A stretch of DNA of 64,000 nt from Patescibacteria group bacterium (GTDB taxonomy: Bacteria > Patescibacteriota > Microgenomatia > Curtissbacterales > GWA2-41-24): assembly GCA_038063735.1 (NCBI GenBank), contig JBBTUN010000004.1, forward strand, positions 106,646 through 170,645, read 5' to 3'. Under the pieces are notes generated by a model, which was not told where the DNA came from, did not search any database, and saw only the letters and a list, made by a program, of their open reading frames with translations. The translations under genes were made by a program, and so were the position numbers. Positions 1-64,000 of this stretch are shown piece after piece; within the stretch, counting starts at the first letter, position 1, and every line of letters starts with the position of its first letter.

Positions 1-683
1 TGGGGGAGTTATATTATTTTGAGCTAATTCTCCTACTCGCAGGTACGTATTCCATAGTTAAAAATAAAGAAAAGTATGCGTTTTTAATTTTCGGGTGGTT
101 ACTTATCTCTCCTCTTGGGCCTGCTACAGCCCGAGAAACACCTCATGCGCTTCGAATGGCCCATATTCTGCCAACTTTTCAGGTAATTTCAGCGTACGGC
201 CTTTACTATTTATTGAATAGATTTAAATTCAGGAAACTTATGATTATTTCAACACCGCTGGTGATCGGTCTTTCTGTTTTTGCCTACTTGCACTTTTACC
301 ACGTCCATTACCCTAAAGAATATTCGGGTGAGTGGCAATATGGGTACAAGGAGGCAATTAACGAGGTAGCAGCTCAGCAGAGCAAGGTAGGCAAAGTCGT
401 AATTTCAAACTATATTGGCAGGGCTTACATAAATTTACTTTTTTATACAAAAGTCGACCCGGCAGATTATATAGCCAAAGCAAACGTTACACGAGACGAG
501 CAATTTTTCTATAATGTCAATAGTTTCGACAAATACATTTTTACGGACCATATTGAAGCATTTAACAGTGCAAATACCCTTTATGTATCCTCACCTGGAC
601 ATTTACCATCTTCGGCGCTTAAGCTTAAAACAGTCTATAACTTAAATAATTACCCTGTCTTTGAGGTAGGAATTATCCCATGA
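1..683 (+). CDS. GT-C glycosyltransferase (PMT/ArnT-like), 5'-truncated by the window start. Only the C-terminal TM region and periplasmic domain are present.
   Basis: The reading frame is open from position 3 to the stop at 681-683. The upstream part (…FGWLLISPLGPATARETPHALR) aligns with the last-TM region of paralogs 2191-3873 and 5665-7251. The C-terminal WQYGYK…YTKVDP block is shared with those paralogs. Confidence 0.6.
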   Translation, partial: GELYYFELILLLAGTYSIVKNKEKYAFLIFGWLLISPLGPATARETPHALRMAHILPTFQVISAYGLYYLLNRFKFRKLMIISTPLVIGLSVFAYLHFYHVHYPKEYSGEWQYGYKEAINEVAAQQSKVGKVVISNYIGRAYINLLFYTKVDPADYIAKANVTRDEQFFYNVNSFDKYIFTDHIEAFNSANTLYVSSPGHLPSSALKLKTVYNLNNYPVFEVGIIP

Positions 684-2194
684 TAAAGTTTATACAGATA
701 ATTAAGTCTAATAAATACGAATTAATAACCTGGGCGGTTCTCCTGCCAGCATTTCTATTAACTCGTCTTGTAAATCTTAAAGTAATTCCAATTTTTACGG
801 ATGAGGCAATTTATAGCTACTGGGCTCAAGTTGCTCTTCATGATCCTGCAAACCGATATATTTCCCTGGAAGACGGTAAGCAACCATTGTTTATCTGGAT
901 TGCAGCGGTTTTTCAATTCTTTATTAAAGATCCATTAGTTGCGACAAGACTCGTCTCGGTGCTTTCGGGCTTTTTAGCGCTTATTGGTATTTACCTCCTC
1001 GCTAGAGAGATTTTTAATAAAACTAGTGCCAAAATTGCTGCCCTAATCTACATACTAATTCCGCTGACTCTTCTTTATGACAGAATGGGACTTTTCGATT
1101 CTTTACTGGCAATGCTTGGTATTTGGGCGGTTTTTTTCTCCATAAAGGTGGCAAAAAATGGCCACCTGGATAATGCCCTTCTCAATGGTTTTGCAATTGG
1201 CCTCGCCACAATAACAAAGTCTTCCGGAAACTTTTTCTTGTATCTATTACCATTCTCACTCGTATTCTTCCCCTTTAAAAGTAAAGGTTTTTTGGAAAAA
1301 ATATTCAAATGGATATTTTTTACATTTGTTACGATAGCATTATCGCAAATAATTTATAACTCACTAAGGCTTTCCCCGCTCTTTTACTTAATAGCCAGGA
1401 AAAATCAAGAGTTTATAAGACCACTATCCGAGGTAATCAACGAACCATTTAAATTCTTTGTCTCCAACACTCATGCAATAACTGAATGGCTAGTGTCATA
1501 TGTAGGCATACCCTTATTTCTCATTTTTTTGACGGGTCTAGCAATAGGGGTTGTTACAAAAGATAAGAGAATTTTTTATCTTGGTGTACTCATCTTTGCA
1601 CCCTTTTTTGCAGAAGCTCTTTTCAACAAGGTTTTATATCCCAGATTCGTATTGTTTTACTTTCCGTACATCATCCTTGTAATCGCCTGCGCCTTCGATT
1701 ATTTATTTACAAGATTTTTATCCCAAAAAAATATAATTGCAGTTGTATTAATATTTGCGCTACTTCAACCTGCGATCAAATCGTTTAAGTTGCTAACAGA
1801 CCCTCCCAGTGCCGGACTAGTCGACGCCGATGCAAGCCAATATCTTAATAGCTGGCCAGCGGGATATGGAGTAGATGAAGTGCTTCAATTCATTCGAAGC
1901 AAGTCACAAGACAAAGCAATATTTATAGGAACCGAAGGAACATTCGGTCTTTTCCCGTTCTCATTAAATATTTACAACTTTAATAATCCCAAGGTGCAAA
2001 TACGCGCTTATTGGCCGGTAAACCCAAGCGATTTGCCAAAAGAAGTTACGGAAATATCGAAAAAAATGCCTACCTATTTTGTCTTTAATGAAAACCAACA
2101 CGAAATAAATAATAGCAGCCTCAAGTTGATTCAGAAAATTAAAAAGGGCAGCGGAGAAAGTTATATGAGGCTTTACCAAGTGATCCCTCGATGA
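680..2194 (+). CDS. GT-C family glycosyltransferase (PMT/ArnT-like, GT39/GT83-like), 504 aa polytopic membrane protein
   Basis: N-terminal TM helix followed by an FTDEAIYSYWA loop-1 'DE' motif. At least 10 predicted TM segments. ATGA overlap with the upstream gene. Confidence 0.6.
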   Translation: MIKFIQIIKSNKYELITWAVLLPAFLLTRLVNLKVIPIFTDEAIYSYWAQVALHDPANRYISLEDGKQPLFIWIAAVFQFFIKDPLVATRLVSVLSGFLALIGIYLLAREIFNKTSAKIAALIYILIPLTLLYDRMGLFDSLLAMLGIWAVFFSIKVAKNGHLDNALLNGFAIGLATITKSSGNFFLYLLPFSLVFFPFKSKGFLEKIFKWIFFTFVTIALSQIIYNSLRLSPLFYLIARKNQEFIRPLSEVINEPFKFFVSNTHAITEWLVSYVGIPLFLIFLTGLAIGVVTKDKRIFYLGVLIFAPFFAEALFNKVLYPRFVLFYFPYIILVIACAFDYLFTRFLSQKNIIAVVLIFALLQPAIKSFKLLTDPPSAGLVDADASQYLNSWPAGYGVDEVLQFIRSKSQDKAIFIGTEGTFGLFPFSLNIYNFNNPKVQIRAYWPVNPSDLPKEVTEISKKMPTYFVFNENQHEINNSSLKLIQKIKKGSGESYMRLYQVIPR

Positions 2195-3873
2195 AAAATT
2201 TTTTCACCAAAAACTGGCTTCTTATTTTTACCATTATTTTGGCAGCAATACTCAGATTAACCTATTTGCAGCAAATTCCTGTAGGGTTTAATGACGACGA
2301 AGCTGCTTTCGGCTACAACGCCTATTCAATTTCAAAAACAGCCAGGGACGAATGGGGCACACTCATGCCTTTCCCCGCATTCGAGAGCTTTGGTGACTGG
2401 AAACTGGTAGGTTATCTTTACCTTGTAGTTCCATTTATATACGCTTTTGGACTCACAGAGTTTGCAACACGCTTCCCTTCTGCCATTATTGGAATTTTGG
2501 CCGTTTTTACAACTTACCTTTTAGCAAAGGAAATTTTTAACAAAAAAACTGCAATAATTGCCTCCTTGTTGTTGGCTATCTCGCCTTGGCATATTGCAGC
2601 ATCCAGAAATGCTTTTGAATCAGATATCTTAATTTTTTTTAACACTCTTTTTATTTTCTTTTTCTACAAATCACTTAACAATTTCAAATACTTCAAATTT
2701 TTTATACTGACTGCAACGATAACTTTTTATATATATAGATCGGCTTGGGTTTTTACACCGCTGCTTGTTTTTTGCTTATTTCTAATCTTTGAGAACAATT
2801 TTAAAAAATACAGAAAAGAGGTACTTAAGTATTTTATTATTTCTTTTGTTTTACTTATCCCAATAATTTTAAGTGCGTTTTCTTTTAGAGGGCAATCCAG
2901 GTTCATTCAAGAAAGCTTTATTTATGGTGTTCAAAATTCCGGTATATCTCAATCTCTAAACGAGCGACTTGGTTTTTGCTCACAACGATACTCGCGCGTA
3001 ATTTGTCGTGTAGTCTACAACAAGCCGACGTTTTTTATAAGTCAGTTCACACAAAATTATATAGAAAACTTATCTCCAAACTTGTACTTCATAAATGGAA
3101 CAAGCGGTTATCAGGGTTTTGCTCCTCGTGGTTTTCTCTATTTTTTTGAATTGCCTCTAGCCTTAGCCGGTTTAATTTATCTTTTAAAAAAATGGTCAAA
3201 TACTACAAAAGTTATTCTTGCTTGGCTGCTTATAGTACCCCTAGCGCCTTCACTAACAAGTGTTGGTAACCCAGGCAGGCTTAATATTTTACTTCCGCTC
3301 CCACAAATTCTCGCTAGCGTGGGTGTGATATTTTTATATTCAAGCGTTAGGCAAAAAGCGTTAAGGCAAGCATTTTTGCTAGTGGTCACGGCAATTATTT
3401 TAATTTCCTTTGTGAGGTTTATTATGGACATAAGTACTATATATCCTATATTCACAGCAAGGTCACAACGTTATGGATACAAGGATGTTTTTAACTACGC
3501 ATATTCTCAAAAAAATAATTATGAGCAAATTGCGATATCCCGAAAAACTGATGACGCCAAGCAATATATTCATTTTCTAATGTACACAAAATACGATCCA
3601 AGTACTTATCACCAAAAGCAAATTCACACAAAAGACAATCAGGGCTGGCAAAATGTCCAAGCAATTGGAAAATTTCATTTTTATGGAAGTACACCGGCAA
3701 TTGAAGAGTTACCGTTAAATAGTTTACTTATAGTGGGTGAAAAAGAGGTAGATTACCCACAAGCCGCACTAAAGTATTATATAAACGATCTAAGAGGAGA
3801 CAGGCTTTTTGAGGTTTATGATATGAATGTAGTCAACAAGATAATTACCGATCAAAATAGAAATATCAATTAA
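2191..3873 (+). CDS. GT-C family glycosyltransferase (PMT/ArnT-like), paralog
   Basis: FNDDEAAFGYNAYSISKTARDEWGTLMPFP loop-1 motif, typical of PMT/GT39. Polytopic, with a C-terminal soluble domain carrying a YGYK…YTKYDP block. ATGA overlap. Confidence 0.7.
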   Translation: MKNFFTKNWLLIFTIILAAILRLTYLQQIPVGFNDDEAAFGYNAYSISKTARDEWGTLMPFPAFESFGDWKLVGYLYLVVPFIYAFGLTEFATRFPSAIIGILAVFTTYLLAKEIFNKKTAIIASLLLAISPWHIAASRNAFESDILIFFNTLFIFFFYKSLNNFKYFKFFILTATITFYIYRSAWVFTPLLVFCLFLIFENNFKKYRKEVLKYFIISFVLLIPIILSAFSFRGQSRFIQESFIYGVQNSGISQSLNERLGFCSQRYSRVICRVVYNKPTFFISQFTQNYIENLSPNLYFINGTSGYQGFAPRGFLYFFELPLALAGLIYLLKKWSNTTKVILAWLLIVPLAPSLTSVGNPGRLNILLPLPQILASVGVIFLYSSVRQKALRQAFLLVVTAIILISFVRFIMDISTIYPIFTARSQRYGYKDVFNYAYSQKNNYEQIAISRKTDDAKQYIHFLMYTKYDPSTYHQKQIHTKDNQGWQNVQAIGKFHFYGSTPAIEELPLNSLLIVGEKEVDYPQAALKYYINDLRGDRLFEVYDMNVVNKIITDQNRNIN

Positions 3874-3876
3874 TAA

Positions 3877-5655
3877 ATGGATTTTTACCATTCATTTCAA
3901 TCATCAGTTCGAGAAAAATTAAACATTTGGATAATTCTAATCCTATTATTAGGATCGTTATTGCGCCTTATCGACCTTGGTGGGATTCCTTCAGGTTTTC
4001 AGTACGACGAAATTCAAAGCGCTTACAACGGATTTTTAATTTCAAAACACTTAAAAAACATTCAAGGCGAATTTTTACCCACAGACATAGACTATTTTAG
4101 AGACTTTAGGCCGGCTTTTAATGCTTATCTCTCAAGTGTAACTGTCAAACTACTAGGCAACCATGAAACTTCAGGACGCCTGCCATCCGCTCTTTTAGGA
4201 ATAATCACAATATTGCTTGTATATTTACTAACTTTAAAGTTTTTTCAAAAAAAACAAATCGCAATCCTTGCAGCTCTGCTTATAGCAATTTCACCGTACC
4301 ATGTTATTTTTTCTCGCAGCTCATCCGATAGCATTATCGACGTAACACTTTCAATCTTCGCAATTTTAATTTCACTAAAATATTTAGGCAAGGGAGACAA
4401 AAAGTTGTTGCCATTGATATTAGTAACTTGGATCTTTAGTTTCTATACATATCAAACAGGCAGAATAATGATACCAATTTTATCTTCTGTAATAATTATT
4501 ATAGATTGGTTGAAAACGAAATCATTTAGCAAATCAAAATGGCTAATATTCACTTTAATAATATTTTTAATTTTCCCCCTAGGATACTCGATAGCAACAA
4601 AAAAAGGCTCAAGTAGATTTAATCAAGTAAGCGTTTTTGCAAACCCAGAAATTCAACGGTCACTAAATCAAATAATCACTGAATCCGGCGTCGTAGGTAT
4701 AAACCCTACAATAGTTCGAGTTTTCAATAACAAATTAATTTCTTACTCGATGCAGGCTTCACAGAATTATTTGTATTTTTTCTCTCCCGAAAATATGTTG
4801 TTTGACAAAAATGTGAAACCGCTAAGATACAAAATACCGCAAGTAGGGCTGATAACAATTACGGAATACCTCGGTCTCTTGGCGGCTTGTTACTTCTTCA
4901 TTAAAGGAAAAAACAAAATTAAGTCATCTTTTCCTTTCATAGCTATATTAATTGCTCCACTACCAGCTGCAATAACGTCCGAAGATTTTCAAAGATCCAT
5001 ATATCTAATACCCTACTGGCAAATTCTAGCTAGTTTTGGCTTATATAACATGATCAAATCTATCACCTCCAAAAAATTGTTATTATTTGGTGTGTCAATT
5101 GTTATTGTAGTAGTAACATACCAGGCATTATTCTTTGCCTATCAATATTTTCTGATTTCACCCGTCCATGAACCTTTTTATAGAACATACGAAAGGAAAG
5201 AATTAGCCATTTTCCTGGGCTCTAACGAAAATATGAACAAAAATGTCTTACTGTCAGAGTACGACGGAACATATATTTACTATCTATACTTTAATAAGTT
5301 GGATATATTTTCTCTGAAATATAAAAAACCAACCAAATACTTCGAGGGTGATTTTACTATGGTAAATATGACATTTAAAAAGAACAGATGCCTGGGAGGA
5401 AATGATTATTTGGAAAATCGATACGATATGTCTATTGAATATGAAGATTGCAAAAAATTTCCTTTTTTAGCGCCAGTCAAGGAATTTAGAAGAAAAGATG
5501 GCTCTTTAGTATTAGTTGCATACAATATAAACGGTTATATCTACGACTTACAAAGGCAGTATCAAGAAACCTGCGAGAAGGATTGGGGACCATCAGACGG
5601 TGATTTACTACAAAGTGCTAATTCCATTAGAACCACTATTAATAATTGTAATTAG
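3877..5655 (+). CDS. GT-C family glycosyltransferase (PMT/ArnT-like), paralog
   Basis: QYDEIQSAYNGFLISK loop-1 motif. Polytopic N-terminal half and a large soluble C-terminal domain. Confidence 0.65.
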   Translation: MDFYHSFQSSVREKLNIWIILILLLGSLLRLIDLGGIPSGFQYDEIQSAYNGFLISKHLKNIQGEFLPTDIDYFRDFRPAFNAYLSSVTVKLLGNHETSGRLPSALLGIITILLVYLLTLKFFQKKQIAILAALLIAISPYHVIFSRSSSDSIIDVTLSIFAILISLKYLGKGDKKLLPLILVTWIFSFYTYQTGRIMIPILSSVIIIIDWLKTKSFSKSKWLIFTLIIFLIFPLGYSIATKKGSSRFNQVSVFANPEIQRSLNQIITESGVVGINPTIVRVFNNKLISYSMQASQNYLYFFSPENMLFDKNVKPLRYKIPQVGLITITEYLGLLAACYFFIKGKNKIKSSFPFIAILIAPLPAAITSEDFQRSIYLIPYWQILASFGLYNMIKSITSKKLLLFGVSIVIVVVTYQALFFAYQYFLISPVHEPFYRTYERKELAIFLGSNENMNKNVLLSEYDGTYIYYLYFNKLDIFSLKYKKPTKYFEGDFTMVNMTFKKNRCLGGNDYLENRYDMSIEYEDCKKFPFLAPVKEFRRKDGSLVLVAYNINGYIYDLQRQYQETCEKDWGPSDGDLLQSANSIRTTINNCN

Positions 5656-5664
5656 AATTAACTT

Positions 5665-7251
5665 ATGAAAAATAAAATTTTAATATTAATAATCGTCCTT
5701 TCCTTTATCTTCAGATTTTACAGATTGGGCGAGATACCTTTAAGCCTTAATTGGGATGAAGTAAGTAATTCTTACAACGCATATTCGATATTAAAAACAG
5801 GTCGGGACGAATACGGCAATTTTTTACCCTTAACTAATCGTTCCTTTGACGATTATAAACCGCCCCTTTACATGTACTTGGACATAGTGCCTGTGGCTCT
5901 GGTGGGACTTAACGAAATTGCTGCAAGGCTTCCTTCCGCACTCTTTGGGGTAATGAGCGTATATGCCATTTATTTATTAACAAAAAGGTTGTCAAAAAAC
6001 GAAAAGACATCTCGCCTAAGCGCACTTCTTTTTTCTATCTCACCTTGGAATTTACTTTTTTCCAGAGTGGGGTTTGAAGCAAATATTGGGCTTTTCTTCT
6101 CAATCATAACTCTTATGCTATTTCACTATGCCCTTCGTTATTCAGAAAACAATCCAACCCCAAAAAACAAACTATTTTTAGTGTTAAGCGCTATCTTTGC
6201 AGCACTTTCTTTATACAGTTACCACTCCGTGAGGATTTTCTTGCCGCTAATTCTTTTTGTCTCGGCAGTGATCTACAGAGAGAATCTCTTAAAATTCGAT
6301 AAAAAGATTCTTTCGGTATCAATTTTGCTAGGTATCGCATTAACACTACCACTCGTACTTCTAAACCCCAAAGAAGCTATCACTGGCAGGTACGCAACAA
6401 CAACCCTAAAAGCAAGGTCCCAGGATTTGGAAAAATCAGTAAGTCTTATAAATGAGGATAGTAACGCCCGTCAATTCTTTGGCAACATAATTCATAACCG
6501 CAGATTAGTTATTCTGGAGTCAACACTTCAAAAATACATCTCTCATTTTGATATTAACTATTTATTTACTTCAGGAGACGACAACCCCAGACATCATCTT
6601 AAAACGAATGGCCTTCTATTCTTGGTTATGTTACCTCCAGTATTGTACGGAGTTTTTTCTTCCTTAAAAAAGAACAGCAAAGAAACACTCTTTTTATTTT
6701 CGTGGCTTATTGTCGCGCCTATTCCTGCCGCATTTGGAGACGCCTTCCCTCACGCCATAAGGAGCTACTTAATGGTTGTTCCCTTAACAATCTTTGGGGC
6801 TATCGGTTTAAAAAAAATAGTTACTTTTGAAAAATTCGCAAAATTTACCCTCGCCCTGTCTTCATTGATTCTTTTAGCAACCGTTGTTGCTTTTCTTCAT
6901 AATTATTTTGCTCACTACAATAAAGAAGAATACTCGTCTTGGCAATATGGCTATAAGGGGGCCGTTTTTGAATCAGCGAAACTTAAGGATCAGTTTGAAA
7001 AAGTTATAATTGATCCCGGCATAGAACAGGGGTACGCTTTTTGGCTTTTCTATTTAAAATACGATCCTAAGGCCTACCAGGAAAGTGGCAACGCCAAAAA
7101 CTTTGATAAATTTTATTTCGAAGATAACTTGCCCAAAGATGATAACAGTCTTTTTGTTTCACCATCAGAAAAATTTCCTGAAAGTTTTATTTTAGTTAAA
7201 ACAATTTACAATTCTGAAAACAATATATTGTTGAAATTGGGACACCCCTAA
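5665..7251 (+). CDS. GT-C family glycosyltransferase (PMT/ArnT-like), paralog
   Basis: NWDEVSNSYNAYSILKTGRDEYGNFLPL loop-1 motif. The C-terminal WQYGYK…YLKYDP block is shared with 1-683 and 2191-3873. Confidence 0.7.
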   Translation: MKNKILILIIVLSFIFRFYRLGEIPLSLNWDEVSNSYNAYSILKTGRDEYGNFLPLTNRSFDDYKPPLYMYLDIVPVALVGLNEIAARLPSALFGVMSVYAIYLLTKRLSKNEKTSRLSALLFSISPWNLLFSRVGFEANIGLFFSIITLMLFHYALRYSENNPTPKNKLFLVLSAIFAALSLYSYHSVRIFLPLILFVSAVIYRENLLKFDKKILSVSILLGIALTLPLVLLNPKEAITGRYATTTLKARSQDLEKSVSLINEDSNARQFFGNIIHNRRLVILESTLQKYISHFDINYLFTSGDDNPRHHLKTNGLLFLVMLPPVLYGVFSSLKKNSKETLFLFSWLIVAPIPAAFGDAFPHAIRSYLMVVPLTIFGAIGLKKIVTFEKFAKFTLALSSLILLATVVAFLHNYFAHYNKEEYSSWQYGYKGAVFESAKLKDQFEKVIIDPGIEQGYAFWLFYLKYDPKAYQESGNAKNFDKFYFEDNLPKDDNSLFVSPSEKFPESFILVKTIYNSENNILLKLGHP

Positions 7252-7273
7252 AAATACTCACAAGGGAGCATAA

Positions 7274-8812
7274 TTACTGGTAGTCTGGGTCGAATTTAGA
7301 CATTATCTTTTTAATCAAAAATTTCCAGAAGTCGTTGCCTGGTTTGGGTATATCTTTTTTCCACCATTCAACGGTATCAATATATATGTCCTCAGCATTT
7401 TGTCTGTACCACGTAATATTTGTATTCGCTCTAACCGCACTATTTAAAACTTGCCAGTTCCCTAGGCAGACCCCAATATTTTCCCCAGCATTGTAATTAA
7501 TACTGTGATTAAGCATTATCAAAGCAACCGGGTAGTTGATATTATTAACATCAGTACTGCAAGAGTACAGATCAATATTTCTGTTGGGAAACTCTACTAT
7601 AATTTCGGAGGCAATTTTTCTGGCTAGTAAATAATCCTTAGCTTTGGCACTAACATTATTAGAAGTCAAAAATAGTGTACAAATTGTTATTAGTAAAACT
7701 AAAATCAGGCCTAAATATCTATTTTTTCCTAGTAACCAGACACAAGTCGATGCGGTAATTAAAAATACCATAGGATAGGAAAATACAGAAAGGTATAATG
7801 CACGCCCACCTCGATAATATTTGAAAAGGAAAATTTCAACTAAAAATGACAAGATCAGGTAAAGATAAACAATGTTTTTTCTGAAGTTAACTATCCTTGT
7901 AGCTGTATATAGTCCGGATAAAAATATAATTAGCATAGCCACAATTTTGTTGCCACCAATTATTATTGCCCAAGTATTTGGCCAAAAGTCAAAAACGTAT
8001 GTTAACCATCGATTAGGAACCCAAAGTTTATTTTGGTCGAAAAGGAGGTAAATAAGTATGCTACGAAAATTGTACCAGCCAAACCTGTAGTCAAAATATA
8101 TTAGCGGGGAAAGTGCGAACAAACACCCGGCTGTCACCAATAGGGCACATATTATAAATTTAGAAAAGGGTCTGACAAGCAGTAGGGCAATAAATAACAT
8201 AGGAATTATTAATATGTTTTGAAAATGTACAGTCCAGGCTAAAAAGACAGAGAAACTTAGCAAAAATATATACACTTCCTTTCTAGTTTTGATAAATTTA
8301 ACAAAAAATAATAATGAGGTTAAAACCAGAATTGGAACAACTGATACATTCCAGGTAGTAAGTGAATTAGCCACCTGAGCTGGAGAGATTGATGCGAAGA
8401 ACGCAGACAGCAGTCCAACTTTTCTGCCAGCAGCATCCTTCCCTAATAGAAAAATTAGCATTATAAAAAGTAAATCAATTAGTGTGCTAAAAAACCAAGG
8501 AACTAAAAGGCCTGGTATAAAACTTATCAACACCAAATACCAGTAGTACCATGGTCCATAGAAAAATGGACCTGCGGATGAAAATTGACCTATCTGAGGA
8601 ATGAGGAAGTTTTTTGCAGCAAACTTTCCAATAATTACGTCCCTGGAATTATCAGCATTGAATGCAATTCTATGAGTATAGTTATATGTTCTAAGAAATA
8701 ACGCACATGCAAATATAAAAATGATTGTGACCGCGAATAATTTTTTCGATGTAGCTTGTTTATTGAGCCTTTTAAAGCTCTTTATTTGATTAAAATCATT
8801 GAACGAAATCAC
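7274..8812 (-). CDS. Polytopic membrane protein, probable GT-C glycosyltransferase (ArnT-like)
   Basis: 512 aa with more than 10 hydrophobic segments. Aromatic-rich periplasmic loops. The genomic context is glycosylation genes. Confidence 0.45.
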   Translation of the reverse strand: MISFNDFNQIKSFKRLNKQATSKKLFAVTIIFIFACALFLRTYNYTHRIAFNADNSRDVIIGKFAAKNFLIPQIGQFSSAGPFFYGPWYYWYLVLISFIPGLLVPWFFSTLIDLLFIMLIFLLGKDAAGRKVGLLSAFFASISPAQVANSLTTWNVSVVPILVLTSLLFFVKFIKTRKEVYIFLLSFSVFLAWTVHFQNILIIPMLFIALLLVRPFSKFIICALLVTAGCLFALSPLIYFDYRFGWYNFRSILIYLLFDQNKLWVPNRWLTYVFDFWPNTWAIIIGGNKIVAMLIIFLSGLYTATRIVNFRKNIVYLYLILSFLVEIFLFKYYRGGRALYLSVFSYPMVFLITASTCVWLLGKNRYLGLILVLLITICTLFLTSNNVSAKAKDYLLARKIASEIIVEFPNRNIDLYSCSTDVNNINYPVALIMLNHSINYNAGENIGVCLGNWQVLNSAVRANTNITWYRQNAEDIYIDTVEWWKKDIPKPGNDFWKFLIKKIMSKFDPDYQ

Positions 8813-8832
8813 TTTAGCTGTATACTAGCATA

Positions 8833-9594
8833 GTGAAAAATATTTCTGTAGCGCTAGCCTGTTACAACGAAGAGACCAATATTGTGGACTGCATTGAGGC
8901 TGCAAAACTCTTGGCAGATGAAATTATAGTAGTCGATGGTCACTCCCGGGATAGAACAGCTGAATTAGCACGCCAGCAAGGCGCAATTGTGGTTGAAGTT
9001 CCCAATAAAAAAATGTTTCACATTAATAAAAATATCGCCATTAAAAATTGCACAAATGAGTGGGTATTCGTATTGGATGCAGACGAGAGAATAACTGAAG
9101 ATCTTGCAATAGAAATAAAAAAAACACTAAGAAAAGTATCCAATGAAAAAGGCTTTTGGATAAATAGAAAAAACTGGTTTTTAGGGGGGTACTTAACAAA
9201 AGGTGGTGCCTACCCCGATGCTGTTATCAGATTATTTAAAAATGGATATGGAATTCATCCTGAAAAAGATGTGCACGAGCAAATTGCAATAAAAGGACCC
9301 CTTGGTCATATAACAAGCCCACTATTGCACTTAGCAGACCCCAATTTCGCAAGATACCTGGAAAGAGCGAATAGATACACCGACGAGACAAAGAGGCATT
9401 TCAAAGAGCAAAAACTAGCTAAAAATTTTCCGAACACAATTTATTATGTAATTATAAAACCAGCAATTACGTTCTTTAAGATTTATGTAAGACACAAAGG
9501 TTATGTGGATGGTTTTAGAGGCTTTGTCTGGGCGCTTTTTTCCTCAGCGCATTATTTTTATGCTTATTCTAAATACCTCACAGACAAAAAATAA
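8833..9594 (+). CDS. GT2 family glycosyltransferase (GT-A fold)
   Basis: VALACYNEE…IIVVDGHSRDRT…VLDADE motifs. GTG start. Divergent from 7274-8812. Confidence 0.7.
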   Translation: MKNISVALACYNEETNIVDCIEAAKLLADEIIVVDGHSRDRTAELARQQGAIVVEVPNKKMFHINKNIAIKNCTNEWVFVLDADERITEDLAIEIKKTLRKVSNEKGFWINRKNWFLGGYLTKGGAYPDAVIRLFKNGYGIHPEKDVHEQIAIKGPLGHITSPLLHLADPNFARYLERANRYTDETKRHFKEQKLAKNFPNTIYYVIIKPAITFFKIYVRHKGYVDGFRGFVWALFSSAHYFYAYSKYLTDKK

Positions 9595-9656
9595 TTTTAA
9601 CGCTTGCAATAATTCGTAAAACTTGATAACAATCTTATACAGTAACTTTTTTAAAA

Positions 9657-9666
9657 AAGGAGGTGA
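9657..9666 (+). promoter_or_regulatory. Strong Shine-Dalgarno AAGGAGGTGA, 9 nt upstream of the ATG at 9676
   Basis: Direct sequence match to the anti-SD. Confidence 0.55.
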
Positions 9667-9675
9667 TTAAAAAAC

Positions 9676-9813
9676 ATGCCCGCAAAGAAAAAATCAAAAC
9701 CTAAGAAAAAAGCTGCAAAAAAGACAACTAAGAAAAAAACCGTAAAAAAAGCTTCAAAGAAGAAAGCGGTAAAAAGGTCAACTAAAAGAAAAGCTACAAA
9801 GAAAAAGAGATAA
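9676..9813 (+). CDS. Small lysine-rich basic protein, 45 aa, histone H1-like or nucleoid-associated-like. Not in the ORF track.
   Basis: Translation is MPAKKKSKPKKKAAKKTTKKKTVKKASKKKAVKRSTKRKATKKKR. It is about 60% K/R. A strong RBS lies upstream and a hairpin plus T-run lies downstream. It sits in the only sizable intergenic gap (9595-9922) in the first 20 kb. Confidence 0.5.
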   Translation: MPAKKKSKPKKKAAKKTTKKKTVKKASKKKAVKRSTKRKATKKKR

Positions 9814-9837
9814 GTTGTTTCTATTCAGTTCGAACTG

Positions 9838-9889
9838 CCCACCTCCAAGTTTTAAAGTGAATCTTTAAAAACATGTAGGTGGGTTTTAT
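9838..9889 (+). terminator. Putative intrinsic terminator with a long loop
   Basis: CCCACCT (9838-9844) pairs with AGGTGGG (9877-9883). It is followed by TTTTATT. Confidence 0.3.
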
Positions 9890-9922
9890 TGTATCTACCA
9901 TCTCCTGATATAATTTTGATTA

Positions 9923-10954
9923 GTGAAAGTTGCATTTAACATATCGCCAAATTCAACAAACCACAAATTTCGGGGCATAGGTGTTTACACCTTATCACTC
10001 CAAAGAGCCCTCAAAGAGCATTCGGGTAAAGAGATTGATATTGAGTTCTTCTCAGCTATCAAAGAACCAGCCGGCTTTGATTTAATTCATTACCCATACT
10101 TCGATTTGTTTTTCCACACACTCCCTATGCAAAAAAAAACTTGCCGAGTTGTAACGATTCATGACGTAATACCACTGATCTTTCCGGATAAATTTCCTGT
10201 GGGTATAAAAGGCAAATTTAACCTGCTTTTGCAAAAACGGGCTCTTAAAAACACGGATGCTGTAATATGTGACTCATATCAATCAAAAAAAGATATTCAA
10301 AAATATCTAAACTTCCCGGAAGAGAAAATACATGTGGTCTACTTGGCAGCGGACAAAATATTTACAAATTTTAGGACCATTCCGCCAGCTATCAGGCTAA
10401 AATACAAGCTCCCTTCCAAATTTGTTCTATATGTTGGAGACGTTAATTATAATAAGAACATACTAAATCTTCTGGATGCTGTAAAAATTACAGGTGTCAA
10501 CCTAGTCATGGTTGGATCAGCAATTATTAACGACAAAATACCCCAGGTGCAAGAAATAAATCACAAAATCTCAAAATTAGGCTTACAAGATAAGATTACT
10601 AAAACAGGCTATATCCCAGACTCGGAACTGGTAGCAATTTACAACCTGGCCATTGTAACTCTAGTGCCGTCATTGTACGAAGGTTTTGGACTACCTTTAG
10701 TAGAAAGTATGTCTTGTGGCACCCCCGTCATTGCCGCTAAAAATTCATCACTAACTGAAATCGGTGGCGAAGCGGCTTTCTATTGCAAAGCAGAAGATCC
10801 AACAGACCTCGCCAATAAAATTAAGAAGGTTGTTGGTCTAAACGAGAAGGAACTCTCAAGCATCAGGCAAAAATCCCTTAAAAACGCAAGAAAATATTCT
10901 TGGTCGAAAACTGCTCAGGAAACTATTAATGTATACAAGTCGGCTATCAAGTGA
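9923..10954 (+). CDS. GT4 family glycosyltransferase (GT-B fold)
   Basis: EGFGLPLVESMSCGTPVIA motif, typical of GT4. GTG start. Confidence 0.75.
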   Translation: MKVAFNISPNSTNHKFRGIGVYTLSLQRALKEHSGKEIDIEFFSAIKEPAGFDLIHYPYFDLFFHTLPMQKKTCRVVTIHDVIPLIFPDKFPVGIKGKFNLLLQKRALKNTDAVICDSYQSKKDIQKYLNFPEEKIHVVYLAADKIFTNFRTIPPAIRLKYKLPSKFVLYVGDVNYNKNILNLLDAVKITGVNLVMVGSAIINDKIPQVQEINHKISKLGLQDKITKTGYIPDSELVAIYNLAIVTLVPSLYEGFGLPLVESMSCGTPVIAAKNSSLTEIGGEAAFYCKAEDPTDLANKIKKVVGLNEKELSSIRQKSLKNARKYSWSKTAQETINVYKSAIK

Positions 10955-12060
10955 AACATAAATTTAATGACATCTATCTAGTAATTTTCCTTTTTATAAC
11001 CTGGCGCCTATTTATATTCACAGTGGCTGCCATTGCACCAAAATTTATACCCAACTTCGGTGGAACATTTCCATATTACAATGAGCGATTAATTTCCACA
11101 GGCTTGCCATATTATATTTGGTCCTTTGGGAATTTCGATGGTGTTCACTATTTAGGTATTGCCAGGGACGCCTACGCTTATCAGTTCACACAAGCCTTCT
11201 TCCCACTTTATCCAATATTAATAAAACTAGTCTCAATGATATTATTTAATAAGTATTTAATATCCGCCCTTCTTATATCAAACATCTGTTTCCTTGCCGC
11301 CCTGCTATTATTTTATAATCTGACAAAACGCATATACTCAAAAAGTGTTGCTCTTTGGTCGTGTGTATTTTTAATTTCTTTCCCAACGTCTTTTTACTTT
11401 GGATCAATCTACACAGAAAGCCTATTTTTACTTTTAGTCGTCCTCTCGTTTTATTTTTTTGAACAAAATAAAATAATTCTCGCCTCACTAATAGGAGGTA
11501 TCGCCTCTTTTTCCAGATTGGTAGGAATATTCTTAGCGCCTGCACTTGTTAAAAAAATCACCATAAAAAACTTAATACCAATTTTGATTGTTCCAACGGG
11601 GTTAATTATTTATATGATTTACTTGCAATATAAATTTCATAATGCGCTCTACTTTCTTACCGCACAAAGCGCCTTCGGGCAAGAAAGAGCAACAACAAAA
11701 ATTGTTTTACTCCCGCAGGTAATTTACCGGTGGATAGCTCAAATCACTTCGTCCCACGGACCCCAATTATTTGTATCAACTTTTGAATTAGCCGCTACCT
11801 TATTTGCCCTGCTGACTTTAATAGTAGGCGCCAGGAAAGTGAAAAGAGAGTGGTTAATTTTTAGCTCCCTTGCGCTTATTACACCAACATTAACGGGCAG
11901 CTTGGCATCTATGCCAAGATATATTCTCGTCGCTTTTCCAATTTTTATCATCCTTGCACATATTAAAAATCTTTATATTAAGCTGTTTATTACGGCGACA
12001 TTTATAATTCTTCTAACATACTGCGTATCTATGTTCACACGTGGTTACTGGATAGCGTAA
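10951..12060 (+). CDS. GT-C mannosyltransferase-like membrane protein (PIG-V/GT76-like)
   Basis: FDGVHYLGIARDAY motif resembling the PIG-V family 'W/FDxxHYLxIAexGY' motif. About 8 TM segments. Confidence 0.5.
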   Translation: MKHKFNDIYLVIFLFITWRLFIFTVAAIAPKFIPNFGGTFPYYNERLISTGLPYYIWSFGNFDGVHYLGIARDAYAYQFTQAFFPLYPILIKLVSMILFNKYLISALLISNICFLAALLLFYNLTKRIYSKSVALWSCVFLISFPTSFYFGSIYTESLFLLLVVLSFYFFEQNKIILASLIGGIASFSRLVGIFLAPALVKKITIKNLIPILIVPTGLIIYMIYLQYKFHNALYFLTAQSAFGQERATTKIVLLPQVIYRWIAQITSSHGPQLFVSTFELAATLFALLTLIVGARKVKREWLIFSSLALITPTLTGSLASMPRYILVAFPIFIILAHIKNLYIKLFITATFIILLTYCVSMFTRGYWIA

Positions 12061-12087
12061 CAAATCAAAATTTGATATCATCCAGTC

Positions 12088-12456
12088 ATGGGTTTTTATC
12101 AACTTCTAGTAGTAAGTGTAATTTTTAATGTAACAGCCAACATTTTACTAAAAAAAGGAGTACTCTCCTTTGGCGGAATGAGTGGCGAAAAATCAAAAAT
12201 AATTGTTGAACTGTCCAAAGCAGCCGTAAATCCATTTGTACTTGTAGGCCTGGTACTGTATGGCCTTTCATTTTTAATATGGCTACGCGTATTGTCATTT
12301 AACGATTTATCAAAATCCTATCCAATATTTGCTACATGTGTTTTCCTCCTAACTACTTTAGGATCATTAAAATTCCTGGGGGAACAAATCACGCTAATGA
12401 GAATTGTGGGAATTGCCGTAATGCTTTTTGGTATTTTTATCGTTTCCCGTTCCTAG
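12088..12456 (+). CDS. Small 4-TM EamA/SMR-like membrane protein (ArnE/ArnF-like candidate polyprenyl-P-sugar flippase subunit)
   Basis: 122 aa with four hydrophobic helices. It lies immediately upstream of a DPM1/ArnC-like GT2. Confidence 0.45.
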   Translation: MGFYQLLVVSVIFNVTANILLKKGVLSFGGMSGEKSKIIVELSKAAVNPFVLVGLVLYGLSFLIWLRVLSFNDLSKSYPIFATCVFLLTTLGSLKFLGEQITLMRIVGIAVMLFGIFIVSRS

Positions 12457-12462
12457 TCATAA

Positions 12463-13143
12463 GTGAATGCAGCAATTGTAATACCTGCTTTTAACGAAGC
12501 AGCTGTCATTTATAAAGTAGTAAAGTTTCTTCCGAAAAAGCTAAAAGGTATTAAAGATATCAGAGTTGTCGTTGTAGACGATGGATCAACAGACGACACA
12601 CGCTTACAAGCTAAAAAAGCTGGGGCTATTGTCCTGAGGCATCCTGTAAACAGAGGTGTTGGTGCAGCAACTAAGACAGGAATCGAATGGGCACGCAAGC
12701 AGTCTATCGATTTACTTATTACTTTCGATGCAGACGGCCAGCATAATCCCATAGATATACCAAGGCTCATTAAACCAATAATTAAAAACGAAGCAGATCT
12801 GGTGATAGGCTCACGGTTCAAAAGGCAGCAAAGTATACCCTTAGACCGGCTCATTTTAAATTGGTCTGCAAACTTAATCACCTTCATGCTATTCGGTATT
12901 TTTTCAACAGATTCACAATCAGGATTAAGAGCAATGTCCAAAAGAGCCATCAGAAATCTGAATTTTAAAAACGATAGAATGGAATTTTCAACGGAGGTCT
13001 TAATTGAGGCCAAGCGAAATAAATTAAAAACACGAGAAGTTCCAACGAGTGCCGTTTACACAGTTTACTCCAGAAAAAAAGGACAAAAAAACACGAACGC
13101 ATTTCCAATCTTTATCCGTTTTCTTGTAAAATGGCTTCGATGA
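12463..13143 (+). CDS. GT2 polyprenyl-phosphate sugar synthase (DPM1/ArnC/GtrB-like)
   Basis: IVIPAFNEA…VVVVDDGSTDDT…TFDADGQH motifs. Confidence 0.7.
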   Translation: MNAAIVIPAFNEAAVIYKVVKFLPKKLKGIKDIRVVVVDDGSTDDTRLQAKKAGAIVLRHPVNRGVGAATKTGIEWARKQSIDLLITFDADGQHNPIDIPRLIKPIIKNEADLVIGSRFKRQQSIPLDRLILNWSANLITFMLFGIFSTDSQSGLRAMSKRAIRNLNFKNDRMEFSTEVLIEAKRNKLKTREVPTSAVYTVYSRKKGQKNTNAFPIFIRFLVKWLR

Positions 13144-14030
13144 AAAAAATACTTGTAACTGGCGCTGGAGGATTTGTAGGCACTCATTTAATTGCTTTCC
13201 TTGCTAAAAAAAATTATCAATTAACAGCACTTGTTATGACTAATAGAGAGAAAAAAAGGTTAAAAGGGACAAGAAGTGTACTGGTTGCAGATTTATCAAA
13301 AAAAGGTACATGGCAAAAGAATTTGACGGGTTACGATCTGGTTATACATCTGGCTGCACAAATTTCGGCAAAAACACCTGATCTCTTTATAAAAAATAAC
13401 GTCGTCGCGACCCAAAATCTCATCGATGCCTTAAAAAAAAGTAAAGTTCCGGAAATAATACATTTTTCCTCCGCGGCGGTGACTTCAATTCGCCTCGATG
13501 ATTACGCCAGAACCAAAAAGACTCAAGAAGAAACAGTTAGAAAATCAAAGCTCAAATACACAGTTCTAAGACCATCTATGATATATGGCCCGGGTGATAC
13601 AAAAAATGTCGGCTGGTTAATTAAGATTGTAAAAAGTCTACCAATCATTCCCCTGCCAGGGGGCGGAGGGTTTGGCAGGCAACCTGTTTTTGTTGAAGAT
13701 ATTTGTAGGATAGTTGAAAAAACTATAAAAACAGGGTCCAAAAACAAAATATATGAAATTCATGGTAAAGAATATGTGAGTATGAAAAGAATGATAAACG
13801 TAATAGTAAAAAAGCTAAAAGCAAAGAGGATCCTAATAAATGTTCCCATCGCACTATTATTATTAGCAGTCAAGGCTAATGAATTCCTCTTGCCAAATCC
13901 TAAATTTACAACGGATCAAATAATGTCGCTTATTTCAGGGGAAAAATTTAAAGGTGATAAATGGTGGATTACGTTTGATATAATACCAACCAAGTTTGAA
14001 ACAGGAGTTGCCAAGATGATAAAAGGATAA
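13131..14030 (+). CDS. NAD-dependent epimerase/dehydratase (SDR). The start may be the ATG at 13140 (ATGA overlap).
   Basis: VTGAGGFVGTHL Rossmann motif. YARTK catalytic Y-x3-K. Confidence 0.65.
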   Translation: MASMKKILVTGAGGFVGTHLIAFLAKKNYQLTALVMTNREKKRLKGTRSVLVADLSKKGTWQKNLTGYDLVIHLAAQISAKTPDLFIKNNVVATQNLIDALKKSKVPEIIHFSSAAVTSIRLDDYARTKKTQEETVRKSKLKYTVLRPSMIYGPGDTKNVGWLIKIVKSLPIIPLPGGGGFGRQPVFVEDICRIVEKTIKTGSKNKIYEIHGKEYVSMKRMINVIVKKLKAKRILINVPIALLLLAVKANEFLLPNPKFTTDQIMSLISGEKFKGDKWWITFDIIPTKFETGVAKMIKG

Positions 14031-14384
14031 ATGCTTACATCAATTCAGATAATCCTAATACTATTCATAATCTTTGCTTTATCTAGAGTAATCTTAAGAC
14101 TTAGAGAAAAAGTAATTTCAACCCTTACTGCGGTTTTTTGGAGCGCAATTTGGCTAGCCGCCTTTGCCGGAATACTTCTGCCTAAAACTACGACAAAAAT
14201 TGCAGAATTTTTCGGCGTCGGAAGAGGGGTGGACGTTATTGTTTACTTATCGCTCGCACTACTTTTTTATTTGGTTTTTAGAGTTTACGTAATGATTGAA
14301 GATATACGCCATGAGATTACAGAAATCGTAAGATTAGTCGCACTCAAAAACACTCCAAAAAAGAAAAAATCTTCCAAGAAATGA
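14031..14384 (+). CDS. Small membrane protein (DUF2304-like), commonly paired with GtrB-like GT2 genes
   Basis: 117 aa with 3 TM helices and a K-rich C-terminus. Confidence 0.4.
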   Translation: MLTSIQIILILFIIFALSRVILRLREKVISTLTAVFWSAIWLAAFAGILLPKTTTKIAEFFGVGRGVDVIVYLSLALLFYLVFRVYVMIEDIRHEITEIVRLVALKNTPKKKKSSKK

Positions 14385-15523
14385 AACTTCTCTTTATCTC
14401 GGAATACTTTCCAAGAGGGAAAGAGTTACGTTTTAGTGGAGGTGTCGAGGCCCGAACATTTTACATTGCCAAGTATCTAGCCAAAAAACATGAAGTTCAT
14501 GTGGTAACTTCAAAATTAAGTGACACAAAATCAAACGAAAAGCTGTTTGGAATCAATGTGCATCGAGTAGGGCCAATAAGAGTTTATAAGCCAGGTGCCG
14601 AAACGTCGTCAATAATTGCCATCATAAATTTCACACGAGAAGCAATTAAAGTAGGTCAAAATTTGAAACCAGATATCGTTGACGGAGGAAATTTCATCAG
14701 TCACACAATTGCAAAAGAGATAGGTAATAAGCTAAAAATTCCAACCGTTTTTTGGTATCCTGACGTCTTTTTGGGTAATTGGGTTAAAACATCAGGATAC
14801 ATTGCGGGACTAGGGGGTTGGCTAAATGAAAAATTTAATCTGCTTAGAGGCGCTGACATGTTTATTGCAATATCTAAAGTAACAAGAGATAAGTTAATAA
14901 AAAACGGCGTAAGTTCATCTAAGATAAGAGTGATACCCTGCGGAGTGGATAAAAAAGAATTTGTGGGTACAAGCCATAAATACAATGAAACCACGATAGT
15001 GTGCGTTAGTAGACTTGTTGGCTACAAACGAATTGAGGATTTAATCTGGGCTTTTGCCTTGTTGCTGAAAGAAAATAAAGGTATCCAGCTAGTAATTATA
15101 GGAAGAGGCCCAACTGAAAATAAAATAAATAACATAATAAAAATGCTAAATATCAAAAAACATGTGACGATTAAATTAAATCTGCCTAGAAAAGAATTAA
15201 TAGAAACTTTAAAGTCTTCACACTTATTTTGTCTTCCATCAGAAATCGAGGGTTTCGGAATAAGTGTAGTCGAAGCTATGGCTGCAAAAATACCTTATGT
15301 AATAAGTAACATTCCTGTGTTTAAAGAAATTACGCACAACGGTAAGGGTGGTTCCGTCTTCAAACTTGGTGATCAGCAAGACCTAAAGTCTAAGTTAAGC
15401 AAATTATTAAGCAATAAATCTTTTTACAACAGTAAGATCAAAGAATCTGAAGGCCTACTGAGCATATATAACTGGGAAAAAATAGCCTCACAAACTGAGT
15501 CTGTCTACAAAAGCCTATTATGA
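14381..15523 (+). CDS. GT4 family glycosyltransferase
   Basis: EGFGISVVEAMAAKIPYVIS motif. Confidence 0.75.
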   Translation: MKLLFISEYFPRGKELRFSGGVEARTFYIAKYLAKKHEVHVVTSKLSDTKSNEKLFGINVHRVGPIRVYKPGAETSSIIAIINFTREAIKVGQNLKPDIVDGGNFISHTIAKEIGNKLKIPTVFWYPDVFLGNWVKTSGYIAGLGGWLNEKFNLLRGADMFIAISKVTRDKLIKNGVSSSKIRVIPCGVDKKEFVGTSHKYNETTIVCVSRLVGYKRIEDLIWAFALLLKENKGIQLVIIGRGPTENKINNIIKMLNIKKHVTIKLNLPRKELIETLKSSHLFCLPSEIEGFGISVVEAMAAKIPYVISNIPVFKEITHNGKGGSVFKLGDQQDLKSKLSKLLSNKSFYNSKIKESEGLLSIYNWEKIASQTESVYKSLL

Positions 15524-16602
15524 AAGTTGCCGTAATCATTGACACTTGGTTTCCTTTTGTGGGCGGCGGTCAGATTAACGCTTGGGAGATTTCAAAAAGA
15601 CTTGCTCACAAGGGTCAAGATGTCGAAATAATTACCAGAAACTGCGGAAAAGATAGCCTCCAAAGCATTAAAAATTTAAAAGTTGCCAAACTTGGCCCAA
15701 AATCAAAAACTGGTAACAATTTTTCCAAAATAATATTTATTTTCAGAGCCTTTTTTTATGTACACAAAAGAGATTTCGATTTAGTTCATGCACATGCTTT
15801 TTTCCCGGGTATCACCGCGAGGCTAGTGACTGTGTTTAAAGGAACCCCAAGCATCTTTACCGTCCATGGTACATCGCTTAATACAAAACTCAATGGTCTA
15901 GCGTCTAGATTAGTTGAAAACTTTATACTAACAAAAATACTTTATTCCGCCCAAATCACTGTATCAAGAGATTTTTATAAAATAAAAAATGTTAACAAGA
16001 ATATAATTTTTATTCCGAACGGTGCATATATAAAAAATTACAATAGTAATACACAAAAAGAAAATTTACTGTGTGCAGCTAGACTTCACCCTCAGAAAAA
16101 CTTAGATAACTTAATAAAAGCATTTAAAATAATAGAAAGAAAATATCCTCATATAAAATTACAGATAGCAGGTGATGGTCCCCAAAAAAAATACCTACAA
16201 GAACTTGTAAAAAATCTGAATTTAAACAACAAAGTGAAATTTTTAGGATTATTGGACAAAAAATCACTTAATAAACTTTACTCAACATCAAAATTATTTA
16301 TTTTATCATCAGTTTACGAAGGACAACCCCTGACGGTTCTGGAGGCATTTGCTGCTAAGCTTCCAGTAGTTGTCACTAGAACCGGAGACCTTCCATATAT
16401 TGTAAAGGAAGGTGTAAACGGTTTTTTTATAAGCGATCCTTTAAATCCTCGGAGTATAGCAACAAGTATAATCAAAGCTTTAAATAATAATAATCTTGGC
16501 AAGCTCGGTAATAACGGATTCAATCTAGTTAAAAATAATTACACTTGGGATAAAATTGGCCAGAAAACATATGAACTATACAGGCAAACAATCAAAAACT
16601 GA
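15520..16602 (+). CDS. GT4 family glycosyltransferase
   Basis: YEGQPLTVLEAFAAKLPVVVTRTG motif. Confidence 0.75.
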   Translation: MKVAVIIDTWFPFVGGGQINAWEISKRLAHKGQDVEIITRNCGKDSLQSIKNLKVAKLGPKSKTGNNFSKIIFIFRAFFYVHKRDFDLVHAHAFFPGITARLVTVFKGTPSIFTVHGTSLNTKLNGLASRLVENFILTKILYSAQITVSRDFYKIKNVNKNIIFIPNGAYIKNYNSNTQKENLLCAARLHPQKNLDNLIKAFKIIERKYPHIKLQIAGDGPQKKYLQELVKNLNLNNKVKFLGLLDKKSLNKLYSTSKLFILSSVYEGQPLTVLEAFAAKLPVVVTRTGDLPYIVKEGVNGFFISDPLNPRSIATSIIKALNNNNLGKLGNNGFNLVKNNYTWDKIGQKTYELYRQTIKN

Positions 16603-17389
16603 AGTAAGCGTAATTATGGCAGTTTATAATGGTATGCCATTTTTAAAGCAGGCCGTAAAAAGCATACTGAATCAAACATTTAAAAACTTCGAATTCATTA
16701 TAGTGGACGACGGATCAAGCGATGGAACATGCGAATACCTTAAAAAAATAAATAACAATAGACTTAAGATTATAAAAAACAAAAAAAACTTTGGCCTTGC
16801 AACATCACTCAACAAGGCATTTAAAGTATCAATTGGTAAGTATGTTGCAAGAATGGATGCTGACGATATAAGTTTGCCAAAACGTCTAGAATTGCAATAC
16901 TATTTTATGAAAAATAAACCTGAGGTTGATATTTGTGGAACTTGGGTGGCAATAATTGATGAAAACGGCAGAAAGATAGGCAAAGTTCATTATCCCGTTG
17001 GCGACAAAGACATTAAAAAAACTTTGAGAAAAGTGACACCTCTCATTCACCCCACATGGTTTTTAAGGCGATCAGTATTTAATGAGCTGAAAGGGTATAA
17101 ACCCGTATGGGATATTGTAGAAGACTACGATTTCTTGCTCCGGGCAAAGAACTTCAAAATGGCCAATATTCCAAAAGAATTAGTTTACTGGCGAACACAA
17201 AAAAATCGTCGGTCAACTAAAGACATACAAAAAATGTACAAAAAAAGCCTAATGCTCCGGCTTGAATATTTTAAACAAGGAAAATTAGATATCTCATACC
17301 TACCTTATGTCGTTAGAAGTGTTATTACAACTTACATTATTCCTCCAAAGCTTAAGATATATTTAAATCAAAAAGCACATTTAATATGA
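16556..17389 (+). CDS. GT2 family glycosyltransferase. The start is uncertain; 16556 and 16571 are both candidates.
   Basis: VSVIMAVYNG…FEFIIVDDGSSDGT…RMDADD motifs. Confidence 0.7.
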   Translation: MARKHMNYTGKQSKTEVSVIMAVYNGMPFLKQAVKSILNQTFKNFEFIIVDDGSSDGTCEYLKKINNNRLKIIKNKKNFGLATSLNKAFKVSIGKYVARMDADDISLPKRLELQYYFMKNKPEVDICGTWVAIIDENGRKIGKVHYPVGDKDIKKTLRKVTPLIHPTWFLRRSVFNELKGYKPVWDIVEDYDFLLRAKNFKMANIPKELVYWRTQKNRRSTKDIQKMYKKSLMLRLEYFKQGKLDISYLPYVVRSVITTYIIPPKLKIYLNQKAHLI

Positions 17390-18279
17390 ATTTAAGCAAT
17401 AAAAAAGTTTTAGTAACAGGAAGTTCGGGCTTCATAGGCGAAAATTTAAAAACAAGACTTATTAAAGAGGGGGCGCAAATAACAATATTTGACAAACGAA
17501 ATGGTGATGACGTCAAAGATGAAAAAAAAATGGCTGGGACTCTAAAAAACAATTTTGACATCATATACCATTTAGCAGGAGTTTCGGGAAGCGCAGGTAG
17601 CAACAAAAATGCGATCGAATCTTTTAAAATCAACACACTTGCCACGATAAAAATGCTTGCATTAGTATGCAAAATATCACCAAAAACAAAAATAATACTC
17701 TCTAGCTCGAGACTAGAATACGGAATACCTAGAAAATTACCTGTTGGGGAAAGTCATCCAACAGAGCCGAATTCAATTTACGGTTTATCAAAATTACTCG
17801 CAACTCAATATGCACTTTTACTCGCCAAAACACAAAAACTAAATGTGACCATTTTTAGGACATCGAACACTTATGGTCCACACGAAAAAGAAAAGTTCCA
17901 CGGTTATAATCTCATAAATCATTTTATCGATTTAGCAAAAAGCAACAAAAAAATAGTAATTTTTGGCCATGGCGATCAGCTTAGGGATTATATTTATATC
18001 GATGATTTAATTGATGCATTCATACTAGCAAATCAAAAAATTGCTTCCGGTAAAATTTACAATTTAGGATACGGAAAAGGTGTTTCACTGATGGAAATGG
18101 CCACTTTGATTGTTGAAAAAACCGGTAATGGCAATATCATTTCTCGGCCGTGGCCGCAAGAATATAAAAACGTCGAAACAGGTAGCTATATTAGTGATAT
18201 AAGGGCAATAAATAATGATCTAAATTTTGTACCTAGAACAACTTTTGTAGAGGGCATTATCAAGACAATTAATAATTAA
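17386..18279 (+). CDS. NAD-dependent sugar epimerase/dehydratase (SDR)
   Basis: VTGSSGFIGENL motif and YGLSK Y-x3-K. Confidence 0.7.
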   Translation: MNLSNKKVLVTGSSGFIGENLKTRLIKEGAQITIFDKRNGDDVKDEKKMAGTLKNNFDIIYHLAGVSGSAGSNKNAIESFKINTLATIKMLALVCKISPKTKIILSSSRLEYGIPRKLPVGESHPTEPNSIYGLSKLLATQYALLLAKTQKLNVTIFRTSNTYGPHEKEKFHGYNLINHFIDLAKSNKKIVIFGHGDQLRDYIYIDDLIDAFILANQKIASGKIYNLGYGKGVSLMEMATLIVEKTGNGNIISRPWPQEYKNVETGSYISDIRAINNDLNFVPRTTFVEGIIKTINN

Positions 18280-19388
18280 TGAGAATATGTTCACCTCAAC
18301 TCGGACTTGCCCCAAATTCAGTACTCGGAGGAGAGGTATTTGATAGACAAATATTACTCGGCTTGGCTAAAAAAGGTGTTAAAGTTGAAGTTATTTTGCC
18401 AAAAAATCTGCCTCATGACAAAAAGGTAAAAAATTGGGATATCACATTTCTGCCAGTCGCCCACTTCCCCGCGGTTTTCGGCAATTTACTTTACTTGCCA
18501 TACCTCTTTAAGATTTATAAGAAGAACAAATTTCAAATATTAAGAATTCATCAACCACAATTTTTAGGAATAGGATGCTTGATTTTTAAGATTTTTAAAA
18601 AAGACGTAAAACTGTTTGCAAATTACCATCGATTTAAAGAGACAAATTTTGGGCCTTTTTCTAAATATATAAATAAGAAATGGGATCATATCATCTGCGA
18701 TAGCGAAAATGTAAAGAAGAAAATTAACCAGTCGTATCAGGTTCCAAAGTCTAAAATTACCGTTATCCATAATGGTATCCCAAGTTACTTGAAGCCGACA
18801 AAAAAGGATCCAAAGTTAATAAAAACACTAAAACTGGAGGGTAAATTTGTGATGCTTTTCATGGGACTCTTTATAAAAAGAAAAAATCCACAATTTTTAA
18901 TTGATGTACTAGATGAATTAGTAAAAAGAGACAAAAACTATGCTGTCCTTTTTTGGGGTGAAGGGCCCTTGAAAGAGAGAATAATTAAAAAGGCCCAAGA
19001 ATTGGGGCTGCTTGAGAATATAAAATTTATTAAGCCAGTATTTGGTGCAAAAAAGAATAAAATCCATAATCTTGCAGATATTTTTGTGCACCCGTCCCTA
19101 GATGAAGGCTTAGCTCTAGCCCCTTTAGAGGCAATGGCTTGCGCCAAACCAATTATTATGACTAGCGGTTACTCATCAAAAGAAATAGTTGAAGATGGGA
19201 AAAATGGCTATATTGTTAGGGCTAATGATATTAAAGACTGGTCAAATAAAATCTATGCACTGAGTAGTAATAAATATTTGTCAACAAGAATGTCAATTCA
19301 CACTTTAAAAAAAGTTGTAAATGATTTTAATTGGTTAAAAAGCGTACAGATAAATTTTGAAGTAATTAAAAAATTAACAAGGATATGA
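18279..19388 (+). CDS. GT4 family glycosyltransferase
   Basis: DEGLALAPLEAMACAKPIIMT motif. TAATG overlap. Confidence 0.65.
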   Translation: MRICSPQLGLAPNSVLGGEVFDRQILLGLAKKGVKVEVILPKNLPHDKKVKNWDITFLPVAHFPAVFGNLLYLPYLFKIYKKNKFQILRIHQPQFLGIGCLIFKIFKKDVKLFANYHRFKETNFGPFSKYINKKWDHIICDSENVKKKINQSYQVPKSKITVIHNGIPSYLKPTKKDPKLIKTLKLEGKFVMLFMGLFIKRKNPQFLIDVLDELVKRDKNYAVLFWGEGPLKERIIKKAQELGLLENIKFIKPVFGAKKNKIHNLADIFVHPSLDEGLALAPLEAMACAKPIIMTSGYSSKEIVEDGKNGYIVRANDIKDWSNKIYALSSNKYLSTRMSIHTLKKVVNDFNWLKSVQINFEVIKKLTRI

Positions 19389-20257
19389 AGAGAGTATTAT
19401 TGATTGGAGCCAGCGGACAATTAGGTACTGATATAGCAATAGCTTTTAAAAAAAAGTACGAGGTGGTATCTGCTAACCATAAAGATGTAGACATTCTTGA
19501 CTCAAAAAAATTGAAAAAAGCTGTATTTAATATAAAGCCAGATATTATTATTAATACAGCTGCTTACCATAAGGTGGATGAAATTCAAAAAAACGCCAAA
19601 AAAGCGTTTTTGGTAAACGCACTAGGGCAAAGAAACGTAGCAAACTTATCATTAAAAATAAACGCTACTGTCGTTTTCATGAGTACTGACTATGTATTTG
19701 GTGCCGATGTGGGCAGAAGAAAAGCCTACACAGAGTTAGATTGTCCTCGCGCAATAAACACGTATGGTGTTACAAAAATAGCAGGAGAAGAATTAACAAA
19801 GATTCATACTAATAAATATTTTATTATCAGAACAAGCGGACTTTATGGTACAAAGGGATCGTCAAACAAAGGGGATAACTTTGTAGAAAAGATGATAAAT
19901 ATGGCCAAAATTGGCAAAGAATTAAACGTGGTAAATGATCAATTCTTAAGCCCTACATACACTAAAAATCTTGCTCAAAACTTACTACTGCTTTTAAAAA
20001 CCACGAGGTTTGGCACCTATCACATGGTTTCTCGTGGATCGTGTTCATGGTGGCAATTTACCAAAGAAATATTTAAACTCCTACACATAAGGGTTATATG
20101 CAATCCTGTAGATTCAAATTACTTTAAAACCGAAGCAAAAAGACCATCTTATAGTGTGCTAGCAAACTGTAATCTATCAAAGATTAAGATAAATAAAATG
20201 AAGCACTGGAAAACAAATCTAAAAGATTATCTAGAAGAAGCAAATCATATCAGTTAA
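19385..20257 (+). CDS. rmlD: dTDP-4-dehydrorhamnose reductase (RmlD family)
   Basis: LLIGASGQLG motif, the STDYVFGAD RmlD signature and YGVTK. Convergent 4-bp overlap with rmlC. Confidence 0.65.
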   Translation: MKRVLLIGASGQLGTDIAIAFKKKYEVVSANHKDVDILDSKKLKKAVFNIKPDIIINTAAYHKVDEIQKNAKKAFLVNALGQRNVANLSLKINATVVFMSTDYVFGADVGRRKAYTELDCPRAINTYGVTKIAGEELTKIHTNKYFIIRTSGLYGTKGSSNKGDNFVEKMINMAKIGKELNVVNDQFLSPTYTKNLAQNLLLLLKTTRFGTYHMVSRGSCSWWQFTKEIFKLLHIRVICNPVDSNYFKTEAKRPSYSVLANCNLSKIKINKMKHWKTNLKDYLEEANHIS

Positions 20258-20880
20258 TTTTTATACGCAAACACAGGAAAATTAAGGTCTTTCTTCCAAG
20301 CTGACAGCGAGATTCCATTAATATCTTTATAAGAAACTATTGCGCCTTTGTTTTTAATTTCGTCAAATTTATTCTTTAAATCTTTGTCAGCTAAACTAAA
20401 ATCTATATCACTTGAAAAAGCAGAAATTCCTCTTTCGCACTCAGGATTGTAAGAACCTGTGCAAAAATACTCTATCAACGTGTCTTCGAGGAAAAAATTG
20501 CCATGAGCAAATCCAGGTGGCAGCCATATCCATTGTCCTTCACCGTCTTTTATATTTTGAGGCATGTCATAAAGAATTGCTTTTCCAAAAGTAGGGGAGT
20601 CTTTTCTTATATCCAAAGCAATATCAACCATGTGGCCGGATATTGTTCTAACCAATTTTCCCATCCTAGGGTTCCATTGAAAATGTAGACCTCGAATCAC
20701 GTTCTTTTTCGAATAGCTCTCATTAGACTGCATAAATTCAAAATCTTTAAAACCGTCTATTGTCTTAAAATCAGAAAGTTTAAAGGATTCGCAGAAATAA
20801 CCTCTCTCGTCCTTAAATTTTGCAAACTTAACTACTTGTAAACCATCAAGCGCTAAGTCAACTCTTTCGAAAATTTTCAT
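20254..20880 (-). CDS. rmlC: dTDP-4-dehydrorhamnose 3,5-epimerase (RmlC, cupin). The ORF-track start at 20952 is probably too long; the likely start is the MKIFERV ATG at 20880.
   Basis: FKDERGYFCE and RGLHFQ motifs characteristic of RmlC. A TATAAT lies immediately upstream of the 20880 ATG. Confidence 0.7.
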   Translation of the reverse strand: MKIFERVDLALDGLQVVKFAKFKDERGYFCESFKLSDFKTIDGFKDFEFMQSNESYSKKNVIRGLHFQWNPRMGKLVRTISGHMVDIALDIRKDSPTFGKAILYDMPQNIKDGEGQWIWLPPGFAHGNFFLEDTLIEYFCTGSYNPECERGISAFSSDIDFSLADKDLKNKFDEIKNKGAIVSYKDINGISLSAWKKDLNFPVFAYKN

Positions 20881-20936
20881 TACACTTATTATATAGCACA
20901 AAACATTGCGAAAAAGGTTGCCAGGGAAGCTAAAAA

Positions 20937-22013
20937 TTGCTACATTACACATCTAAAGTGAGAAAAAGAATTAAAATCATCAACAAAGTAATTCTATTAA
21001 CTGGAGCGGGAGGCTATATTGGCGCCGTTACGACCAAGACTCTATTAAATAAAGGATACGAAGTCAGAGCGTTAGATTCTTTCTACTGGGGCCTTAAACC
21101 TCTTCAGGAATTTAAAAACAATATAGAGATAATAAGAGAAGACATTCGTAACGTTAACCCTAAGATCCTCAATGGTGTACACACAGTAATTCATACTGCA
21201 GGACTATCGAATGATCCAATGGCAGACTTTAACCCTAGCGCCAATTTCGAAATCAACACAACCGCAACTGCTCGACTCGCAAAAATTTGTAAAAAGAACG
21301 GTGTAAAAAAGTTTATCTTTGCATCATCAGCGTCAATATATGATCGAGCCCGTGGAGGAAACATTTTGCAGGACGAAAGTTCTAATGTTAGCCCAGTAGC
21401 TGCCTACTCCCTCTCAAAGTTCAAGGCGGAACAGGAAATAATAAAAATTAAAAACAATGATTTTTGCCCTGTCATATTTAGACAGGGAACTGTCTACGGA
21501 TATTCCCCTCGGTTGAGGTACGATTTAGTAGTAAACACGATGGTTAAGGATGCATTAAACTGCCGAAGAATAAATGTGTTCTGTAAAGGCATGCAGTGGA
21601 GACCACTAGTTGATGTCAGAGATGTAGCAGAAGCCTACGTAAGGGCAATTGAGTGCAAAAATTTAATGATAAATGGACAGGTTTTTAACTTACTTTATAA
21701 AAACTATACAATGATCGAGCTGGCAAGAATTGTAAAAAAAATATTAAAAGAAAAATTTAATCTCGATATAAGAATTGTCATAGACAACACTCCAAAAATT
21801 GGCAGAAATTACAAAATCAGTTCAGAAAAATTGAATAGATATTTTAAATGGAAACCAAAATATTCTGTTGAGGATGCGGTTCAAGACTTAGTAAAGCAGA
21901 TTAAAAGGAACACCAACACGGATTTTACTCATCCCCGATATTATAATATTGAATGGATGAAATTATTAGTAGAAACAAGTCAAATACTTTCTTCAACTGA
22001 CAAAATATTTTAA
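20937..22013 (+). CDS. NAD-dependent epimerase/dehydratase (SDR). The start is uncertain: TTG at 20937 or GTG at 20958.
   Basis: LTGAGGYIG motif and YSLSK Y-x3-K. Confidence 0.65.
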   Translation: MLHYTSKVRKRIKIINKVILLTGAGGYIGAVTTKTLLNKGYEVRALDSFYWGLKPLQEFKNNIEIIREDIRNVNPKILNGVHTVIHTAGLSNDPMADFNPSANFEINTTATARLAKICKKNGVKKFIFASSASIYDRARGGNILQDESSNVSPVAAYSLSKFKAEQEIIKIKNNDFCPVIFRQGTVYGYSPRLRYDLVVNTMVKDALNCRRINVFCKGMQWRPLVDVRDVAEAYVRAIECKNLMINGQVFNLLYKNYTMIELARIVKKILKEKFNLDIRIVIDNTPKIGRNYKISSEKLNRYFKWKPKYSVEDAVQDLVKQIKRNTNTDFTHPRYYNIEWMKLLVETSQILSSTDKIF

Positions 22014-22014
22014 A

Positions 22015-22788
22015 GTGTTTTTTTTCTTAAAAAAGTTATATATATCCGCCCTAAAAAAAATTGAGATTTGTAGCGCAATAGCAGTACGGCTTACTAAGTA
22101 CACAGGGAAATCAAAGGTATTCATTCATCCAAAACACTTTTTAAATGAGAGGCCATGGTTTATTAAATTTCTCGCAAAAAATGACATAGTTTTAGATTTA
22201 GGATCAAGTAGCGGCCAGAATGCTATCAAGTCGTCAAACTATGTAAAAAAAATTGTAGGTATTGAAATAGACAAAACTCTTTTAGATATTTCCAGAAGAA
22301 CAATTGAGGAAAAAAAAATTAAAAATGTAAAATTTATAGAAGGAAATTTAGAAAAAAAATTATCTTTTAAAAATAAGTCATTCGATAAGGTAATATTTCT
22401 TGACGTTTTGGAGCACTTAATAAAGAGAGATCAGATTTTAAGCGAAATACATAGAATTTTAAAATCCAAAGGCCTACTAATAATAGGTGTACCCAATAAA
22501 GAAACATCATGGAAAAAAGCCCAAAGATCGGTAAGTATGTTTTCATACTCCGACCCCGATCATAAAATAGAATTTAGTGAGGCTGAGATTAAAAAATTAC
22601 TAACAAAACACAGTTTTCATATAATTCAATTTAATTATGCACCCTACGACACGCCTTTTAGAGGTTTTTACGATATTATTGGTGTTTTCTCTCTTAGTCT
22701 TTATAAGAAGATTCACGAATGGAGAGCAATAAAATCCCAGAAAAATGGAAAAGAAGCTTCTGGCTTTGAAATTGTTGCAGCCAAATGA
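22015..22788 (+). CDS. Class I SAM-dependent methyltransferase
   Basis: VLDLGSSSGQNAIK motif I and FLDVLEHL. Confidence 0.65.
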   Translation: MFFFLKKLYISALKKIEICSAIAVRLTKYTGKSKVFIHPKHFLNERPWFIKFLAKNDIVLDLGSSSGQNAIKSSNYVKKIVGIEIDKTLLDISRRTIEEKKIKNVKFIEGNLEKKLSFKNKSFDKVIFLDVLEHLIKRDQILSEIHRILKSKGLLIIGVPNKETSWKKAQRSVSMFSYSDPDHKIEFSEAEIKKLLTKHSFHIIQFNYAPYDTPFRGFYDIIGVFSLSLYKKIHEWRAIKSQKNGKEASGFEIVAAK

Positions 22789-24032
22789 AAATACTTTTTT
22801 TGCTTAAGTTCTATCAGCCGTTCGATAGGGGAGGATCAGAATGGAGTAGCCATGACCTAGCAAGGCTTCTAATCAAGGAGGGTCATGATGTAACTATTCT
22901 TACTCCAAACTACGGTGCCAAAAGAGAAGAAGTCATAGAGAAAATAAAGATAATTCGCTTTCCTTTTCCTATAAAACTTAGAAACCGTAAGCAAAAAATA
23001 GCACCTTACTGGACATCAAATATATTTTGGTACGTCTACACTTTCATAGTTTGCGTTTATTACAAAATTAGAGGTGACTATGAAATAATTCACGCCCATA
23101 ATAACGAGTTTATACCAGCAGTGGCGTTGACTGGGCTCACAACAAGAATTCCTACCGTAGCAACCTTTCGAGATTATCAGGCTCTTTGTCCGTTAGGATT
23201 TTGTTTGTGGACAAGCAATATCGCTTGCACTTTACATTCTTATTTTAAAAATGACTATAAGTTTTTTTTCAACAATTACGTAGAGAACAAGAACCCCATA
23301 AACTTCTTTGTTTATTTAGGTGCTGCAATTAGAGCAAGGTTATCTTCATATCTTGTGAAATACTTTGCAAAACAAATAAATGAAAAAGTGGCAGTTTCCA
23401 GTAAGGTAAAAAAAATCTTTCAAACCAACAACGTTAAAGGCTTAAAAATTATTTATAATCCAGTGATCATTAAGACGTCATCAGAACATCGAAACAACAC
23501 TGTTTTGTACGTTGGCAAATTTTCCCCAGGTAAAGGAATAAATTTACTCTTAGAAATATTACCTAAACTAGCTATTCAGCTTCCTGAAGTTACTTTTGTA
23601 TTAATAGGGTCTGGAAACCTTGAGGCAATCGTTCAAAATTTTTTAATAGCACATAATTTAATTCACAGGGTTAAAATTACAGGGCAGTTACCCCACGATA
23701 AAACTCTGCAATATGTAAAAAGAGCGCAATTAGTCATGGTGCCGTCTTTGTGGCCAGAGCCTCTTCCTAGAAGCGTAATTGAAGCAATACTTTCTAGGGT
23801 TCCCGCTATTGCAACAAACACGGGAGGTATTAGCGAAATATTAAAAGATGAAAGGTACGGAATAATGTCAGAAGCAAATTCTAAAAGTTTCTACCGAGGT
23901 GTTTTAAAAGCTTATAAAAATCGTTTAAAACTTAGAGCGAATATCCAAAATGATATTGATGACCTAAAATATTTATATTCTACTCAAACAGTAAATTCCT
24001 ACACCAGTATATATAAAAGTTTACTAAAATGA
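22785..24032 (+). CDS. GT4 family glycosyltransferase
   Basis: GT-B architecture with PEPLPRSVIEAILSRVPAIATNTGG. Confidence 0.7.
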   Translation: MKILFLLKFYQPFDRGGSEWSSHDLARLLIKEGHDVTILTPNYGAKREEVIEKIKIIRFPFPIKLRNRKQKIAPYWTSNIFWYVYTFIVCVYYKIRGDYEIIHAHNNEFIPAVALTGLTTRIPTVATFRDYQALCPLGFCLWTSNIACTLHSYFKNDYKFFFNNYVENKNPINFFVYLGAAIRARLSSYLVKYFAKQINEKVAVSSKVKKIFQTNNVKGLKIIYNPVIIKTSSEHRNNTVLYVGKFSPGKGINLLLEILPKLAIQLPEVTFVLIGSGNLEAIVQNFLIAHNLIHRVKITGQLPHDKTLQYVKRAQLVMVPSLWPEPLPRSVIEAILSRVPAIATNTGGISEILKDERYGIMSEANSKSFYRGVLKAYKNRLKLRANIQNDIDDLKYLYSTQTVNSYTSIYKSLLK

Positions 24033-25117
24033 ATTTAGGTTTAATTTTGGCTATAGGAGAAAGCTTCAGAGATCTTGAAAAAAAAGGTCAGCTGAAGAGG
24101 TTGATAAACTATAACATCAAAAGTTACGCTAGACACTTTGATAAGGTATACATCTTTTCATACAAGAATGACAGGAACTTTAAAATACCAAAAAACTGTG
24201 TGTTAGTAACTAACAAAAGAGGAGTGAATCGTTTCTTTTATAGCTTACTCCTACCTTTTTTAAAAAATAGTGAATTTAAAAACTGTGATGTAATTCGCGG
24301 TCTACAAATAACTGGAGGAATTCCAGCAGTTGTAGCCAAAATATTTCTTGGCAAAAAGTTTGTGATTAATTATGGCTATGATTACGCGAAATTTGCGAGT
24401 ATTGAAAACAAAAAACTGCAGAGCCTCCTTTTCAAAGTAATAGAAATGCCTATATTGAAAACTGCCGAAAGAGTAATAATAACATCAAGTGAAATCTACA
24501 ACAAACTTTCTAAAAAAATAAATAGAAAGAAATTGTTACTAATTCCAAACGGAGTAGATAATAAATTATTTAAGCCCGCTTACAACAAAAAGTCTAATCA
24601 ATTTACTGTAATGTTTATCGGCAGGATAGAGAAACAGAAAAACCTGGAAAATCTTATTATCGCTGCACAAAAATTACCTAAAATCAAAATCATCTTAATA
24701 GGAAATGGGTCCTTGAAAGGACAACTAAAACTTCTGTCAAAAAGAAAAAAAGTAACGATTAAAATCGTTCCACCCGTAGACTATGAGGAAATACCAAAAA
24801 ATTTGGCAAGAGCAGATGTTTTTGCTTTACCATCACTCGTAGAAGGAAATCCTAAAATCCTTCTTGAAGCTATGGCATGCCAAAAAGCCGTAATTGGCAC
24901 CAACGTAGAGGGTATTAGAGAACTAATAATAAACAAATATAATGGTATTTTGACGGATACAGATCACGATAGTATAAGATCAGGCTTAATAGAGCTGTTA
25001 GATGATAAGTTAAGACAAAAACTAGGGAAGCAAGCCAGAAAATTCATAATAGAGAATTATGACATTGAAAAACTTTTAGAAAAAGAAAATCGAATTTTAT
25101 TAAAGCTAGCAAAGTGA
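24029..25117 (+). CDS. GT4 family glycosyltransferase
   Basis: EGNPKILLEAMACQKAVIGTN motif. Confidence 0.7.
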   Translation: MNLGLILAIGESFRDLEKKGQLKRLINYNIKSYARHFDKVYIFSYKNDRNFKIPKNCVLVTNKRGVNRFFYSLLLPFLKNSEFKNCDVIRGLQITGGIPAVVAKIFLGKKFVINYGYDYAKFASIENKKLQSLLFKVIEMPILKTAERVIITSSEIYNKLSKKINRKKLLLIPNGVDNKLFKPAYNKKSNQFTVMFIGRIEKQKNLENLIIAAQKLPKIKIILIGNGSLKGQLKLLSKRKKVTIKIVPPVDYEEIPKNLARADVFALPSLVEGNPKILLEAMACQKAVIGTNVEGIRELIINKYNGILTDTDHDSIRSGLIELLDDKLRQKLGKQARKFIIENYDIEKLLEKENRILLKLAK

Positions 25118-26193
25118 AAAAAGTATTATTTGTTTACAGAACTCCAAGAGGGCAAGTGCTTGAAAATTGGAAAAAAGGAAAAGGTCCAGACAGCCTGCTT
25201 TTTGGGGCCAATCATCTTAAAAGGTTAGGGTACAAAGTTGATTTTTTTGATATCGCATATTCACCTTTGAATATATTTCACCCCCTCTTCTACTTATTTG
25301 AGCACTCGATTATTAATGTCACAAAAATGGGCTTTAAGCTTGATCAGGCAACATTCTTATATTCAAAGTTTTCTAAATACGACGTCATTGTTGCAACGGG
25401 TGATTCGGTGGGTTTACCAATTCTGCTTCTAAAATATATGAAGCTAATTAATAAACCTGTGGTTTTTATGACAGCCGGCCTTGCTGGTGCTCTTAAGGAC
25501 AAGACAAACACTTGGGTTGGAAAATTTTATAAAAAAATTTTACCTAGTGCCGATATATTTACTGCATATTCACAAGTAGAAATTGATTTTTTTGAAAAAG
25601 AGATGAGAATAAAAAACAAAATAAGATACATTCCGCTTGCAACCGATTACGAATACTTTTCTCAAAAGTCATCTTCAGAAAGAACAGTAATTTGTGCAGT
25701 CGGAACTGAGATAGGAAGAGACTACAAAACATTTTTTGAGGCGATAAAGAAATTGCAAATACCTGTAGAAATAGCATGTCACACGGATAACATCAAAGGT
25801 TTAAAAATCCCAAAAAACGTCAAGGTACATATAAACATACCCGAAAGTGAAGTATTAGAACTATATCAAAGATCTTTGCTCTCTGTAATCCCATGCAAAG
25901 AAAGATATAGATCGTCTGGCCAAATGGTTGTTTTAGAATCTGCAGCAGCAGGTCTGCCTATCGTTGCAAGTGGCATCTCTGGGATCACATCTGCTTTTTC
26001 ATTTGAAAATAAAAAGCATATTATTTTCTCAAAACCGCATGATCCGATTGATCTTAAAAATAAAATATCATTTTTGTTAAATAACGGATCAATGGCAAGC
26101 AATCTTGGAAAAAATGCATCAATAAAAGTAAAAGAAGAATACACAACCATGCATTTTGCGAAAACTCTTGCAAAAATGATAGATCATCTATGA
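25114..26193 (+). CDS. GT-B fold glycosyltransferase (GT4-like, divergent)
   Basis: SGQMVVLESAAAGLPIVAS C-terminal motif. Confidence 0.6.
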   Translation: MKKVLFVYRTPRGQVLENWKKGKGPDSLLFGANHLKRLGYKVDFFDIAYSPLNIFHPLFYLFEHSIINVTKMGFKLDQATFLYSKFSKYDVIVATGDSVGLPILLLKYMKLINKPVVFMTAGLAGALKDKTNTWVGKFYKKILPSADIFTAYSQVEIDFFEKEMRIKNKIRYIPLATDYEYFSQKSSSERTVICAVGTEIGRDYKTFFEAIKKLQIPVEIACHTDNIKGLKIPKNVKVHINIPESEVLELYQRSLLSVIPCKERYRSSGQMVVLESAAAGLPIVASGISGITSAFSFENKKHIIFSKPHDPIDLKNKISFLLNNGSMASNLGKNASIKVKEEYTTMHFAKTLAKMIDHL

Positions 26194-27893
26194 AACTGTT
26201 GCTACCATTTTTAGTAATCCTGGTATCGGTCATCTACGGAATGCCTAACGTGATACTCTACTCTAGGTTTAAAAATGAATACACTCCTTTTACACTCTCC
26301 TCAACATCCCCAATCGGTAGAGATGAATCATTCGCTTATGGGCCAGAAGTGAATTATATTTTGTCTGAGAGGAGTTTACTAAAAGAAATTTATATAAAAG
26401 AGTATAGTACAATGCCAACACCCTTCCTTGGAGAGTCAGCCTCAGCAGCAACCCTTTCATTTTTTGCTTTTTTGACAAGTTCAGTACCAAAGGCATTTAT
26501 TATTGCTGATTTTATATTCCCTCCAGTGATATTCATGGGGTTATATTATTTTTCATGTAAATTTATTAACAACCGCGTTTTTGCAGCTTCTGCTGCCTTC
26601 GCAACTGTTATATCCAGAGACTTTATAGCAGTCATACCGTATCCGTTAGAAACTGCAAAATATCTTTTAAATCAAGAAAATCAAAACTACCTACTATATT
26701 TTTCAAGAGCGTTTCAACCACAAATAAGTTTTCTATACTTTTTGTTAGCGTTAATTGCAACATTAAAAATAATAAATGCACCTAAAAAGATAAGCAACAC
26801 AGTATTTCTCGGGATTACTTACGGATTGTTATTTTACACGTACGTTTTTAATTGGAGCCTATTTTCTATTTTCTATTTATGTATCCTCATAATATTTATT
26901 GCTAGAGAAGAGTTAGCAATAGTAAAATCAATGATATTCGCCGGCATAATAGCGTTATGTATCTCAGGCTATTATTTATTTGAAATCTATCAATTTTATA
27001 AGTTACCCAGCATAAACGACTTTGTTGCTAAAAATTCTCTACAAAATGTCCCAATACCGGCAACTTTAATAAGATACAGTTTTCTGGCAATCGCTTTTCT
27101 TCTAACAACCAAAAAAAAAGGTTTGCATGTTTACACACTATTTATTTTACTTGCTACTGGGGTACTAGTAACTCCGATCTCAAAGACATTAATTGGTCAA
27201 GACCTTGAAACATTCCATTATTTAAGAAGAATTATAATGCCTTTTGCCACGATAGCAATGTTCGCGATTATTTACAATTTACAAGCTAAGAAGAAATATC
27301 TGCAAAATGTAACAGCAATTATTTTTATTTTTATTTTTGTAACGTATGGATTTAGAACACAGTTAATTGCAACGGACAAAATTGCTGCTAGTCACAAAAA
27401 GGACACTGACCTGGAAAGTGTATTTTATTGGATAAATCATAATACGCCAAAAAACTCCGTCGTAGCCTCTCTGAATCCAAATTTTTCTTCATTGATCCCA
27501 TTGCATACAAGAAATTATACTTACTTTCCCCCAACCGACAGAACAATAATGCCTACTTATGAAGGAGTAGAGAGGTATAAAATTCTAAACCAGATTTTAG
27601 GTACAGATGAAAATTGGCAGAAAAAGAACATTGATACATTAGTTTCATACATGTTTGTGTATCAATCGTATGACGATATGAGAAACTTACATTTAGACTC
27701 AGAACGGCGACATGAAGCGGAAAGGCAAATGGATATCTTAAATGAAAATGATAACTGGAAAATGAAGGTAAATAAATACCAAATTGACTATATTATTACT
27801 ACCCCTGATGAACTGATTAATATAAATCCTGACCCAAAATATTTGAAATTCATAACGTCAATCAATCAGTATCTGATTTTTAAAAAGATATGA
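26190..27893 (+). CDS. Polytopic membrane protein with a soluble C-terminal domain, GT-C-like
   Basis: PIGRDESFAYGPE loop resembles the DE motif of the PMT-like paralogs. At least 9 TM segments and a roughly 180-aa soluble C-terminal domain. Confidence 0.45.
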   Translation: MKLLLPFLVILVSVIYGMPNVILYSRFKNEYTPFTLSSTSPIGRDESFAYGPEVNYILSERSLLKEIYIKEYSTMPTPFLGESASAATLSFFAFLTSSVPKAFIIADFIFPPVIFMGLYYFSCKFINNRVFAASAAFATVISRDFIAVIPYPLETAKYLLNQENQNYLLYFSRAFQPQISFLYFLLALIATLKIINAPKKISNTVFLGITYGLLFYTYVFNWSLFSIFYLCILIIFIAREELAIVKSMIFAGIIALCISGYYLFEIYQFYKLPSINDFVAKNSLQNVPIPATLIRYSFLAIAFLLTTKKKGLHVYTLFILLATGVLVTPISKTLIGQDLETFHYLRRIIMPFATIAMFAIIYNLQAKKKYLQNVTAIIFIFIFVTYGFRTQLIATDKIAASHKKDTDLESVFYWINHNTPKNSVVASLNPNFSSLIPLHTRNYTYFPPTDRTIMPTYEGVERYKILNQILGTDENWQKKNIDTLVSYMFVYQSYDDMRNLHLDSERRHEAERQMDILNENDNWKMKVNKYQIDYIITTPDELININPDPKYLKFITSINQYLIFKKI

Positions 27894-28624
27894 AGCCAAT
27901 TGCATATAAGGAAATGTACGAGAATGAGCTAAGTCATCCTTGGTACACATATACAAGAAAAAGACTACTGAGAACGTTCAAGACACTTATTAAAACAGAA
28001 GCAAAAATCTTAGATCTAGGGTGCGGTACTGGGGGCACACTCATAAAGTTAAAAGACGCTGGTTTTAAAAACATTTATGGTTTAGATAAAAGCAATGCGG
28101 CGATCGAATATTGTAAAAAAAGAAAACTAGAAAACCTGGTGATAGGGAACATAAATACTTTGCCATATAAGGCAAAGTCATTCGATGCGATAGTTTGTTT
28201 AGACGTCCTATATCACGAAGGAGTGAACTTAGAATTAGCTTTAAATGAAATTTATAGAGTATTAAAAAGAGGTGGCATTTGCTATTTACAAGAACCAGCA
28301 CTAGATTGGCTAAAATCACAACATGACTTAGCGGTCGAAACCAAGACACGGTTTACTAAAACAATTTTAACCAGCGCGTTAAGAAGAAAAAGATTTCGAA
28401 TAATTTACTCAACTTACTATAATACGTTTTTATTGCCGTTTATTATCTTAAAAAGACTGATAGATAAAACAAGAAAAAAAGACCAGGTTTCTTCAGATGT
28501 TTATCAATTACCTCCTGTTATATCAGCAGTTTTTTCATTCGTTCTTAATTTTGAAAATATTATTACCCTGAATTCAGGAAGTTTACCCTTTGGGCTCTCA
28601 ATTATTATAGTTTCTAAAAAATGA
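27890..28624 (+). CDS. Class I SAM-dependent methyltransferase
   Basis: ILDLGCGTGG motif I. Confidence 0.65.
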   Translation: MKPIAYKEMYENELSHPWYTYTRKRLLRTFKTLIKTEAKILDLGCGTGGTLIKLKDAGFKNIYGLDKSNAAIEYCKKRKLENLVIGNINTLPYKAKSFDAIVCLDVLYHEGVNLELALNEIYRVLKRGGICYLQEPALDWLKSQHDLAVETKTRFTKTILTSALRRKRFRIIYSTYYNTFLLPFIILKRLIDKTRKKDQVSSDVYQLPPVISAVFSFVLNFENIITLNSGSLPFGLSIIIVSKK

Positions 28625-30144
28625 AGCATGCACTAATAATAGCCGCTGCCTCATTAGCTGCAATATTTATTCATGGCTACCAGTTCGCCGTGTCAGACCA
28701 AGAGATTTTTATTCCTTACATTCTAAAATGGCAGAACCCTTCACTATTCCCGACAGACTTACTTTTTAACCAGTTTTCTGCAAAAGCCTCCATATTTTAT
28801 CCCATATACGGTTATGTCATAAGATTTGTAGGCATACAGACAGCCTTTTTCATAAGTTATTTATTATTTCAACTTTTTTTCTTCCATGCTATTTACAAAT
28901 TGTCATTCACTCTTTTACGAGATAAAAATCTTGCCTATGTCTCTCTTCTACTCTTTTTGCTACCGAAATTTATCGGAGGAACCGCAACACTGACCTTTGA
29001 TAATTTTTTTGGATACAGATCACTAGGACAAATTTTTTTAATATATTACTTATCTTACTTGATAGAAAAGAAATTCAAAAAAGCAGCCGGCTTTGCTTTA
29101 TTAAGTTTAATCTTTCACCCTCTATCTATTTTGCCAAGTCTTGTCCTGATGCCAGTTTTTCATGAAAGATTTAAATTACTAAACTTTTTTATAAAATACA
29201 AAACCTTTATTTCCATACTTCTCATTATTATTTTTATATTGTTTTTGAATACAAGAGATTACTCGTGGCTTTCAATAATTAAATCTAGAGATGACTACCT
29301 GTTTCCCTCTCAATGGGGAATAAGGGGTTGGCTTTCACTTTTTATGTACTATTCAATAGTTTTAATCTTGACGATGCAATTAACGATAAAATACAAAAAA
29401 ATAGTAACTATTTTAATTTTAATCCTAACCTCATTGTTTATTTTTAACTTCATAGGGCTTGAGGTTTTTCAAAATCCTGCCCTTGCAAGACTACAATTAG
29501 TGAGATCCATCTCGCCAATTGCATATATCGCCTTAGCCATCTCACCACTCTTTTTGGGGGGCAAGAATGCTTTACAAACAATTCTAGGTACATTGTCTAT
29601 TGTTTTTCTTGCCCTGAACCAATTTGAGGTATTCACCCTAGTTCTCATACTTTTTTTACTTTGCCACGCTCTAAGACGCGGAGAACACATAAAGCTAATG
29701 AAACCGTTACCCGTATACTTACTTATTTGTACGGTTATTGGCGTGTCCTTATTTGTGGCTTACCTAAATAATAAAAATTCACTATCTACTATTAATTACC
29801 CAAAGCCCCAAGACGAGTGGGTTGAAGTACAAATATGGGCAAAAAATAATACAAACCAATTTCAATTATTTCTCATTGACCCAAGCTTAACAGGGTTTAG
29901 AATCTTCTCTGAAAGACAAATATCAGGAGACATAAAAGATGGGGCAGTAGTAATTTATGACAGGAGTTATGCAAGATATTGGCAAAACTTAATAAACTCC
30001 ACAAAAGATTTTGATAGTCTCACAGAAGACCAACTCATGAGAATAAATAAAGATGAAAAGTACCAATTTATAGTCACAAAAAAAAATAACCTTACTTTTT
30101 CTAAAACCTTTGAAAACCAGAAATACACAATATATAAGTTTTAA
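28621..30144 (+). CDS. Polytopic membrane protein, possibly a glycan polymerase/ligase or GT-C. Function unclear.
   Basis: 507 aa with about 10 TM segments and a roughly 140-aa soluble C-terminal domain. Glycosylation context. Confidence 0.4.
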   Translation: MKHALIIAAASLAAIFIHGYQFAVSDQEIFIPYILKWQNPSLFPTDLLFNQFSAKASIFYPIYGYVIRFVGIQTAFFISYLLFQLFFFHAIYKLSFTLLRDKNLAYVSLLLFLLPKFIGGTATLTFDNFFGYRSLGQIFLIYYLSYLIEKKFKKAAGFALLSLIFHPLSILPSLVLMPVFHERFKLLNFFIKYKTFISILLIIIFILFLNTRDYSWLSIIKSRDDYLFPSQWGIRGWLSLFMYYSIVLILTMQLTIKYKKIVTILILILTSLFIFNFIGLEVFQNPALARLQLVRSISPIAYIALAISPLFLGGKNALQTILGTLSIVFLALNQFEVFTLVLILFLLCHALRRGEHIKLMKPLPVYLLICTVIGVSLFVAYLNNKNSLSTINYPKPQDEWVEVQIWAKNNTNQFQLFLIDPSLTGFRIFSERQISGDIKDGAVVIYDRSYARYWQNLINSTKDFDSLTEDQLMRINKDEKYQFIVTKKNNLTFSKTFENQKYTIYKF

Positions 30145-30179
30145 CACCATGTGATTAATAGCGTGCTAAAATAAGCACC

Positions 30180-31151
30180 ATGAAAAAAACTACAACAATA
30201 GGCATCACCGGCGTGTGCGGATTTGTCGGGAGTAACCTTGCAGAAAGGCTCGTAAGTATGAACTATCACGTCATTGGAATTGATGATCTTTCCAAAGGGA
30301 ACAGACGAAATATAAATTCTTTAATAGGAAAAAAGAACTTTGAATTTAGAAAGCTCAAAACACAAAATCACAAACAACTAAAAAAGGTTTTTAAAAAAGC
30401 CGAAGTAATTTTTCATCTATCATCTGCAAAAATTCCCCGATACGGGGACCGGCTTCTAACTCTTATAGAAAATTCCAAAGGCATGGAATCAGTTTTAGAA
30501 ACGGCAAGAGTCAATAAGTCTAAAGTAATTTTTACTTCAACTTCAGATGTATACGGTAAAAACACCCAACTTCCCTTTACAGAGGACTCGAACTTAGTCC
30601 TCGGATCCTCTGAGGTAGCTAGGTGGGCTTACGCGGCTACCAAAATATTCGATGAGCATTTATGCTTCGCGTATCAAGAGCAATATAAAACAAAAATAGT
30701 AATTCTTAGATTATTTGGAGTTTACGGCCCAAAACAACATTTAACTTGGTGGGGAGGCCCGCAAGCACTTTTTATAGATAATATTTCAAAAGGGCGTAAT
30801 GTGGAAATACATGGTGACGGTTCTCAAACAAGAACCTTCGTTTACATTGATGATGTCATTGATGCTCTAGTAAAATTAATATCTAATCCTTCCGCAATTG
30901 GCCAAATCATAAACATAGGCACAACTCAAGAAATAACAATAGTTAATTTGGCCAGAATGATTGCAAAAATTCTCAAGAAAAAATTAATCGTAAAACGAGT
31001 CCCCTATAAAAGCTTTACTGGAAAAAAGTACGAAGATGTATTAAAAAGGAAGCCTTCTATAACAAAAGCGAACAAGCTTCTCAATTGGAGTCCTAAAACT
31101 GAACTAAAAAGCGGACTTGAAAAAACTATACAATGGCAACTTGATCAATGA
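30180..31151 (+). CDS. NAD-dependent epimerase/dehydratase (SDR)
   Basis: GVCGFVGSNL motif and YAATK Y-x3-K. Confidence 0.7.
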   Translation: MKKTTTIGITGVCGFVGSNLAERLVSMNYHVIGIDDLSKGNRRNINSLIGKKNFEFRKLKTQNHKQLKKVFKKAEVIFHLSSAKIPRYGDRLLTLIENSKGMESVLETARVNKSKVIFTSTSDVYGKNTQLPFTEDSNLVLGSSEVARWAYAATKIFDEHLCFAYQEQYKTKIVILRLFGVYGPKQHLTWWGGPQALFIDNISKGRNVEIHGDGSQTRTFVYIDDVIDALVKLISNPSAIGQIINIGTTQEITIVNLARMIAKILKKKLIVKRVPYKSFTGKKYEDVLKRKPSITKANKLLNWSPKTELKSGLEKTIQWQLDQ

Positions 31152-31882
31152 TTTATTTTTTAATACCTTCCTACAACGATTCCCACAACTTCCCAAAATT
31201 ATTGTCCAACATTAATAAATCAACACGAAAGGCTAAAAAGGTAATCATCGTGAGCGACGGCTCTACTGATAACACAAAAGAAGTTTTAAAAGGCCTAAGC
31301 TATAAATTCTTAGTAAAACTACTAAGCTATAAGCCCAATAGAGGACCCGGTTTCGCATTTAATCATGGTTTTGAGTACATACTGAATAAAGCTAATTCAA
31401 ATGACGTAATAATTACCATGGAGGCAGATAACACGTCGGACCATAAATTAGTAGAGAAACTTATTAAAGGTCTAGAAAAATCCGAGGTAGTTCTAGCATC
31501 ACCATATGCAAAAAAGGGTGGAGGGATTGTTGGTATAAGTATATTGAGAAAGTTGTTGAGCGTCGTGTCCAACAATTTGGACAAGCTTTTATTCCGAATC
31601 CCCAACGTTAACACGTACACCTCTTTTTTCAGGGCGTATAAGGTTTCCGCTCTATTAAAACTCAAAAAAGGAAATAGAAAAAATTTAATAGATGAAAATG
31701 GTTTTCCGTCGGTAGTAGAAATTTTAATAAGACTTCATAATTCTGGAGCAAATATAACTGAAATACCGTCAACGGTTGATTGGACAAATAAATCTGGTAA
31801 AAGTCACATGAACGTTACGAGAACTATAACCAGACATCTTGTAGTGTATAAAAATTATCTTCAGGGCAATTACAGCAAATGA
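31148..31882 (+). CDS. GT2 glycosyltransferase, likely a polyprenyl-phosphate sugar synthase (DPM1-like)
   Basis: LIPSYNDS…IIVSDGSTDNT…MEADNTSD motifs. Confidence 0.6.
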   Translation: MIYFLIPSYNDSHNFPKLLSNINKSTRKAKKVIIVSDGSTDNTKEVLKGLSYKFLVKLLSYKPNRGPGFAFNHGFEYILNKANSNDVIITMEADNTSDHKLVEKLIKGLEKSEVVLASPYAKKGGGIVGISILRKLLSVVSNNLDKLLFRIPNVNTYTSFFRAYKVSALLKLKKGNRKNLIDENGFPSVVEILIRLHNSGANITEIPSTVDWTNKSGKSHMNVTRTITRHLVVYKNYLQGNYSK

Positions 31883-32913
31883 AAAAAATAATTTCTATAG
31901 TGGGTACTAGGCCAAACTTCATAAAACTAGCGCCAGTAGCAGATAGCTTATTATCGACATATAAACACATCATTGTAAATACAGGTCAACATTACAACAA
32001 AGAACTCTCAAAAAACTTTTTTGATGAGCTAAAACTTCCCGAACCCAAATACAACCTGAAAGTAGGATCCAAAGAAAGCAAATTACAAATAACCAGCATG
32101 TTTATTAAGCTTTGTCCAATTCTAGAGAAAGAAAAACCATCTTTAGTTTTAATTTATGGAGATACAAATAGTAGCTTGGCTGGTAGTCTTGCTTCTGCAT
32201 ATAATCGGATTCCGATTGCTCATATTGAAGCCGGGATTAGATGCTTCGATAATTCTGTGCCTGAAGAGGTTAACAGAGTAATAATTGATCAAATTTCTGC
32301 CCTTTTATTCTGCCCCACTCAAACAGCTGTTGAAAACCTTAAAAAAGAAAGTATTCATAAAAATATACATTTCACTGGAGATGTCATGTATGACATATTC
32401 TTAAAAACAAAACCTCAGCCTATAAAACTTAAGTCGCCCAAGAAGTATTTCCTAGCAACTATCCACAGGCAGGAAAACACAAATAACAATACAAGACTTT
32501 TAAGTATTTTTAAATTCTTAAACAACCAAAGGATAAAAGTAATAATGCCTCTACATCCCAGAACCAAAAAAGTCATAGGAAAATTAACCAAAAATTATAA
32601 AAATATTGCCTTCGTAAAACCAATTTCTCACACTAATTTACTTTCTCTTATAAAAAAATCTTGCGGAGTTATTACGGATTCTGGAGGCATACAAAAAGAG
32701 GCGTACTGGCTGGGGGTACAATGTTATGTAATACGCAAATCAACCGAATGGCCAGAAACATTAAACAATAACAAATTAATAAAAAACATTGATACTGATT
32801 TTAAACTTAGGATAGAAAAAAGGCATCCCATCAATAAAAATTATTTTGGTGACGGAAAAGCAACCAAAAAAATAACATCTATTATTGCAGCTTATTTAAA
32901 CGACCCTGAGTGA
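31879..32913 (+). CDS. wecB: UDP-N-acetylglucosamine 2-epimerase (non-hydrolysing, WecB family)
   Basis: IVGTRPNFIKLAPV N-terminus and the HIEAG…TDSGGIQKEA motif. Confidence 0.75.
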   Translation: MKKIISIVGTRPNFIKLAPVADSLLSTYKHIIVNTGQHYNKELSKNFFDELKLPEPKYNLKVGSKESKLQITSMFIKLCPILEKEKPSLVLIYGDTNSSLAGSLASAYNRIPIAHIEAGIRCFDNSVPEEVNRVIIDQISALLFCPTQTAVENLKKESIHKNIHFTGDVMYDIFLKTKPQPIKLKSPKKYFLATIHRQENTNNNTRLLSIFKFLNNQRIKVIMPLHPRTKKVIGKLTKNYKNIAFVKPISHTNLLSLIKKSCGVITDSGGIQKEAYWLGVQCYVIRKSTEWPETLNNNKLIKNIDTDFKLRIEKRHPINKNYFGDGKATKKITSIIAAYLNDPE

Positions 32914-33658
32914 CTAAGAATATCTGTTTATCGCCTACAGAGATATATGCTGGCTCGAAGGGAGGAAAATCAAGTGCTCGAACAAAGTTATAAAATTTCT
33001 TCGGACTCCATTTTATATTAGCTTTTTTGTCTCTTAACGAGTTACGCGTATAATACCTAGCAATCTTTTCATTTTGAATTCGTGCTTTCACTGTTTTTCC
33101 TTGTTTGGCCTTTTCAATTATTATTGGTAGGTTTTTTGTAAAAACTCCAAGCGCAACTTTTTGTGCTCGCAGGTAGAGGCTGTAGCCCGTATCTTCAATT
33201 GAAATCGGTAAAGTTCCTTGAGCAATTATGGGCCCTGTATCAATACCAGTTTCAATATAATGCATAGTGACCCTATACTCCTTATCTCCATTCATGATCG
33301 CGTGTGCATAGCTATTACAACCTCTATATTCAGGAAGAGGCGCCGGATGTAAATTTATAGCTCCTAACGAACAATTTTCAAGATGTTGCGCTCCAAATAT
33401 ACCGCCATGCAATACACTAAAGGTAATATCAAACATAATATTATTCCACTTGCCCCAAGGAACAGTTTTAAATCCAAGTCTTTTAATTTCGTCCTCATCC
33501 ACCACATCTTTCCACCAAACCTTCTCAGTTTTTTTAGGAAAGCAGACTGCTTTGATTTCAACATCATCTCGTTTGGCAAGAAGCTTAAAACACTCAATGC
33601 CAAGCCATCTCGATCCTGCAAAACCCACAACTATTTTGTTGTTTTTCACAAATGCCAT
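32882..33658 (-). CDS. Formyltransferase (Fmt/ArnA-N/PurN-like), probable sugar N-formyltransferase
   Basis: INLHPAPLPEYRGCNSYAHAIMNG matches the formyl_transf N-domain HxSLLPxxRG-type motif. Convergent overlap with wecB. Confidence 0.7.
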   Translation of the reverse strand: MAFVKNNKIVVGFAGSRWLGIECFKLLAKRDDVEIKAVCFPKKTEKVWWKDVVDEDEIKRLGFKTVPWGKWNNIMFDITFSVLHGGIFGAQHLENCSLGAINLHPAPLPEYRGCNSYAHAIMNGDKEYRVTMHYIETGIDTGPIIAQGTLPISIEDTGYSLYLRAQKVALGVFTKNLPIIIEKAKQGKTVKARIQNEKIARYYTRNSLRDKKANIKWSPKKFYNFVRALDFPPFEPAYISVGDKQIFLVTQGRLNKLQ

Positions 33659-33731
33659 TTTAAAGTATAAACTTCAGATTAAGCAATACAAGTTGAATAG
33701 ATACTAAAAATATTAGACAATACTCGAAATT

Positions 33732-34712
33732 ATGAAGGTCGCAGTCATTGGCTTGGGATACATGGGCCAAAATCATGCTAGAGTACTTTCTCAATTAGAG
33801 GATGTCGAACTTGTTGCAGTGTGTGACATTGATGATTCAAAATCTGAATCATTAGCAAAAAAGTACAAGGTAAACGGATACTCAGATTATAAAAAAATGT
33901 TTAAAAACGAAATGCTTGACGCAGTTTTCATTTGCTTGCCAACGACACGTCATTACCAATCTGCTATTTTTGCTTTAAATTTAAAAATCCCTACATTCAT
34001 TGAAAAACCAATAGCGGCTACTATTACTCAAGCAAAAAAACTAGTTAAAATTTCAAAAACAAAAAAAGTACCTTTAATGATTGGACACATCGAAAGATTC
34101 AATCCTGTAGTTACTGAGATAAAGAATAGAATTAAATCAGGAGAACTAGGAAAAATAATACATATTCACACACAAAGATTTTCTCCACCGCCAACAAGAG
34201 CACAGGATGTCTCTGCCATAGTAGACCTTGGAACCCATGATGTTGATATAGTTAATTTTATAGCAGGTGAACAGCCAATTAGGATATTTGCAGAAACTGA
34301 TACCAAATACCACAAAAAAGAAGATCTTATGTCTGCAATACTCAGATACAAATCAGGAATCATAGGCTTAATAGAAGTAAGCTGGCTTCATCCGACAAAA
34401 ATAAGAAATTTAACAGTTTTGGGTGAAAACGGTATGTATATTGCAAATTACTTAACTCAAGAATTATTTTTTTATAAACAGAATGAATTAATCGTCAAAA
34501 AAACGACAATTCCATCGCCAATTCAAACCTGGGCGGACGTAATAAAAGTAGCTTTTGAAGCTAAAGAACCGCTTCAAATTGAGATAAGATCCTTTGTAAC
34601 TGCACTAAAAAATAAAACTGAAATGCCTGTGACCCCAGCAGAAGGATTGGCAGCATTAGTACTTATTGAAAAAATAACAAAATCAGGTGCTAGATGTAAA
34701 ATTGTAAAATGA
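33732..34712 (+). CDS. Gfo/Idh/MocA family NAD-dependent oxidoreductase (WbpB-like sugar dehydrogenase)
   Basis: MKVAVIGLGYMGQNHARV Rossmann N-terminus and EKP motif. Confidence 0.7.
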   Translation: MKVAVIGLGYMGQNHARVLSQLEDVELVAVCDIDDSKSESLAKKYKVNGYSDYKKMFKNEMLDAVFICLPTTRHYQSAIFALNLKIPTFIEKPIAATITQAKKLVKISKTKKVPLMIGHIERFNPVVTEIKNRIKSGELGKIIHIHTQRFSPPPTRAQDVSAIVDLGTHDVDIVNFIAGEQPIRIFAETDTKYHKKEDLMSAILRYKSGIIGLIEVSWLHPTKIRNLTVLGENGMYIANYLTQELFFYKQNELIVKKTTIPSPIQTWADVIKVAFEAKEPLQIEIRSFVTALKNKTEMPVTPAEGLAALVLIEKITKSGARCKIVK

Positions 34713-35980
34713 AAGTCGCGGTTATTGGCTTAGGTTACGTAGGACTCCCTCTAACGTTGCTATTATCGTCTAAAAATTATAGCGTAGTAGCAATAGACAA
34801 AAGCATAGAAAAAATAGAAAAGCTTTCAAAGGGAGTTCTGCCTTTTTCTCGCAAGGAGCCAGGCATAGTTGATTTTTTTAATAAATCTAAAATTAAACGA
34901 AACATTGTTTACTCAAACTCTTTCGAAAAGCTAAGAGAGGTCAACACTATTCTCGTTTCTGTGGACACTCCCACGCGAGGCAAAAACCCTGATTACAAAT
35001 CATTAAAAAGAGCTCTTCAATCTATAGCAAAAAATTTAAATAAAAAAACAACAATTATTATTGAGTCTACGCTTGCGCCAAAAACCACTAATAATTTAGT
35101 AATACCAATTATTGAGAAATACTCAAGCTACAAAATAAACGAGGAATTTTATGTAGCAGTAGCTCCAGAAAGAATAAGGCCAAACTATATATTTAAGCAG
35201 CTAACTACGTTATCAAGGGTTATAGGAATATCTAGTCCAACAATCAAAAACGCAATCAAAAAACTATATAAGGACATAACAATAGGAGATTTAGATTTTG
35301 TCGATCCCACAACGGCAGAAACTGTCAAAACGGTGGAAAATACTTTTAGAGACGTAAATATAGCGTTTGCCAATCAAGTTGCTATCGCCTGTGAAGAACT
35401 AGGTGTCAACGTGTGGAAAGTAAGAGACCTTGTCAATAAGTCACCTTTCCATAATTTGCATAGACCAGGATCCGGTGTTGGAGGTCATTGTATACCGAAA
35501 GATCCTTGGCTGCTCTCTTCCAGTGTTAGTAACAATAAACTTTCTATGATTAAGGATGCACGGAGAACTAACGATAATATGCCCATGCATTTATTTGAGC
35601 TTTTTCAGCAGGCACTCAAGGAAGAAAATATCGATCCTAAAAAAGCAAAAGTTTGTATTCTTGGTTATTCTTACGTTGAGGACTCTGATGATACAAGAAA
35701 CTCTCCCACAATATTACTGATAGATATTTTAAAAACTAAAAAAATCAATTTTACTCTTCATGACCCAAACGTGGATGGATTAAACGCAAATATTTTGAAT
35801 GCATTAAAAGGAGCTACCTGTTTAATCTTAACTGTTGGACACAAGGAATACAAAGATCTCACTCTTAAGAAGCTAGACAGTCTCCTCAAAAATAAAATAA
35901 TAATAGACGGAAGAAATTTTTTTGATAAAGAATTATTACAAAAATCCGGATTTACCTATAAAGGCATTGGCAATGTTTAG
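34709..35980 (+). CDS. UDP-sugar 6-dehydrogenase (UDP-GlcNAc/ManNAc dehydrogenase, WecC/WbpA-like)
   Basis: MKVAVIGLGYVGLP N-terminus and the catalytic GGHCIPKDP motif. Confidence 0.8.
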   Translation: MKVAVIGLGYVGLPLTLLLSSKNYSVVAIDKSIEKIEKLSKGVLPFSRKEPGIVDFFNKSKIKRNIVYSNSFEKLREVNTILVSVDTPTRGKNPDYKSLKRALQSIAKNLNKKTTIIIESTLAPKTTNNLVIPIIEKYSSYKINEEFYVAVAPERIRPNYIFKQLTTLSRVIGISSPTIKNAIKKLYKDITIGDLDFVDPTTAETVKTVENTFRDVNIAFANQVAIACEELGVNVWKVRDLVNKSPFHNLHRPGSGVGGHCIPKDPWLLSSSVSNNKLSMIKDARRTNDNMPMHLFELFQQALKEENIDPKKAKVCILGYSYVEDSDDTRNSPTILLIDILKTKKINFTLHDPNVDGLNANILNALKGATCLILTVGHKEYKDLTLKKLDSLLKNKIIIDGRNFFDKELLQKSGFTYKGIGNV

Positions 35981-37298
35981 TGCCCTGATAATTTTGGCCT
36001 TTGTTGTTCGATTAGCTTTAATGCCAATATCTGTTCACTCTGATTTATTCTTTATAAATTATTTTCCTAACTTAATTTACACTAAAAATGTTTTTGACAT
36101 ATTTTCCTTTACTCATAATGATTTATCAAAATTAAACGTATCCTACTACCCACCGATTACGTTTTACTTTTTTGGGTTATTTCAGTATTTCTATCATTTT
36201 TTGTCTCAAAGTTTTTCACCATGGATGACCCAGATTTATAACCTTAGGATGAGCGGTGTAAATGGACAATCTTATGATTACCTATCTAAAGCTCCAAATG
36301 AGCACATTTATAAGGATATATTTTTAGCAAAATTTCCATACCTCTTATTTGACCTATCTTCAATTTACGTGATAATGATATATGCAAAAAAACATCTTCT
36401 TAGAAAAAACGCTATTCTAGTTTGGCTCTTTAATCCTGTTATTTTGTATGGTGTTTACTTAATGGGGCAATATGACGTAATTCCAGCATTTTTTGTCCTT
36501 TTAAGTTTTCTGTTAATAAGAAAAAATGTTTATCTTGGAATCATTGTGCTTGGGGTTGCCGCAGCGTTCAAGAATTTTGCCTTTATTTTTATTCTTCCGA
36601 CTATTCTAATTTATATGAAAAGCCCCATCGAGCGCCTCAAGCTTGCAATTGTATCCTTTCTGCCATATTTTGTTTTCCTCTGTCCTACGCTCATTCATGA
36701 CCCAACAGCGGCAATATTTTCGTTCCTTCCTAAAGTTTATTTATCATACCGCAAGCCACTTGAAGACTGGGCACTTTACTCTCAATACATTAAGTATGGG
36801 TTGTTCATGTTAGGGTATGGAGTATTTTTGACTATGTCTTTTTCATTAAAAAGCAGAGATAAGTGGAGACTTGCTGTTGGACTTTGTTTGGCTTCCATTT
36901 TGCTCTTTTTTTCCTTTGCACCAAGAATCTCATTTCATTATCTTCTTTGGGGTGTTCCATTAATAATTATTTGGTATAAAAATTCAAAGACATCATTTTT
37001 AATAATATTAATCCAATCAATAAGCTTAGCCTCTTACAAATTATTGGCGATACAACTGCAACTAGGACTATTTGCTCCAATAAACCTCGCTTTTTCAGTA
37101 TCAACAACGTTTAATGGTTACGTAAATAATTTTTTCCCTTATCGGATAATTAGTACAATGGGATATTTTATTTTTCTTTTTACAAATCTATTTTTAATTA
37201 CTCAAATTATTTTAAACCTATTATTTAGCGAGCCTGCTCTCGTTAAAAATATTGAGAAGAAAAGAGAAAGAAAACAACTTATTTTTCAATCAAGTTAA
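35973..37298 (+). CDS. Polytopic membrane protein (GT-C-like, paralog of 51957-53333). The start is moved to the ATG at 35973, which overlaps the stop of the upstream gene.
   Basis: At least 10 TM segments. It shares a …YYPP… block with 51957-53333 (TTDYPPFAF). Confidence 0.45.
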   Translation: MFSALIILAFVVRLALMPISVHSDLFFINYFPNLIYTKNVFDIFSFTHNDLSKLNVSYYPPITFYFFGLFQYFYHFLSQSFSPWMTQIYNLRMSGVNGQSYDYLSKAPNEHIYKDIFLAKFPYLLFDLSSIYVIMIYAKKHLLRKNAILVWLFNPVILYGVYLMGQYDVIPAFFVLLSFLLIRKNVYLGIIVLGVAAAFKNFAFIFILPTILIYMKSPIERLKLAIVSFLPYFVFLCPTLIHDPTAAIFSFLPKVYLSYRKPLEDWALYSQYIKYGLFMLGYGVFLTMSFSLKSRDKWRLAVGLCLASILLFFSFAPRISFHYLLWGVPLIIIWYKNSKTSFLIILIQSISLASYKLLAIQLQLGLFAPINLAFSVSTTFNGYVNNFFPYRIISTMGYFIFLFTNLFLITQIILNLLFSEPALVKNIEKKRERKQLIFQSS

Positions 37299-38787
37299 AA
37301 ACTACGTAGTTATCATTATCAGCTATTGTTGTGTACTTCTTGTACATATAGTCACTAAAATTTTTATTTAAAAGAAGTTGGTTTTTGTATGAGCTAGCAA
37401 ATATTACCGCCCCCTGGCTCCTTAGCTTTTCTACTTCATCGATAGCATCAGAGACAACCATGTTACTAACTCCATAGAAACTAAAGTTCTCTAAGATCTT
37501 ATTCCTCTGCACATCGAATCCCCATCCCCTTCGTTGTGAATAAAAGACTAACGCTGGGCCTGCATCCATAGATCCAATAACAAGGTCATTCGGCCCTGTA
37601 TTCTTATTAATTACATCAGCAGTCTCTATTACGTAATTAAATCTATCTATTGGCTTATAAGCACGTTGATAAGTTGGTGCAAGCATTGTGATCAAAGTAA
37701 AAGCTACCAAAACAAAAATTATCAAACTCGGTTTAACACTTATTCTCCTTATTAAAGAAGACCACATATTTTCGCATGCAATTCCAATAAAAAGACATGC
37801 AATAGGCAACATTGGCAAGTGATAATACTCATGTGTCATATTGTGTTTGTTAAAAATTATAAAATAAGCAAATACACCGAACAACCAAAAATAAAGGAAT
37901 CTCTGATCAGGTTTCAGTTTTTGAAAAATGCCAACTATAAAGAGCAAAATGCCTGTAGGTAAAAGAACTAAATGATATTCAAACCCGAATACATTATAAT
38001 AATATTGGCGATTCCAAAATAAATTAATGCCGAACCAATTCCCAACAGAGAAGGCACTATGAGAAACCCCACTAAAATCTTTTAGCAAAAATCCATAAGC
38101 CGTCCACACTCCAACAGGTAGGCACGCAACAAAAAAGTATAAAAAAAAGAGCCTACCGATTTTGAGTTTAGTGGTTAAGATTAATAATAGTAATGGGAAA
38201 AGTAAGAAAATAATTGCTGGCAACTTTGTAAGTATTGCCAAAGATGCAAATATTGAACTAATTACAAAGTAAACTACTTTCTTGTTTTTGGTCCATTTCA
38301 AAAGCGTAAAAATCGCCGCCAAAGAAAAAGTGATCATCCATTGATCTGGCTGAAAACTTTTACTAATTAGAACAGATAAAGGAGAAAAAGTATAAAAATA
38401 TAAAGCAGTCAACGAACCGATATTTTTGGTAAACATTCTCGAAATTGAATATATAAGAAAAGCGGCAATCAACCACGCCCATACAGACACAGCTCGCCCA
38501 AGTGTTTCGTTTACACCGCCAAAAATTTTATATGTTAACACTACAATTGAGTTATAGATAGGCGCCTCCAAAAGAAAAATTTTTTTCTCAGGACCTAAAT
38601 AACTCACTTTTGGTTTTAGAAATTCACTATCATAAAAAAGATTTTTGGTAATTTCTGCTGTCTGAATTTGTCTTGAAGGATAAAATTCAAGAAGAGGAAT
38701 ATCTATTTTATAAAGTCTAACTGATAAACCGAAAAGCAAGATTATTAGAAATAATTTCTGATACGAGGTACTTTTAATTAAGTTCAT
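37279..38787 (-). CDS. GT-C family glycosyltransferase (ArnT/PMT-like). Last gene of the nonulosonic-acid operon.
   Basis: 502 aa with about 11 TM segments and a roughly 130-aa soluble C-terminal domain. Overlaps the upstream gene by 14 bp. Confidence 0.55.
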   Translation of the reverse strand: MNLIKSTSYQKLFLIILLFGLSVRLYKIDIPLLEFYPSRQIQTAEITKNLFYDSEFLKPKVSYLGPEKKIFLLEAPIYNSIVVLTYKIFGGVNETLGRAVSVWAWLIAAFLIYSISRMFTKNIGSLTALYFYTFSPLSVLISKSFQPDQWMITFSLAAIFTLLKWTKNKKVVYFVISSIFASLAILTKLPAIIFLLFPLLLLILTTKLKIGRLFFLYFFVACLPVGVWTAYGFLLKDFSGVSHSAFSVGNWFGINLFWNRQYYYNVFGFEYHLVLLPTGILLFIVGIFQKLKPDQRFLYFWLFGVFAYFIIFNKHNMTHEYYHLPMLPIACLFIGIACENMWSSLIRRISVKPSLIIFVLVAFTLITMLAPTYQRAYKPIDRFNYVIETADVINKNTGPNDLVIGSMDAGPALVFYSQRRGWGFDVQRNKILENFSFYGVSNMVVSDAIDEVEKLRSQGAVIFASSYKNQLLLNKNFSDYMYKKYTTIADNDNYVVFNLIEK

Positions 38788-40489
38788 ACTCTGTTCGTTT
38801 CAACATATTAAATATTTTGTCCGATGAGTTAGTTCCAAAAGAACAATAATCCAACAAAAACTTAGCTATCTTACTGTTTTTAGTCGCACTTCTACTCCTT
38901 AGTATTGTCTCTAGACAATGGTTAAGCTCTGATTTATTCTTTGCGACAGATACACCACTGTTTTCTAAGAACTTCTTGGGAAAAATCATTGAAGGAAAGT
39001 AGATAACAGGTTTGCCCATCAAAAGTGCGTATAAAGTTGCTGTGGTTGTCTGCCCGATGATTACATCTGAGCCTCCCAGTAAGTTTACCAAATCCGAATT
39101 TTCATCAAAGTATATTTTTAGTTTTTCTTTTTTTGCAATCGCCTTTAAGACTTTATCGGAAGTTCTCGGATGCAATCGAACAATAATGTTCGCGTTAATT
39201 GCAGTATCTCTCAAAGAGGCTAAAATGATTTTAAAAGTTTTCTCGGTGTTATTGAATTTGTACTGAGAAGAAAAGCCTTCAGCTTGGTGGTGTAAATACA
39301 ATATTTCTAGTCTAGATGACTTGAAGTCTCTTTTTGAATTAAATTTATTTAATTTATCAAAATTTGGCCAACCGCCAACGATTAATCTTTTTGCATCAAT
39401 CCCAAATTTCCCACACAACTTTTTAGTACTTTCTCCCCATACTTCAAAAATGTTAGCCACTAAGTATTTACTATCAATCCCGACATGAAGTCCGTGCTGA
39501 ATCTCAAGAGTTGGAATTTTATTTTTGTTAGCTTCTCTCAGCATTATTTGATTTGTCGAGTCGTTTGTAACTGCCACAACTTGTTTAACATTTATATTGC
39601 GCAGAAGATAGGAAAAAAAAGATTTGTAATTTTCAAGATTAAGCGCATCAACAATTACAACTGAAATTAATTTATCACTAAAAATTGGGTACAAGTCAAA
39701 ATTTTTGTACTTATAGATAGATCTAGATATTGACCGAAGCAAAATGAAATACCTAAACTTTAAAACCAAGTTAAAAATTAATGAAGATAAGTTAACTTCG
39801 CCGGTGTAGTTTAAAAACCTAATGCCACTTTTTACTAGCTCTGGTTCAGCCTGGCCAACTCTGCCTACAACTAAAAGAGAATTTTTCTCAAACTTTTTAA
39901 TTAGTGGAAAGCACCCTAGGATGTGGTAATGGTGAGCCAAAAAAAGCGTAACATCTTCATCTCCAAACACCGCAAAACTATTAAGTGATTTAATTTTTGG
40001 AGGCTTAAAAAGTTGTATCAGATGCTTGATTAAATTGATTTCTACAGTTTTGTTTTTTTTTACTCTTATTCCTTTTTCTTTACAAAGAAACTCGATAAGT
40101 GGTGATAGTGTTTCATGATCAAAGACAAAAAAACTTTTTACACCTTTCTTTTCTCTATCTATATAAACTGTAGTAGGCCGTTCTTTATCTAGTAGTGAAT
40201 TCAAACTTTCAAGTAAATATAAACGTTTGGCAAAAAAATGATGCAGACTGAGATTCAGAGAGCGCAAAACGTCACTTTCTTCACTAACCCAATCTCTGGC
40301 CCAGATCTCTGAGTGTTTACTGATAACATCTTTATTCGCTCGGTCGTAAAAGTCTTCAAAGTTCAAATATCTGATATTTTTATTTATCAAGTAAGTCTTG
40401 ACATCGTCATTTAGCGGTACTAGATGGTTTTTGTCATCGAAGTTAGACAAACTACTAATGTTTGACACGAAGGTAATGTTTTTTGCCAT
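38774..40489 (-). CDS. Soluble GT-B-like protein of the capsule-biosynthesis / TagF / sialyltransferase superfamily. Candidate CMP-nonulosonate transferase.
   Basis: 571 aa. An LHPR 'HP' motif followed by DVIIGQTTTATLYALLMGKPVIYFP. Co-operonic with the CMP-sugar synthetase. Confidence 0.35.
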   Translation of the reverse strand: MAKNITFVSNISSLSNFDDKNHLVPLNDDVKTYLINKNIRYLNFEDFYDRANKDVISKHSEIWARDWVSEESDVLRSLNLSLHHFFAKRLYLLESLNSLLDKERPTTVYIDREKKGVKSFFVFDHETLSPLIEFLCKEKGIRVKKNKTVEINLIKHLIQLFKPPKIKSLNSFAVFGDEDVTLFLAHHYHILGCFPLIKKFEKNSLLVVGRVGQAEPELVKSGIRFLNYTGEVNLSSLIFNLVLKFRYFILLRSISRSIYKYKNFDLYPIFSDKLISVVIVDALNLENYKSFFSYLLRNINVKQVVAVTNDSTNQIMLREANKNKIPTLEIQHGLHVGIDSKYLVANIFEVWGESTKKLCGKFGIDAKRLIVGGWPNFDKLNKFNSKRDFKSSRLEILYLHHQAEGFSSQYKFNNTEKTFKIILASLRDTAINANIIVRLHPRTSDKVLKAIAKKEKLKIYFDENSDLVNLLGGSDVIIGQTTTATLYALLMGKPVIYFPSMIFPKKFLENSGVSVAKNKSELNHCLETILRSRSATKNSKIAKFLLDYCSFGTNSSDKIFNMLKRTEYELN

Positions 40490-40490
40490 C

Positions 40491-41918
40491 TTACTGAAGC
40501 GAGCTTAAAAGGCCTGGGGAGTTGAAAGCCATTTTTTTTAAATTATTAATATCGCTCTTCTTAATATTTCTATTCATTTCAAGTATTCCTTCTTCAATTC
40601 CGATTTCTGTGTGGAAATCCAAAACTCTGTTGATTTTAGAAAAAGAAACTCTATAATTTCTTTTGTCTCCGACTGAATTTAAATTTTTAATAACGACATC
40701 TTTAGATAGTTTTTTTATCGTTTCGGCAATCTCGTTGATCGTGAAATTTGAATTATTTGAGCCTACATTAAAAATCTCGCCACTAATACTTTTAATCGGA
40801 GATTGCAAAACCATTTCTATTGCTCTTGCTGCATCCCTTACATGCAAGAACGGTCGCCATTGGTCACCTCCGTTAACCGGAATACCCTTACCTTGGCTAG
40901 CCAGTAATGTAAAAAAATTAACTACGAGATCAAACCTCGGCCTATGTGACCAACCAAACAAAGTTGAAAGTCTCAAAACGGTTGGTGAAAAATTCTGATC
41001 ACTTAATCTCAAGAGTTCAATTTCACTTTCAATCTTTGATTGAGCATACAGAGATACAGGTATAAGAGGAGATGTCTCTGCTAACAAATTTTCTGATTCG
41101 CTTGCTCCGTATACAGAACAGGTTGAAGTGAAAACTAACCTATTGATTTGAAACTTTTTACAAGTATGAGCAAGATTGATTGTGGCAAGGGTGTTGTCCG
41201 ATATAGCCAAAGTCGGATTAGCACTTGAAGCTTCATCTCCCACTATTGCTGCTAAGTGAACCACCGCATCAACATCCTTTGCAGCTTCTACCACTTCGTC
41301 AATATGCAAAACATCCCCCACAACTAAGTCAAATCCCTTATGCGCCCAAATTTTACTTAACGATTCCTTCCCAAAGCTTAAATTGTCCAAAACCTTAACT
41401 TTATACCCACTGTTTAAAAGCTTGCGAACTAAAACTGATCCTAAGTAGCCGGCACCACCAGTAACAAGAATTTTTTCAACTCGTTTTTCTGTCGATTTAG
41501 CCAAGGTAGTAAGATAGCTGAGTTTTCCGTCTGTATCAATTATTGCTACATCGATTGGTCTTCGGTGCTTATCGAGGATAGGCACCTGAATTATTCCGCC
41601 CGTTGTAGATAGCTTTGAAAGTGAAAGTGCTTTAATCCTTCTATCATTATCGCCCTTGTTTGCTGTAATTGGCCTCCTATTATATATATCCTTTATTTTG
41701 TCACTGTCGGCATGCCCCTCAAGAAGAGACCTTCTTAAGTCCCCAAAAGAAAGGACTCCCTCAAGCTTACCGCTGGATGAACACACAAGGACAATCTTTG
41801 CCCCCGCCTCGTCCATCATTCTTGCAGCTTTCTTAATAGTAGTAGATTCTTTTAGTAATATCTTCTTAAAATTTTTAATCACGTTATTTTTGAATTTTAA
41901 TAGGCACTCCAAACGCAA
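40491..41918 (-). CDS. CBS-domain pair fused to an NAD-dependent sugar epimerase/dehydratase (SDR)
   Basis: The N-terminal roughly 130 aa have CBS-like features (VLSFGDLRR, VAIIDTD). The C-terminal part has KILVTGGAGYLGS and YAQSK. Confidence 0.65.
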   Translation of the reverse strand: MRLECLLKFKNNVIKNFKKILLKESTTIKKAARMMDEAGAKIVLVCSSSGKLEGVLSFGDLRRSLLEGHADSDKIKDIYNRRPITANKGDNDRRIKALSLSKLSTTGGIIQVPILDKHRRPIDVAIIDTDGKLSYLTTLAKSTEKRVEKILVTGGAGYLGSVLVRKLLNSGYKVKVLDNLSFGKESLSKIWAHKGFDLVVGDVLHIDEVVEAAKDVDAVVHLAAIVGDEASSANPTLAISDNTLATINLAHTCKKFQINRLVFTSTCSVYGASESENLLAETSPLIPVSLYAQSKIESEIELLRLSDQNFSPTVLRLSTLFGWSHRPRFDLVVNFFTLLASQGKGIPVNGGDQWRPFLHVRDAARAIEMVLQSPIKSISGEIFNVGSNNSNFTINEIAETIKKLSKDVVIKNLNSVGDKRNYRVSFSKINRVLDFHTEIGIEEGILEMNRNIKKSDINNLKKMAFNSPGLLSSLQ

Positions 41919-42279
41919 TTTTTCCGGCTGGTATGTTTTTGTTTACAAAACTGTGGGCGCCAATTATTGCGTTTTTGCCAATAGTTATGTTGGGCATAAT
42001 CGTGGTGTGGCTTCCTATTCTAGCACCACTCTCAATTTTTACCGGCCCTCTTTTATTATCTATTGTAGACTCGGAGTATATAGAACAATGCGAACCAATC
42101 TGTACATCTTCTCCTATAAAAACTCCGTGTTTTGCATTGATATATGTGAAAGCGCCTATATCTGCACCACTATCAATTGTTAAATTCTTTCTGTTTTGGC
42201 ACATCCACTGCCATTTAGTCATACCTAATCTATTAAACTTGGGTTGTTTCCAGTGAACAAAACGCTGTGAGTTCTTCAT
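41884..42279 (-). CDS. Hexapeptide-repeat (left-handed beta-helix) sugar N-acetyltransferase (PglD/LegH/NeuD-like)
   Basis: Repeated [LIV]G-x4 hexapeptides: IGEDVQIGSHCSI…IGSHTTI…IGKNAIIGAHSFV. Confidence 0.7.
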   Translation of the reverse strand: MKNSQRFVHWKQPKFNRLGMTKWQWMCQNRKNLTIDSGADIGAFTYINAKHGVFIGEDVQIGSHCSIYSESTIDNKRGPVKIESGARIGSHTTIMPNITIGKNAIIGAHSFVNKNIPAGKIAFGVPIKIQK

Positions 42280-43418
42280 CTTCTTGCTCGTTCAACAGCT
42301 TTCTCAAGCGACAGGCAAACTTTTTCAATATCCGATTGCTTCATGTCTGTATAAAGCGGTAATGCTAAGCTGGATGCGCTTGTCGACTCACTGACAGGAA
42401 ATCTACCAGCAGAAGCATTAATTTTTTTCCAATAAGGTTGCAAATGAATTGATGGAAGATACGGCTTTGACTGGATTTTATTCTTTTTTAGTATAGCCAT
42501 TGTCTTGTTCCTATCAATGCTCTTGTCTAATAATACAATAAATGCCTGCCAGCTTCTGCTATAAACAGTATCGTCATCACGTAAAGTTTTAATTAAATTA
42601 TTCTTTTTAAGAATTCTCTTGTAGTAAAGTGCAGCCTTTTTTCTTGATGAAAGTATATATTTGATTTTTTTCATCTGCATCAAACCTACAGCAGCGCTCA
42701 TTTCATCCATTCTGTAGTTGAAGCCAAGTTTATCATGAGAAAGCCATTGTCCCGAATCACCCCTTCCCTGATTAATCAGGCTCTTCAAAAGAGTATAGTC
42801 CTCTTTGTTATTAGTCACAATCATACCCCCTTCTCCTGTTGTAATTTGTTTATTCGGGTAAAAAGCAAAAACTGCCAAATTGCCAAAATTGCCAACTTTT
42901 TTCCCTTTATATGTTGCTCCCAACGATTCACATGCATCCTCCACAATTTTCAATTTGTATTTTTCTGCAAGCTTTTTTATTTTTGCATAATTAATAGGGT
43001 AGCCAAATATATGAACGGGCAATATGGCCTTTGTGCTTTTTGTAATAGCCGACTCGATATTTTCGGGGTTAATATTCAAAGTTTCAGGATCTATATCGAC
43101 AAAGACTGGTTTAGCTTGGCAATATAAAATTGCATTTGCAGAAGAAACAAACGAAAATGGAGATGTAATAACTTCATCGCCAGGCTTAAGCCCTAAGGTA
43201 ACAACTGAGGCATGAAGGCCGGCTGTTCCCGAAGAGACAGCAATGGCATATTTTGTTCCGACAAAATCGGCAATACTTTTTTCAAATGCCTCCAGGTATT
43301 TTCCAAGTCCAAGAATTCCGGATCGTAAAACTTTCTGTACAGCTTTCTCCTCGTCAGTTGTAATAAATGGTGGACTCAATGGAATTAACTCTTGTGGTAA
43401 TTTATTAATTCTTTTCAT
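42276..43418 (-). CDS. DegT/DnrJ/EryC1/StrS family PLP-dependent sugar aminotransferase (LegC/PglE-like)
   Basis: 380 aa. AVSSGTAGLH motif and the family-typical length and composition. Confidence 0.8.
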   Translation of the reverse strand: MKRINKLPQELIPLSPPFITTDEEKAVQKVLRSGILGLGKYLEAFEKSIADFVGTKYAIAVSSGTAGLHASVVTLGLKPGDEVITSPFSFVSSANAILYCQAKPVFVDIDPETLNINPENIESAITKSTKAILPVHIFGYPINYAKIKKLAEKYKLKIVEDACESLGATYKGKKVGNFGNLAVFAFYPNKQITTGEGGMIVTNNKEDYTLLKSLINQGRGDSGQWLSHDKLGFNYRMDEMSAAVGLMQMKKIKYILSSRKKAALYYKRILKKNNLIKTLRDDDTVYSRSWQAFIVLLDKSIDRNKTMAILKKNKIQSKPYLPSIHLQPYWKKINASAGRFPVSESTSASSLALPLYTDMKQSDIEKVCLSLEKAVERARR

Positions 43419-44553
43419 AAAAATGTTTTTGAATTAAATTAAGATGTAAATTAATTTTTTCCAGTATTTTTGCGATTTTCTTACCGCTATGCCCATTGCC
43501 GTAAATATTGTCCTTTTTAAACCTTTTTTTGCCCTTGATTATTTTACTTATAGCAGTCTCTATTCTTAAAGCATCGTAGTCAATATCCACCACGTTACTG
43601 TTTCTTTCTCTGCCTTCCTGTCTAGTACCGACATTAACAACTGGCAACCCAAAGGATGAAGCTTCAATTATTCCGCTGGATGAGTTACCAACAAGAACAT
43701 TCGCAATTCTCAGAGTGTTAGCATAAATTCTTCTGTCCATATTTCTTAAGACTAGGTAGTCTTTTTTCGAACTGAATTTTTCAAGCTCATTGGCAATAGC
43801 GTTAGAACCAGGATCTCCATTAGGATAAATCAAAATTCTCGTGCACTTGATGTTTGATACAGCTTTTAATGTTTCTCTTATCTCTCGCCTTGCTGTAGTC
43901 GGAGATGTTGAAACAGGGTGTTGTAACAGAATTATTAAAGTGTTACCAATTTTGACACCCAACTTCTTAGAGAGTTCACCCTTGCTAATTACAGGTTCGC
44001 TCATAAGTTCATCAAGCCCGGGTGCGCCCACTAAAAATACATTTTTTGGATTTTCTCCCATCCTTAAAATCCTATTCATACTTTTTTTTGTCGCGGGAAA
44101 GTGGAAATGGGCAAGTTTTGTAATAGCGTGTCTTATAGACTCATCAAACCCGGCTTTAGAAAGATCCCCACCGTGGATATGAGCAATTGGGATTGGAATA
44201 AAAGCTGCAGAAACTGCGCAAGCAAGCGCTTCACTCCTGTCGCCACTTAAAACGACTAAATCTGGCTTAAGCCTTAAAAGAATTTTGGTAAATTCTAGTA
44301 TCCCGTTGCCTATCTCGAGACTAACCTTCCCCTCAATCTCTTCGTCTATAACAATGTTTACCTTAGCATCTATTGAAAAACCATCTCTATTAATCAGCTC
44401 GATTGTGGAGCCATATTTCTTAAGAAGATGAACTCCGGAGACAATAAGTTGTAAATCAAGACTTTTAGATTCGCTAATCGCGGTAACTACAGGCCTAAGA
44501 ATTCCATACTCAGATCTTCCGCCAGTAAAAACTGCAATACGTTTCCTTTTCAT
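43405..44553 (-). CDS. UDP-N-acetylglucosamine 2-epimerase, hydrolysing type (NeuC/LegG-like)
   Basis: IAVFTGGRSEYGILRPV N-terminus and GDRSEALACAVSAAFIPIPIAHIHGGD. Confidence 0.7.
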   Translation of the reverse strand: MKRKRIAVFTGGRSEYGILRPVVTAISESKSLDLQLIVSGVHLLKKYGSTIELINRDGFSIDAKVNIVIDEEIEGKVSLEIGNGILEFTKILLRLKPDLVVLSGDRSEALACAVSAAFIPIPIAHIHGGDLSKAGFDESIRHAITKLAHFHFPATKKSMNRILRMGENPKNVFLVGAPGLDELMSEPVISKGELSKKLGVKIGNTLIILLQHPVSTSPTTARREIRETLKAVSNIKCTRILIYPNGDPGSNAIANELEKFSSKKDYLVLRNMDRRIYANTLRIANVLVGNSSSGIIEASSFGLPVVNVGTRQEGRERNSNVVDIDYDALRIETAISKIIKGKKRFKKDNIYGNGHSGKKIAKILEKINLHLNLIQKHFYEKN

Positions 44554-45434
44554 AAGAGCCTATCGCCAATTTTAATTTTTCTTGGCTGCCACTTAGTAAC
44601 ATAAATCGCACCATCTCGGCATTTAACGATAAAACCACCCTTTTTCTTTTTTACAACCTCGCCATTTGCTCCTGGAAAGGTTTCATGCATTTTTCTTGCT
44701 TGCCATATTATTAACTTTTTTTCGCCAAACGTACAAAATGCGCCCGGATACGGCCGGGTTGTTGCTCTTATTAGCTTATCAATTCGGTCTAAACTCCAGG
44801 ACCATTTTATTTTTCCGTCCATTGGTTCTCTAGCTGGCCAATAATTACTCCTAGCCGGCTGCATAATTATTTTTATTGTTCCGTTTTCAATTTGGGGTAA
44901 AACTTTGTTAACCATTATTTTTCCAACAGCAATCATTTTTTTGTAAATACTAGCAGCGTCATCCTTAGAAGTAATCTTCCATTTCATTTGATATACAACG
45001 TCTCCGGTGTCTGCGCCTTCATCCAAATACATAAATGTCAGTCCGGAGACTTTTAATCCTTTTATTATCGACCAGGGTATTGGTGATCTACCCCGATTTT
45101 TTGGAAGAAGAGCCGGGTGAGTTCCAAGAACACCGATTGATGGTAACGTCAGTAATGTTTTTTTAACAATTTGTGAGAGGCCAAAAACCAACATCAAATC
45201 TGGTTTTAGTTTTCTTATCAAACTCACATTTTTATTTTCATTAATGTTTTTAAACCAAAAGTGCGGAATCTTATATTTTTTAGCAAGGTCAGATTGATCT
45301 CTGTAATCAGAGATGTTTTTTGAAAAATCTGGATGGACGTTGAAAACGCCAACTACATCGGCAAGTTTTTTTTCTAAAATCTCGTTCAGGCAGTACCAAG
45401 AGAACTCAATGCTGCCTATATAAACGACTCTCAT
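44550..45434 (-). CDS. Formyltransferase (Fmt-like), probable sugar N-formyltransferase
   Basis: GVLGTHPALLPKNRGRSPIPWSIIKG (HxxLLPxxRG motif). The C-terminal domain is Fmt-like. Confidence 0.7.
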   Translation of the reverse strand: MRVVYIGSIEFSWYCLNEILEKKLADVVGVFNVHPDFSKNISDYRDQSDLAKKYKIPHFWFKNINENKNVSLIRKLKPDLMLVFGLSQIVKKTLLTLPSIGVLGTHPALLPKNRGRSPIPWSIIKGLKVSGLTFMYLDEGADTGDVVYQMKWKITSKDDAASIYKKMIAVGKIMVNKVLPQIENGTIKIIMQPARSNYWPAREPMDGKIKWSWSLDRIDKLIRATTRPYPGAFCTFGEKKLIIWQARKMHETFPGANGEVVKKKKGGFIVKCRDGAIYVTKWQPRKIKIGDRLL

Positions 45435-45436
45435 AA

Positions 45437-46099
45437 TTAATCATTTCTGGCGTATAAAATTGAAAAAACTTCTGCATATTTATACCCGGATCTTAGACCT
45501 CTTTCCGAGGCAAGTATCGTTAACCCTTTTAAGGATCTGGGATGAGGGTATTCTTTTAATTCTGATTTGTAAAAACTCATAACCTCCAGCTTATTTTTAA
45601 AATTTAAAGAAATGTTCTCGAAGTAATTAAAAACCTGCTTGTTACTTTTTATTTCCGAAAAATTTGTTGTGACTGGAATCTCATAGCTAATAATCTGTTT
45701 AACTTCACTTCCATTCCATGGTCTAACAACGGAAAGAACATTACCGGTCACAATTTCATGGTCCAAATGGCAATCGAAAAGCGGTGGCGTGTAAATAACC
45801 TCGGCCCTTGTTGACTTGACTGCATTTGAAATTGTATCGGCTATCTCAAGTTGAGGATAACTGGAAAGAGAAGCTGCTTTGAACTTAGCATTAATAACTT
45901 TCCGAAATCCATAATAACTCCCAACTTTTTTTATCTCCTTTTTTTTTGCAGTTATATAACGGGCATCCCATTTCGGAGTAAAAGCGCGAGTCACAATGAG
46001 CCAGGACAAGCTATGGCCGCGAGATGAAAGTTTTGAGAGAGTTCCCCCCATTCCTATTGTCTCATCATCTGGATGAGCAGAAATTATAAGAATATTCAT
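45437..46099 (-). CDS. PIG-L/LmbE family N-acetyl-sugar deacetylase
   Basis: LIISAHPDDETIGMGGT signature. Confidence 0.7.
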   Translation of the reverse strand: MNILIISAHPDDETIGMGGTLSKLSSRGHSLSWLIVTRAFTPKWDARYITAKKKEIKKVGSYYGFRKVINAKFKAASLSSYPQLEIADTISNAVKSTRAEVIYTPPLFDCHLDHEIVTGNVLSVVRPWNGSEVKQIISYEIPVTTNFSEIKSNKQVFNYFENISLNFKNKLEVMSFYKSELKEYPHPRSLKGLTILASERGLRSGYKYAEVFSILYARND

Positions 46100-47208
46100 T
46101 CGACCATTTCTGAAGTAATTTCTTGGTCGGCGACAACAGAAGTTTTCAAATTCTTGTCCAGTAACTGTTCAAAGTCCATCGGTGATTGTCTGCCACGAGT
46201 TCTTTTAGGAATAAGCAAGTCAATAGTGACCTTGTCTCCTTCGGCCATATCATTCCTTGCCCTGACAGCTTTTCTAAAAAACTCTATATTATTTACCTCA
46301 GATGGTTGTACTTTTTTTACTCCATCGCCAAGTGCTTCGGGGTGTTTTATTTCTTTTGAAGGGGATGATTCGGCTTCTCTTATTAAATTAACCATTTCAC
46401 GAAACTCTTCTGTATTAAGAGAAGCTCTATGGTCGGGACCGTCCATTTTCTTGTCGAGTGTCATATGTTTTTCAATAGAAACCGCTCCAAGTCTGACTGC
46501 ATCTGCCGGTACAATCATGTCGTCGCCGTTATCGGAAAATCCCACCAATACACCATATTTTTGAGAAAGCTTTTCTTTAAATGTTTTAATAACATCGAGG
46601 TTTTGTTCTCGTGTAGGAGTAGGATAAGAAGATGTACAGTGGTAAACAAGGATCGTGCCTTCAAAACCATGTTCTTGTAAAAATACTAGGGATCTCTCAA
46701 CGTCTTCAAGTGTTCCACCCCCTGTTGAAAGGAACAATGGCTTAGATTTTAAATCAGGATGTTTTGCGATCTTATATAATAAAAGTCCGTTATTTAAATC
46801 CGGAGACGCAATTTTAATTACAGGTAAGTTTAATCTGGCTAATATATCTACACTTGTCAGATCGTGGGGTGTAGCATAGAAAATTATCCCCTTCTGCCAA
46901 GAATATTGCTGTAGTTGGACAAGTTGGTCTTCTGAAAGTGAAAGTTTTTTTAACATCTCGCGTTGGCTTTCGCCTTCGCCAGTGGTCTCTTTTTGGTAAT
47001 TCCCTTTGGATGCATCCTTAGTTGCAATCTCATCCGGGATAAAAATCTGAAATTTGACAGCGTCTGCGCCGACAGCTTTTGCTTGATCAATAAGTTTTCT
47101 TGCCAAATCCACTTGTCCATTGTGATTGACACCTGCTTCTGCAACGATAAAGCATGGTTGGCCAATTCCTACAGACTTATCCCCAATGCTTATATTTTGT
47201 CTTTTCAT
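46096..47208 (-). CDS. Nonulosonic acid synthase (NeuB/LegI/PseI family) with a C-terminal SAF domain
   Basis: GQPCFIVAEAGVNHNGQ and AVKFQ motifs. About 370 aa. Confidence 0.8.
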   Translation of the reverse strand: MKRQNISIGDKSVGIGQPCFIVAEAGVNHNGQVDLARKLIDQAKAVGADAVKFQIFIPDEIATKDASKGNYQKETTGEGESQREMLKKLSLSEDQLVQLQQYSWQKGIIFYATPHDLTSVDILARLNLPVIKIASPDLNNGLLLYKIAKHPDLKSKPLFLSTGGGTLEDVERSLVFLQEHGFEGTILVYHCTSSYPTPTREQNLDVIKTFKEKLSQKYGVLVGFSDNGDDMIVPADAVRLGAVSIEKHMTLDKKMDGPDHRASLNTEEFREMVNLIREAESSPSKEIKHPEALGDGVKKVQPSEVNNIEFFRKAVRARNDMAEGDKVTIDLLIPKRTRGRQSPMDFEQLLDKNLKTSVVADQEITSEMVE

Positions 47209-47246
47209 ATCGACGACATTGTAATTAATTGTTTAGTCAAATACAA

Positions 47247-47954
47247 TCAACCCTTTTTATATGCAAATAAAGCTCTGGCTATGTTTAGGTCTTCCATATC
47301 ATCTACGTCAATTGATTCTAACTTACTAGTAAGAATGTAACCAGACCGATTTTTAGCAAAAGGATACCTAAGCGCTTTTTTAATAAAATCCTTCTTATAA
47401 ACGTACAAAACGCCATCTATTTCATAATTCTTATCAAAATCTTGTCCACGGATTTTTGAAAAATCATTTGCATAGATAAACTCCAATAGTTCTTTGTTTA
47501 TTTTAAGAATCCAGTTAGAAGGGAATTTAGTTTGTTTTACAGAAAATATTGCGTCAAGCTTATCCCAATTCCCCCAAAGCTTTTTAATGCCAGAGATGAT
47601 GGTAGTTGCTGATCTAAAAGGGGAAGTGGGTTGTAACAAGACTACCGTGTCGAATCGCACCCCTTCCTCTTCCAGTGCCTCAACAGAATGTTTCAAAACG
47701 GACAAGGTCGAAGATTTGTCTTTAGCATGTTGGTTAGGTCTTTTTATAATCTTTGCTTCATACCTGGTAGCAGTTTGAGCAATTTCTGCATCATCTGTAG
47801 AAACATAAATCCGACTAGGGAAGTACTTAGAGATTTTGGCAGATAAAATAGTGTATGCAATTAACGGTTTACCATCGATATCTACGACATTTTTTTTAGG
47901 AATTCTCTTCGATCCACCCCGCGCAGGAATAATTGCAATGGCACGGTGTTTCAT
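47247..47954 (-). CDS. CMP-nonulosonic acid synthetase (acylneuraminate cytidylyltransferase, NeuA/LegF family)
   Basis: AIIPARGGSKRIPKKN N-terminal signature. Confidence 0.8.
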   Translation of the reverse strand: MKHRAIAIIPARGGSKRIPKKNVVDIDGKPLIAYTILSAKISKYFPSRIYVSTDDAEIAQTATRYEAKIIKRPNQHAKDKSSTLSVLKHSVEALEEEGVRFDTVVLLQPTSPFRSATTIISGIKKLWGNWDKLDAIFSVKQTKFPSNWILKINKELLEFIYANDFSKIRGQDFDKNYEIDGVLYVYKKDFIKKALRYPFAKNRSGYILTSKLESIDVDDMEDLNIARALFAYKKG

Positions 47955-47960
47955 AAGTAA

Positions 47961-49244
47961 TTATTCTTCAATATCTTTGCTCTTCAATATTCTAGGGATG
48001 GGAAGAGGAATTATAAAATCACCTCGGAAACCATTTTTTTTAATTTTAGGAGCCAACTCATCTGCAATATGCCATGATAAAAGAAGTGCATAATCCGGTT
48101 GGTCGCTATAAAGCCTATCTTCATCAAGAACGGGAATTACAGTACCAGGGACGTACTTACCAATCTTATGTGAACCTTTTATTTCTAAAACACAATCCAA
48201 AATACCATCATCAATTCCAACGTAATTTATTAGTGTACTGGCTCGTGACGGGGCCCCGATTCCATAAATAACCTTATTTTGTATTTTTAATTTTTCCAAA
48301 AGGGACATGATCTTAAGTTTTGATAAAGTCACTTCTTTTTGGAATCTAATTAAATTTGCTTTATTAGTAACCGCAGCTTTCTCTTTCTTAAGCATATCCC
48401 CAACACTCTTCCCAATTTTTCGAGTGTCTTTCTTGGCAGCGTATACTCTGATTGAGCCACCGTGAGACGGAATGTTTTTTGCATGAAATACCTCAAGCCC
48501 ATGCATAGCAAGGAGATACTTTAAACTGTGGAGTGAATAATATCTCATATGTTCATGATAAATAGTATCATATTGTAAAGTTTTAATTAACGAATAAAGA
48601 TAATGAGACTCAGATATAAATACACCGCCTGGTTTTATGAGTCGAATAATATTTTTCAAAGCTTCATGAATATTTTCCATATGTGCAAAAACATTTGTGG
48701 CAGTGACGACTGTCGCTTTTCCTCTAGTTTTGATAATTTTATCAACAACTTTTGCAGTAAAATAATCTATTATAGTATCAATCCCTTTTTTAACCGCGAG
48801 TTTCCCAATTTCTTCGGGTGTTACCCCGAGAACTTTATGCTCATTAACAAAGTTAGAAAGAAGATTTCCATCATTTGATCCAATGTCTACAATCAAATCC
48901 TCACTTTTAAGTGATAGTAATTTTGAAGATTCGCGATATAATTCCTCAAAATTTTCTCTTAAAACCCTCGTGGTGCTACTCGTGTAAGGGTATTCTGGAG
49001 GGAATAAAATTTTTGGATCAACGATAAGTCCAAGCTGGACTAGATGACATTTTCGACAGTACAACCATTGAGCAGGGTAGCTGGGTTCCTCAGACGGTCT
49101 AGTGCCAATCTTTGGCATCGTGTTGACAGGGGGCAAGTATCCTAGAAAAAGGATAGAGGATAGTTTAGGGTTTTCACATATTTGACATTTTTTTACCACC
49201 ACGCTGGAACCGGTACCAAAAGCAAAGGAAGAATTCTTAGTCAT
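47961..49244 (-). CDS. Putative sugar C-methyltransferase (Zn-ribbon Methyltransf_13 N-domain + SAM MTase, TylCIII/NovU-like)
   Basis: CQIC…CRKC zinc ribbon, a DIGSNDGNLL SAM motif and a C-terminal Methyltransf_14-like region. Confidence 0.55.
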   Translation of the reverse strand: MTKNSSFAFGTGSSVVVKKCQICENPKLSSILFLGYLPPVNTMPKIGTRPSEEPSYPAQWLYCRKCHLVQLGLIVDPKILFPPEYPYTSSTTRVLRENFEELYRESSKLLSLKSEDLIVDIGSNDGNLLSNFVNEHKVLGVTPEEIGKLAVKKGIDTIIDYFTAKVVDKIIKTRGKATVVTATNVFAHMENIHEALKNIIRLIKPGGVFISESHYLYSLIKTLQYDTIYHEHMRYYSLHSLKYLLAMHGLEVFHAKNIPSHGGSIRVYAAKKDTRKIGKSVGDMLKKEKAAVTNKANLIRFQKEVTLSKLKIMSLLEKLKIQNKVIYGIGAPSRASTLINYVGIDDGILDCVLEIKGSHKIGKYVPGTVIPVLDEDRLYSDQPDYALLLSWHIADELAPKIKKNGFRGDFIIPLPIPRILKSKDIEE

Positions 49245-49271
49245 TAGATAATATTCGCTTCTCCATACATC

Positions 49272-49322
49272 ATTTATTCTAAATTATATTCACTTCGCTT
49301 ATGTAATTTATTCTAAATTATA
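49272..49322. repeat. 17-bp perfect direct repeat ATTTATTCTAAATTATA, two copies at 49272-49288 and 49306-49322
   Basis: Seen directly in the sequence. The second copy overlaps the stop codon of 49313-50302. Confidence 0.8.
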
Positions 49323-50302
49323 AGGGCAGGGGGTTTTAAATGAGCGTTATTATTATACCAATCGGCAGTAATTTGTAAACCTTCGTAAAAACTAAATTTC
49401 GGCTGATAGCCAAGTTTTCTAATCTTCGAAATATCTGGAAGACGTCGATTAGTACCGCCTTTTTGTATCTTTCCGGGAATTATTTTTATTTTTTGTCCAA
49501 AAAAATCCGCCACCCCCTGTGCCACCTCATTAATAGCAATTTCCTGATCCGTGCCGATGTTATATATCTCTAAATGTTTGCCATGCTTAATTATAGTTTC
49601 CAGCCCTTTCACAAAATCATCAATGTACACAAATGCTCTCGTCTCCTTGCCGGAACCCTGAATATGAAATTTTACAAGTCCATGATCCTTTTTAGATAAC
49701 TCTCTCATTCTGATAACGAATTGTGGGATTACATGTTCCCACCCCATCTCTGGGCCGAATACATTATGGGGACGGAAAATCATTGCACGTCTAAAATATT
49801 TTCTACCATAATTCGCGACAAAAAGTTCACTTATTATTTTCCCTCCCCCGTAAGAATAGCGGGGGTTTAACAAATCAGGAACAATTAAACGAACATTTTC
49901 CGGCGTCGGCACAACTGGGGGAGTTTGATAAACTTCAGAACTTGAAGCGAAATAAATTTCATCTACACCGTTCCATAAACATGAATCAATTACATTAATA
50001 ATTCCACGCGTGGACACATCTAATACAACTTCTGGCATCGAATAAAAAAACTTAGTGCCGTTTACAGCGGCAAGATGAATTACTCCATCAACACCCTTGC
50101 ATGCGATATTGACAATTTTTGGATCCCTAACGTCGCCGGAAATAAATTCAAAATCATTTACGATATCCTTTAAGCTCTCTAAATTACCTCTCGAATTGTT
50201 ATCTAAAACTCTGGTAGTATAGCCGTTTCTTACCATAGCCCTCGTGACATTCCTACCGATAAACCCGGTGCCTCCAGTCACTAAATATTTTTTTGCAAAC
50301 AT
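49313..50302 (-). CDS. NAD-dependent epimerase/dehydratase (SDR). First gene of the minus-strand nonulosonic-acid operon.
   Basis: VTGGTGFIGRNV motif and YSYGGGK. Confidence 0.7.
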   Translation of the reverse strand: MFAKKYLVTGGTGFIGRNVTRAMVRNGYTTRVLDNNSRGNLESLKDIVNDFEFISGDVRDPKIVNIACKGVDGVIHLAAVNGTKFFYSMPEVVLDVSTRGIINVIDSCLWNGVDEIYFASSSEVYQTPPVVPTPENVRLIVPDLLNPRYSYGGGKIISELFVANYGRKYFRRAMIFRPHNVFGPEMGWEHVIPQFVIRMRELSKKDHGLVKFHIQGSGKETRAFVYIDDFVKGLETIIKHGKHLEIYNIGTDQEIAINEVAQGVADFFGQKIKIIPGKIQKGGTNRRLPDISKIRKLGYQPKFSFYEGLQITADWYNNNAHLKPPALII

Positions 50303-50323
50303 TTTGCTTATCGGCAGTCTTTC

Positions 50324-51241
50324 ATGTATATTCTATGCGATATGTCAAGGCAAAAAATACTCGTTTACGGAATTACAGGGATGACAGGCACAAGATTTGC
50401 CGAACTGGTCAGAGATAAATTTAAAATTATTGGCCCTCCTCGTTTCATTGTCGACCTCACAAATAAGAAACAAGTGAAAAAAAATATCCGAGATGTTAGT
50501 CCAGATCAGATACTTTATTTAGCAGGAATCACTAAAGTAGATGAGGCACAGCAAAATCCTAAAAACGCATATTTACTTAATTCGGAAGCTGTAAAATATG
50601 CTGCGAAAGAGTCAGCTCTCCTAAACATCCCTTTTCATTATGTTTCTACTGATGCTGTGTTTGACGGCAAACTAAAAAACAGACTGTATAAAGAAAATGA
50701 TAAAACTAATCCGATTTCCATTTATGGTAAAAGTAAATTAGCTGGGGAAAAAGTTGTATTAGAATTTTCAAATAAGAATTCTGTCATCAGGACAATAATG
50801 ATATATTCTCCAAATTATCCGCATAAAAAAGATTTTGCCAAGTTTGCTTACGAATCACTAAAATACAAAAAACCAATAACTGGAATAATCGATCAATTTA
50901 TAAATCCAACCTATGTGGACGATTTGGTAAATGGCATCTGCAAAATATTGCAAAAAAGAGAAAGTGGCATTTACCATGTTGCAGCAACAGACAGTACCAC
51001 TAACTTTGAATTTCTAAAAAAAATAGAGAAAACTTTCAAATTCAATAAAAATCTTATTACAGAAACAACATTTAATGAATTTTTCAAAGATAAAACCGCG
51101 CCTAGACAGCAATACAGTAGACTTTCAACCGAAAAATTTAGAAAAAAATTTGGAAACGGAATCCTTCACAAAATAGATCAAGGAATCAATGAATTTAAAA
51201 AACAGATGTCAAAACTAGAAACGCAACCTATTGACGTTTAG
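50324..51241 (+). CDS. RmlD-like NAD(P)H sugar reductase (dTDP-4-dehydrorhamnose reductase family). The start is possibly the ATG at 50342.
   Basis: ILVYGITGMTG motif, a VSTDAVFDG signature and YGKSK. Confidence 0.6.
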   Translation: MYILCDMSRQKILVYGITGMTGTRFAELVRDKFKIIGPPRFIVDLTNKKQVKKNIRDVSPDQILYLAGITKVDEAQQNPKNAYLLNSEAVKYAAKESALLNIPFHYVSTDAVFDGKLKNRLYKENDKTNPISIYGKSKLAGEKVVLEFSNKNSVIRTIMIYSPNYPHKKDFAKFAYESLKYKKPITGIIDQFINPTYVDDLVNGICKILQKRESGIYHVAATDSTTNFEFLKKIEKTFKFNKNLITETTFNEFFKDKTAPRQQYSRLSTEKFRKKFGNGILHKIDQGINEFKKQMSKLETQPIDV

Positions 51242-51994
51242 TCTCACTAAGATCCCGTATAAATACCATCGTACATACTTGGGCAGCCACTTCAATAGTT
51301 TAAATTTAGATTTTCCCACTGTTCTATCTCTCCAAACTGTTGGCACATCTCCGATTTTAAAACCGGCATGATACGCTTTTATTATTATCTCGCAAGAGTA
51401 TTCCCAGCCACCTGTTGACTCGATTTTTATCTTGTCGAAAATATTTCTTTTATACATCTTAAAACCGTTTGATATATCTGTTGTTGGAATTCCCAGTAGA
51501 AAAGGACTAAGCTGGCCAGCAAATCTGGAAAGCAAAGTTTTTAAAAAACCTCCACCAATCTTTTTACCACCTTTTCCATATCTGGATGCACATACAATAT
51601 CAAAGCCATCCTCCATTTTCGTGTACATCTTATTCACTGTTTTCGGTTCATCAGCTAAATCCGCAGGCATGATCACAACCACTTTCCCTTTTGCATTCTT
51701 AATTCCGGTTTTAACTGCGTTTATCACCCCTTTTCCAAAATTGTTTTTCACCAAAATTACGCTTTTAAATTTGCGTTGAAGTTTTCTTGCATATGGAATA
51801 GTATTATCTTCATCAAAATCATAAACGATTAAGATTTCATGAGGGTTTATTACATCTTTTTCTAAAGCAATTATTTGTGTTGTAATGTTCTCACCTTCGT
51901 TATAAACAGGCAAGACAATACTTAAATCAAAATGCTTATTCGAAGAAAAGCTTTGCTTATTCACTTCCAGCCAAATACTTTCTAAGATAAACAA
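51215..51994 (-). CDS. GT2 polyprenyl-phosphate sugar synthase (DPM1-like)
   Basis: LSIVLPVYNEGENI…VIMPADLAD motifs. Confidence 0.7.
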   Translation of the reverse strand: MFILESIWLEVNKQSFSSNKHFDLSIVLPVYNEGENITTQIIALEKDVINPHEILIVYDFDEDNTIPYARKLQRKFKSVILVKNNFGKGVINAVKTGIKNAKGKVVVIMPADLADEPKTVNKMYTKMEDGFDIVCASRYGKGGKKIGGGFLKTLLSRFAGQLSPFLLGIPTTDISNGFKMYKRNIFDKIKIESTGGWEYSCEIIIKAYHAGFKIGDVPTVWRDRTVGKSKFKLLKWLPKYVRWYLYGILVRLNVNRLRF

Positions 51995-53333
51995 GATAAA
52001 TCAAAACGTGGATAGCAGCCAGTAGTGTCAGAAGCCAGTAATGCAAGAGATTTTCAGGAAATGCGACAAAACCACCCCTGACGGGAAATCCGTGAGTTAA
52101 GACTGGGCTTAAGCCAAAAAATATCAGTATTAAATACAGCCTAATATTACTCTTATTAGTGTTGATTATGGCCAAACATAAAGCGGCTAATATCGTGATG
52201 AATAAGTGGTTCGCGTGCACGCCGGTTCTCAAGATAAAATAACTCCAACTTATCATCAAGCTCGCCTGCAACAAACTGCCAACGTCTTTCTTTTTTATTA
52301 AGAAACTCTTCAAGATTGCTATATCAACTAACAGAAAAATCACTCCAGTAATTAATGAAAAAATATGGAGATTATTTTTAATAACCATTACGTACGTCTC
52401 TGGGTAAAATGGTATAAGGACACCATATTGAATAAGATACACGAAATTTAAAGACCCTATTTCAAAATACCAAACGCCATGACTGAAAGCTTTTCTTAAG
52501 GATTCAGCTAAAGAAAATAAAGATAAATGATTTACCAAAAAAACAATAATTAACAAGACAAATACTGACGTAAAGGCCACCAAGAATTTGAATATTGGCA
52601 TGTCAATTTTATATTCGCTCGCAGAATGCCCTAGGCTATTAATCCACGGATGAATGCGAGAGAATACATACTTTCGAGGACTGCTGTGTATTTTTGCTCG
52701 CTCATGTAAACTTAAAGAATAATACCGATGACTTTCAGTCTTCGGAAGTTTATACCGCTGCCCATTTTTTATTATGAAATAAAACAGAAACACTGGTAGC
52801 ATCATAATAGCAATCCATTTCACCAATACCGCCAAAGCAAAACAAATTCCGGAAGGAAGATACTTCCGTCGAGCGAATAAGGCCAAAGAGAAAATTACAT
52901 ATGGCGCAAAGGTAATATCTAAAGTGGTGAATGCCTGCGAAATAATGGCAAAATACAATCCCCCCAAATAAAGTCCAGAGACAACAGCAATGCTTGTCCA
53001 AATTGATTTTCGCCTCAAAATAGTAGATAAGTAAATTAAAGAAACCCATGTTGCTAAATAATAGACCAGCAACATTAGTTTTATCCCTATCATCCAGCTG
53101 ACGCCAAAAACTGCAGCTGCTTTCATTGCAAGCCAGAGATTAATGAAAGCGAAAGGCGGGTAATCAGTAGTCCAATAATTGTAGTTGGCATTAATACTGT
53201 TACTAATAATAGTGTCACTAACACTGGTATTGATAATAGAATAAGCATTCAGGGGACCCCATCTATCAATATGAGCTGTCCATTCCAGCCAAACGTCCAT
53301 ATTCCCCAGTACCATAATTTGGGAAAAAGACAA
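51957..53333 (-). CDS. Polytopic membrane protein (GT-C-like). The N-terminus is probably incomplete or frameshifted; see the 53266-53448 ORF.
   Basis: At least 11 TM segments. The annotated start is TTG, and the nearest ATG is at 53315. An upstream out-of-frame ORF encodes a TM helix. Confidence 0.4.
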   Translation of the reverse strand: MSFSQIMVLGNMDVWLEWTAHIDRWGPLNAYSIINTSVSDTIISNSINANYNYWTTDYPPFAFINLWLAMKAAAVFGVSWMIGIKLMLLVYYLATWVSLIYLSTILRRKSIWTSIAVVSGLYLGGLYFAIISQAFTTLDITFAPYVIFSLALFARRKYLPSGICFALAVLVKWIAIMMLPVFLFYFIIKNGQRYKLPKTESHRYYSLSLHERAKIHSSPRKYVFSRIHPWINSLGHSASEYKIDMPIFKFLVAFTSVFVLLIIVFLVNHLSLFSLAESLRKAFSHGVWYFEIGSLNFVYLIQYGVLIPFYPETYVMVIKNNLHIFSLITGVIFLLVDIAILKSFLIKKKDVGSLLQASLMISWSYFILRTGVHANHLFITILAALCLAIINTNKSNIRLYLILIFFGLSPVLTHGFPVRGGFVAFPENLLHYWLLTLLAAIHVLIYLVYLRKYLAGSE

Positions 53334-53584
53334 TTATGGGCAAAGACAAAAATATGAGAGCAAAAACAATTAATAATCTCTTAATTTGAACCATAATAGA
53401 TGAAAATAGTTTGAGTATTACATTGTTTGAAGAAAAAAATATTTTCAAATCTCTTGTAGCAAGTTACTTTACATCCATGCAATATCAATACCAAATTCAC
53501 TTCCTCAAACAAACTCTCTTGATTTTTTAATACCACCTATTTGGTATTATTTCTCTCATTAAAACCGATAAAGTAATAGATAAC

Positions 53585-54319
53585 TTAACTTTTTTTCATC
53601 CCAAAACCAACCACCCACGCACCAAAAAACCGAGCAAAAGGAGTTTTTCCTAAAATGCCGTCTATAACATTGTAACATTTAAGCAAAGGTTTAGTTTTCC
53701 CCGCGATATAACAAAAGGCTATACCTGATTTTATTTGAATTTTTGTATCAAACCCTGCTTTTGAAAAAGTTTCCCCAATTTCTTTTGCTGTCAACAACCT
53801 TTCGTTAGATGTTATTCCTATATTCGAATGCAAAGGGGATGATTTAGAACGATAAATCCAAAATGCCGGGTTAAAATAATGAGGATCGTAAGAAAAGAAT
53901 GTTCCTCTAGGTCTTAAAATACGATGACCCTCTTTTGCAACTAGTTCGAAATTGGGAAAATGGTGTAATATACCAGAATAACAGGCAACGTCTACAGAAG
54001 AAGATTTTATTCTTAAATTTTCTATGTCTCCAACCATAAAATCAATTTTGGGAAAGTCCTTTTGTGCTCTTTTGATGCAACCACGCGAAATATCAACCCC
54101 GATAATCTTGCAGTTAGGATATGCTTGATATAAGTGGCTGGTGAACGCCCCGCTTCCGCAACCCAAATCGTAAATAATTTTATTTTTTCGTGGTGGGATA
54201 AGATCAGTCATCCACGATATCATTTCTAAATATCCGTCTTTATCAAAAACGTCATATCCACCTTGCTTGTCAAAGTGGTCAAAAAATTTTATTTCTGCCT
54301 TTTTATTTTGCAATATCAT
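53585..54319 (-). CDS. Class I SAM-dependent methyltransferase
   Basis: IIYDLGCGSGAFT motif I. Confidence 0.65.
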   Translation of the reverse strand: MILQNKKAEIKFFDHFDKQGGYDVFDKDGYLEMISWMTDLIPPRKNKIIYDLGCGSGAFTSHLYQAYPNCKIIGVDISRGCIKRAQKDFPKIDFMVGDIENLRIKSSSVDVACYSGILHHFPNFELVAKEGHRILRPRGTFFSYDPHYFNPAFWIYRSKSSPLHSNIGITSNERLLTAKEIGETFSKAGFDTKIQIKSGIAFCYIAGKTKPLLKCYNVIDGILGKTPFARFFGAWVVGFGMKKS

Positions 54320-54377
54320 TAGGTAATAATTCGTTAATTTTACATATTTTCTGACTCTGGATGATAGAGATCAGCTT

Positions 54378-54386
54378 TGTTATCAT
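54378..54386 (+). promoter_or_regulatory. Candidate extended -10 promoter element TGtTATCAT upstream of 54411
   Basis: TGnTATcAT lies about 25 nt upstream of the ATG, in a divergent intergenic region. Confidence 0.2.
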
Positions 54387-54410
54387 ATTGGGCACAACTT
54401 TCAAAGGACA

Positions 54411-56090
54411 ATGAATTTTTCTAAAAGGATACCTTTCGTATTTATTATTTCGACACTTTTTGTTAGTTTTGCCTTAAGGTTTTATGCATTAGGTCAAGTG
54501 CCGAATGGTTTGTCGCCAGATGAAGTTGATGTCGGCTACAACGCTTTTTCTATAATCAAAACTCACAAAGATGTCTACGGGAGAGCCTTCCCGCTATTTT
54601 TCCAATCACTTGACGACTATAAAGCTGGGCTTCCGATATACCTTTCGGTAATCGGTATAAAATTGTTTGGATTATCAGATTATTCAATAAGAGCGATCCC
54701 GGCACTTTTTGGCGCACTTACCCCGATTCTATTTTTCTTTTTTGCCAAATTGCTTTATCCAGAGAAGAAAAAATTTCCTTTTGTCATAATGATTTTAGCC
54801 ACATTTGAACCTTGGGGTATAGCAATTTCAAGAGCCATGATTTTTTACTCGGAATATGTCTTTTTGTGTTTACTAGTTTTAATTACATTTTTAATAGGTA
54901 TGAAAAAAAATATGAAGAATGTTTTATATGTCTCAGGAGCACTTTTGGGCCTTACGCCTTACGTTTATTATTCGTCATTTATTTATATGCCGCTTCTCTT
55001 TGTAGCAGTAAGTTTAATTTATAAGGATTTTATATTTAAAAATTTAAAGACTTGCACTATTAGCTTATTGTTTGTTCTTGTTGTTTCTTTTCCGGCCATA
55101 TCTCTTTACTTAAATCCTCAAAACAGAAACCGTTTTAACGCAATTTCTCTCTTTAATCCAGATACCACTTTGACGCTTTCCATAAAAGAGCAGACGAGCG
55201 ACATTGAAGAAAAGTTACCTTTTTCCGGCTATGTTCATAATCGCAGAATTATTTATGCAAGCGCATTCCTTGATAATTACTTCGATTACTTCAATTTAGA
55301 TTATCTTTTTGTTAATGCAAAAAACATACGTTATTTTTATACAAACTATGTCGGTCTTTTTTACCTTTTTGCTATACCCTTCTTTTTGTTTGGTCTATTT
55401 AAAATAATCACAAGAAGGAAAAAAGATGACTTATTCATTTTAGCTTTAATTATAATCGGACCTATTTCAGCAGCTGTCACACTTGGCTCACCCTTTCCCC
55501 ATCGTGGACTGCTTTTTTTGATAGGAGTTCAAGTCGTTTGTGCGCTTGGACTAACTGCTTTTTTTGATAATTTCTTAAAAAGAAAGCAATGGCAATATAA
55601 AGCCGCAATCATTCTTATAATTTTTGCTTATTTTTTAAATGTGTACTTTTTCATTCACCAATACTTTATTCATTCACCACAAGAATTTAACGCTGAAAGT
55701 AATAACGGAGCTTGGTTTGCAACTGTTAGGGACGTTATGCCATTTGTAAGAAAGAATAAATCCAATTACGAAACTATCATATTTTCGTGGTCTTACAGAA
55801 AATTAGTCCCGGGAGTTTATTACGCATTTTATAACAAGACATCACCTTTTGTTTTTCAATCCAAGTCTGCTCTTTGGACTAACGAACCACCATCATATAG
55901 GCAAATATACGATAAGATCGAAAACATTGAATTCAGACCAATAGATTGGGAAAACGACAAAAGCAGAATTAAAACACTTTTGATCGGATACCCGGAAGAG
56001 TTTCCTCCTGACGTAAAAAATGTGGTTAACAAAACATACTTACCCAATGGTCAAATACATCTCCTTTTTGTTGAAGTGAAAAAAGACTAG
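54411..56090 (+). CDS. GT-C family glycosyltransferase (PMT/ArnT-like)
   Basis: LSPDEVDVGYNAFSIIKTHKDVYGRAFPLFF loop-1 motif, highly similar to the 2191/5665 paralogs. Confidence 0.65.
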   Translation: MNFSKRIPFVFIISTLFVSFALRFYALGQVPNGLSPDEVDVGYNAFSIIKTHKDVYGRAFPLFFQSLDDYKAGLPIYLSVIGIKLFGLSDYSIRAIPALFGALTPILFFFFAKLLYPEKKKFPFVIMILATFEPWGIAISRAMIFYSEYVFLCLLVLITFLIGMKKNMKNVLYVSGALLGLTPYVYYSSFIYMPLLFVAVSLIYKDFIFKNLKTCTISLLFVLVVSFPAISLYLNPQNRNRFNAISLFNPDTTLTLSIKEQTSDIEEKLPFSGYVHNRRIIYASAFLDNYFDYFNLDYLFVNAKNIRYFYTNYVGLFYLFAIPFFLFGLFKIITRRKKDDLFILALIIIGPISAAVTLGSPFPHRGLLFLIGVQVVCALGLTAFFDNFLKRKQWQYKAAIILIIFAYFLNVYFFIHQYFIHSPQEFNAESNNGAWFATVRDVMPFVRKNKSNYETIIFSWSYRKLVPGVYYAFYNKTSPFVFQSKSALWTNEPPSYRQIYDKIENIEFRPIDWENDKSRIKTLLIGYPEEFPPDVKNVVNKTYLPNGQIHLLFVEVKKD

Positions 56091-56091
56091 A

Positions 56092-57768
56092 TCAGTCTAT
56101 TACCCCCAGTACATCAATATAGGGACCTGGTCTTATGAGTCTAAAATATGGGAATATTGCTGTTGTGTCAAAAAGAGCCTCGGGGATATCGGTATCGTAG
56201 ATCTTGCTCCCAGTAGGACTAAAATGTGCAACCAGCCTGTAACGTTTCGGATCAAGCTCTAATAATCTGTCCGAAGATGAATTGTAATTGTCAATAACAA
56301 TTCTTGAGTTGCTTATTAACAAAGCTTTATTTGTATAATTTACCTTGCTATCGCCTGCTGTAGAAATTGCGTTAGCATACATTATATCTCTAACGTTGTC
56401 GGCATATGTATTCCCACTAAGTTTTGCAGCTCTTCCATAATATCCCGGGTTCATCTCCTGCACTTTTTTTATAACAAGCGCATTCGGAACATACCCATAA
56501 TACCTGTGAGACGTAGCTACGAGCGGGGTGCTCTTTTCTATATTCTGGTCCAACCATTGTCTTATAAGATCATAGGTCGATGTTTGAACAAGAACCAAGT
56601 TAAAATAAACAGAATTAAAAAAAGTTAAAATCATAACAATCACAAAAAACAAGTGTCTATATCTGACTCGTAGTACAAATTCATAAAAAACATATCCGGC
56701 CAACACTGGTAAAAAACAAAAAGAAATCAATAAATAGCGACTAAGGGGGGGAAAAAAAAGAACCCATATTAAAATATTTATAACAAAAAAAAGTATAAAA
56801 GCCCGATGTATCCCGTGCTTTTTGTATTTTGTAAGTGCAAAAATCACAAAAAAAAGAATGATAATTGGATCTGTAAAAAAAACATTAAGAATCGACTTGC
56901 CAGCGTTTAAAAAAGAATTTAGGTCCGTTATATTTAACTTAACCAATTCAACGCTGTCCGACCGGTTTGTCGGATCCAAAATTCGAAATACTTTTGACCC
57001 TAAACTAACTAAATTTAGAACGAATACAATCATGGTATAAAAAGTTAGCCCGGCAAGTAATCCTCTAATATATTTTTTAATTTTAAGTTCAGAAAAAAAA
57101 ATGATTAGGCAAATAAGTAATGCGCTCATCGCCCCAAACTGATGGAAACCAAAGGAAACAGCGCTAAAAAAAAATGAAACTAACACATACTTTGGGAACT
57201 TGTTTTTGGTTTTTACGGCTTTTACTGCCCAGTAAACAGCAACTATTGAGAAGAAAACTGCTTCTGACCAAGGTCTTGCTTGATGTGAAATTAAGACAAG
57301 ATTATATGAGGCAGCTGTAAGTAGAGAGCTAAATAATGCGACTTCCTTTTTATAAAACAGTAGTCTAGCAAGTTTATAACTAACCAATATTGCCAAAACA
57401 CCAAATAATGCCGAAATAACCCTAGGTATAAATAGAAAATATCCTTCGTGAGTTACTATCAGAAATTCTAAATCAGAAATAGAATGAATCTTGCCAGTGA
57501 TAAATAAAACAAATGATGCAAGAGCTATGAATGGAATTTGAAGATAGGCACCTAAAGGACCGTAGTTTCCTAAGGTAAATAGTGTTTTGCTAGCAAGCAT
57601 ATTAAGAGCGCTAAGGTGGTAAACAGCTTCATCACCCGAAGCATATAATATTGGAAAACCAATAGTTAAATTAATTGTTCTTAACAATAAACCAATTGCA
57701 ATGATAAAAAGAAGCAAATATTTATCTGGAATATTGGTAACAATACTCTTCAAACTTTGAAACAACAT
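56092..57768 (-). CDS. GT-C family glycosyltransferase (ArnT/PMT-like). Contains a G7A8 homopolymeric tract.
   Basis: ILYASGDEAVYHLSALNML loop-1 DE motif. About 12 TM segments and a roughly 170-aa C-terminal soluble domain. Confidence 0.6.
   Translation of the reverse strand: MLFQSLKSIVTNIPDKYLLLFIIAIGLLLRTINLTIGFPILYASGDEAVYHLSALNMLASKTLFTLGNYGPLGAYLQIPFIALASFVLFITGKIHSISDLEFLIVTHEGYFLFIPRVISALFGVLAILVSYKLARLLFYKKEVALFSSLLTAASYNLVLISHQARPWSEAVFFSIVAVYWAVKAVKTKNKFPKYVLVSFFFSAVSFGFHQFGAMSALLICLIIFFSELKIKKYIRGLLAGLTFYTMIVFVLNLVSLGSKVFRILDPTNRSDSVELVKLNITDLNSFLNAGKSILNVFFTDPIIILFFVIFALTKYKKHGIHRAFILFFVINILIWVLFFPPLSRYLLISFCFLPVLAGYVFYEFVLRVRYRHLFFVIVMILTFFNSVYFNLVLVQTSTYDLIRQWLDQNIEKSTPLVATSHRYYGYVPNALVIKKVQEMNPGYYGRAAKLSGNTYADNVRDIMYANAISTAGDSKVNYTNKALLISNSRIVIDNYNSSSDRLLELDPKRYRLVAHFSPTGSKIYDTDIPEALFDTTAIFPYFRLIRPGPYIDVLGVID
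56745..56759. repeat. Homopolymeric tract GGGGGGGAAAAAAAA (G7 then A8) inside the CDS 56092-57768. It encodes FFPP on the minus strand.
   Basis: Seen directly. It is the longest G/C run in the 64-kb window, and the genome is about 30% GC. Confidence 0.8.
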
Positions 57769-59023
57769 ATTTTAATTCAACTTTTCCGATTCCAGGATAA
57801 ACGCCCATCCAAAAACCATTGCTCATAATCTTATCACTAAATTTTAGATTTCCAACCACCCTATGTTTTATTTTGCAATATGCTGGATGACGCAATAAAT
57901 TTCCTGCAAAAAGACTTCTAGTTTCTATTTTGTTACTTTGCAAATAATTAACTATCGCTAGCCTATTAAATGGTGCGTTGTCTCGAATCGCCAACATAAA
58001 TCCAAACCAACATGGATCAGATTTAATATCCCACTTCGGCAGAACAAAAAAGTTATCAAATTTCTTAAGTTCCTCGTATAGAAACTGGTGGTTTTCTTGT
58101 CTTGCTTTGATAAAACCGGGGAGCTTATCAAGCTGTGCGACTCCTATTGCAGCCTGAATGTCTGTAGCCTTTAAATTAAATCCAATATGTGAATATGTAT
58201 ACTTATGGTCATATCCATAAGGTAACTTGCCAAGTTTGAAAGAAAACCGTCTACCACACCTGTTATCCTGACCTGTCCTGCACCAGCAGTCTCGTCCCCA
58301 CTCGCAAAAGGAATTTACAAGAACATGTAAATCGGGGTTACTGGTAACAACAGCTCCGCCTTCCCCCATTGTTATTTGATGGGCAGGGTAAAAGGAAAAA
58401 GTGCCTATGTCCCCAAACGTAGATACATAACGGCCGGCAAACTTTGAACCCAATGCGTCACAGCAATCTTCAATAAGCCAGAGTCCGTGCTTCTTGGCAA
58501 TTTTAGCTACTTTCTCAGCGTCAAATGGATTCCCGAGGGTATGGGCAAGTATTATAGCCTTCGTTTTGTTTGTGATCGCTTTTTCGATCATTTCAACTTC
58601 AGCGTTTCTTGTTTCAAGGTTAACGTCAACAAAAACAGGTACAGCGCCAAATTGAATGATTGGGTTTACTGTTGTAGGGAAAGAGCAAGCTGCCGTGATA
58701 ACCTCGTCCCCGGGTAAAATTCTCCTTTTGCCAAGTTTTGGAGAAGTCAACGCATAAAAAGCGGCTAAGTTGGCGCTTGAACCGGAATTTGTTATAGTCA
58801 CTAACTTTACGCCCAAAAAATTTCCTAATTTTTTGCAAAACTCTTCAGCATAATGACCTTCAGTTAACCAAAATTCCAATGATGCCTCGACAGCCTTTTC
58901 AATTTCATTATGATCAAAGACACGTCCTGCAACTTTTACAGGAGTGACCCTAGGAATAAATATCTGTTTTTTATGATTTTCGGTATAATACCTACGAATA
59001 AATGCCTGAAGCTGTTTGTCCAT
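57722..59023 (-). CDS. CDP-4-keto-6-deoxyhexose 3-dehydrase (E1; RfbH/DdhC/AscC family of the DegT superfamily)
   Basis: The N-terminus resembles RfbH (…ASLEFWLTEGHYAEEF…NSGSSANL). The exact E1 [2Fe-2S] spacing C-X57-C-X1-C-X7-C is present: DCC…(57)…CWCRTGQDNRC. Confidence 0.7.
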   Translation of the reverse strand: MDKQLQAFIRRYYTENHKKQIFIPRVTPVKVAGRVFDHNEIEKAVEASLEFWLTEGHYAEEFCKKLGNFLGVKLVTITNSGSSANLAAFYALTSPKLGKRRILPGDEVITAACSFPTTVNPIIQFGAVPVFVDVNLETRNAEVEMIEKAITNKTKAIILAHTLGNPFDAEKVAKIAKKHGLWLIEDCCDALGSKFAGRYVSTFGDIGTFSFYPAHQITMGEGGAVVTSNPDLHVLVNSFCEWGRDCWCRTGQDNRCGRRFSFKLGKLPYGYDHKYTYSHIGFNLKATDIQAAIGVAQLDKLPGFIKARQENHQFLYEELKKFDNFFVLPKWDIKSDPCWFGFMLAIRDNAPFNRLAIVNYLQSNKIETRSLFAGNLLRHPAYCKIKHRVVGNLKFSDKIMSNGFWMGVYPGIGKVELKYVVSKFEEYCYQYSR

Positions 59024-59064
59024 ACGCTATATATTAGCTGCCAAACAAAAACAAGTAAATATTA

Positions 59065-59997
59065 ATGAAAAAAATAAGTATTGTTACCCCCCTCTTTAAC
59101 GAAGAAGAAAATGTCAAAGAGCTTTATAAACAAATAAGCGATTTGATGGCAAAAGAAAAAAACTATCAATTCGAAATTATAGCGGTTGAACACGGTTCAA
59201 GCGATTCTACGTTCAAAATCTTAAAATCCATACGCAAAAAAGATCCAAGGCTGAAAATTATTCAACTTTCTAGAAATTTCGGTAATGTTGATGCAGCAAT
59301 TAGCGCCGGACTCAATTTTTCAAGCGGGGATGCAGCTGTGATTTTAATGGGAGACCTACAAGAACCACCCGCACTCATTTCGAGTTTCTTAAGAAAGTGG
59401 GAAGAAGGTTACGAGATTGTATACGGAACGATTAAAAAAAGAGCAGATAATTCACTTATTCGTAAATTTAACTCCCTACTGTTCTATAAAATATTAAGGT
59501 TTGCAACCGGAAAAATGTTTCCTGAAAATGCGTCAGATTATAGGCTTGTCGATAAAAAAGTATACGAGGTGATAAATAGCATGGGGGAAAGAAACAAATT
59601 CCTTAAAGGACTAACATTCTGGACTGGCTTTACTCAAATTGGTATCCCATACAATAGATCGCCGAGATTTGCTGGCGAGTCTAAAGCAGATTTCATTACT
59701 GTGCTTAAGGTAGCCGTAAATGGGATATTATCATTTTCCTACATACCGCTAAGGCTAGTGACAATATTGGGGTTTGTACTTGCAATAGCTTCTTTCTTCA
59801 TACTGTCTTTAGAAATCATTTTATTTTTAGCCTTGGGTAGAGAAGCAAAAGGAGTTCTAACAATTGTAGTTTTAATTAGCTTTTTGTTTGGCATGTTATT
59901 TGTGATCCTTGGTGTTATTGGAGAATATATTGCCAGAATTTACGACGAAGTTAAGCAAAGACCAATTTATATAGTCAAGAAAAAAATTGGTATCTAA
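59065..59997 (+). CDS. GT2 polyprenyl-phosphate sugar synthase with C-terminal TM helices (ArnC/GtrB-like)
   Basis: SIVTPLFNEEENV…IIAVEHGSSDST…DLQEPP motifs. Two hydrophobic helices at the C-terminus. Confidence 0.7.
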   Translation: MKKISIVTPLFNEEENVKELYKQISDLMAKEKNYQFEIIAVEHGSSDSTFKILKSIRKKDPRLKIIQLSRNFGNVDAAISAGLNFSSGDAAVILMGDLQEPPALISSFLRKWEEGYEIVYGTIKKRADNSLIRKFNSLLFYKILRFATGKMFPENASDYRLVDKKVYEVINSMGERNKFLKGLTFWTGFTQIGIPYNRSPRFAGESKADFITVLKVAVNGILSFSYIPLRLVTILGFVLAIASFFILSLEIILFLALGREAKGVLTIVVLISFLFGMLFVILGVIGEYIARIYDEVKQRPIYIVKKKIGI

Positions 59998-60635
59998 GAA
60001 GACAAGTGCCCAATGTTCACCATTCTGACATAGGATCTATCGGCAACACCATTAGCACTTTTAGGAAGCTTCACCCACTTAACATCTCCGTTTACAACTG
60101 TCTCCATAAGAGGTATTTTCCTCACAGTTTTAAATCCGCAACGTTTATAAAGATTCACTGCTCTTACATTATCATTAAATGTTATTAAATAGAGCCTGTC
60201 TATATTTAAATTTTTAAAACCCCAACTGACTAAGGTGGTAACACATGTAGTCATCAGCCCAGGAATATTTTTTAAACCTCTCACGACATTATCTAACTCG
60301 CATGAGTTATCCCTTCGTCTGTACCTATAAAAACCTAGATGCCCATAAAACCTACCGTACTCATCCTCAATTGCGAACAAAATCCTGTCCTGATTATCAA
60401 TGACTAAATCCTTTAACCATTTTTTTGTCCTTTTGACAGTAACTTTAAACGTGTCACCAAACCAGAAAGCCTCCCTCCTTCTCCACAAAGCTATATTCTT
60501 TATAAGAATTTTATTTTCAACATCTGCATTGTTTATTACGCGAAGAAAAATTATTATTGAGTGAATTTTGCCAACTTTAATAACAAATTTAGGCCTCTTC
60601 TTCAGAGCGTTTATTTTACTTGAATAATGAGACAT
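59994..60635 (-). CDS. GNAT-family N-acetyltransferase-like protein
   Basis: 213 aa. The C-terminal NVRAVNLYKRCGFK is a GNAT motif A/B-like region. Confidence 0.5.
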   Translation of the reverse strand: MSHYSSKINALKKRPKFVIKVGKIHSIIIFLRVINNADVENKILIKNIALWRRREAFWFGDTFKVTVKRTKKWLKDLVIDNQDRILFAIEDEYGRFYGHLGFYRYRRRDNSCELDNVVRGLKNIPGLMTTCVTTLVSWGFKNLNIDRLYLITFNDNVRAVNLYKRCGFKTVRKIPLMETVVNGDVKWVKLPKSANGVADRSYVRMVNIGHLSS

Positions 60636-60646
60636 TAATTTAGAGC

Positions 60647-61756
60647 TTATTTAGTTAGCTTGCGGACTAAACAGTCTGAAATATAATTTACTTGTTCTTC
60701 CGTAAGATTCACACCACTTGGAAGATTAATACCATTTAGGCCAAGATGATGGGCGACAGGTGTGTTAATTTCCTTATACATAGGAAACATGCTAACCGGA
60801 TAGAAAAATGGCCTTGTGTCAACGAGCTGTTTAGCCATTGCCCTCATTAATTGATCGCGGGTATATTCAAATTTTTTGTCTAAAACAATAGATGACATCC
60901 ATTTATTTGACCTAGTATTTGTTTTGTCAGGATTCATGGATATTCCTCCTAATTTGCCAAGTTTGCGAGCATACCATTTAAATATTTTATTCTTTCTTCT
61001 GACAAACTCCTCAATACGCTCAATTTGAGCCAGTGCGAGGGCTGCTTGGATATTGGACATGTGATAGCTATATCCCACCCGTATTTGCCAAAATTTTCGC
61101 TTCGGATCTTTTCCATGCTCGTTTAGCATTCTTGCTTTGTCCAAATTCTTTTTGCTATTTGTAACGAGCATCCCACCAATTCCAGAAATAGCTATTTTTG
61201 CCCCCTGAAAGCTATATGCTCCAAAATCTCCGAATGTGCCAGGCTTTTTCCCCTTATATATAGAGCCTAATGCTGGAGCAGCATCCTCAACTACATAAAG
61301 TCCATGCTTTTTCGCTATGTTCATAATCTCATCCATCTCACAAAGATTTCCGTACATGTAAACAGGCATAATAGCTTTAGTACGGCTACTGATAGCCTTT
61401 TTAATTTTATCTGGGTCAATGCACCATGTGTCTGGCAAAACATCTATAAAAATTGGTTTTGCTCCAAGACGCATAACTACATCGGAAGCTGCGTAAAAAG
61501 CTAAATCAGGCAAAATAACTTCATCCCCCGGCTTGATATCCAAGCAGGCAAGTGCAAGTTGCATAGCGCCGGTCGCCCCAGACACAGCCATTACGTATTT
61601 GGAACCAATATAATTTGCAAATTTTCTTTCAAGTTTTTCTTTGTAATCAAACATATGATAATTCCACCCGTTAGTGACTGCATCATTTACATAATTAATT
61701 TCTTTTTGAGTAATAGAAGGGCCAGCCGTTAATATCATCCCGTGTGGTCTATACAT
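60647..61756 (-). CDS. DegT/DnrJ/EryC1/StrS family PLP-dependent sugar aminotransferase
   Basis: 369 aa with family-typical organisation: GDEVILPD…AIMPVYMYG…GGMLVTN. Confidence 0.8.
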   Translation of the reverse strand: MYRPHGMILTAGPSITQKEINYVNDAVTNGWNYHMFDYKEKLERKFANYIGSKYVMAVSGATGAMQLALACLDIKPGDEVILPDLAFYAASDVVMRLGAKPIFIDVLPDTWCIDPDKIKKAISSRTKAIMPVYMYGNLCEMDEIMNIAKKHGLYVVEDAAPALGSIYKGKKPGTFGDFGAYSFQGAKIAISGIGGMLVTNSKKNLDKARMLNEHGKDPKRKFWQIRVGYSYHMSNIQAALALAQIERIEEFVRRKNKIFKWYARKLGKLGGISMNPDKTNTRSNKWMSSIVLDKKFEYTRDQLMRAMAKQLVDTRPFFYPVSMFPMYKEINTPVAHHLGLNGINLPSGVNLTEEQVNYISDCLVRKLTK

Positions 61757-61778
61757 GATAAGTAATAAATGTTACAAG

Positions 61779-63581
61779 CTATAAGTTATTTTCAGCAGTT
61801 GATTTTACAATCATATTGGATTCTAGCTCCTTGGGCAATAGCAAAGGAAAAAGATCCTCATATGGTCTGGATACCATAGAACCGTCCGCCCGTTTCACCG
61901 AATGAATTCTAGGCACAACCAATTGCCAATGCCCTGACCTAACGTCACACAATACTGGGCCAGGATAAGAGAGTACTTGTTTTATCTTTTTGTCGATTTC
62001 TCGAGTGTTGTTAATTCTTATTCCACGAATTCCATAAGAGCTAGCTATTTTCAAAATATCTGGAAACCACAATCCCGTTTTTGGGCTCTCACCCATGAGT
62101 CGACCGGCCATATGTGTTTTTTGAGTATGTCTAATTAGCAAATAGCCATTATTGTTAATGACAAAAATTTTAATAGGCAAATTGTTTTGCTTTACTGTAG
62201 CCAGTTCTTGAATATTCATTTGTAAACAGCCATCCCCCGTTACAACAATCGTTCTTTTACCTCCAGAAGCTATACATGCTCCTACGCTACTTGGCCAGTA
62301 TCCCATTGTTGAAATTCCTCCTGTCGTGATAAACCTTTGACCCTTTTTTAAATTCCACGTTTGGCAAACAACATGAAATGGGGAGCTGGTATCAACAACT
62401 ATGGTGTCACGATCGGATGCAAATTTAGATAACCGTTCTGTAAAGTAATACGAATTTACTAGAGCCTCTCTTTTGTAATGGGGCAAAACCATAGGATATT
62501 TTTTTCTCCAGGAAGCACATACACGAGTCCAATTATCAAAGCCTGGAAGCCTCTTTCTATTGATAGATTTTAGTAGTTTTTCAAGAAATACTTTTACGTC
62601 TTTATTTATTTTAAAGTCGATATTGATACCTGGTTTATTTAATTCGAAAACATCTATGTCGACTACAATTTTTTTTGCATGTCTACCCCAATCCTTAGCA
62701 TCATAACCAATAATACCTGTATCAAGCCTTGTTCCCAGGCAGATAATTAAATCGGCATTTTGAATAGCAAAATTTGCAGCTCGCTCTGGGTATAGTCCCG
62801 GCCTGCCAACAAAAAGTGGGTTAGTGCTTTCAATAAGGTCAATGCCAAGTCTTGTTGTTTCAACTGGAATTTTTAAAGTTGAGACTACTTCTTTAAAAAG
62901 TTTCTCGGCCATTCCTGTTCTAATGCCCTGACCAGCCAAGATAAGTGGTCGGCGTGATTTATAGATTATTTCCAAAACTCTGTTTATCTCCTCACTGGAA
63001 ATTTCAGCTATTTTAGGAAATTTTGGTTCAACAAATTTTTGTAAAAGCTTTTCGGGAACTTCCATCCTTTGAATGTCCAGTGGTACCTCTATCCATACAG
63101 GACCGCGCCTTCCAGACATCGCCCAAAAATAAGCCTCCTCCATGTAATGCTTAACACTTGCAGGGTCATCTATTGTTTTAAAGTACTTGGTTACAGATTT
63201 GGCAATTGGTGCGATGTTAATCCCTTGAAGGCCGAACTGCCTAATTTTTGTTTCCTGCATATAAGAAACCGTAGAGTGTGATGATTGCCCGGAAATGACC
63301 AGCATAGGGGCAGAATCTACATACGCGCCAACAACCCCATTTAAGACATTTATTGCTCCCGGGCCTGCCGTTACCATAGCCACACCCATTTTCCCACTAA
63401 TTCTGCCATATGCTTCAGCCGCCATTCCGGTCGCTTGTTCATGATGATTGAATACAGGTTTAATTTTTTTATTTCGAAAGACCGCATCATTTAAAAACAT
63501 TGCCTGTCCGCCAGTAACCATAAACACAGTGTCAACTCCTCTGCTTTCCAAGAATTTCACAATGTAGTCAGATACAGTCAT
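61779..63581 (-). CDS. Thiamine-diphosphate-dependent enzyme of the acetolactate synthase/YerE family
   Basis: 600 aa. N-terminal TPP_enzyme_N (GVDTVFMVTGGQAM…HHEQATGMAAEAYGR), a central domain and a C-terminal TPP-binding domain (GDGCLQMNIQELAT). Confidence 0.75.
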   Translation of the reverse strand: MTVSDYIVKFLESRGVDTVFMVTGGQAMFLNDAVFRNKKIKPVFNHHEQATGMAAEAYGRISGKMGVAMVTAGPGAINVLNGVVGAYVDSAPMLVISGQSSHSTVSYMQETKIRQFGLQGINIAPIAKSVTKYFKTIDDPASVKHYMEEAYFWAMSGRRGPVWIEVPLDIQRMEVPEKLLQKFVEPKFPKIAEISSEEINRVLEIIYKSRRPLILAGQGIRTGMAEKLFKEVVSTLKIPVETTRLGIDLIESTNPLFVGRPGLYPERAANFAIQNADLIICLGTRLDTGIIGYDAKDWGRHAKKIVVDIDVFELNKPGINIDFKINKDVKVFLEKLLKSINRKRLPGFDNWTRVCASWRKKYPMVLPHYKREALVNSYYFTERLSKFASDRDTIVVDTSSPFHVVCQTWNLKKGQRFITTGGISTMGYWPSSVGACIASGGKRTIVVTGDGCLQMNIQELATVKQNNLPIKIFVINNNGYLLIRHTQKTHMAGRLMGESPKTGLWFPDILKIASSYGIRGIRINNTREIDKKIKQVLSYPGPVLCDVRSGHWQLVVPRIHSVKRADGSMVSRPYEDLFPLLLPKELESNMIVKSTAENNL

Positions 63582-63586
63582 CTAAT

Positions 63587-64000
63587 TTATATTAATGCTT
63601 CAATTGGGTTTTCTCTCTCTATGGCGCTTTTTTTCTGTTTTAGGTTTGCCGCAATATCCACAATTATATCTTCTTGGCCAGCCACTATCTTCCTTCGCCC
63701 CAGTTCAACAAGTATGTCTCGGGCATCCACACCAAATCTTTTCGCAGCCATTCTAGCATGTGGAGCAAATCCACTAAAAACTCCGGCAAGTCCACTCGTA
63801 AGGCTGATGGCACTTATTTCCTGCGGTTTTTTCATAATCTTTGCGGTTATCTTTTCGCTATTGTCCATAAGTTTAAAAAGATCAAGATCTAATTTGTAGC
63901 CCTTCCTCATTAGAACGGCAACGATTACTTCAAGCTGACAATTACCTGCGCCTGCCCCCAACCCCCTAGATGTAGTGTCGATTATCTTAGCACCAGCCTC
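63587..64000 (-). CDS. 4-hydroxy-2-oxovalerate aldolase (DmpG/MhpE/BphI family), C-terminal part. The gene continues beyond the window end.
   Basis: The frame is open to position 64000. It has GLGAGAGNCQLE and DARDILVELGRRKIVAGQEDIIVDIA, matching the DmpG catalytic-domain end and the DmpG_comm domain. Confidence 0.65.
   Translation of the reverse strand, partial: EAGAKIIDTTSRGLGAGAGNCQLEVIVAVLMRKGYKLDLDLFKLMDNSEKITAKIMKKPQEISAISLTSGLAGVFSGFAPHARMAAKRFGVDARDILVELGRRKIVAGQEDIIVDIAANLKQKKSAIERENPIEALI

Follow-up and report, generated by a model that had tools for sequence, protein, structure and literature searches.

A DmpG-family aldolase in a Patescibacteria glycan locus as the probable source of the side chain of a C-branched deoxysugar

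The window analysed here, a 64,000-nucleotide stretch of genomic DNA from a Patescibacteria group bacterium, ends inside a gene on the reverse strand (63587..64000) whose C-terminal 137 residues (211–347 of 347) form a single open frame with its stop codon at 63587–63589, the gene continuing past the window end. Translation, Pfam and NCBIfam assign this fragment to an ErwI-like class II pyruvate aldolase of the DmpG/BphI family. The DmpG_comm 'communication' domain (PF07836; 63635..63820, reverse strand) occupies fragment residues 61–122 and matches profile positions 2–63 of 63 with E = 3e-28 and 97.6 bits (Pfam cut-off 27), while the end of an HMGL-like domain is also recognised by Pfam (E = 1.6e-7). 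TIGR03217 of NCBIfam aligns to fragment residues 1–123 over profile positions 211–333 of 334 (E = 2.7e-45), and the family match is far beyond chance. A first-pass annotation, made from the letters of the window, had called a DmpG-type aldolase from DmpG_comm and the motif GLGAGAGN, and the call is borne out by the translation and by both profile matches; DARDILVELGRRKIVAGQEDIIVDIA corresponds to fragment residues 92–117 (63650–63727) and GLGAGAGN to residues 13–20 (63941–63964). The N-terminal 210 residues lie outside the window, and the full 347-aa sequence was taken from the public contig L001 (8952–9995), which agrees with the window over 6627 nt with 0 mismatches and extends 9581 nt past the window end. 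At full length the protein scores 409.8 bits against TIGR03217, above the family threshold of 286, and its best solved homologue is DmpG (1nvm, E = 3e-82, residues 5–331). The catalytic Arg17 and His21 and the metal ligands Asp18, His200 and His202 (DmpG numbering), which for this protein are read from L001 beyond the window, are all present and are invariant across 81 relatives. This is a class II pyruvate aldolase of the DmpG/BphI family that retains its whole catalytic and metal-binding set. In DmpG and BphI the communication domain forms the contact with the dehydrogenase partner.

Past position 64,000, L001 encodes in order a DmpF-like dehydrogenase, an NDP-hexose 4,6-dehydratase, a glucose-1-phosphate cytidylyltransferase-like protein, a methyltransferase and an ABC-2 exporter pair, with a second DegT protein, more epimerases and a GT2 still further out. 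The dehydrogenase gene (L001 8077–8955) shares its last 4 nt with the start of the aldolase gene and specifies a DmpF/BphJ-type acylating acetaldehyde dehydrogenase (TIGR03215, 362.7 bits, cut-off 282) that matches DmpF-type structures with E = 5e-85 to 8e-63 and keeps the catalytic Cys in ISCGGQ. Both things that the first-pass annotation had proposed looking for beyond the window, a dmpF/mhpF partner or further sugar genes, are present on the contig, and its alternative of an operon boundary at the aldolase, with unrelated genes beyond, is refuted, as the DmpF-like gene is followed by NDP-sugar and glycan genes. The genes for RfbF, RfbG, DmpF, DmpG, ThDP enzyme, aminotransferase and GNAT form one co-directional run with gaps of −4 to 22 nt.

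Within the window, a YerE/JanthE-like ThDP-dependent carboligase of 600 aa (61779..63581, reverse strand) with TPP_enzyme_N, M and C domains starts 5 nt past the aldolase stop. A DegT-family sugar aminotransferase of 369 aa follows after 22 nt (60647..61756, reverse strand; PF01041, E = 2e-106), with its PLP lysine in SFQGAK and a match to the perosamine synthase 3bn1 (E = 1e-82), and 11 nt further on lies a GNAT acyltransferase of 213 aa (59994..60635, reverse strand; Acetyltransf_3/4/1) that has a weak PseH match and is probably a sugar N-acetyltransferase. Profile searches confirm that the three-domain ThDP enzyme and the DegT aminotransferase, named earlier as neighbours of the aldolase, are real. 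The best solved homologue of the ThDP enzyme is JanthE (8rph, E = 2e-115, 35% identity), with PpYerE (5ahk) at E = 8e-66, and the window's enzyme is predicted to take the aldolase product as its donor. JanthE uses 4-hydroxy-2-oxovalerate as a substrate in vitro and also takes pyruvate (PMC12188165), so the donor preference of the window's enzyme is not readable from homology alone. A plasmid search with the ThDP enzyme for an annotated cultured example returned only ordinary acetolactate synthases of at most 32% identity.

The locus also holds genes for a likely acceptor sugar and for its transfer. An E1/RfbH CDP-6-deoxy-4-hexulose 3-dehydrase (57722..59023, reverse strand; NF011936 RfbH, 663.9 bits, cut-off 423) retains the Fe-S motif C188-X57-C246-X-C248-X7-C256 and the His in YPAHQ, and is predicted to make a 4-keto-3,6-dideoxy acceptor sugar. 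The cytidylyltransferase model is the best match of its protein yet falls just under the cut-off (267.7 versus 300.25 bits), and the 4,6-dehydratase is under the cut-off for dTDP and CDP models alike and ambiguous between them; because both fall below their models' cut-offs, CDP is only the probable nucleotide carrier. E1 normally receives its electrons from an E3 reductase; Pfam on all large ORFs and a 2Fe-2S/FAD motif search found none encoded in the 73.5 kb of window and extension, and a crude motif search of related loci recovered E3 in only 1 of 86. On the forward strand a GT2 glycosyltransferase of the ArnC/PgfS polyprenyl-phosphate type (59065..59997; PF00535), which reaches 243 bits with NF047588 PgfS and 172 bits with PRK10714, both under cut-off, probably attaches the completed sugar to a lipid carrier; its family is found in 37 of 81 related loci. 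A membrane GT-C glycosyltransferase (PMT_2/ArnT-like; 56092..57768, reverse strand; PF13231, E = 9.5e-7), whose gene overlaps the end of the E1 gene, is a candidate for transferring the sugar off that carrier.

The surroundings of the aldolase are conserved. Among its 80 closest genomic relatives (52–82% identity, from many phyla), a DmpF-like gene is adjacent in 77 and a ThDP enzyme lies within 3.5 kb in 73, RfbH-, RfbF- and RfbG-like genes are frequent, and three further metagenomic contexts agree; roughly half of these loci also have a linked E1 3-dehydrase. The clade includes members from Patescibacteria, Omnitrophota, Micrarchaeota, Altiarchaeia, Paenibacillus, Pedobacter, Flavobacterium, Legionella and others. 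In the phylogeny against DmpG/BphI that had been proposed as a check, every one of 100 neighbour-joining bootstraps separates the five catabolic aldolases from all those of sugar loci. DmpG/DmpF of Pseudomonas CF600 (1nvm) and BphI/BphJ of Paraburkholderia xenovorans share with the window's pair the fold, the catalytic Arg/His, the metal ligands, the communication domain and the Cys of the partner at 42–45% identity, but they differ in their catabolic operons, in Leu88/Tyr291, in belonging to a separate clade and in their physiological direction, which would be the opposite one.

In BphI, Leu87 and Tyr290 set the C4 stereochemistry (4S), and the double variants L87N/Y290F and L87W/Y290F are 4R-specific (PMC3962088, summarising mutagenesis). 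The window's aldolase has Phe at both corresponding positions (DmpG 88 and 291), the second being Phe285 in GVFSGF (codon 63776..63778, reverse strand), equivalent to DmpG Tyr291 and BphI Tyr290 in a gap-free alignment to DmpG. Sugar-locus aldolases carry Phe or His at position 88 (78 of 81) and Phe at position 291 (79 of 81), whereas Leu88 and Tyr291 occur in all members of a comparison set of five catabolic-context homologues. With Phe in place of both the Leu and the Tyr that impose 4S on BphI, the window's aldolase probably makes the 4R enantiomer; ErwE uses the R enantiomer of 4-hydroxy-2-oxopentanoate (PMC9306805). Two further changes relative to DmpG/BphI, Asp53 to Asn and Ser293 to Gly, are consistent across the sugar-locus clade. 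The change of Leu to Phe or His together with Tyr to Phe offers a simple sequence marker for biosynthetic versus catabolic family members, and the clade points to natural 4R-selective pyruvate aldolases that would be of interest in biocatalysis.

The closest described system is the erwiniose cluster of Pectobacterium atrosepticum SCRI1043, in which the BphI-like aldolase ErwI and the BphJ-like dehydrogenase ErwJ lie beside the YerE-like ThDP enzyme ErwE and the genes for CDP-4-keto-3,6-dideoxyglucose (Steitz et al. 2022; PMC9306805). ErwE rejects pyruvate and accepts 4-hydroxy-2-oxopentanoate, and the proposed role of ErwI/ErwJ is to provide the (R)-4-hydroxy-2-oxopentanoate that serves as C4 branch donor (PMC9306805). 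The likeness of the window's aldolase to ErwI (WP_011093013) is by description, the sequence proxy being the Janthinobacterium aldolase encoded beside JanthE (51% identity). The two clusters differ in gene order (dehydrogenase-aldolase-ThDP in the window locus versus ThDP-reductase-dehydrogenase-aldolase in the erwiniose cluster), in the gene after the ThDP enzyme, where an ErwF-type reductase stands against an aminotransferase and a GNAT here, and in the host, which here is an uncultivated Patescibacteria-type bacterium, most likely of the Microgenomates group. YerE/YerF of yersiniose A (Yersinia pseudotuberculosis) are alike in that the ThDP enzyme puts an acyl branch on C-4 of the CDP-4-keto-3,6-dideoxyglucose made by RfbF/G/H (PMC9306805), but the donor of YerE is pyruvate, which gives a C2 branch with no aldolase required, and PpYerE is more distant from the window's enzyme than JanthE. 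In the pathways of caryophyllose (MMAR_2331/MMAR_2332, Mycobacterium marinum) and gastriose (MygI/MyGE), too, an aldolase-made hydroxylated 2-oxo acid is coupled to a deoxy-keto sugar by a YerE-like enzyme (PMC9306805); there the side chains are longer (C6–C7), and MMAR_2331 is of the aldolase/citrate lyase (HpcH/HpaI-type) family rather than the DmpG type.

Taken with these systems, the gene context makes it quite probable that the window encodes an ErwI-type aldolase acting in the biosynthetic direction, which together with the dehydrogenase and the ThDP enzyme would build the side chain of a C-branched deoxysugar. By analogy with the erwiniose pathway, for which there is biochemical support, the dehydrogenase would convert acetyl-CoA to acetaldehyde and hand it on through an inter-subunit channel to the aldolase, which would add it to the enolate of pyruvate to give 4-hydroxy-2-oxopentanoate, probably 4R. 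The ThDP enzyme would then decarboxylate the keto acid and join the C4 unit to C-4 of a CDP-4-keto-3,6-dideoxyhexose, and the coupled sugar would carry its 3-hydroxybutanoyl branch at a tertiary alcohol. After tailoring of the branch the sugar would probably pass to polyprenyl phosphate via the adjacent GT2 and be installed by GT-C enzymes of the very large glycan locus. The first-pass annotation had suggested that the aldolase might supply pyruvate and acetaldehyde units, or condense them, to form the side chain of a sugar; condensation of these units is supported by the evidence and matches the published erwiniose pathway (PMC9306805). The locus most likely represents, in a bacterium of the candidate phyla (Patescibacteria), a kind of pathway known since 2022 from erwiniose biosynthesis.

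The tailoring of the branch is less clear-cut. The slot after the ThDP gene, where a branch ketoreductase is usual, is filled by the aminotransferase and the GNAT, and no ErwF/YerF-type branch ketoreductase ortholog was found in the locus, the best matches being generic SDRs that are 21–31% identical. The product may thus be an undescribed variant. In 10 of 81 loci the ThDP gene is immediately followed by GNAT and aminotransferase genes, and 9 of these loci lack the usual reductase; about 2.4 co-occurrences are expected by chance, and the pattern alone is not significant. Strict exclusivity between the two arrangements was considered and dropped: score thresholds gave 24 reductase-type against 8 amino-type loci and none with both, and clustering then found the L004/L007 locus to have both.

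On balance we lean slightly towards the view that aminotransferase and GNAT are unrelated to the branch and make a separate 4-acetamido-4,6-dideoxy sugar from a shared pool of NDP-4-keto-6-deoxyhexose, the branch staying a ketone or being reduced by one of the many unassigned SDRs in the locus. The closest solved relatives of the aminotransferase are C-4 aminotransferases, perosamine synthase among them, and relatives of 41–50% identity occur in loci without ThDP enzyme or DmpFG, several beside RfbF/RfbG-like genes. At least ten SDRs are encoded in the locus, and the amino-type locus L004/L007 carries a Red284-family SDR too. Against a separate sugar stand the position of the GNAT and aminotransferase genes and the frequent lack of the reductase in such loci, a pairing that seems to have arisen twice (two aminotransferase branches in an unbootstrapped neighbour-joining tree), and the chemistry of the sugar itself, as the branch carbonyl would be the sole ketone remaining once the ThDP coupling is done. 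A dedicated branch-aminotransferase clade was considered for the window's enzyme and rejected, the enzyme grouping with relatives from loci without ThDP enzyme and DmpFG (metagenome scan and tree); the ThDP-GNAT-DegT loci do form an aminotransferase clade of their own in the tree.

We put forward more tentatively, as the less probable outcome, that here and in about one tenth of the related loci the ketoreductase step gives way to transamination of the branch carbonyl followed by N-acetylation. From a 4R keto acid, made by what would be a natural counterpart of BphI L87W/N + Y290F, this would give a 3,6-dideoxy-4-C-(1-acetamido-3-hydroxybutyl)hexose on the envelope of ultra-small Patescibacteria and some DPANN archaea. 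A nitrogen-bearing C-branched sugar of that structure is not described in the erwiniose/YerE-type literature consulted, and if the aminotransferase/GNAT variant does act on the branch, a new surface sugar is predicted for episymbiotic bacteria, a group in which surface chemistry has hardly been studied.

The 4-hydroxy-2-oxo acid might instead have another fate, either as a 3-hydroxybutyryl unit that the ThDP enzyme would make from it and the GNAT would put, as an N-acyl group instead of a C-branch, on an amino sugar supplied by the adjacent aminotransferase or, if a longer aldehyde is used (for example from propionyl-CoA), as a C5 branch. Such outcomes would fit the aminotransferase and GNAT directly after the ThDP gene, the failure to find a branch reductase in the locus, the use by BphI of propionaldehyde as well as acetaldehyde (PMC3962088) and the residue at position 90 of the aldolase, an Ile similar in size to Leu. 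We regard them as unlikely, since the ThDP enzyme is clearly related to the ketone-accepting carboligases JanthE and YerE and scores equally high against ThDP enzymes of reductase-type and amino-type loci, the maker of the classical acceptor, E1, is linked here as in related loci, and an acyl donor would require an oxidative step that nothing in the locus supports.

The usual role of the DmpG family is in aromatic meta-cleavage catabolism, paired with an acylating acetaldehyde dehydrogenase. The first-pass annotation had named a DmpF-like gene followed by hydratase and hydrolase genes as the mark of an ordinary catabolic operon: the first part of this holds and the second does not, as hydratase, hydrolase, dioxygenase, ring-cleavage and other catabolic partner genes are absent from 73.5 kb (the window plus its 9.6-kb extension). 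In the catabolic homologues of NAH7 (NahM), pNCI001 and Klebsiella mhp (MhpE), hydratase, hydrolase and ring-cleavage partner genes lie next door. An ordinary DmpFG pair that cleaves 4-hydroxy-2-oxovalerate from aromatic or steroid meta-cleavage and merely abuts the sugar locus is therefore very improbable, for although both proteins pass the models built for that role (TIGR03217 and TIGR03215) and a DmpF-like gene does follow, the 73.5 kb also hold no decarboxylase, the aldolase gene is translationally packed among sugar genes, the dehydrogenase-aldolase-ThDP triad recurs in the relatives, the clade is set apart from catabolic sequences with full bootstrap agreement, and the nearest relatives of the aldolase are from Patescibacteria. 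The label '4-hydroxy-2-oxovalerate aldolase' suggests aromatic catabolism and would be misleading in organisms of minimal metabolism; reading the enzyme as a side-chain supplier would correct the annotation throughout this large clade.

The same reading bears on JanthE itself (8rph, 8rpi, 8rpj), for which the literature reports the physiological substrates as unidentified and does not mention the gene neighbourhood. In Janthinobacterium sp. HH01 the gene order is RfbF-RfbG-E1-JanthE-SDR-DmpF-DmpG, so that RfbF, RfbG, E1, DmpF-like and DmpG-like genes are in common with the window locus, and the aldolase has the His88/Phe291 signature. The two loci differ in the two SDRs beside JanthE, and JanthE has an unusual CDG ThDP motif where the window's enzyme has GDG. 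The presence of the same cassette around JanthE suggests a physiological donor for that enzyme.

The aldolase gene is a single open frame on the minus strand (window 63587-64000) that translates into 137 residues up to its stop codon and is truncated by the window edge. Both stretches quoted in the first-pass annotation were found in this fragment, GLGAGAGN at residues 13-20 and DARDILVELGRRKIVAGQEDIIVDIA at residues 92-117. By Pfam it covers the closing part of the HMGL-like barrel and the DmpG communication domain (E=3e-28), and in the NCBIfam model for 4-hydroxy-2-oxovalerate aldolase, which has 334 positions, it aligns to 211-333 (E=2.7e-45). The 600-aa ThDP protein next to the aldolase (window 61779-63581) is encoded on six public contigs, and the contig L001 (Logan ERR3858120) reproduces the last 6627 nt of the window with 0 mismatches and runs on for another 9581 nt. 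The complete aldolase on L001 has 347 aa and scores above the curated equivalog threshold of TIGR03217, as its dehydrogenase partner does for TIGR03215; the structural matches of the two, to DmpG and to DmpF-type structures, respectively, are strong.

Looking past position 64000, as the first-pass annotation had proposed, reveals both a dmpF-type partner and further sugar genes. Along the aldolase strand, L001 first has two epimerase-family genes with a GT2 between them and a DegT gene after them, then the permease and ATPase of an ABC-2 transporter, a methyltransferase gene of opposite orientation, a glucose-1-phosphate cytidylyltransferase-like gene with an NDP-hexose 4,6-dehydratase, and the DmpF-like dehydrogenase (292 aa), the end of which overlaps the aldolase start by 4 nt. 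The ThDP gene begins 5 nt past the aldolase and is followed after 22 nt by a DegT aminotransferase retaining its PLP lysine (window 60647-61756), after a further 11 nt by a GNAT (59994-60635), and then by a convergent ArnC/PgfS-like GT2 (59065-59997), an E1/RfbH 3-dehydrase (57722-59023) and a GT-C glycosyltransferase. Annotation of every large ORF showed the entire 64 kb to be a glycan locus. Its glycosyltransferases include at least eight of the GT-C type and many of the GT1 and GT2 types, and it further has RmlC/RmlD-like genes, about ten SDRs, a sugar C-methyltransferase and a nonulosonic acid cassette of the NeuB type; no hydratase, meta-cleavage hydrolase or dioxygenase was among these ORFs. 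Since glycan genes lie on both sides of the aldolase, throughout the window and L001, and catabolic genes are absent, the idea that it marks the boundary to an unrelated operon is excluded.

The preferred reading of the first-pass annotation, that the aldolase supplies or condenses units for a sugar side chain, is supported by the erwiniose cluster of Pectobacterium atrosepticum, the core of which is, by gene content, also present in the window. There, a BphI-like aldolase (ErwI) and a BphJ-like dehydrogenase (ErwJ) adjoin a ThDP enzyme (ErwE), a reductase (ErwF) and the gene set that makes CDP-4-keto-3,6-dideoxyglucose (Steitz et al. 2022, PMC9306805). ErwE refuses pyruvate; its donor is 4-hydroxy-2-oxopentanoate, of which it takes the R enantiomer and couples it to a ketone standing in for the sugar. 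The order deduced by the authors is formation of acetaldehyde from acetyl-CoA by ErwJ, its aldol addition to pyruvate by ErwI, ThDP-dependent branching by ErwE and reduction by ErwF to give erwiniose (PMC9306805). The finding is confirmed but is not a new principle, because the joint use of an aldolase, a dehydrogenase and a ThDP enzyme to build long C-branches has been on record since 2022. New here are the completed gene and its operon structure, the evidence that a large and phylogenetically wide 'DmpG' clade, with members in DPANN archaea and ultra-small bacteria, belongs to this pathway, a signature of two residues from which 4R stereochemistry is predicted, and a possible amino-tailored variant.

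The top solved homologue of the window ThDP enzyme is JanthE (8rph, E=2e-115), well above plant and bacterial acetolactate synthases and PpYerE. JanthE is a YerE-like aldehyde-ketone carboligase whose donors include 4-hydroxy-2-oxovalerate (PMC12188165), and its physiological substrates are reported as unknown. We located its gene in Janthinobacterium sp. HH01 within the order RfbF-RfbG-E1-JanthE-SDR-DmpF-DmpG-SDR (AMWD01000002.1, 6805-15782), so the nearest relative of the window enzyme characterised by biochemistry and structure shares the cassette. This gene order points to 4-hydroxy-2-oxopentanoate and a CDP-4-keto-3,6-dideoxyhexose as the likely natural substrates of JanthE.

Judged by its sequence, the window E1 is genuine, as it scores 663.9 bits on the RfbH model and displays the iron-sulfur motif C-X57-C-X-C-X7-C and a His in place of the PLP lysine, the latter two being hallmarks of E1. 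No E3 reductase for it is encoded in the 73.5 kb of window plus L001 extension; a crude motif search across 86 related loci turned up an E3-like ORF in L057 only, so the cassette typically lacks one. The best full-length match of the RfbF-like gene is the cytidylyltransferase model, yet below its cut-off, and the 4,6-dehydratase model assignment is ambiguous; CDP is the probable nucleotide carrier.

The sequences most similar to the full aldolase (67-97% identity) belong to Curtissbacteria, Daviesbacteria and other Patescibacteria, and three contexts of such relatives hold the dehydrogenase-aldolase-ThDP triad within sugar loci. Scanning one genome per species yielded 80 loci (aldolase identity 52-82%) in Patescibacteria, Omnitrophota, Micrarchaeota, Altiarchaeia, Clostridia, Paenibacillus, Pedobacter, Flavobacterium, Legionella, Bdellovibrionales, Nitrospirota and others. 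By phmmer census the dehydrogenase gene adjoins the aldolase in 77 of the 80; a ThDP enzyme is encoded in 75 of the loci, in 73 at a distance of no more than 3.5 kb, and loci breaking the pattern are mostly short contigs. Single-linkage clustering across 81 loci recovered this core again, with the families aldolase (81), dehydrogenase (78), ThDP (75), RfbF (46) and ArnC-like GT2 (37). The cassette, which is of bacterial type, also occurs with RfbF/G/H in bins assigned to Micrarchaeota (L029, L041, L048) and Altiarchaeia (L047), at 56-62% aldolase identity, which suggests either transfer between domains or mis-binning. Loci near-identical to contigs of Curtissbacteria or other Patescibacteria are found in many bins with the title 'uncultured Gammaproteobacteria bacterium' (L007, L009, L015, L021, L022 and others; accessions beginning with CAY or CAZ), L007 matching L004, for example, and the taxonomy in these titles looks unreliable.

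We aligned 81 sugar-locus aldolases with DmpG (1nvm), 8ih7, and NahM of NAH7, the Parageobacillus pNCI001 aldolase and Klebsiella MhpE, the last three fetched together with their catabolic neighbour genes. Catalytic and metal residues are invariant. At the position of DmpG Leu88 (BphI Leu87) the sugar-locus proteins have Phe (54), His (24) or Leu (3), and at that of Tyr291 (BphI Tyr290) Phe (79) or Val (2), whereas all five catabolic proteins keep Leu and Tyr. The window protein is Phe/Phe, the second being Phe285 within the fragment (window 63776-63778), and the Janthinobacterium aldolase is His/Phe. BphI is strictly 4S, loses stereocontrol in Y290F, and as L87N/Y290F or L87W/Y290F cleaves only the 4R substrate (PMC3962088). 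The sugar-locus clade thus carries a natural counterpart of this engineered switch, with Phe at 290 and either a bulky aromatic or a polar residue at 87, and its predicted 4R stereochemistry would fit the preference of ErwE for the R acid. Neighbour-joining separated the five catabolic sequences, a small sample, from all sugar-locus sequences in 100/100 bootstraps. An NRPS cluster of Streptomyces parvulus pSPA1 (L088, 7126-10871) also contains a DmpF/DmpG pair, together with an FAA-hydrolase-family protein and a methyltransferase; the aldolase of this pair shows the intermediate signature Phe291 but Leu88, and the pair probably represents a third use of the family, in building amino acids.

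In other loci an SDR reductase usually comes after the triad ('Red284' family in 26 loci, other SDRs after the aldolase in further loci). The window has the DegT aminotransferase and GNAT after the ThDP gene instead, and no orthologs of the triad-linked reductases were found in window plus extension (best matches 21-31% identical). These two genes may make a separate 4-acetamido-4,6-dideoxy sugar from the shared precursor, which explains the data at least as well as tailoring of the branch: the nearest solved relatives of the aminotransferase are C-4 aminotransferases such as perosamine synthase, a metagenome scan placed relatives (41-50% identity) in loci without ThDP/DmpFG genes, several beside RfbF/RfbG-like genes, and in an unbootstrapped tree the window enzyme groups with these relatives, the aminotransferases of 'ThDP-GNAT-DegT' loci forming a separate clade. 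However, the same aminotransferase and GNAT families adjoin the ThDP gene in 10 of the 81 loci, nine of these without the Red284 family, and the association with ThDP genes seems to have arisen twice, which is suggestive. Once ThDP coupling is done the branch carbonyl is the sole ketone remaining on the sugar, and one reading is therefore its transamination and N-acetylation by DegT and GNAT, which we hold only tentatively and consider rather unlikely.

Several Patescibacteria loci (L006, 11071-14637; L008, L013, L014, L016, L018, L033) encode a pair of YerE-like ThDP paralogues, of which one scores about 850 bits against the window enzyme and the second about 500 bits, the second adjoining a Red284-type reductase in several of them; the pairs may make two different branched sugars or one doubly modified. 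An HpcH/HpaI-type aldolase, the type linked to caryophyllose (MMAR_2331), lies near the DmpG-like and ThDP genes in 13 related loci (e.g. L021, 11023-11784; L031, L036, L056, L070, L084), in many of them between these two genes, suggesting that two aldolases build side chains of extended length. In seven related loci (e.g. L058, 7193-8017; L037, 14818-15750) the cassette is joined by transketolase genes split into N-terminal and pyrimidine/C-terminal halves, which could provide an additional two-carbon transfer step of side-chain assembly.

Within the window, the GT-C genes (PMT_2/ArnT-like membrane glycosyltransferases; 680-7251, 37279-38787, 54411-57768; four in tandem) are accompanied by several large membrane-sized ORFs without Pfam match, and their number represents an exceptional outlay on surface glycosylation, given that the genome is probably small. 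The nonulosonic acid cassette (40491-47954, minus strand) comprises a CBS-domain dehydratase, hexapeptide acetyltransferase, DegT aminotransferase, UDP-GlcNAc 2-epimerase-type enzyme, formyltransferase, PIG-L deacetylase, NeuB and CMP-sugar synthetase, the formyltransferase and deacetylase hinting at an unusual N-acyl pattern. Beside it, the sugar C-methyltransferase (Methyltransf_14/13, TylC3-like; 47961-49244, minus strand) would probably give a methyl-branched sugar, a second kind of C-branching made by the same locus.
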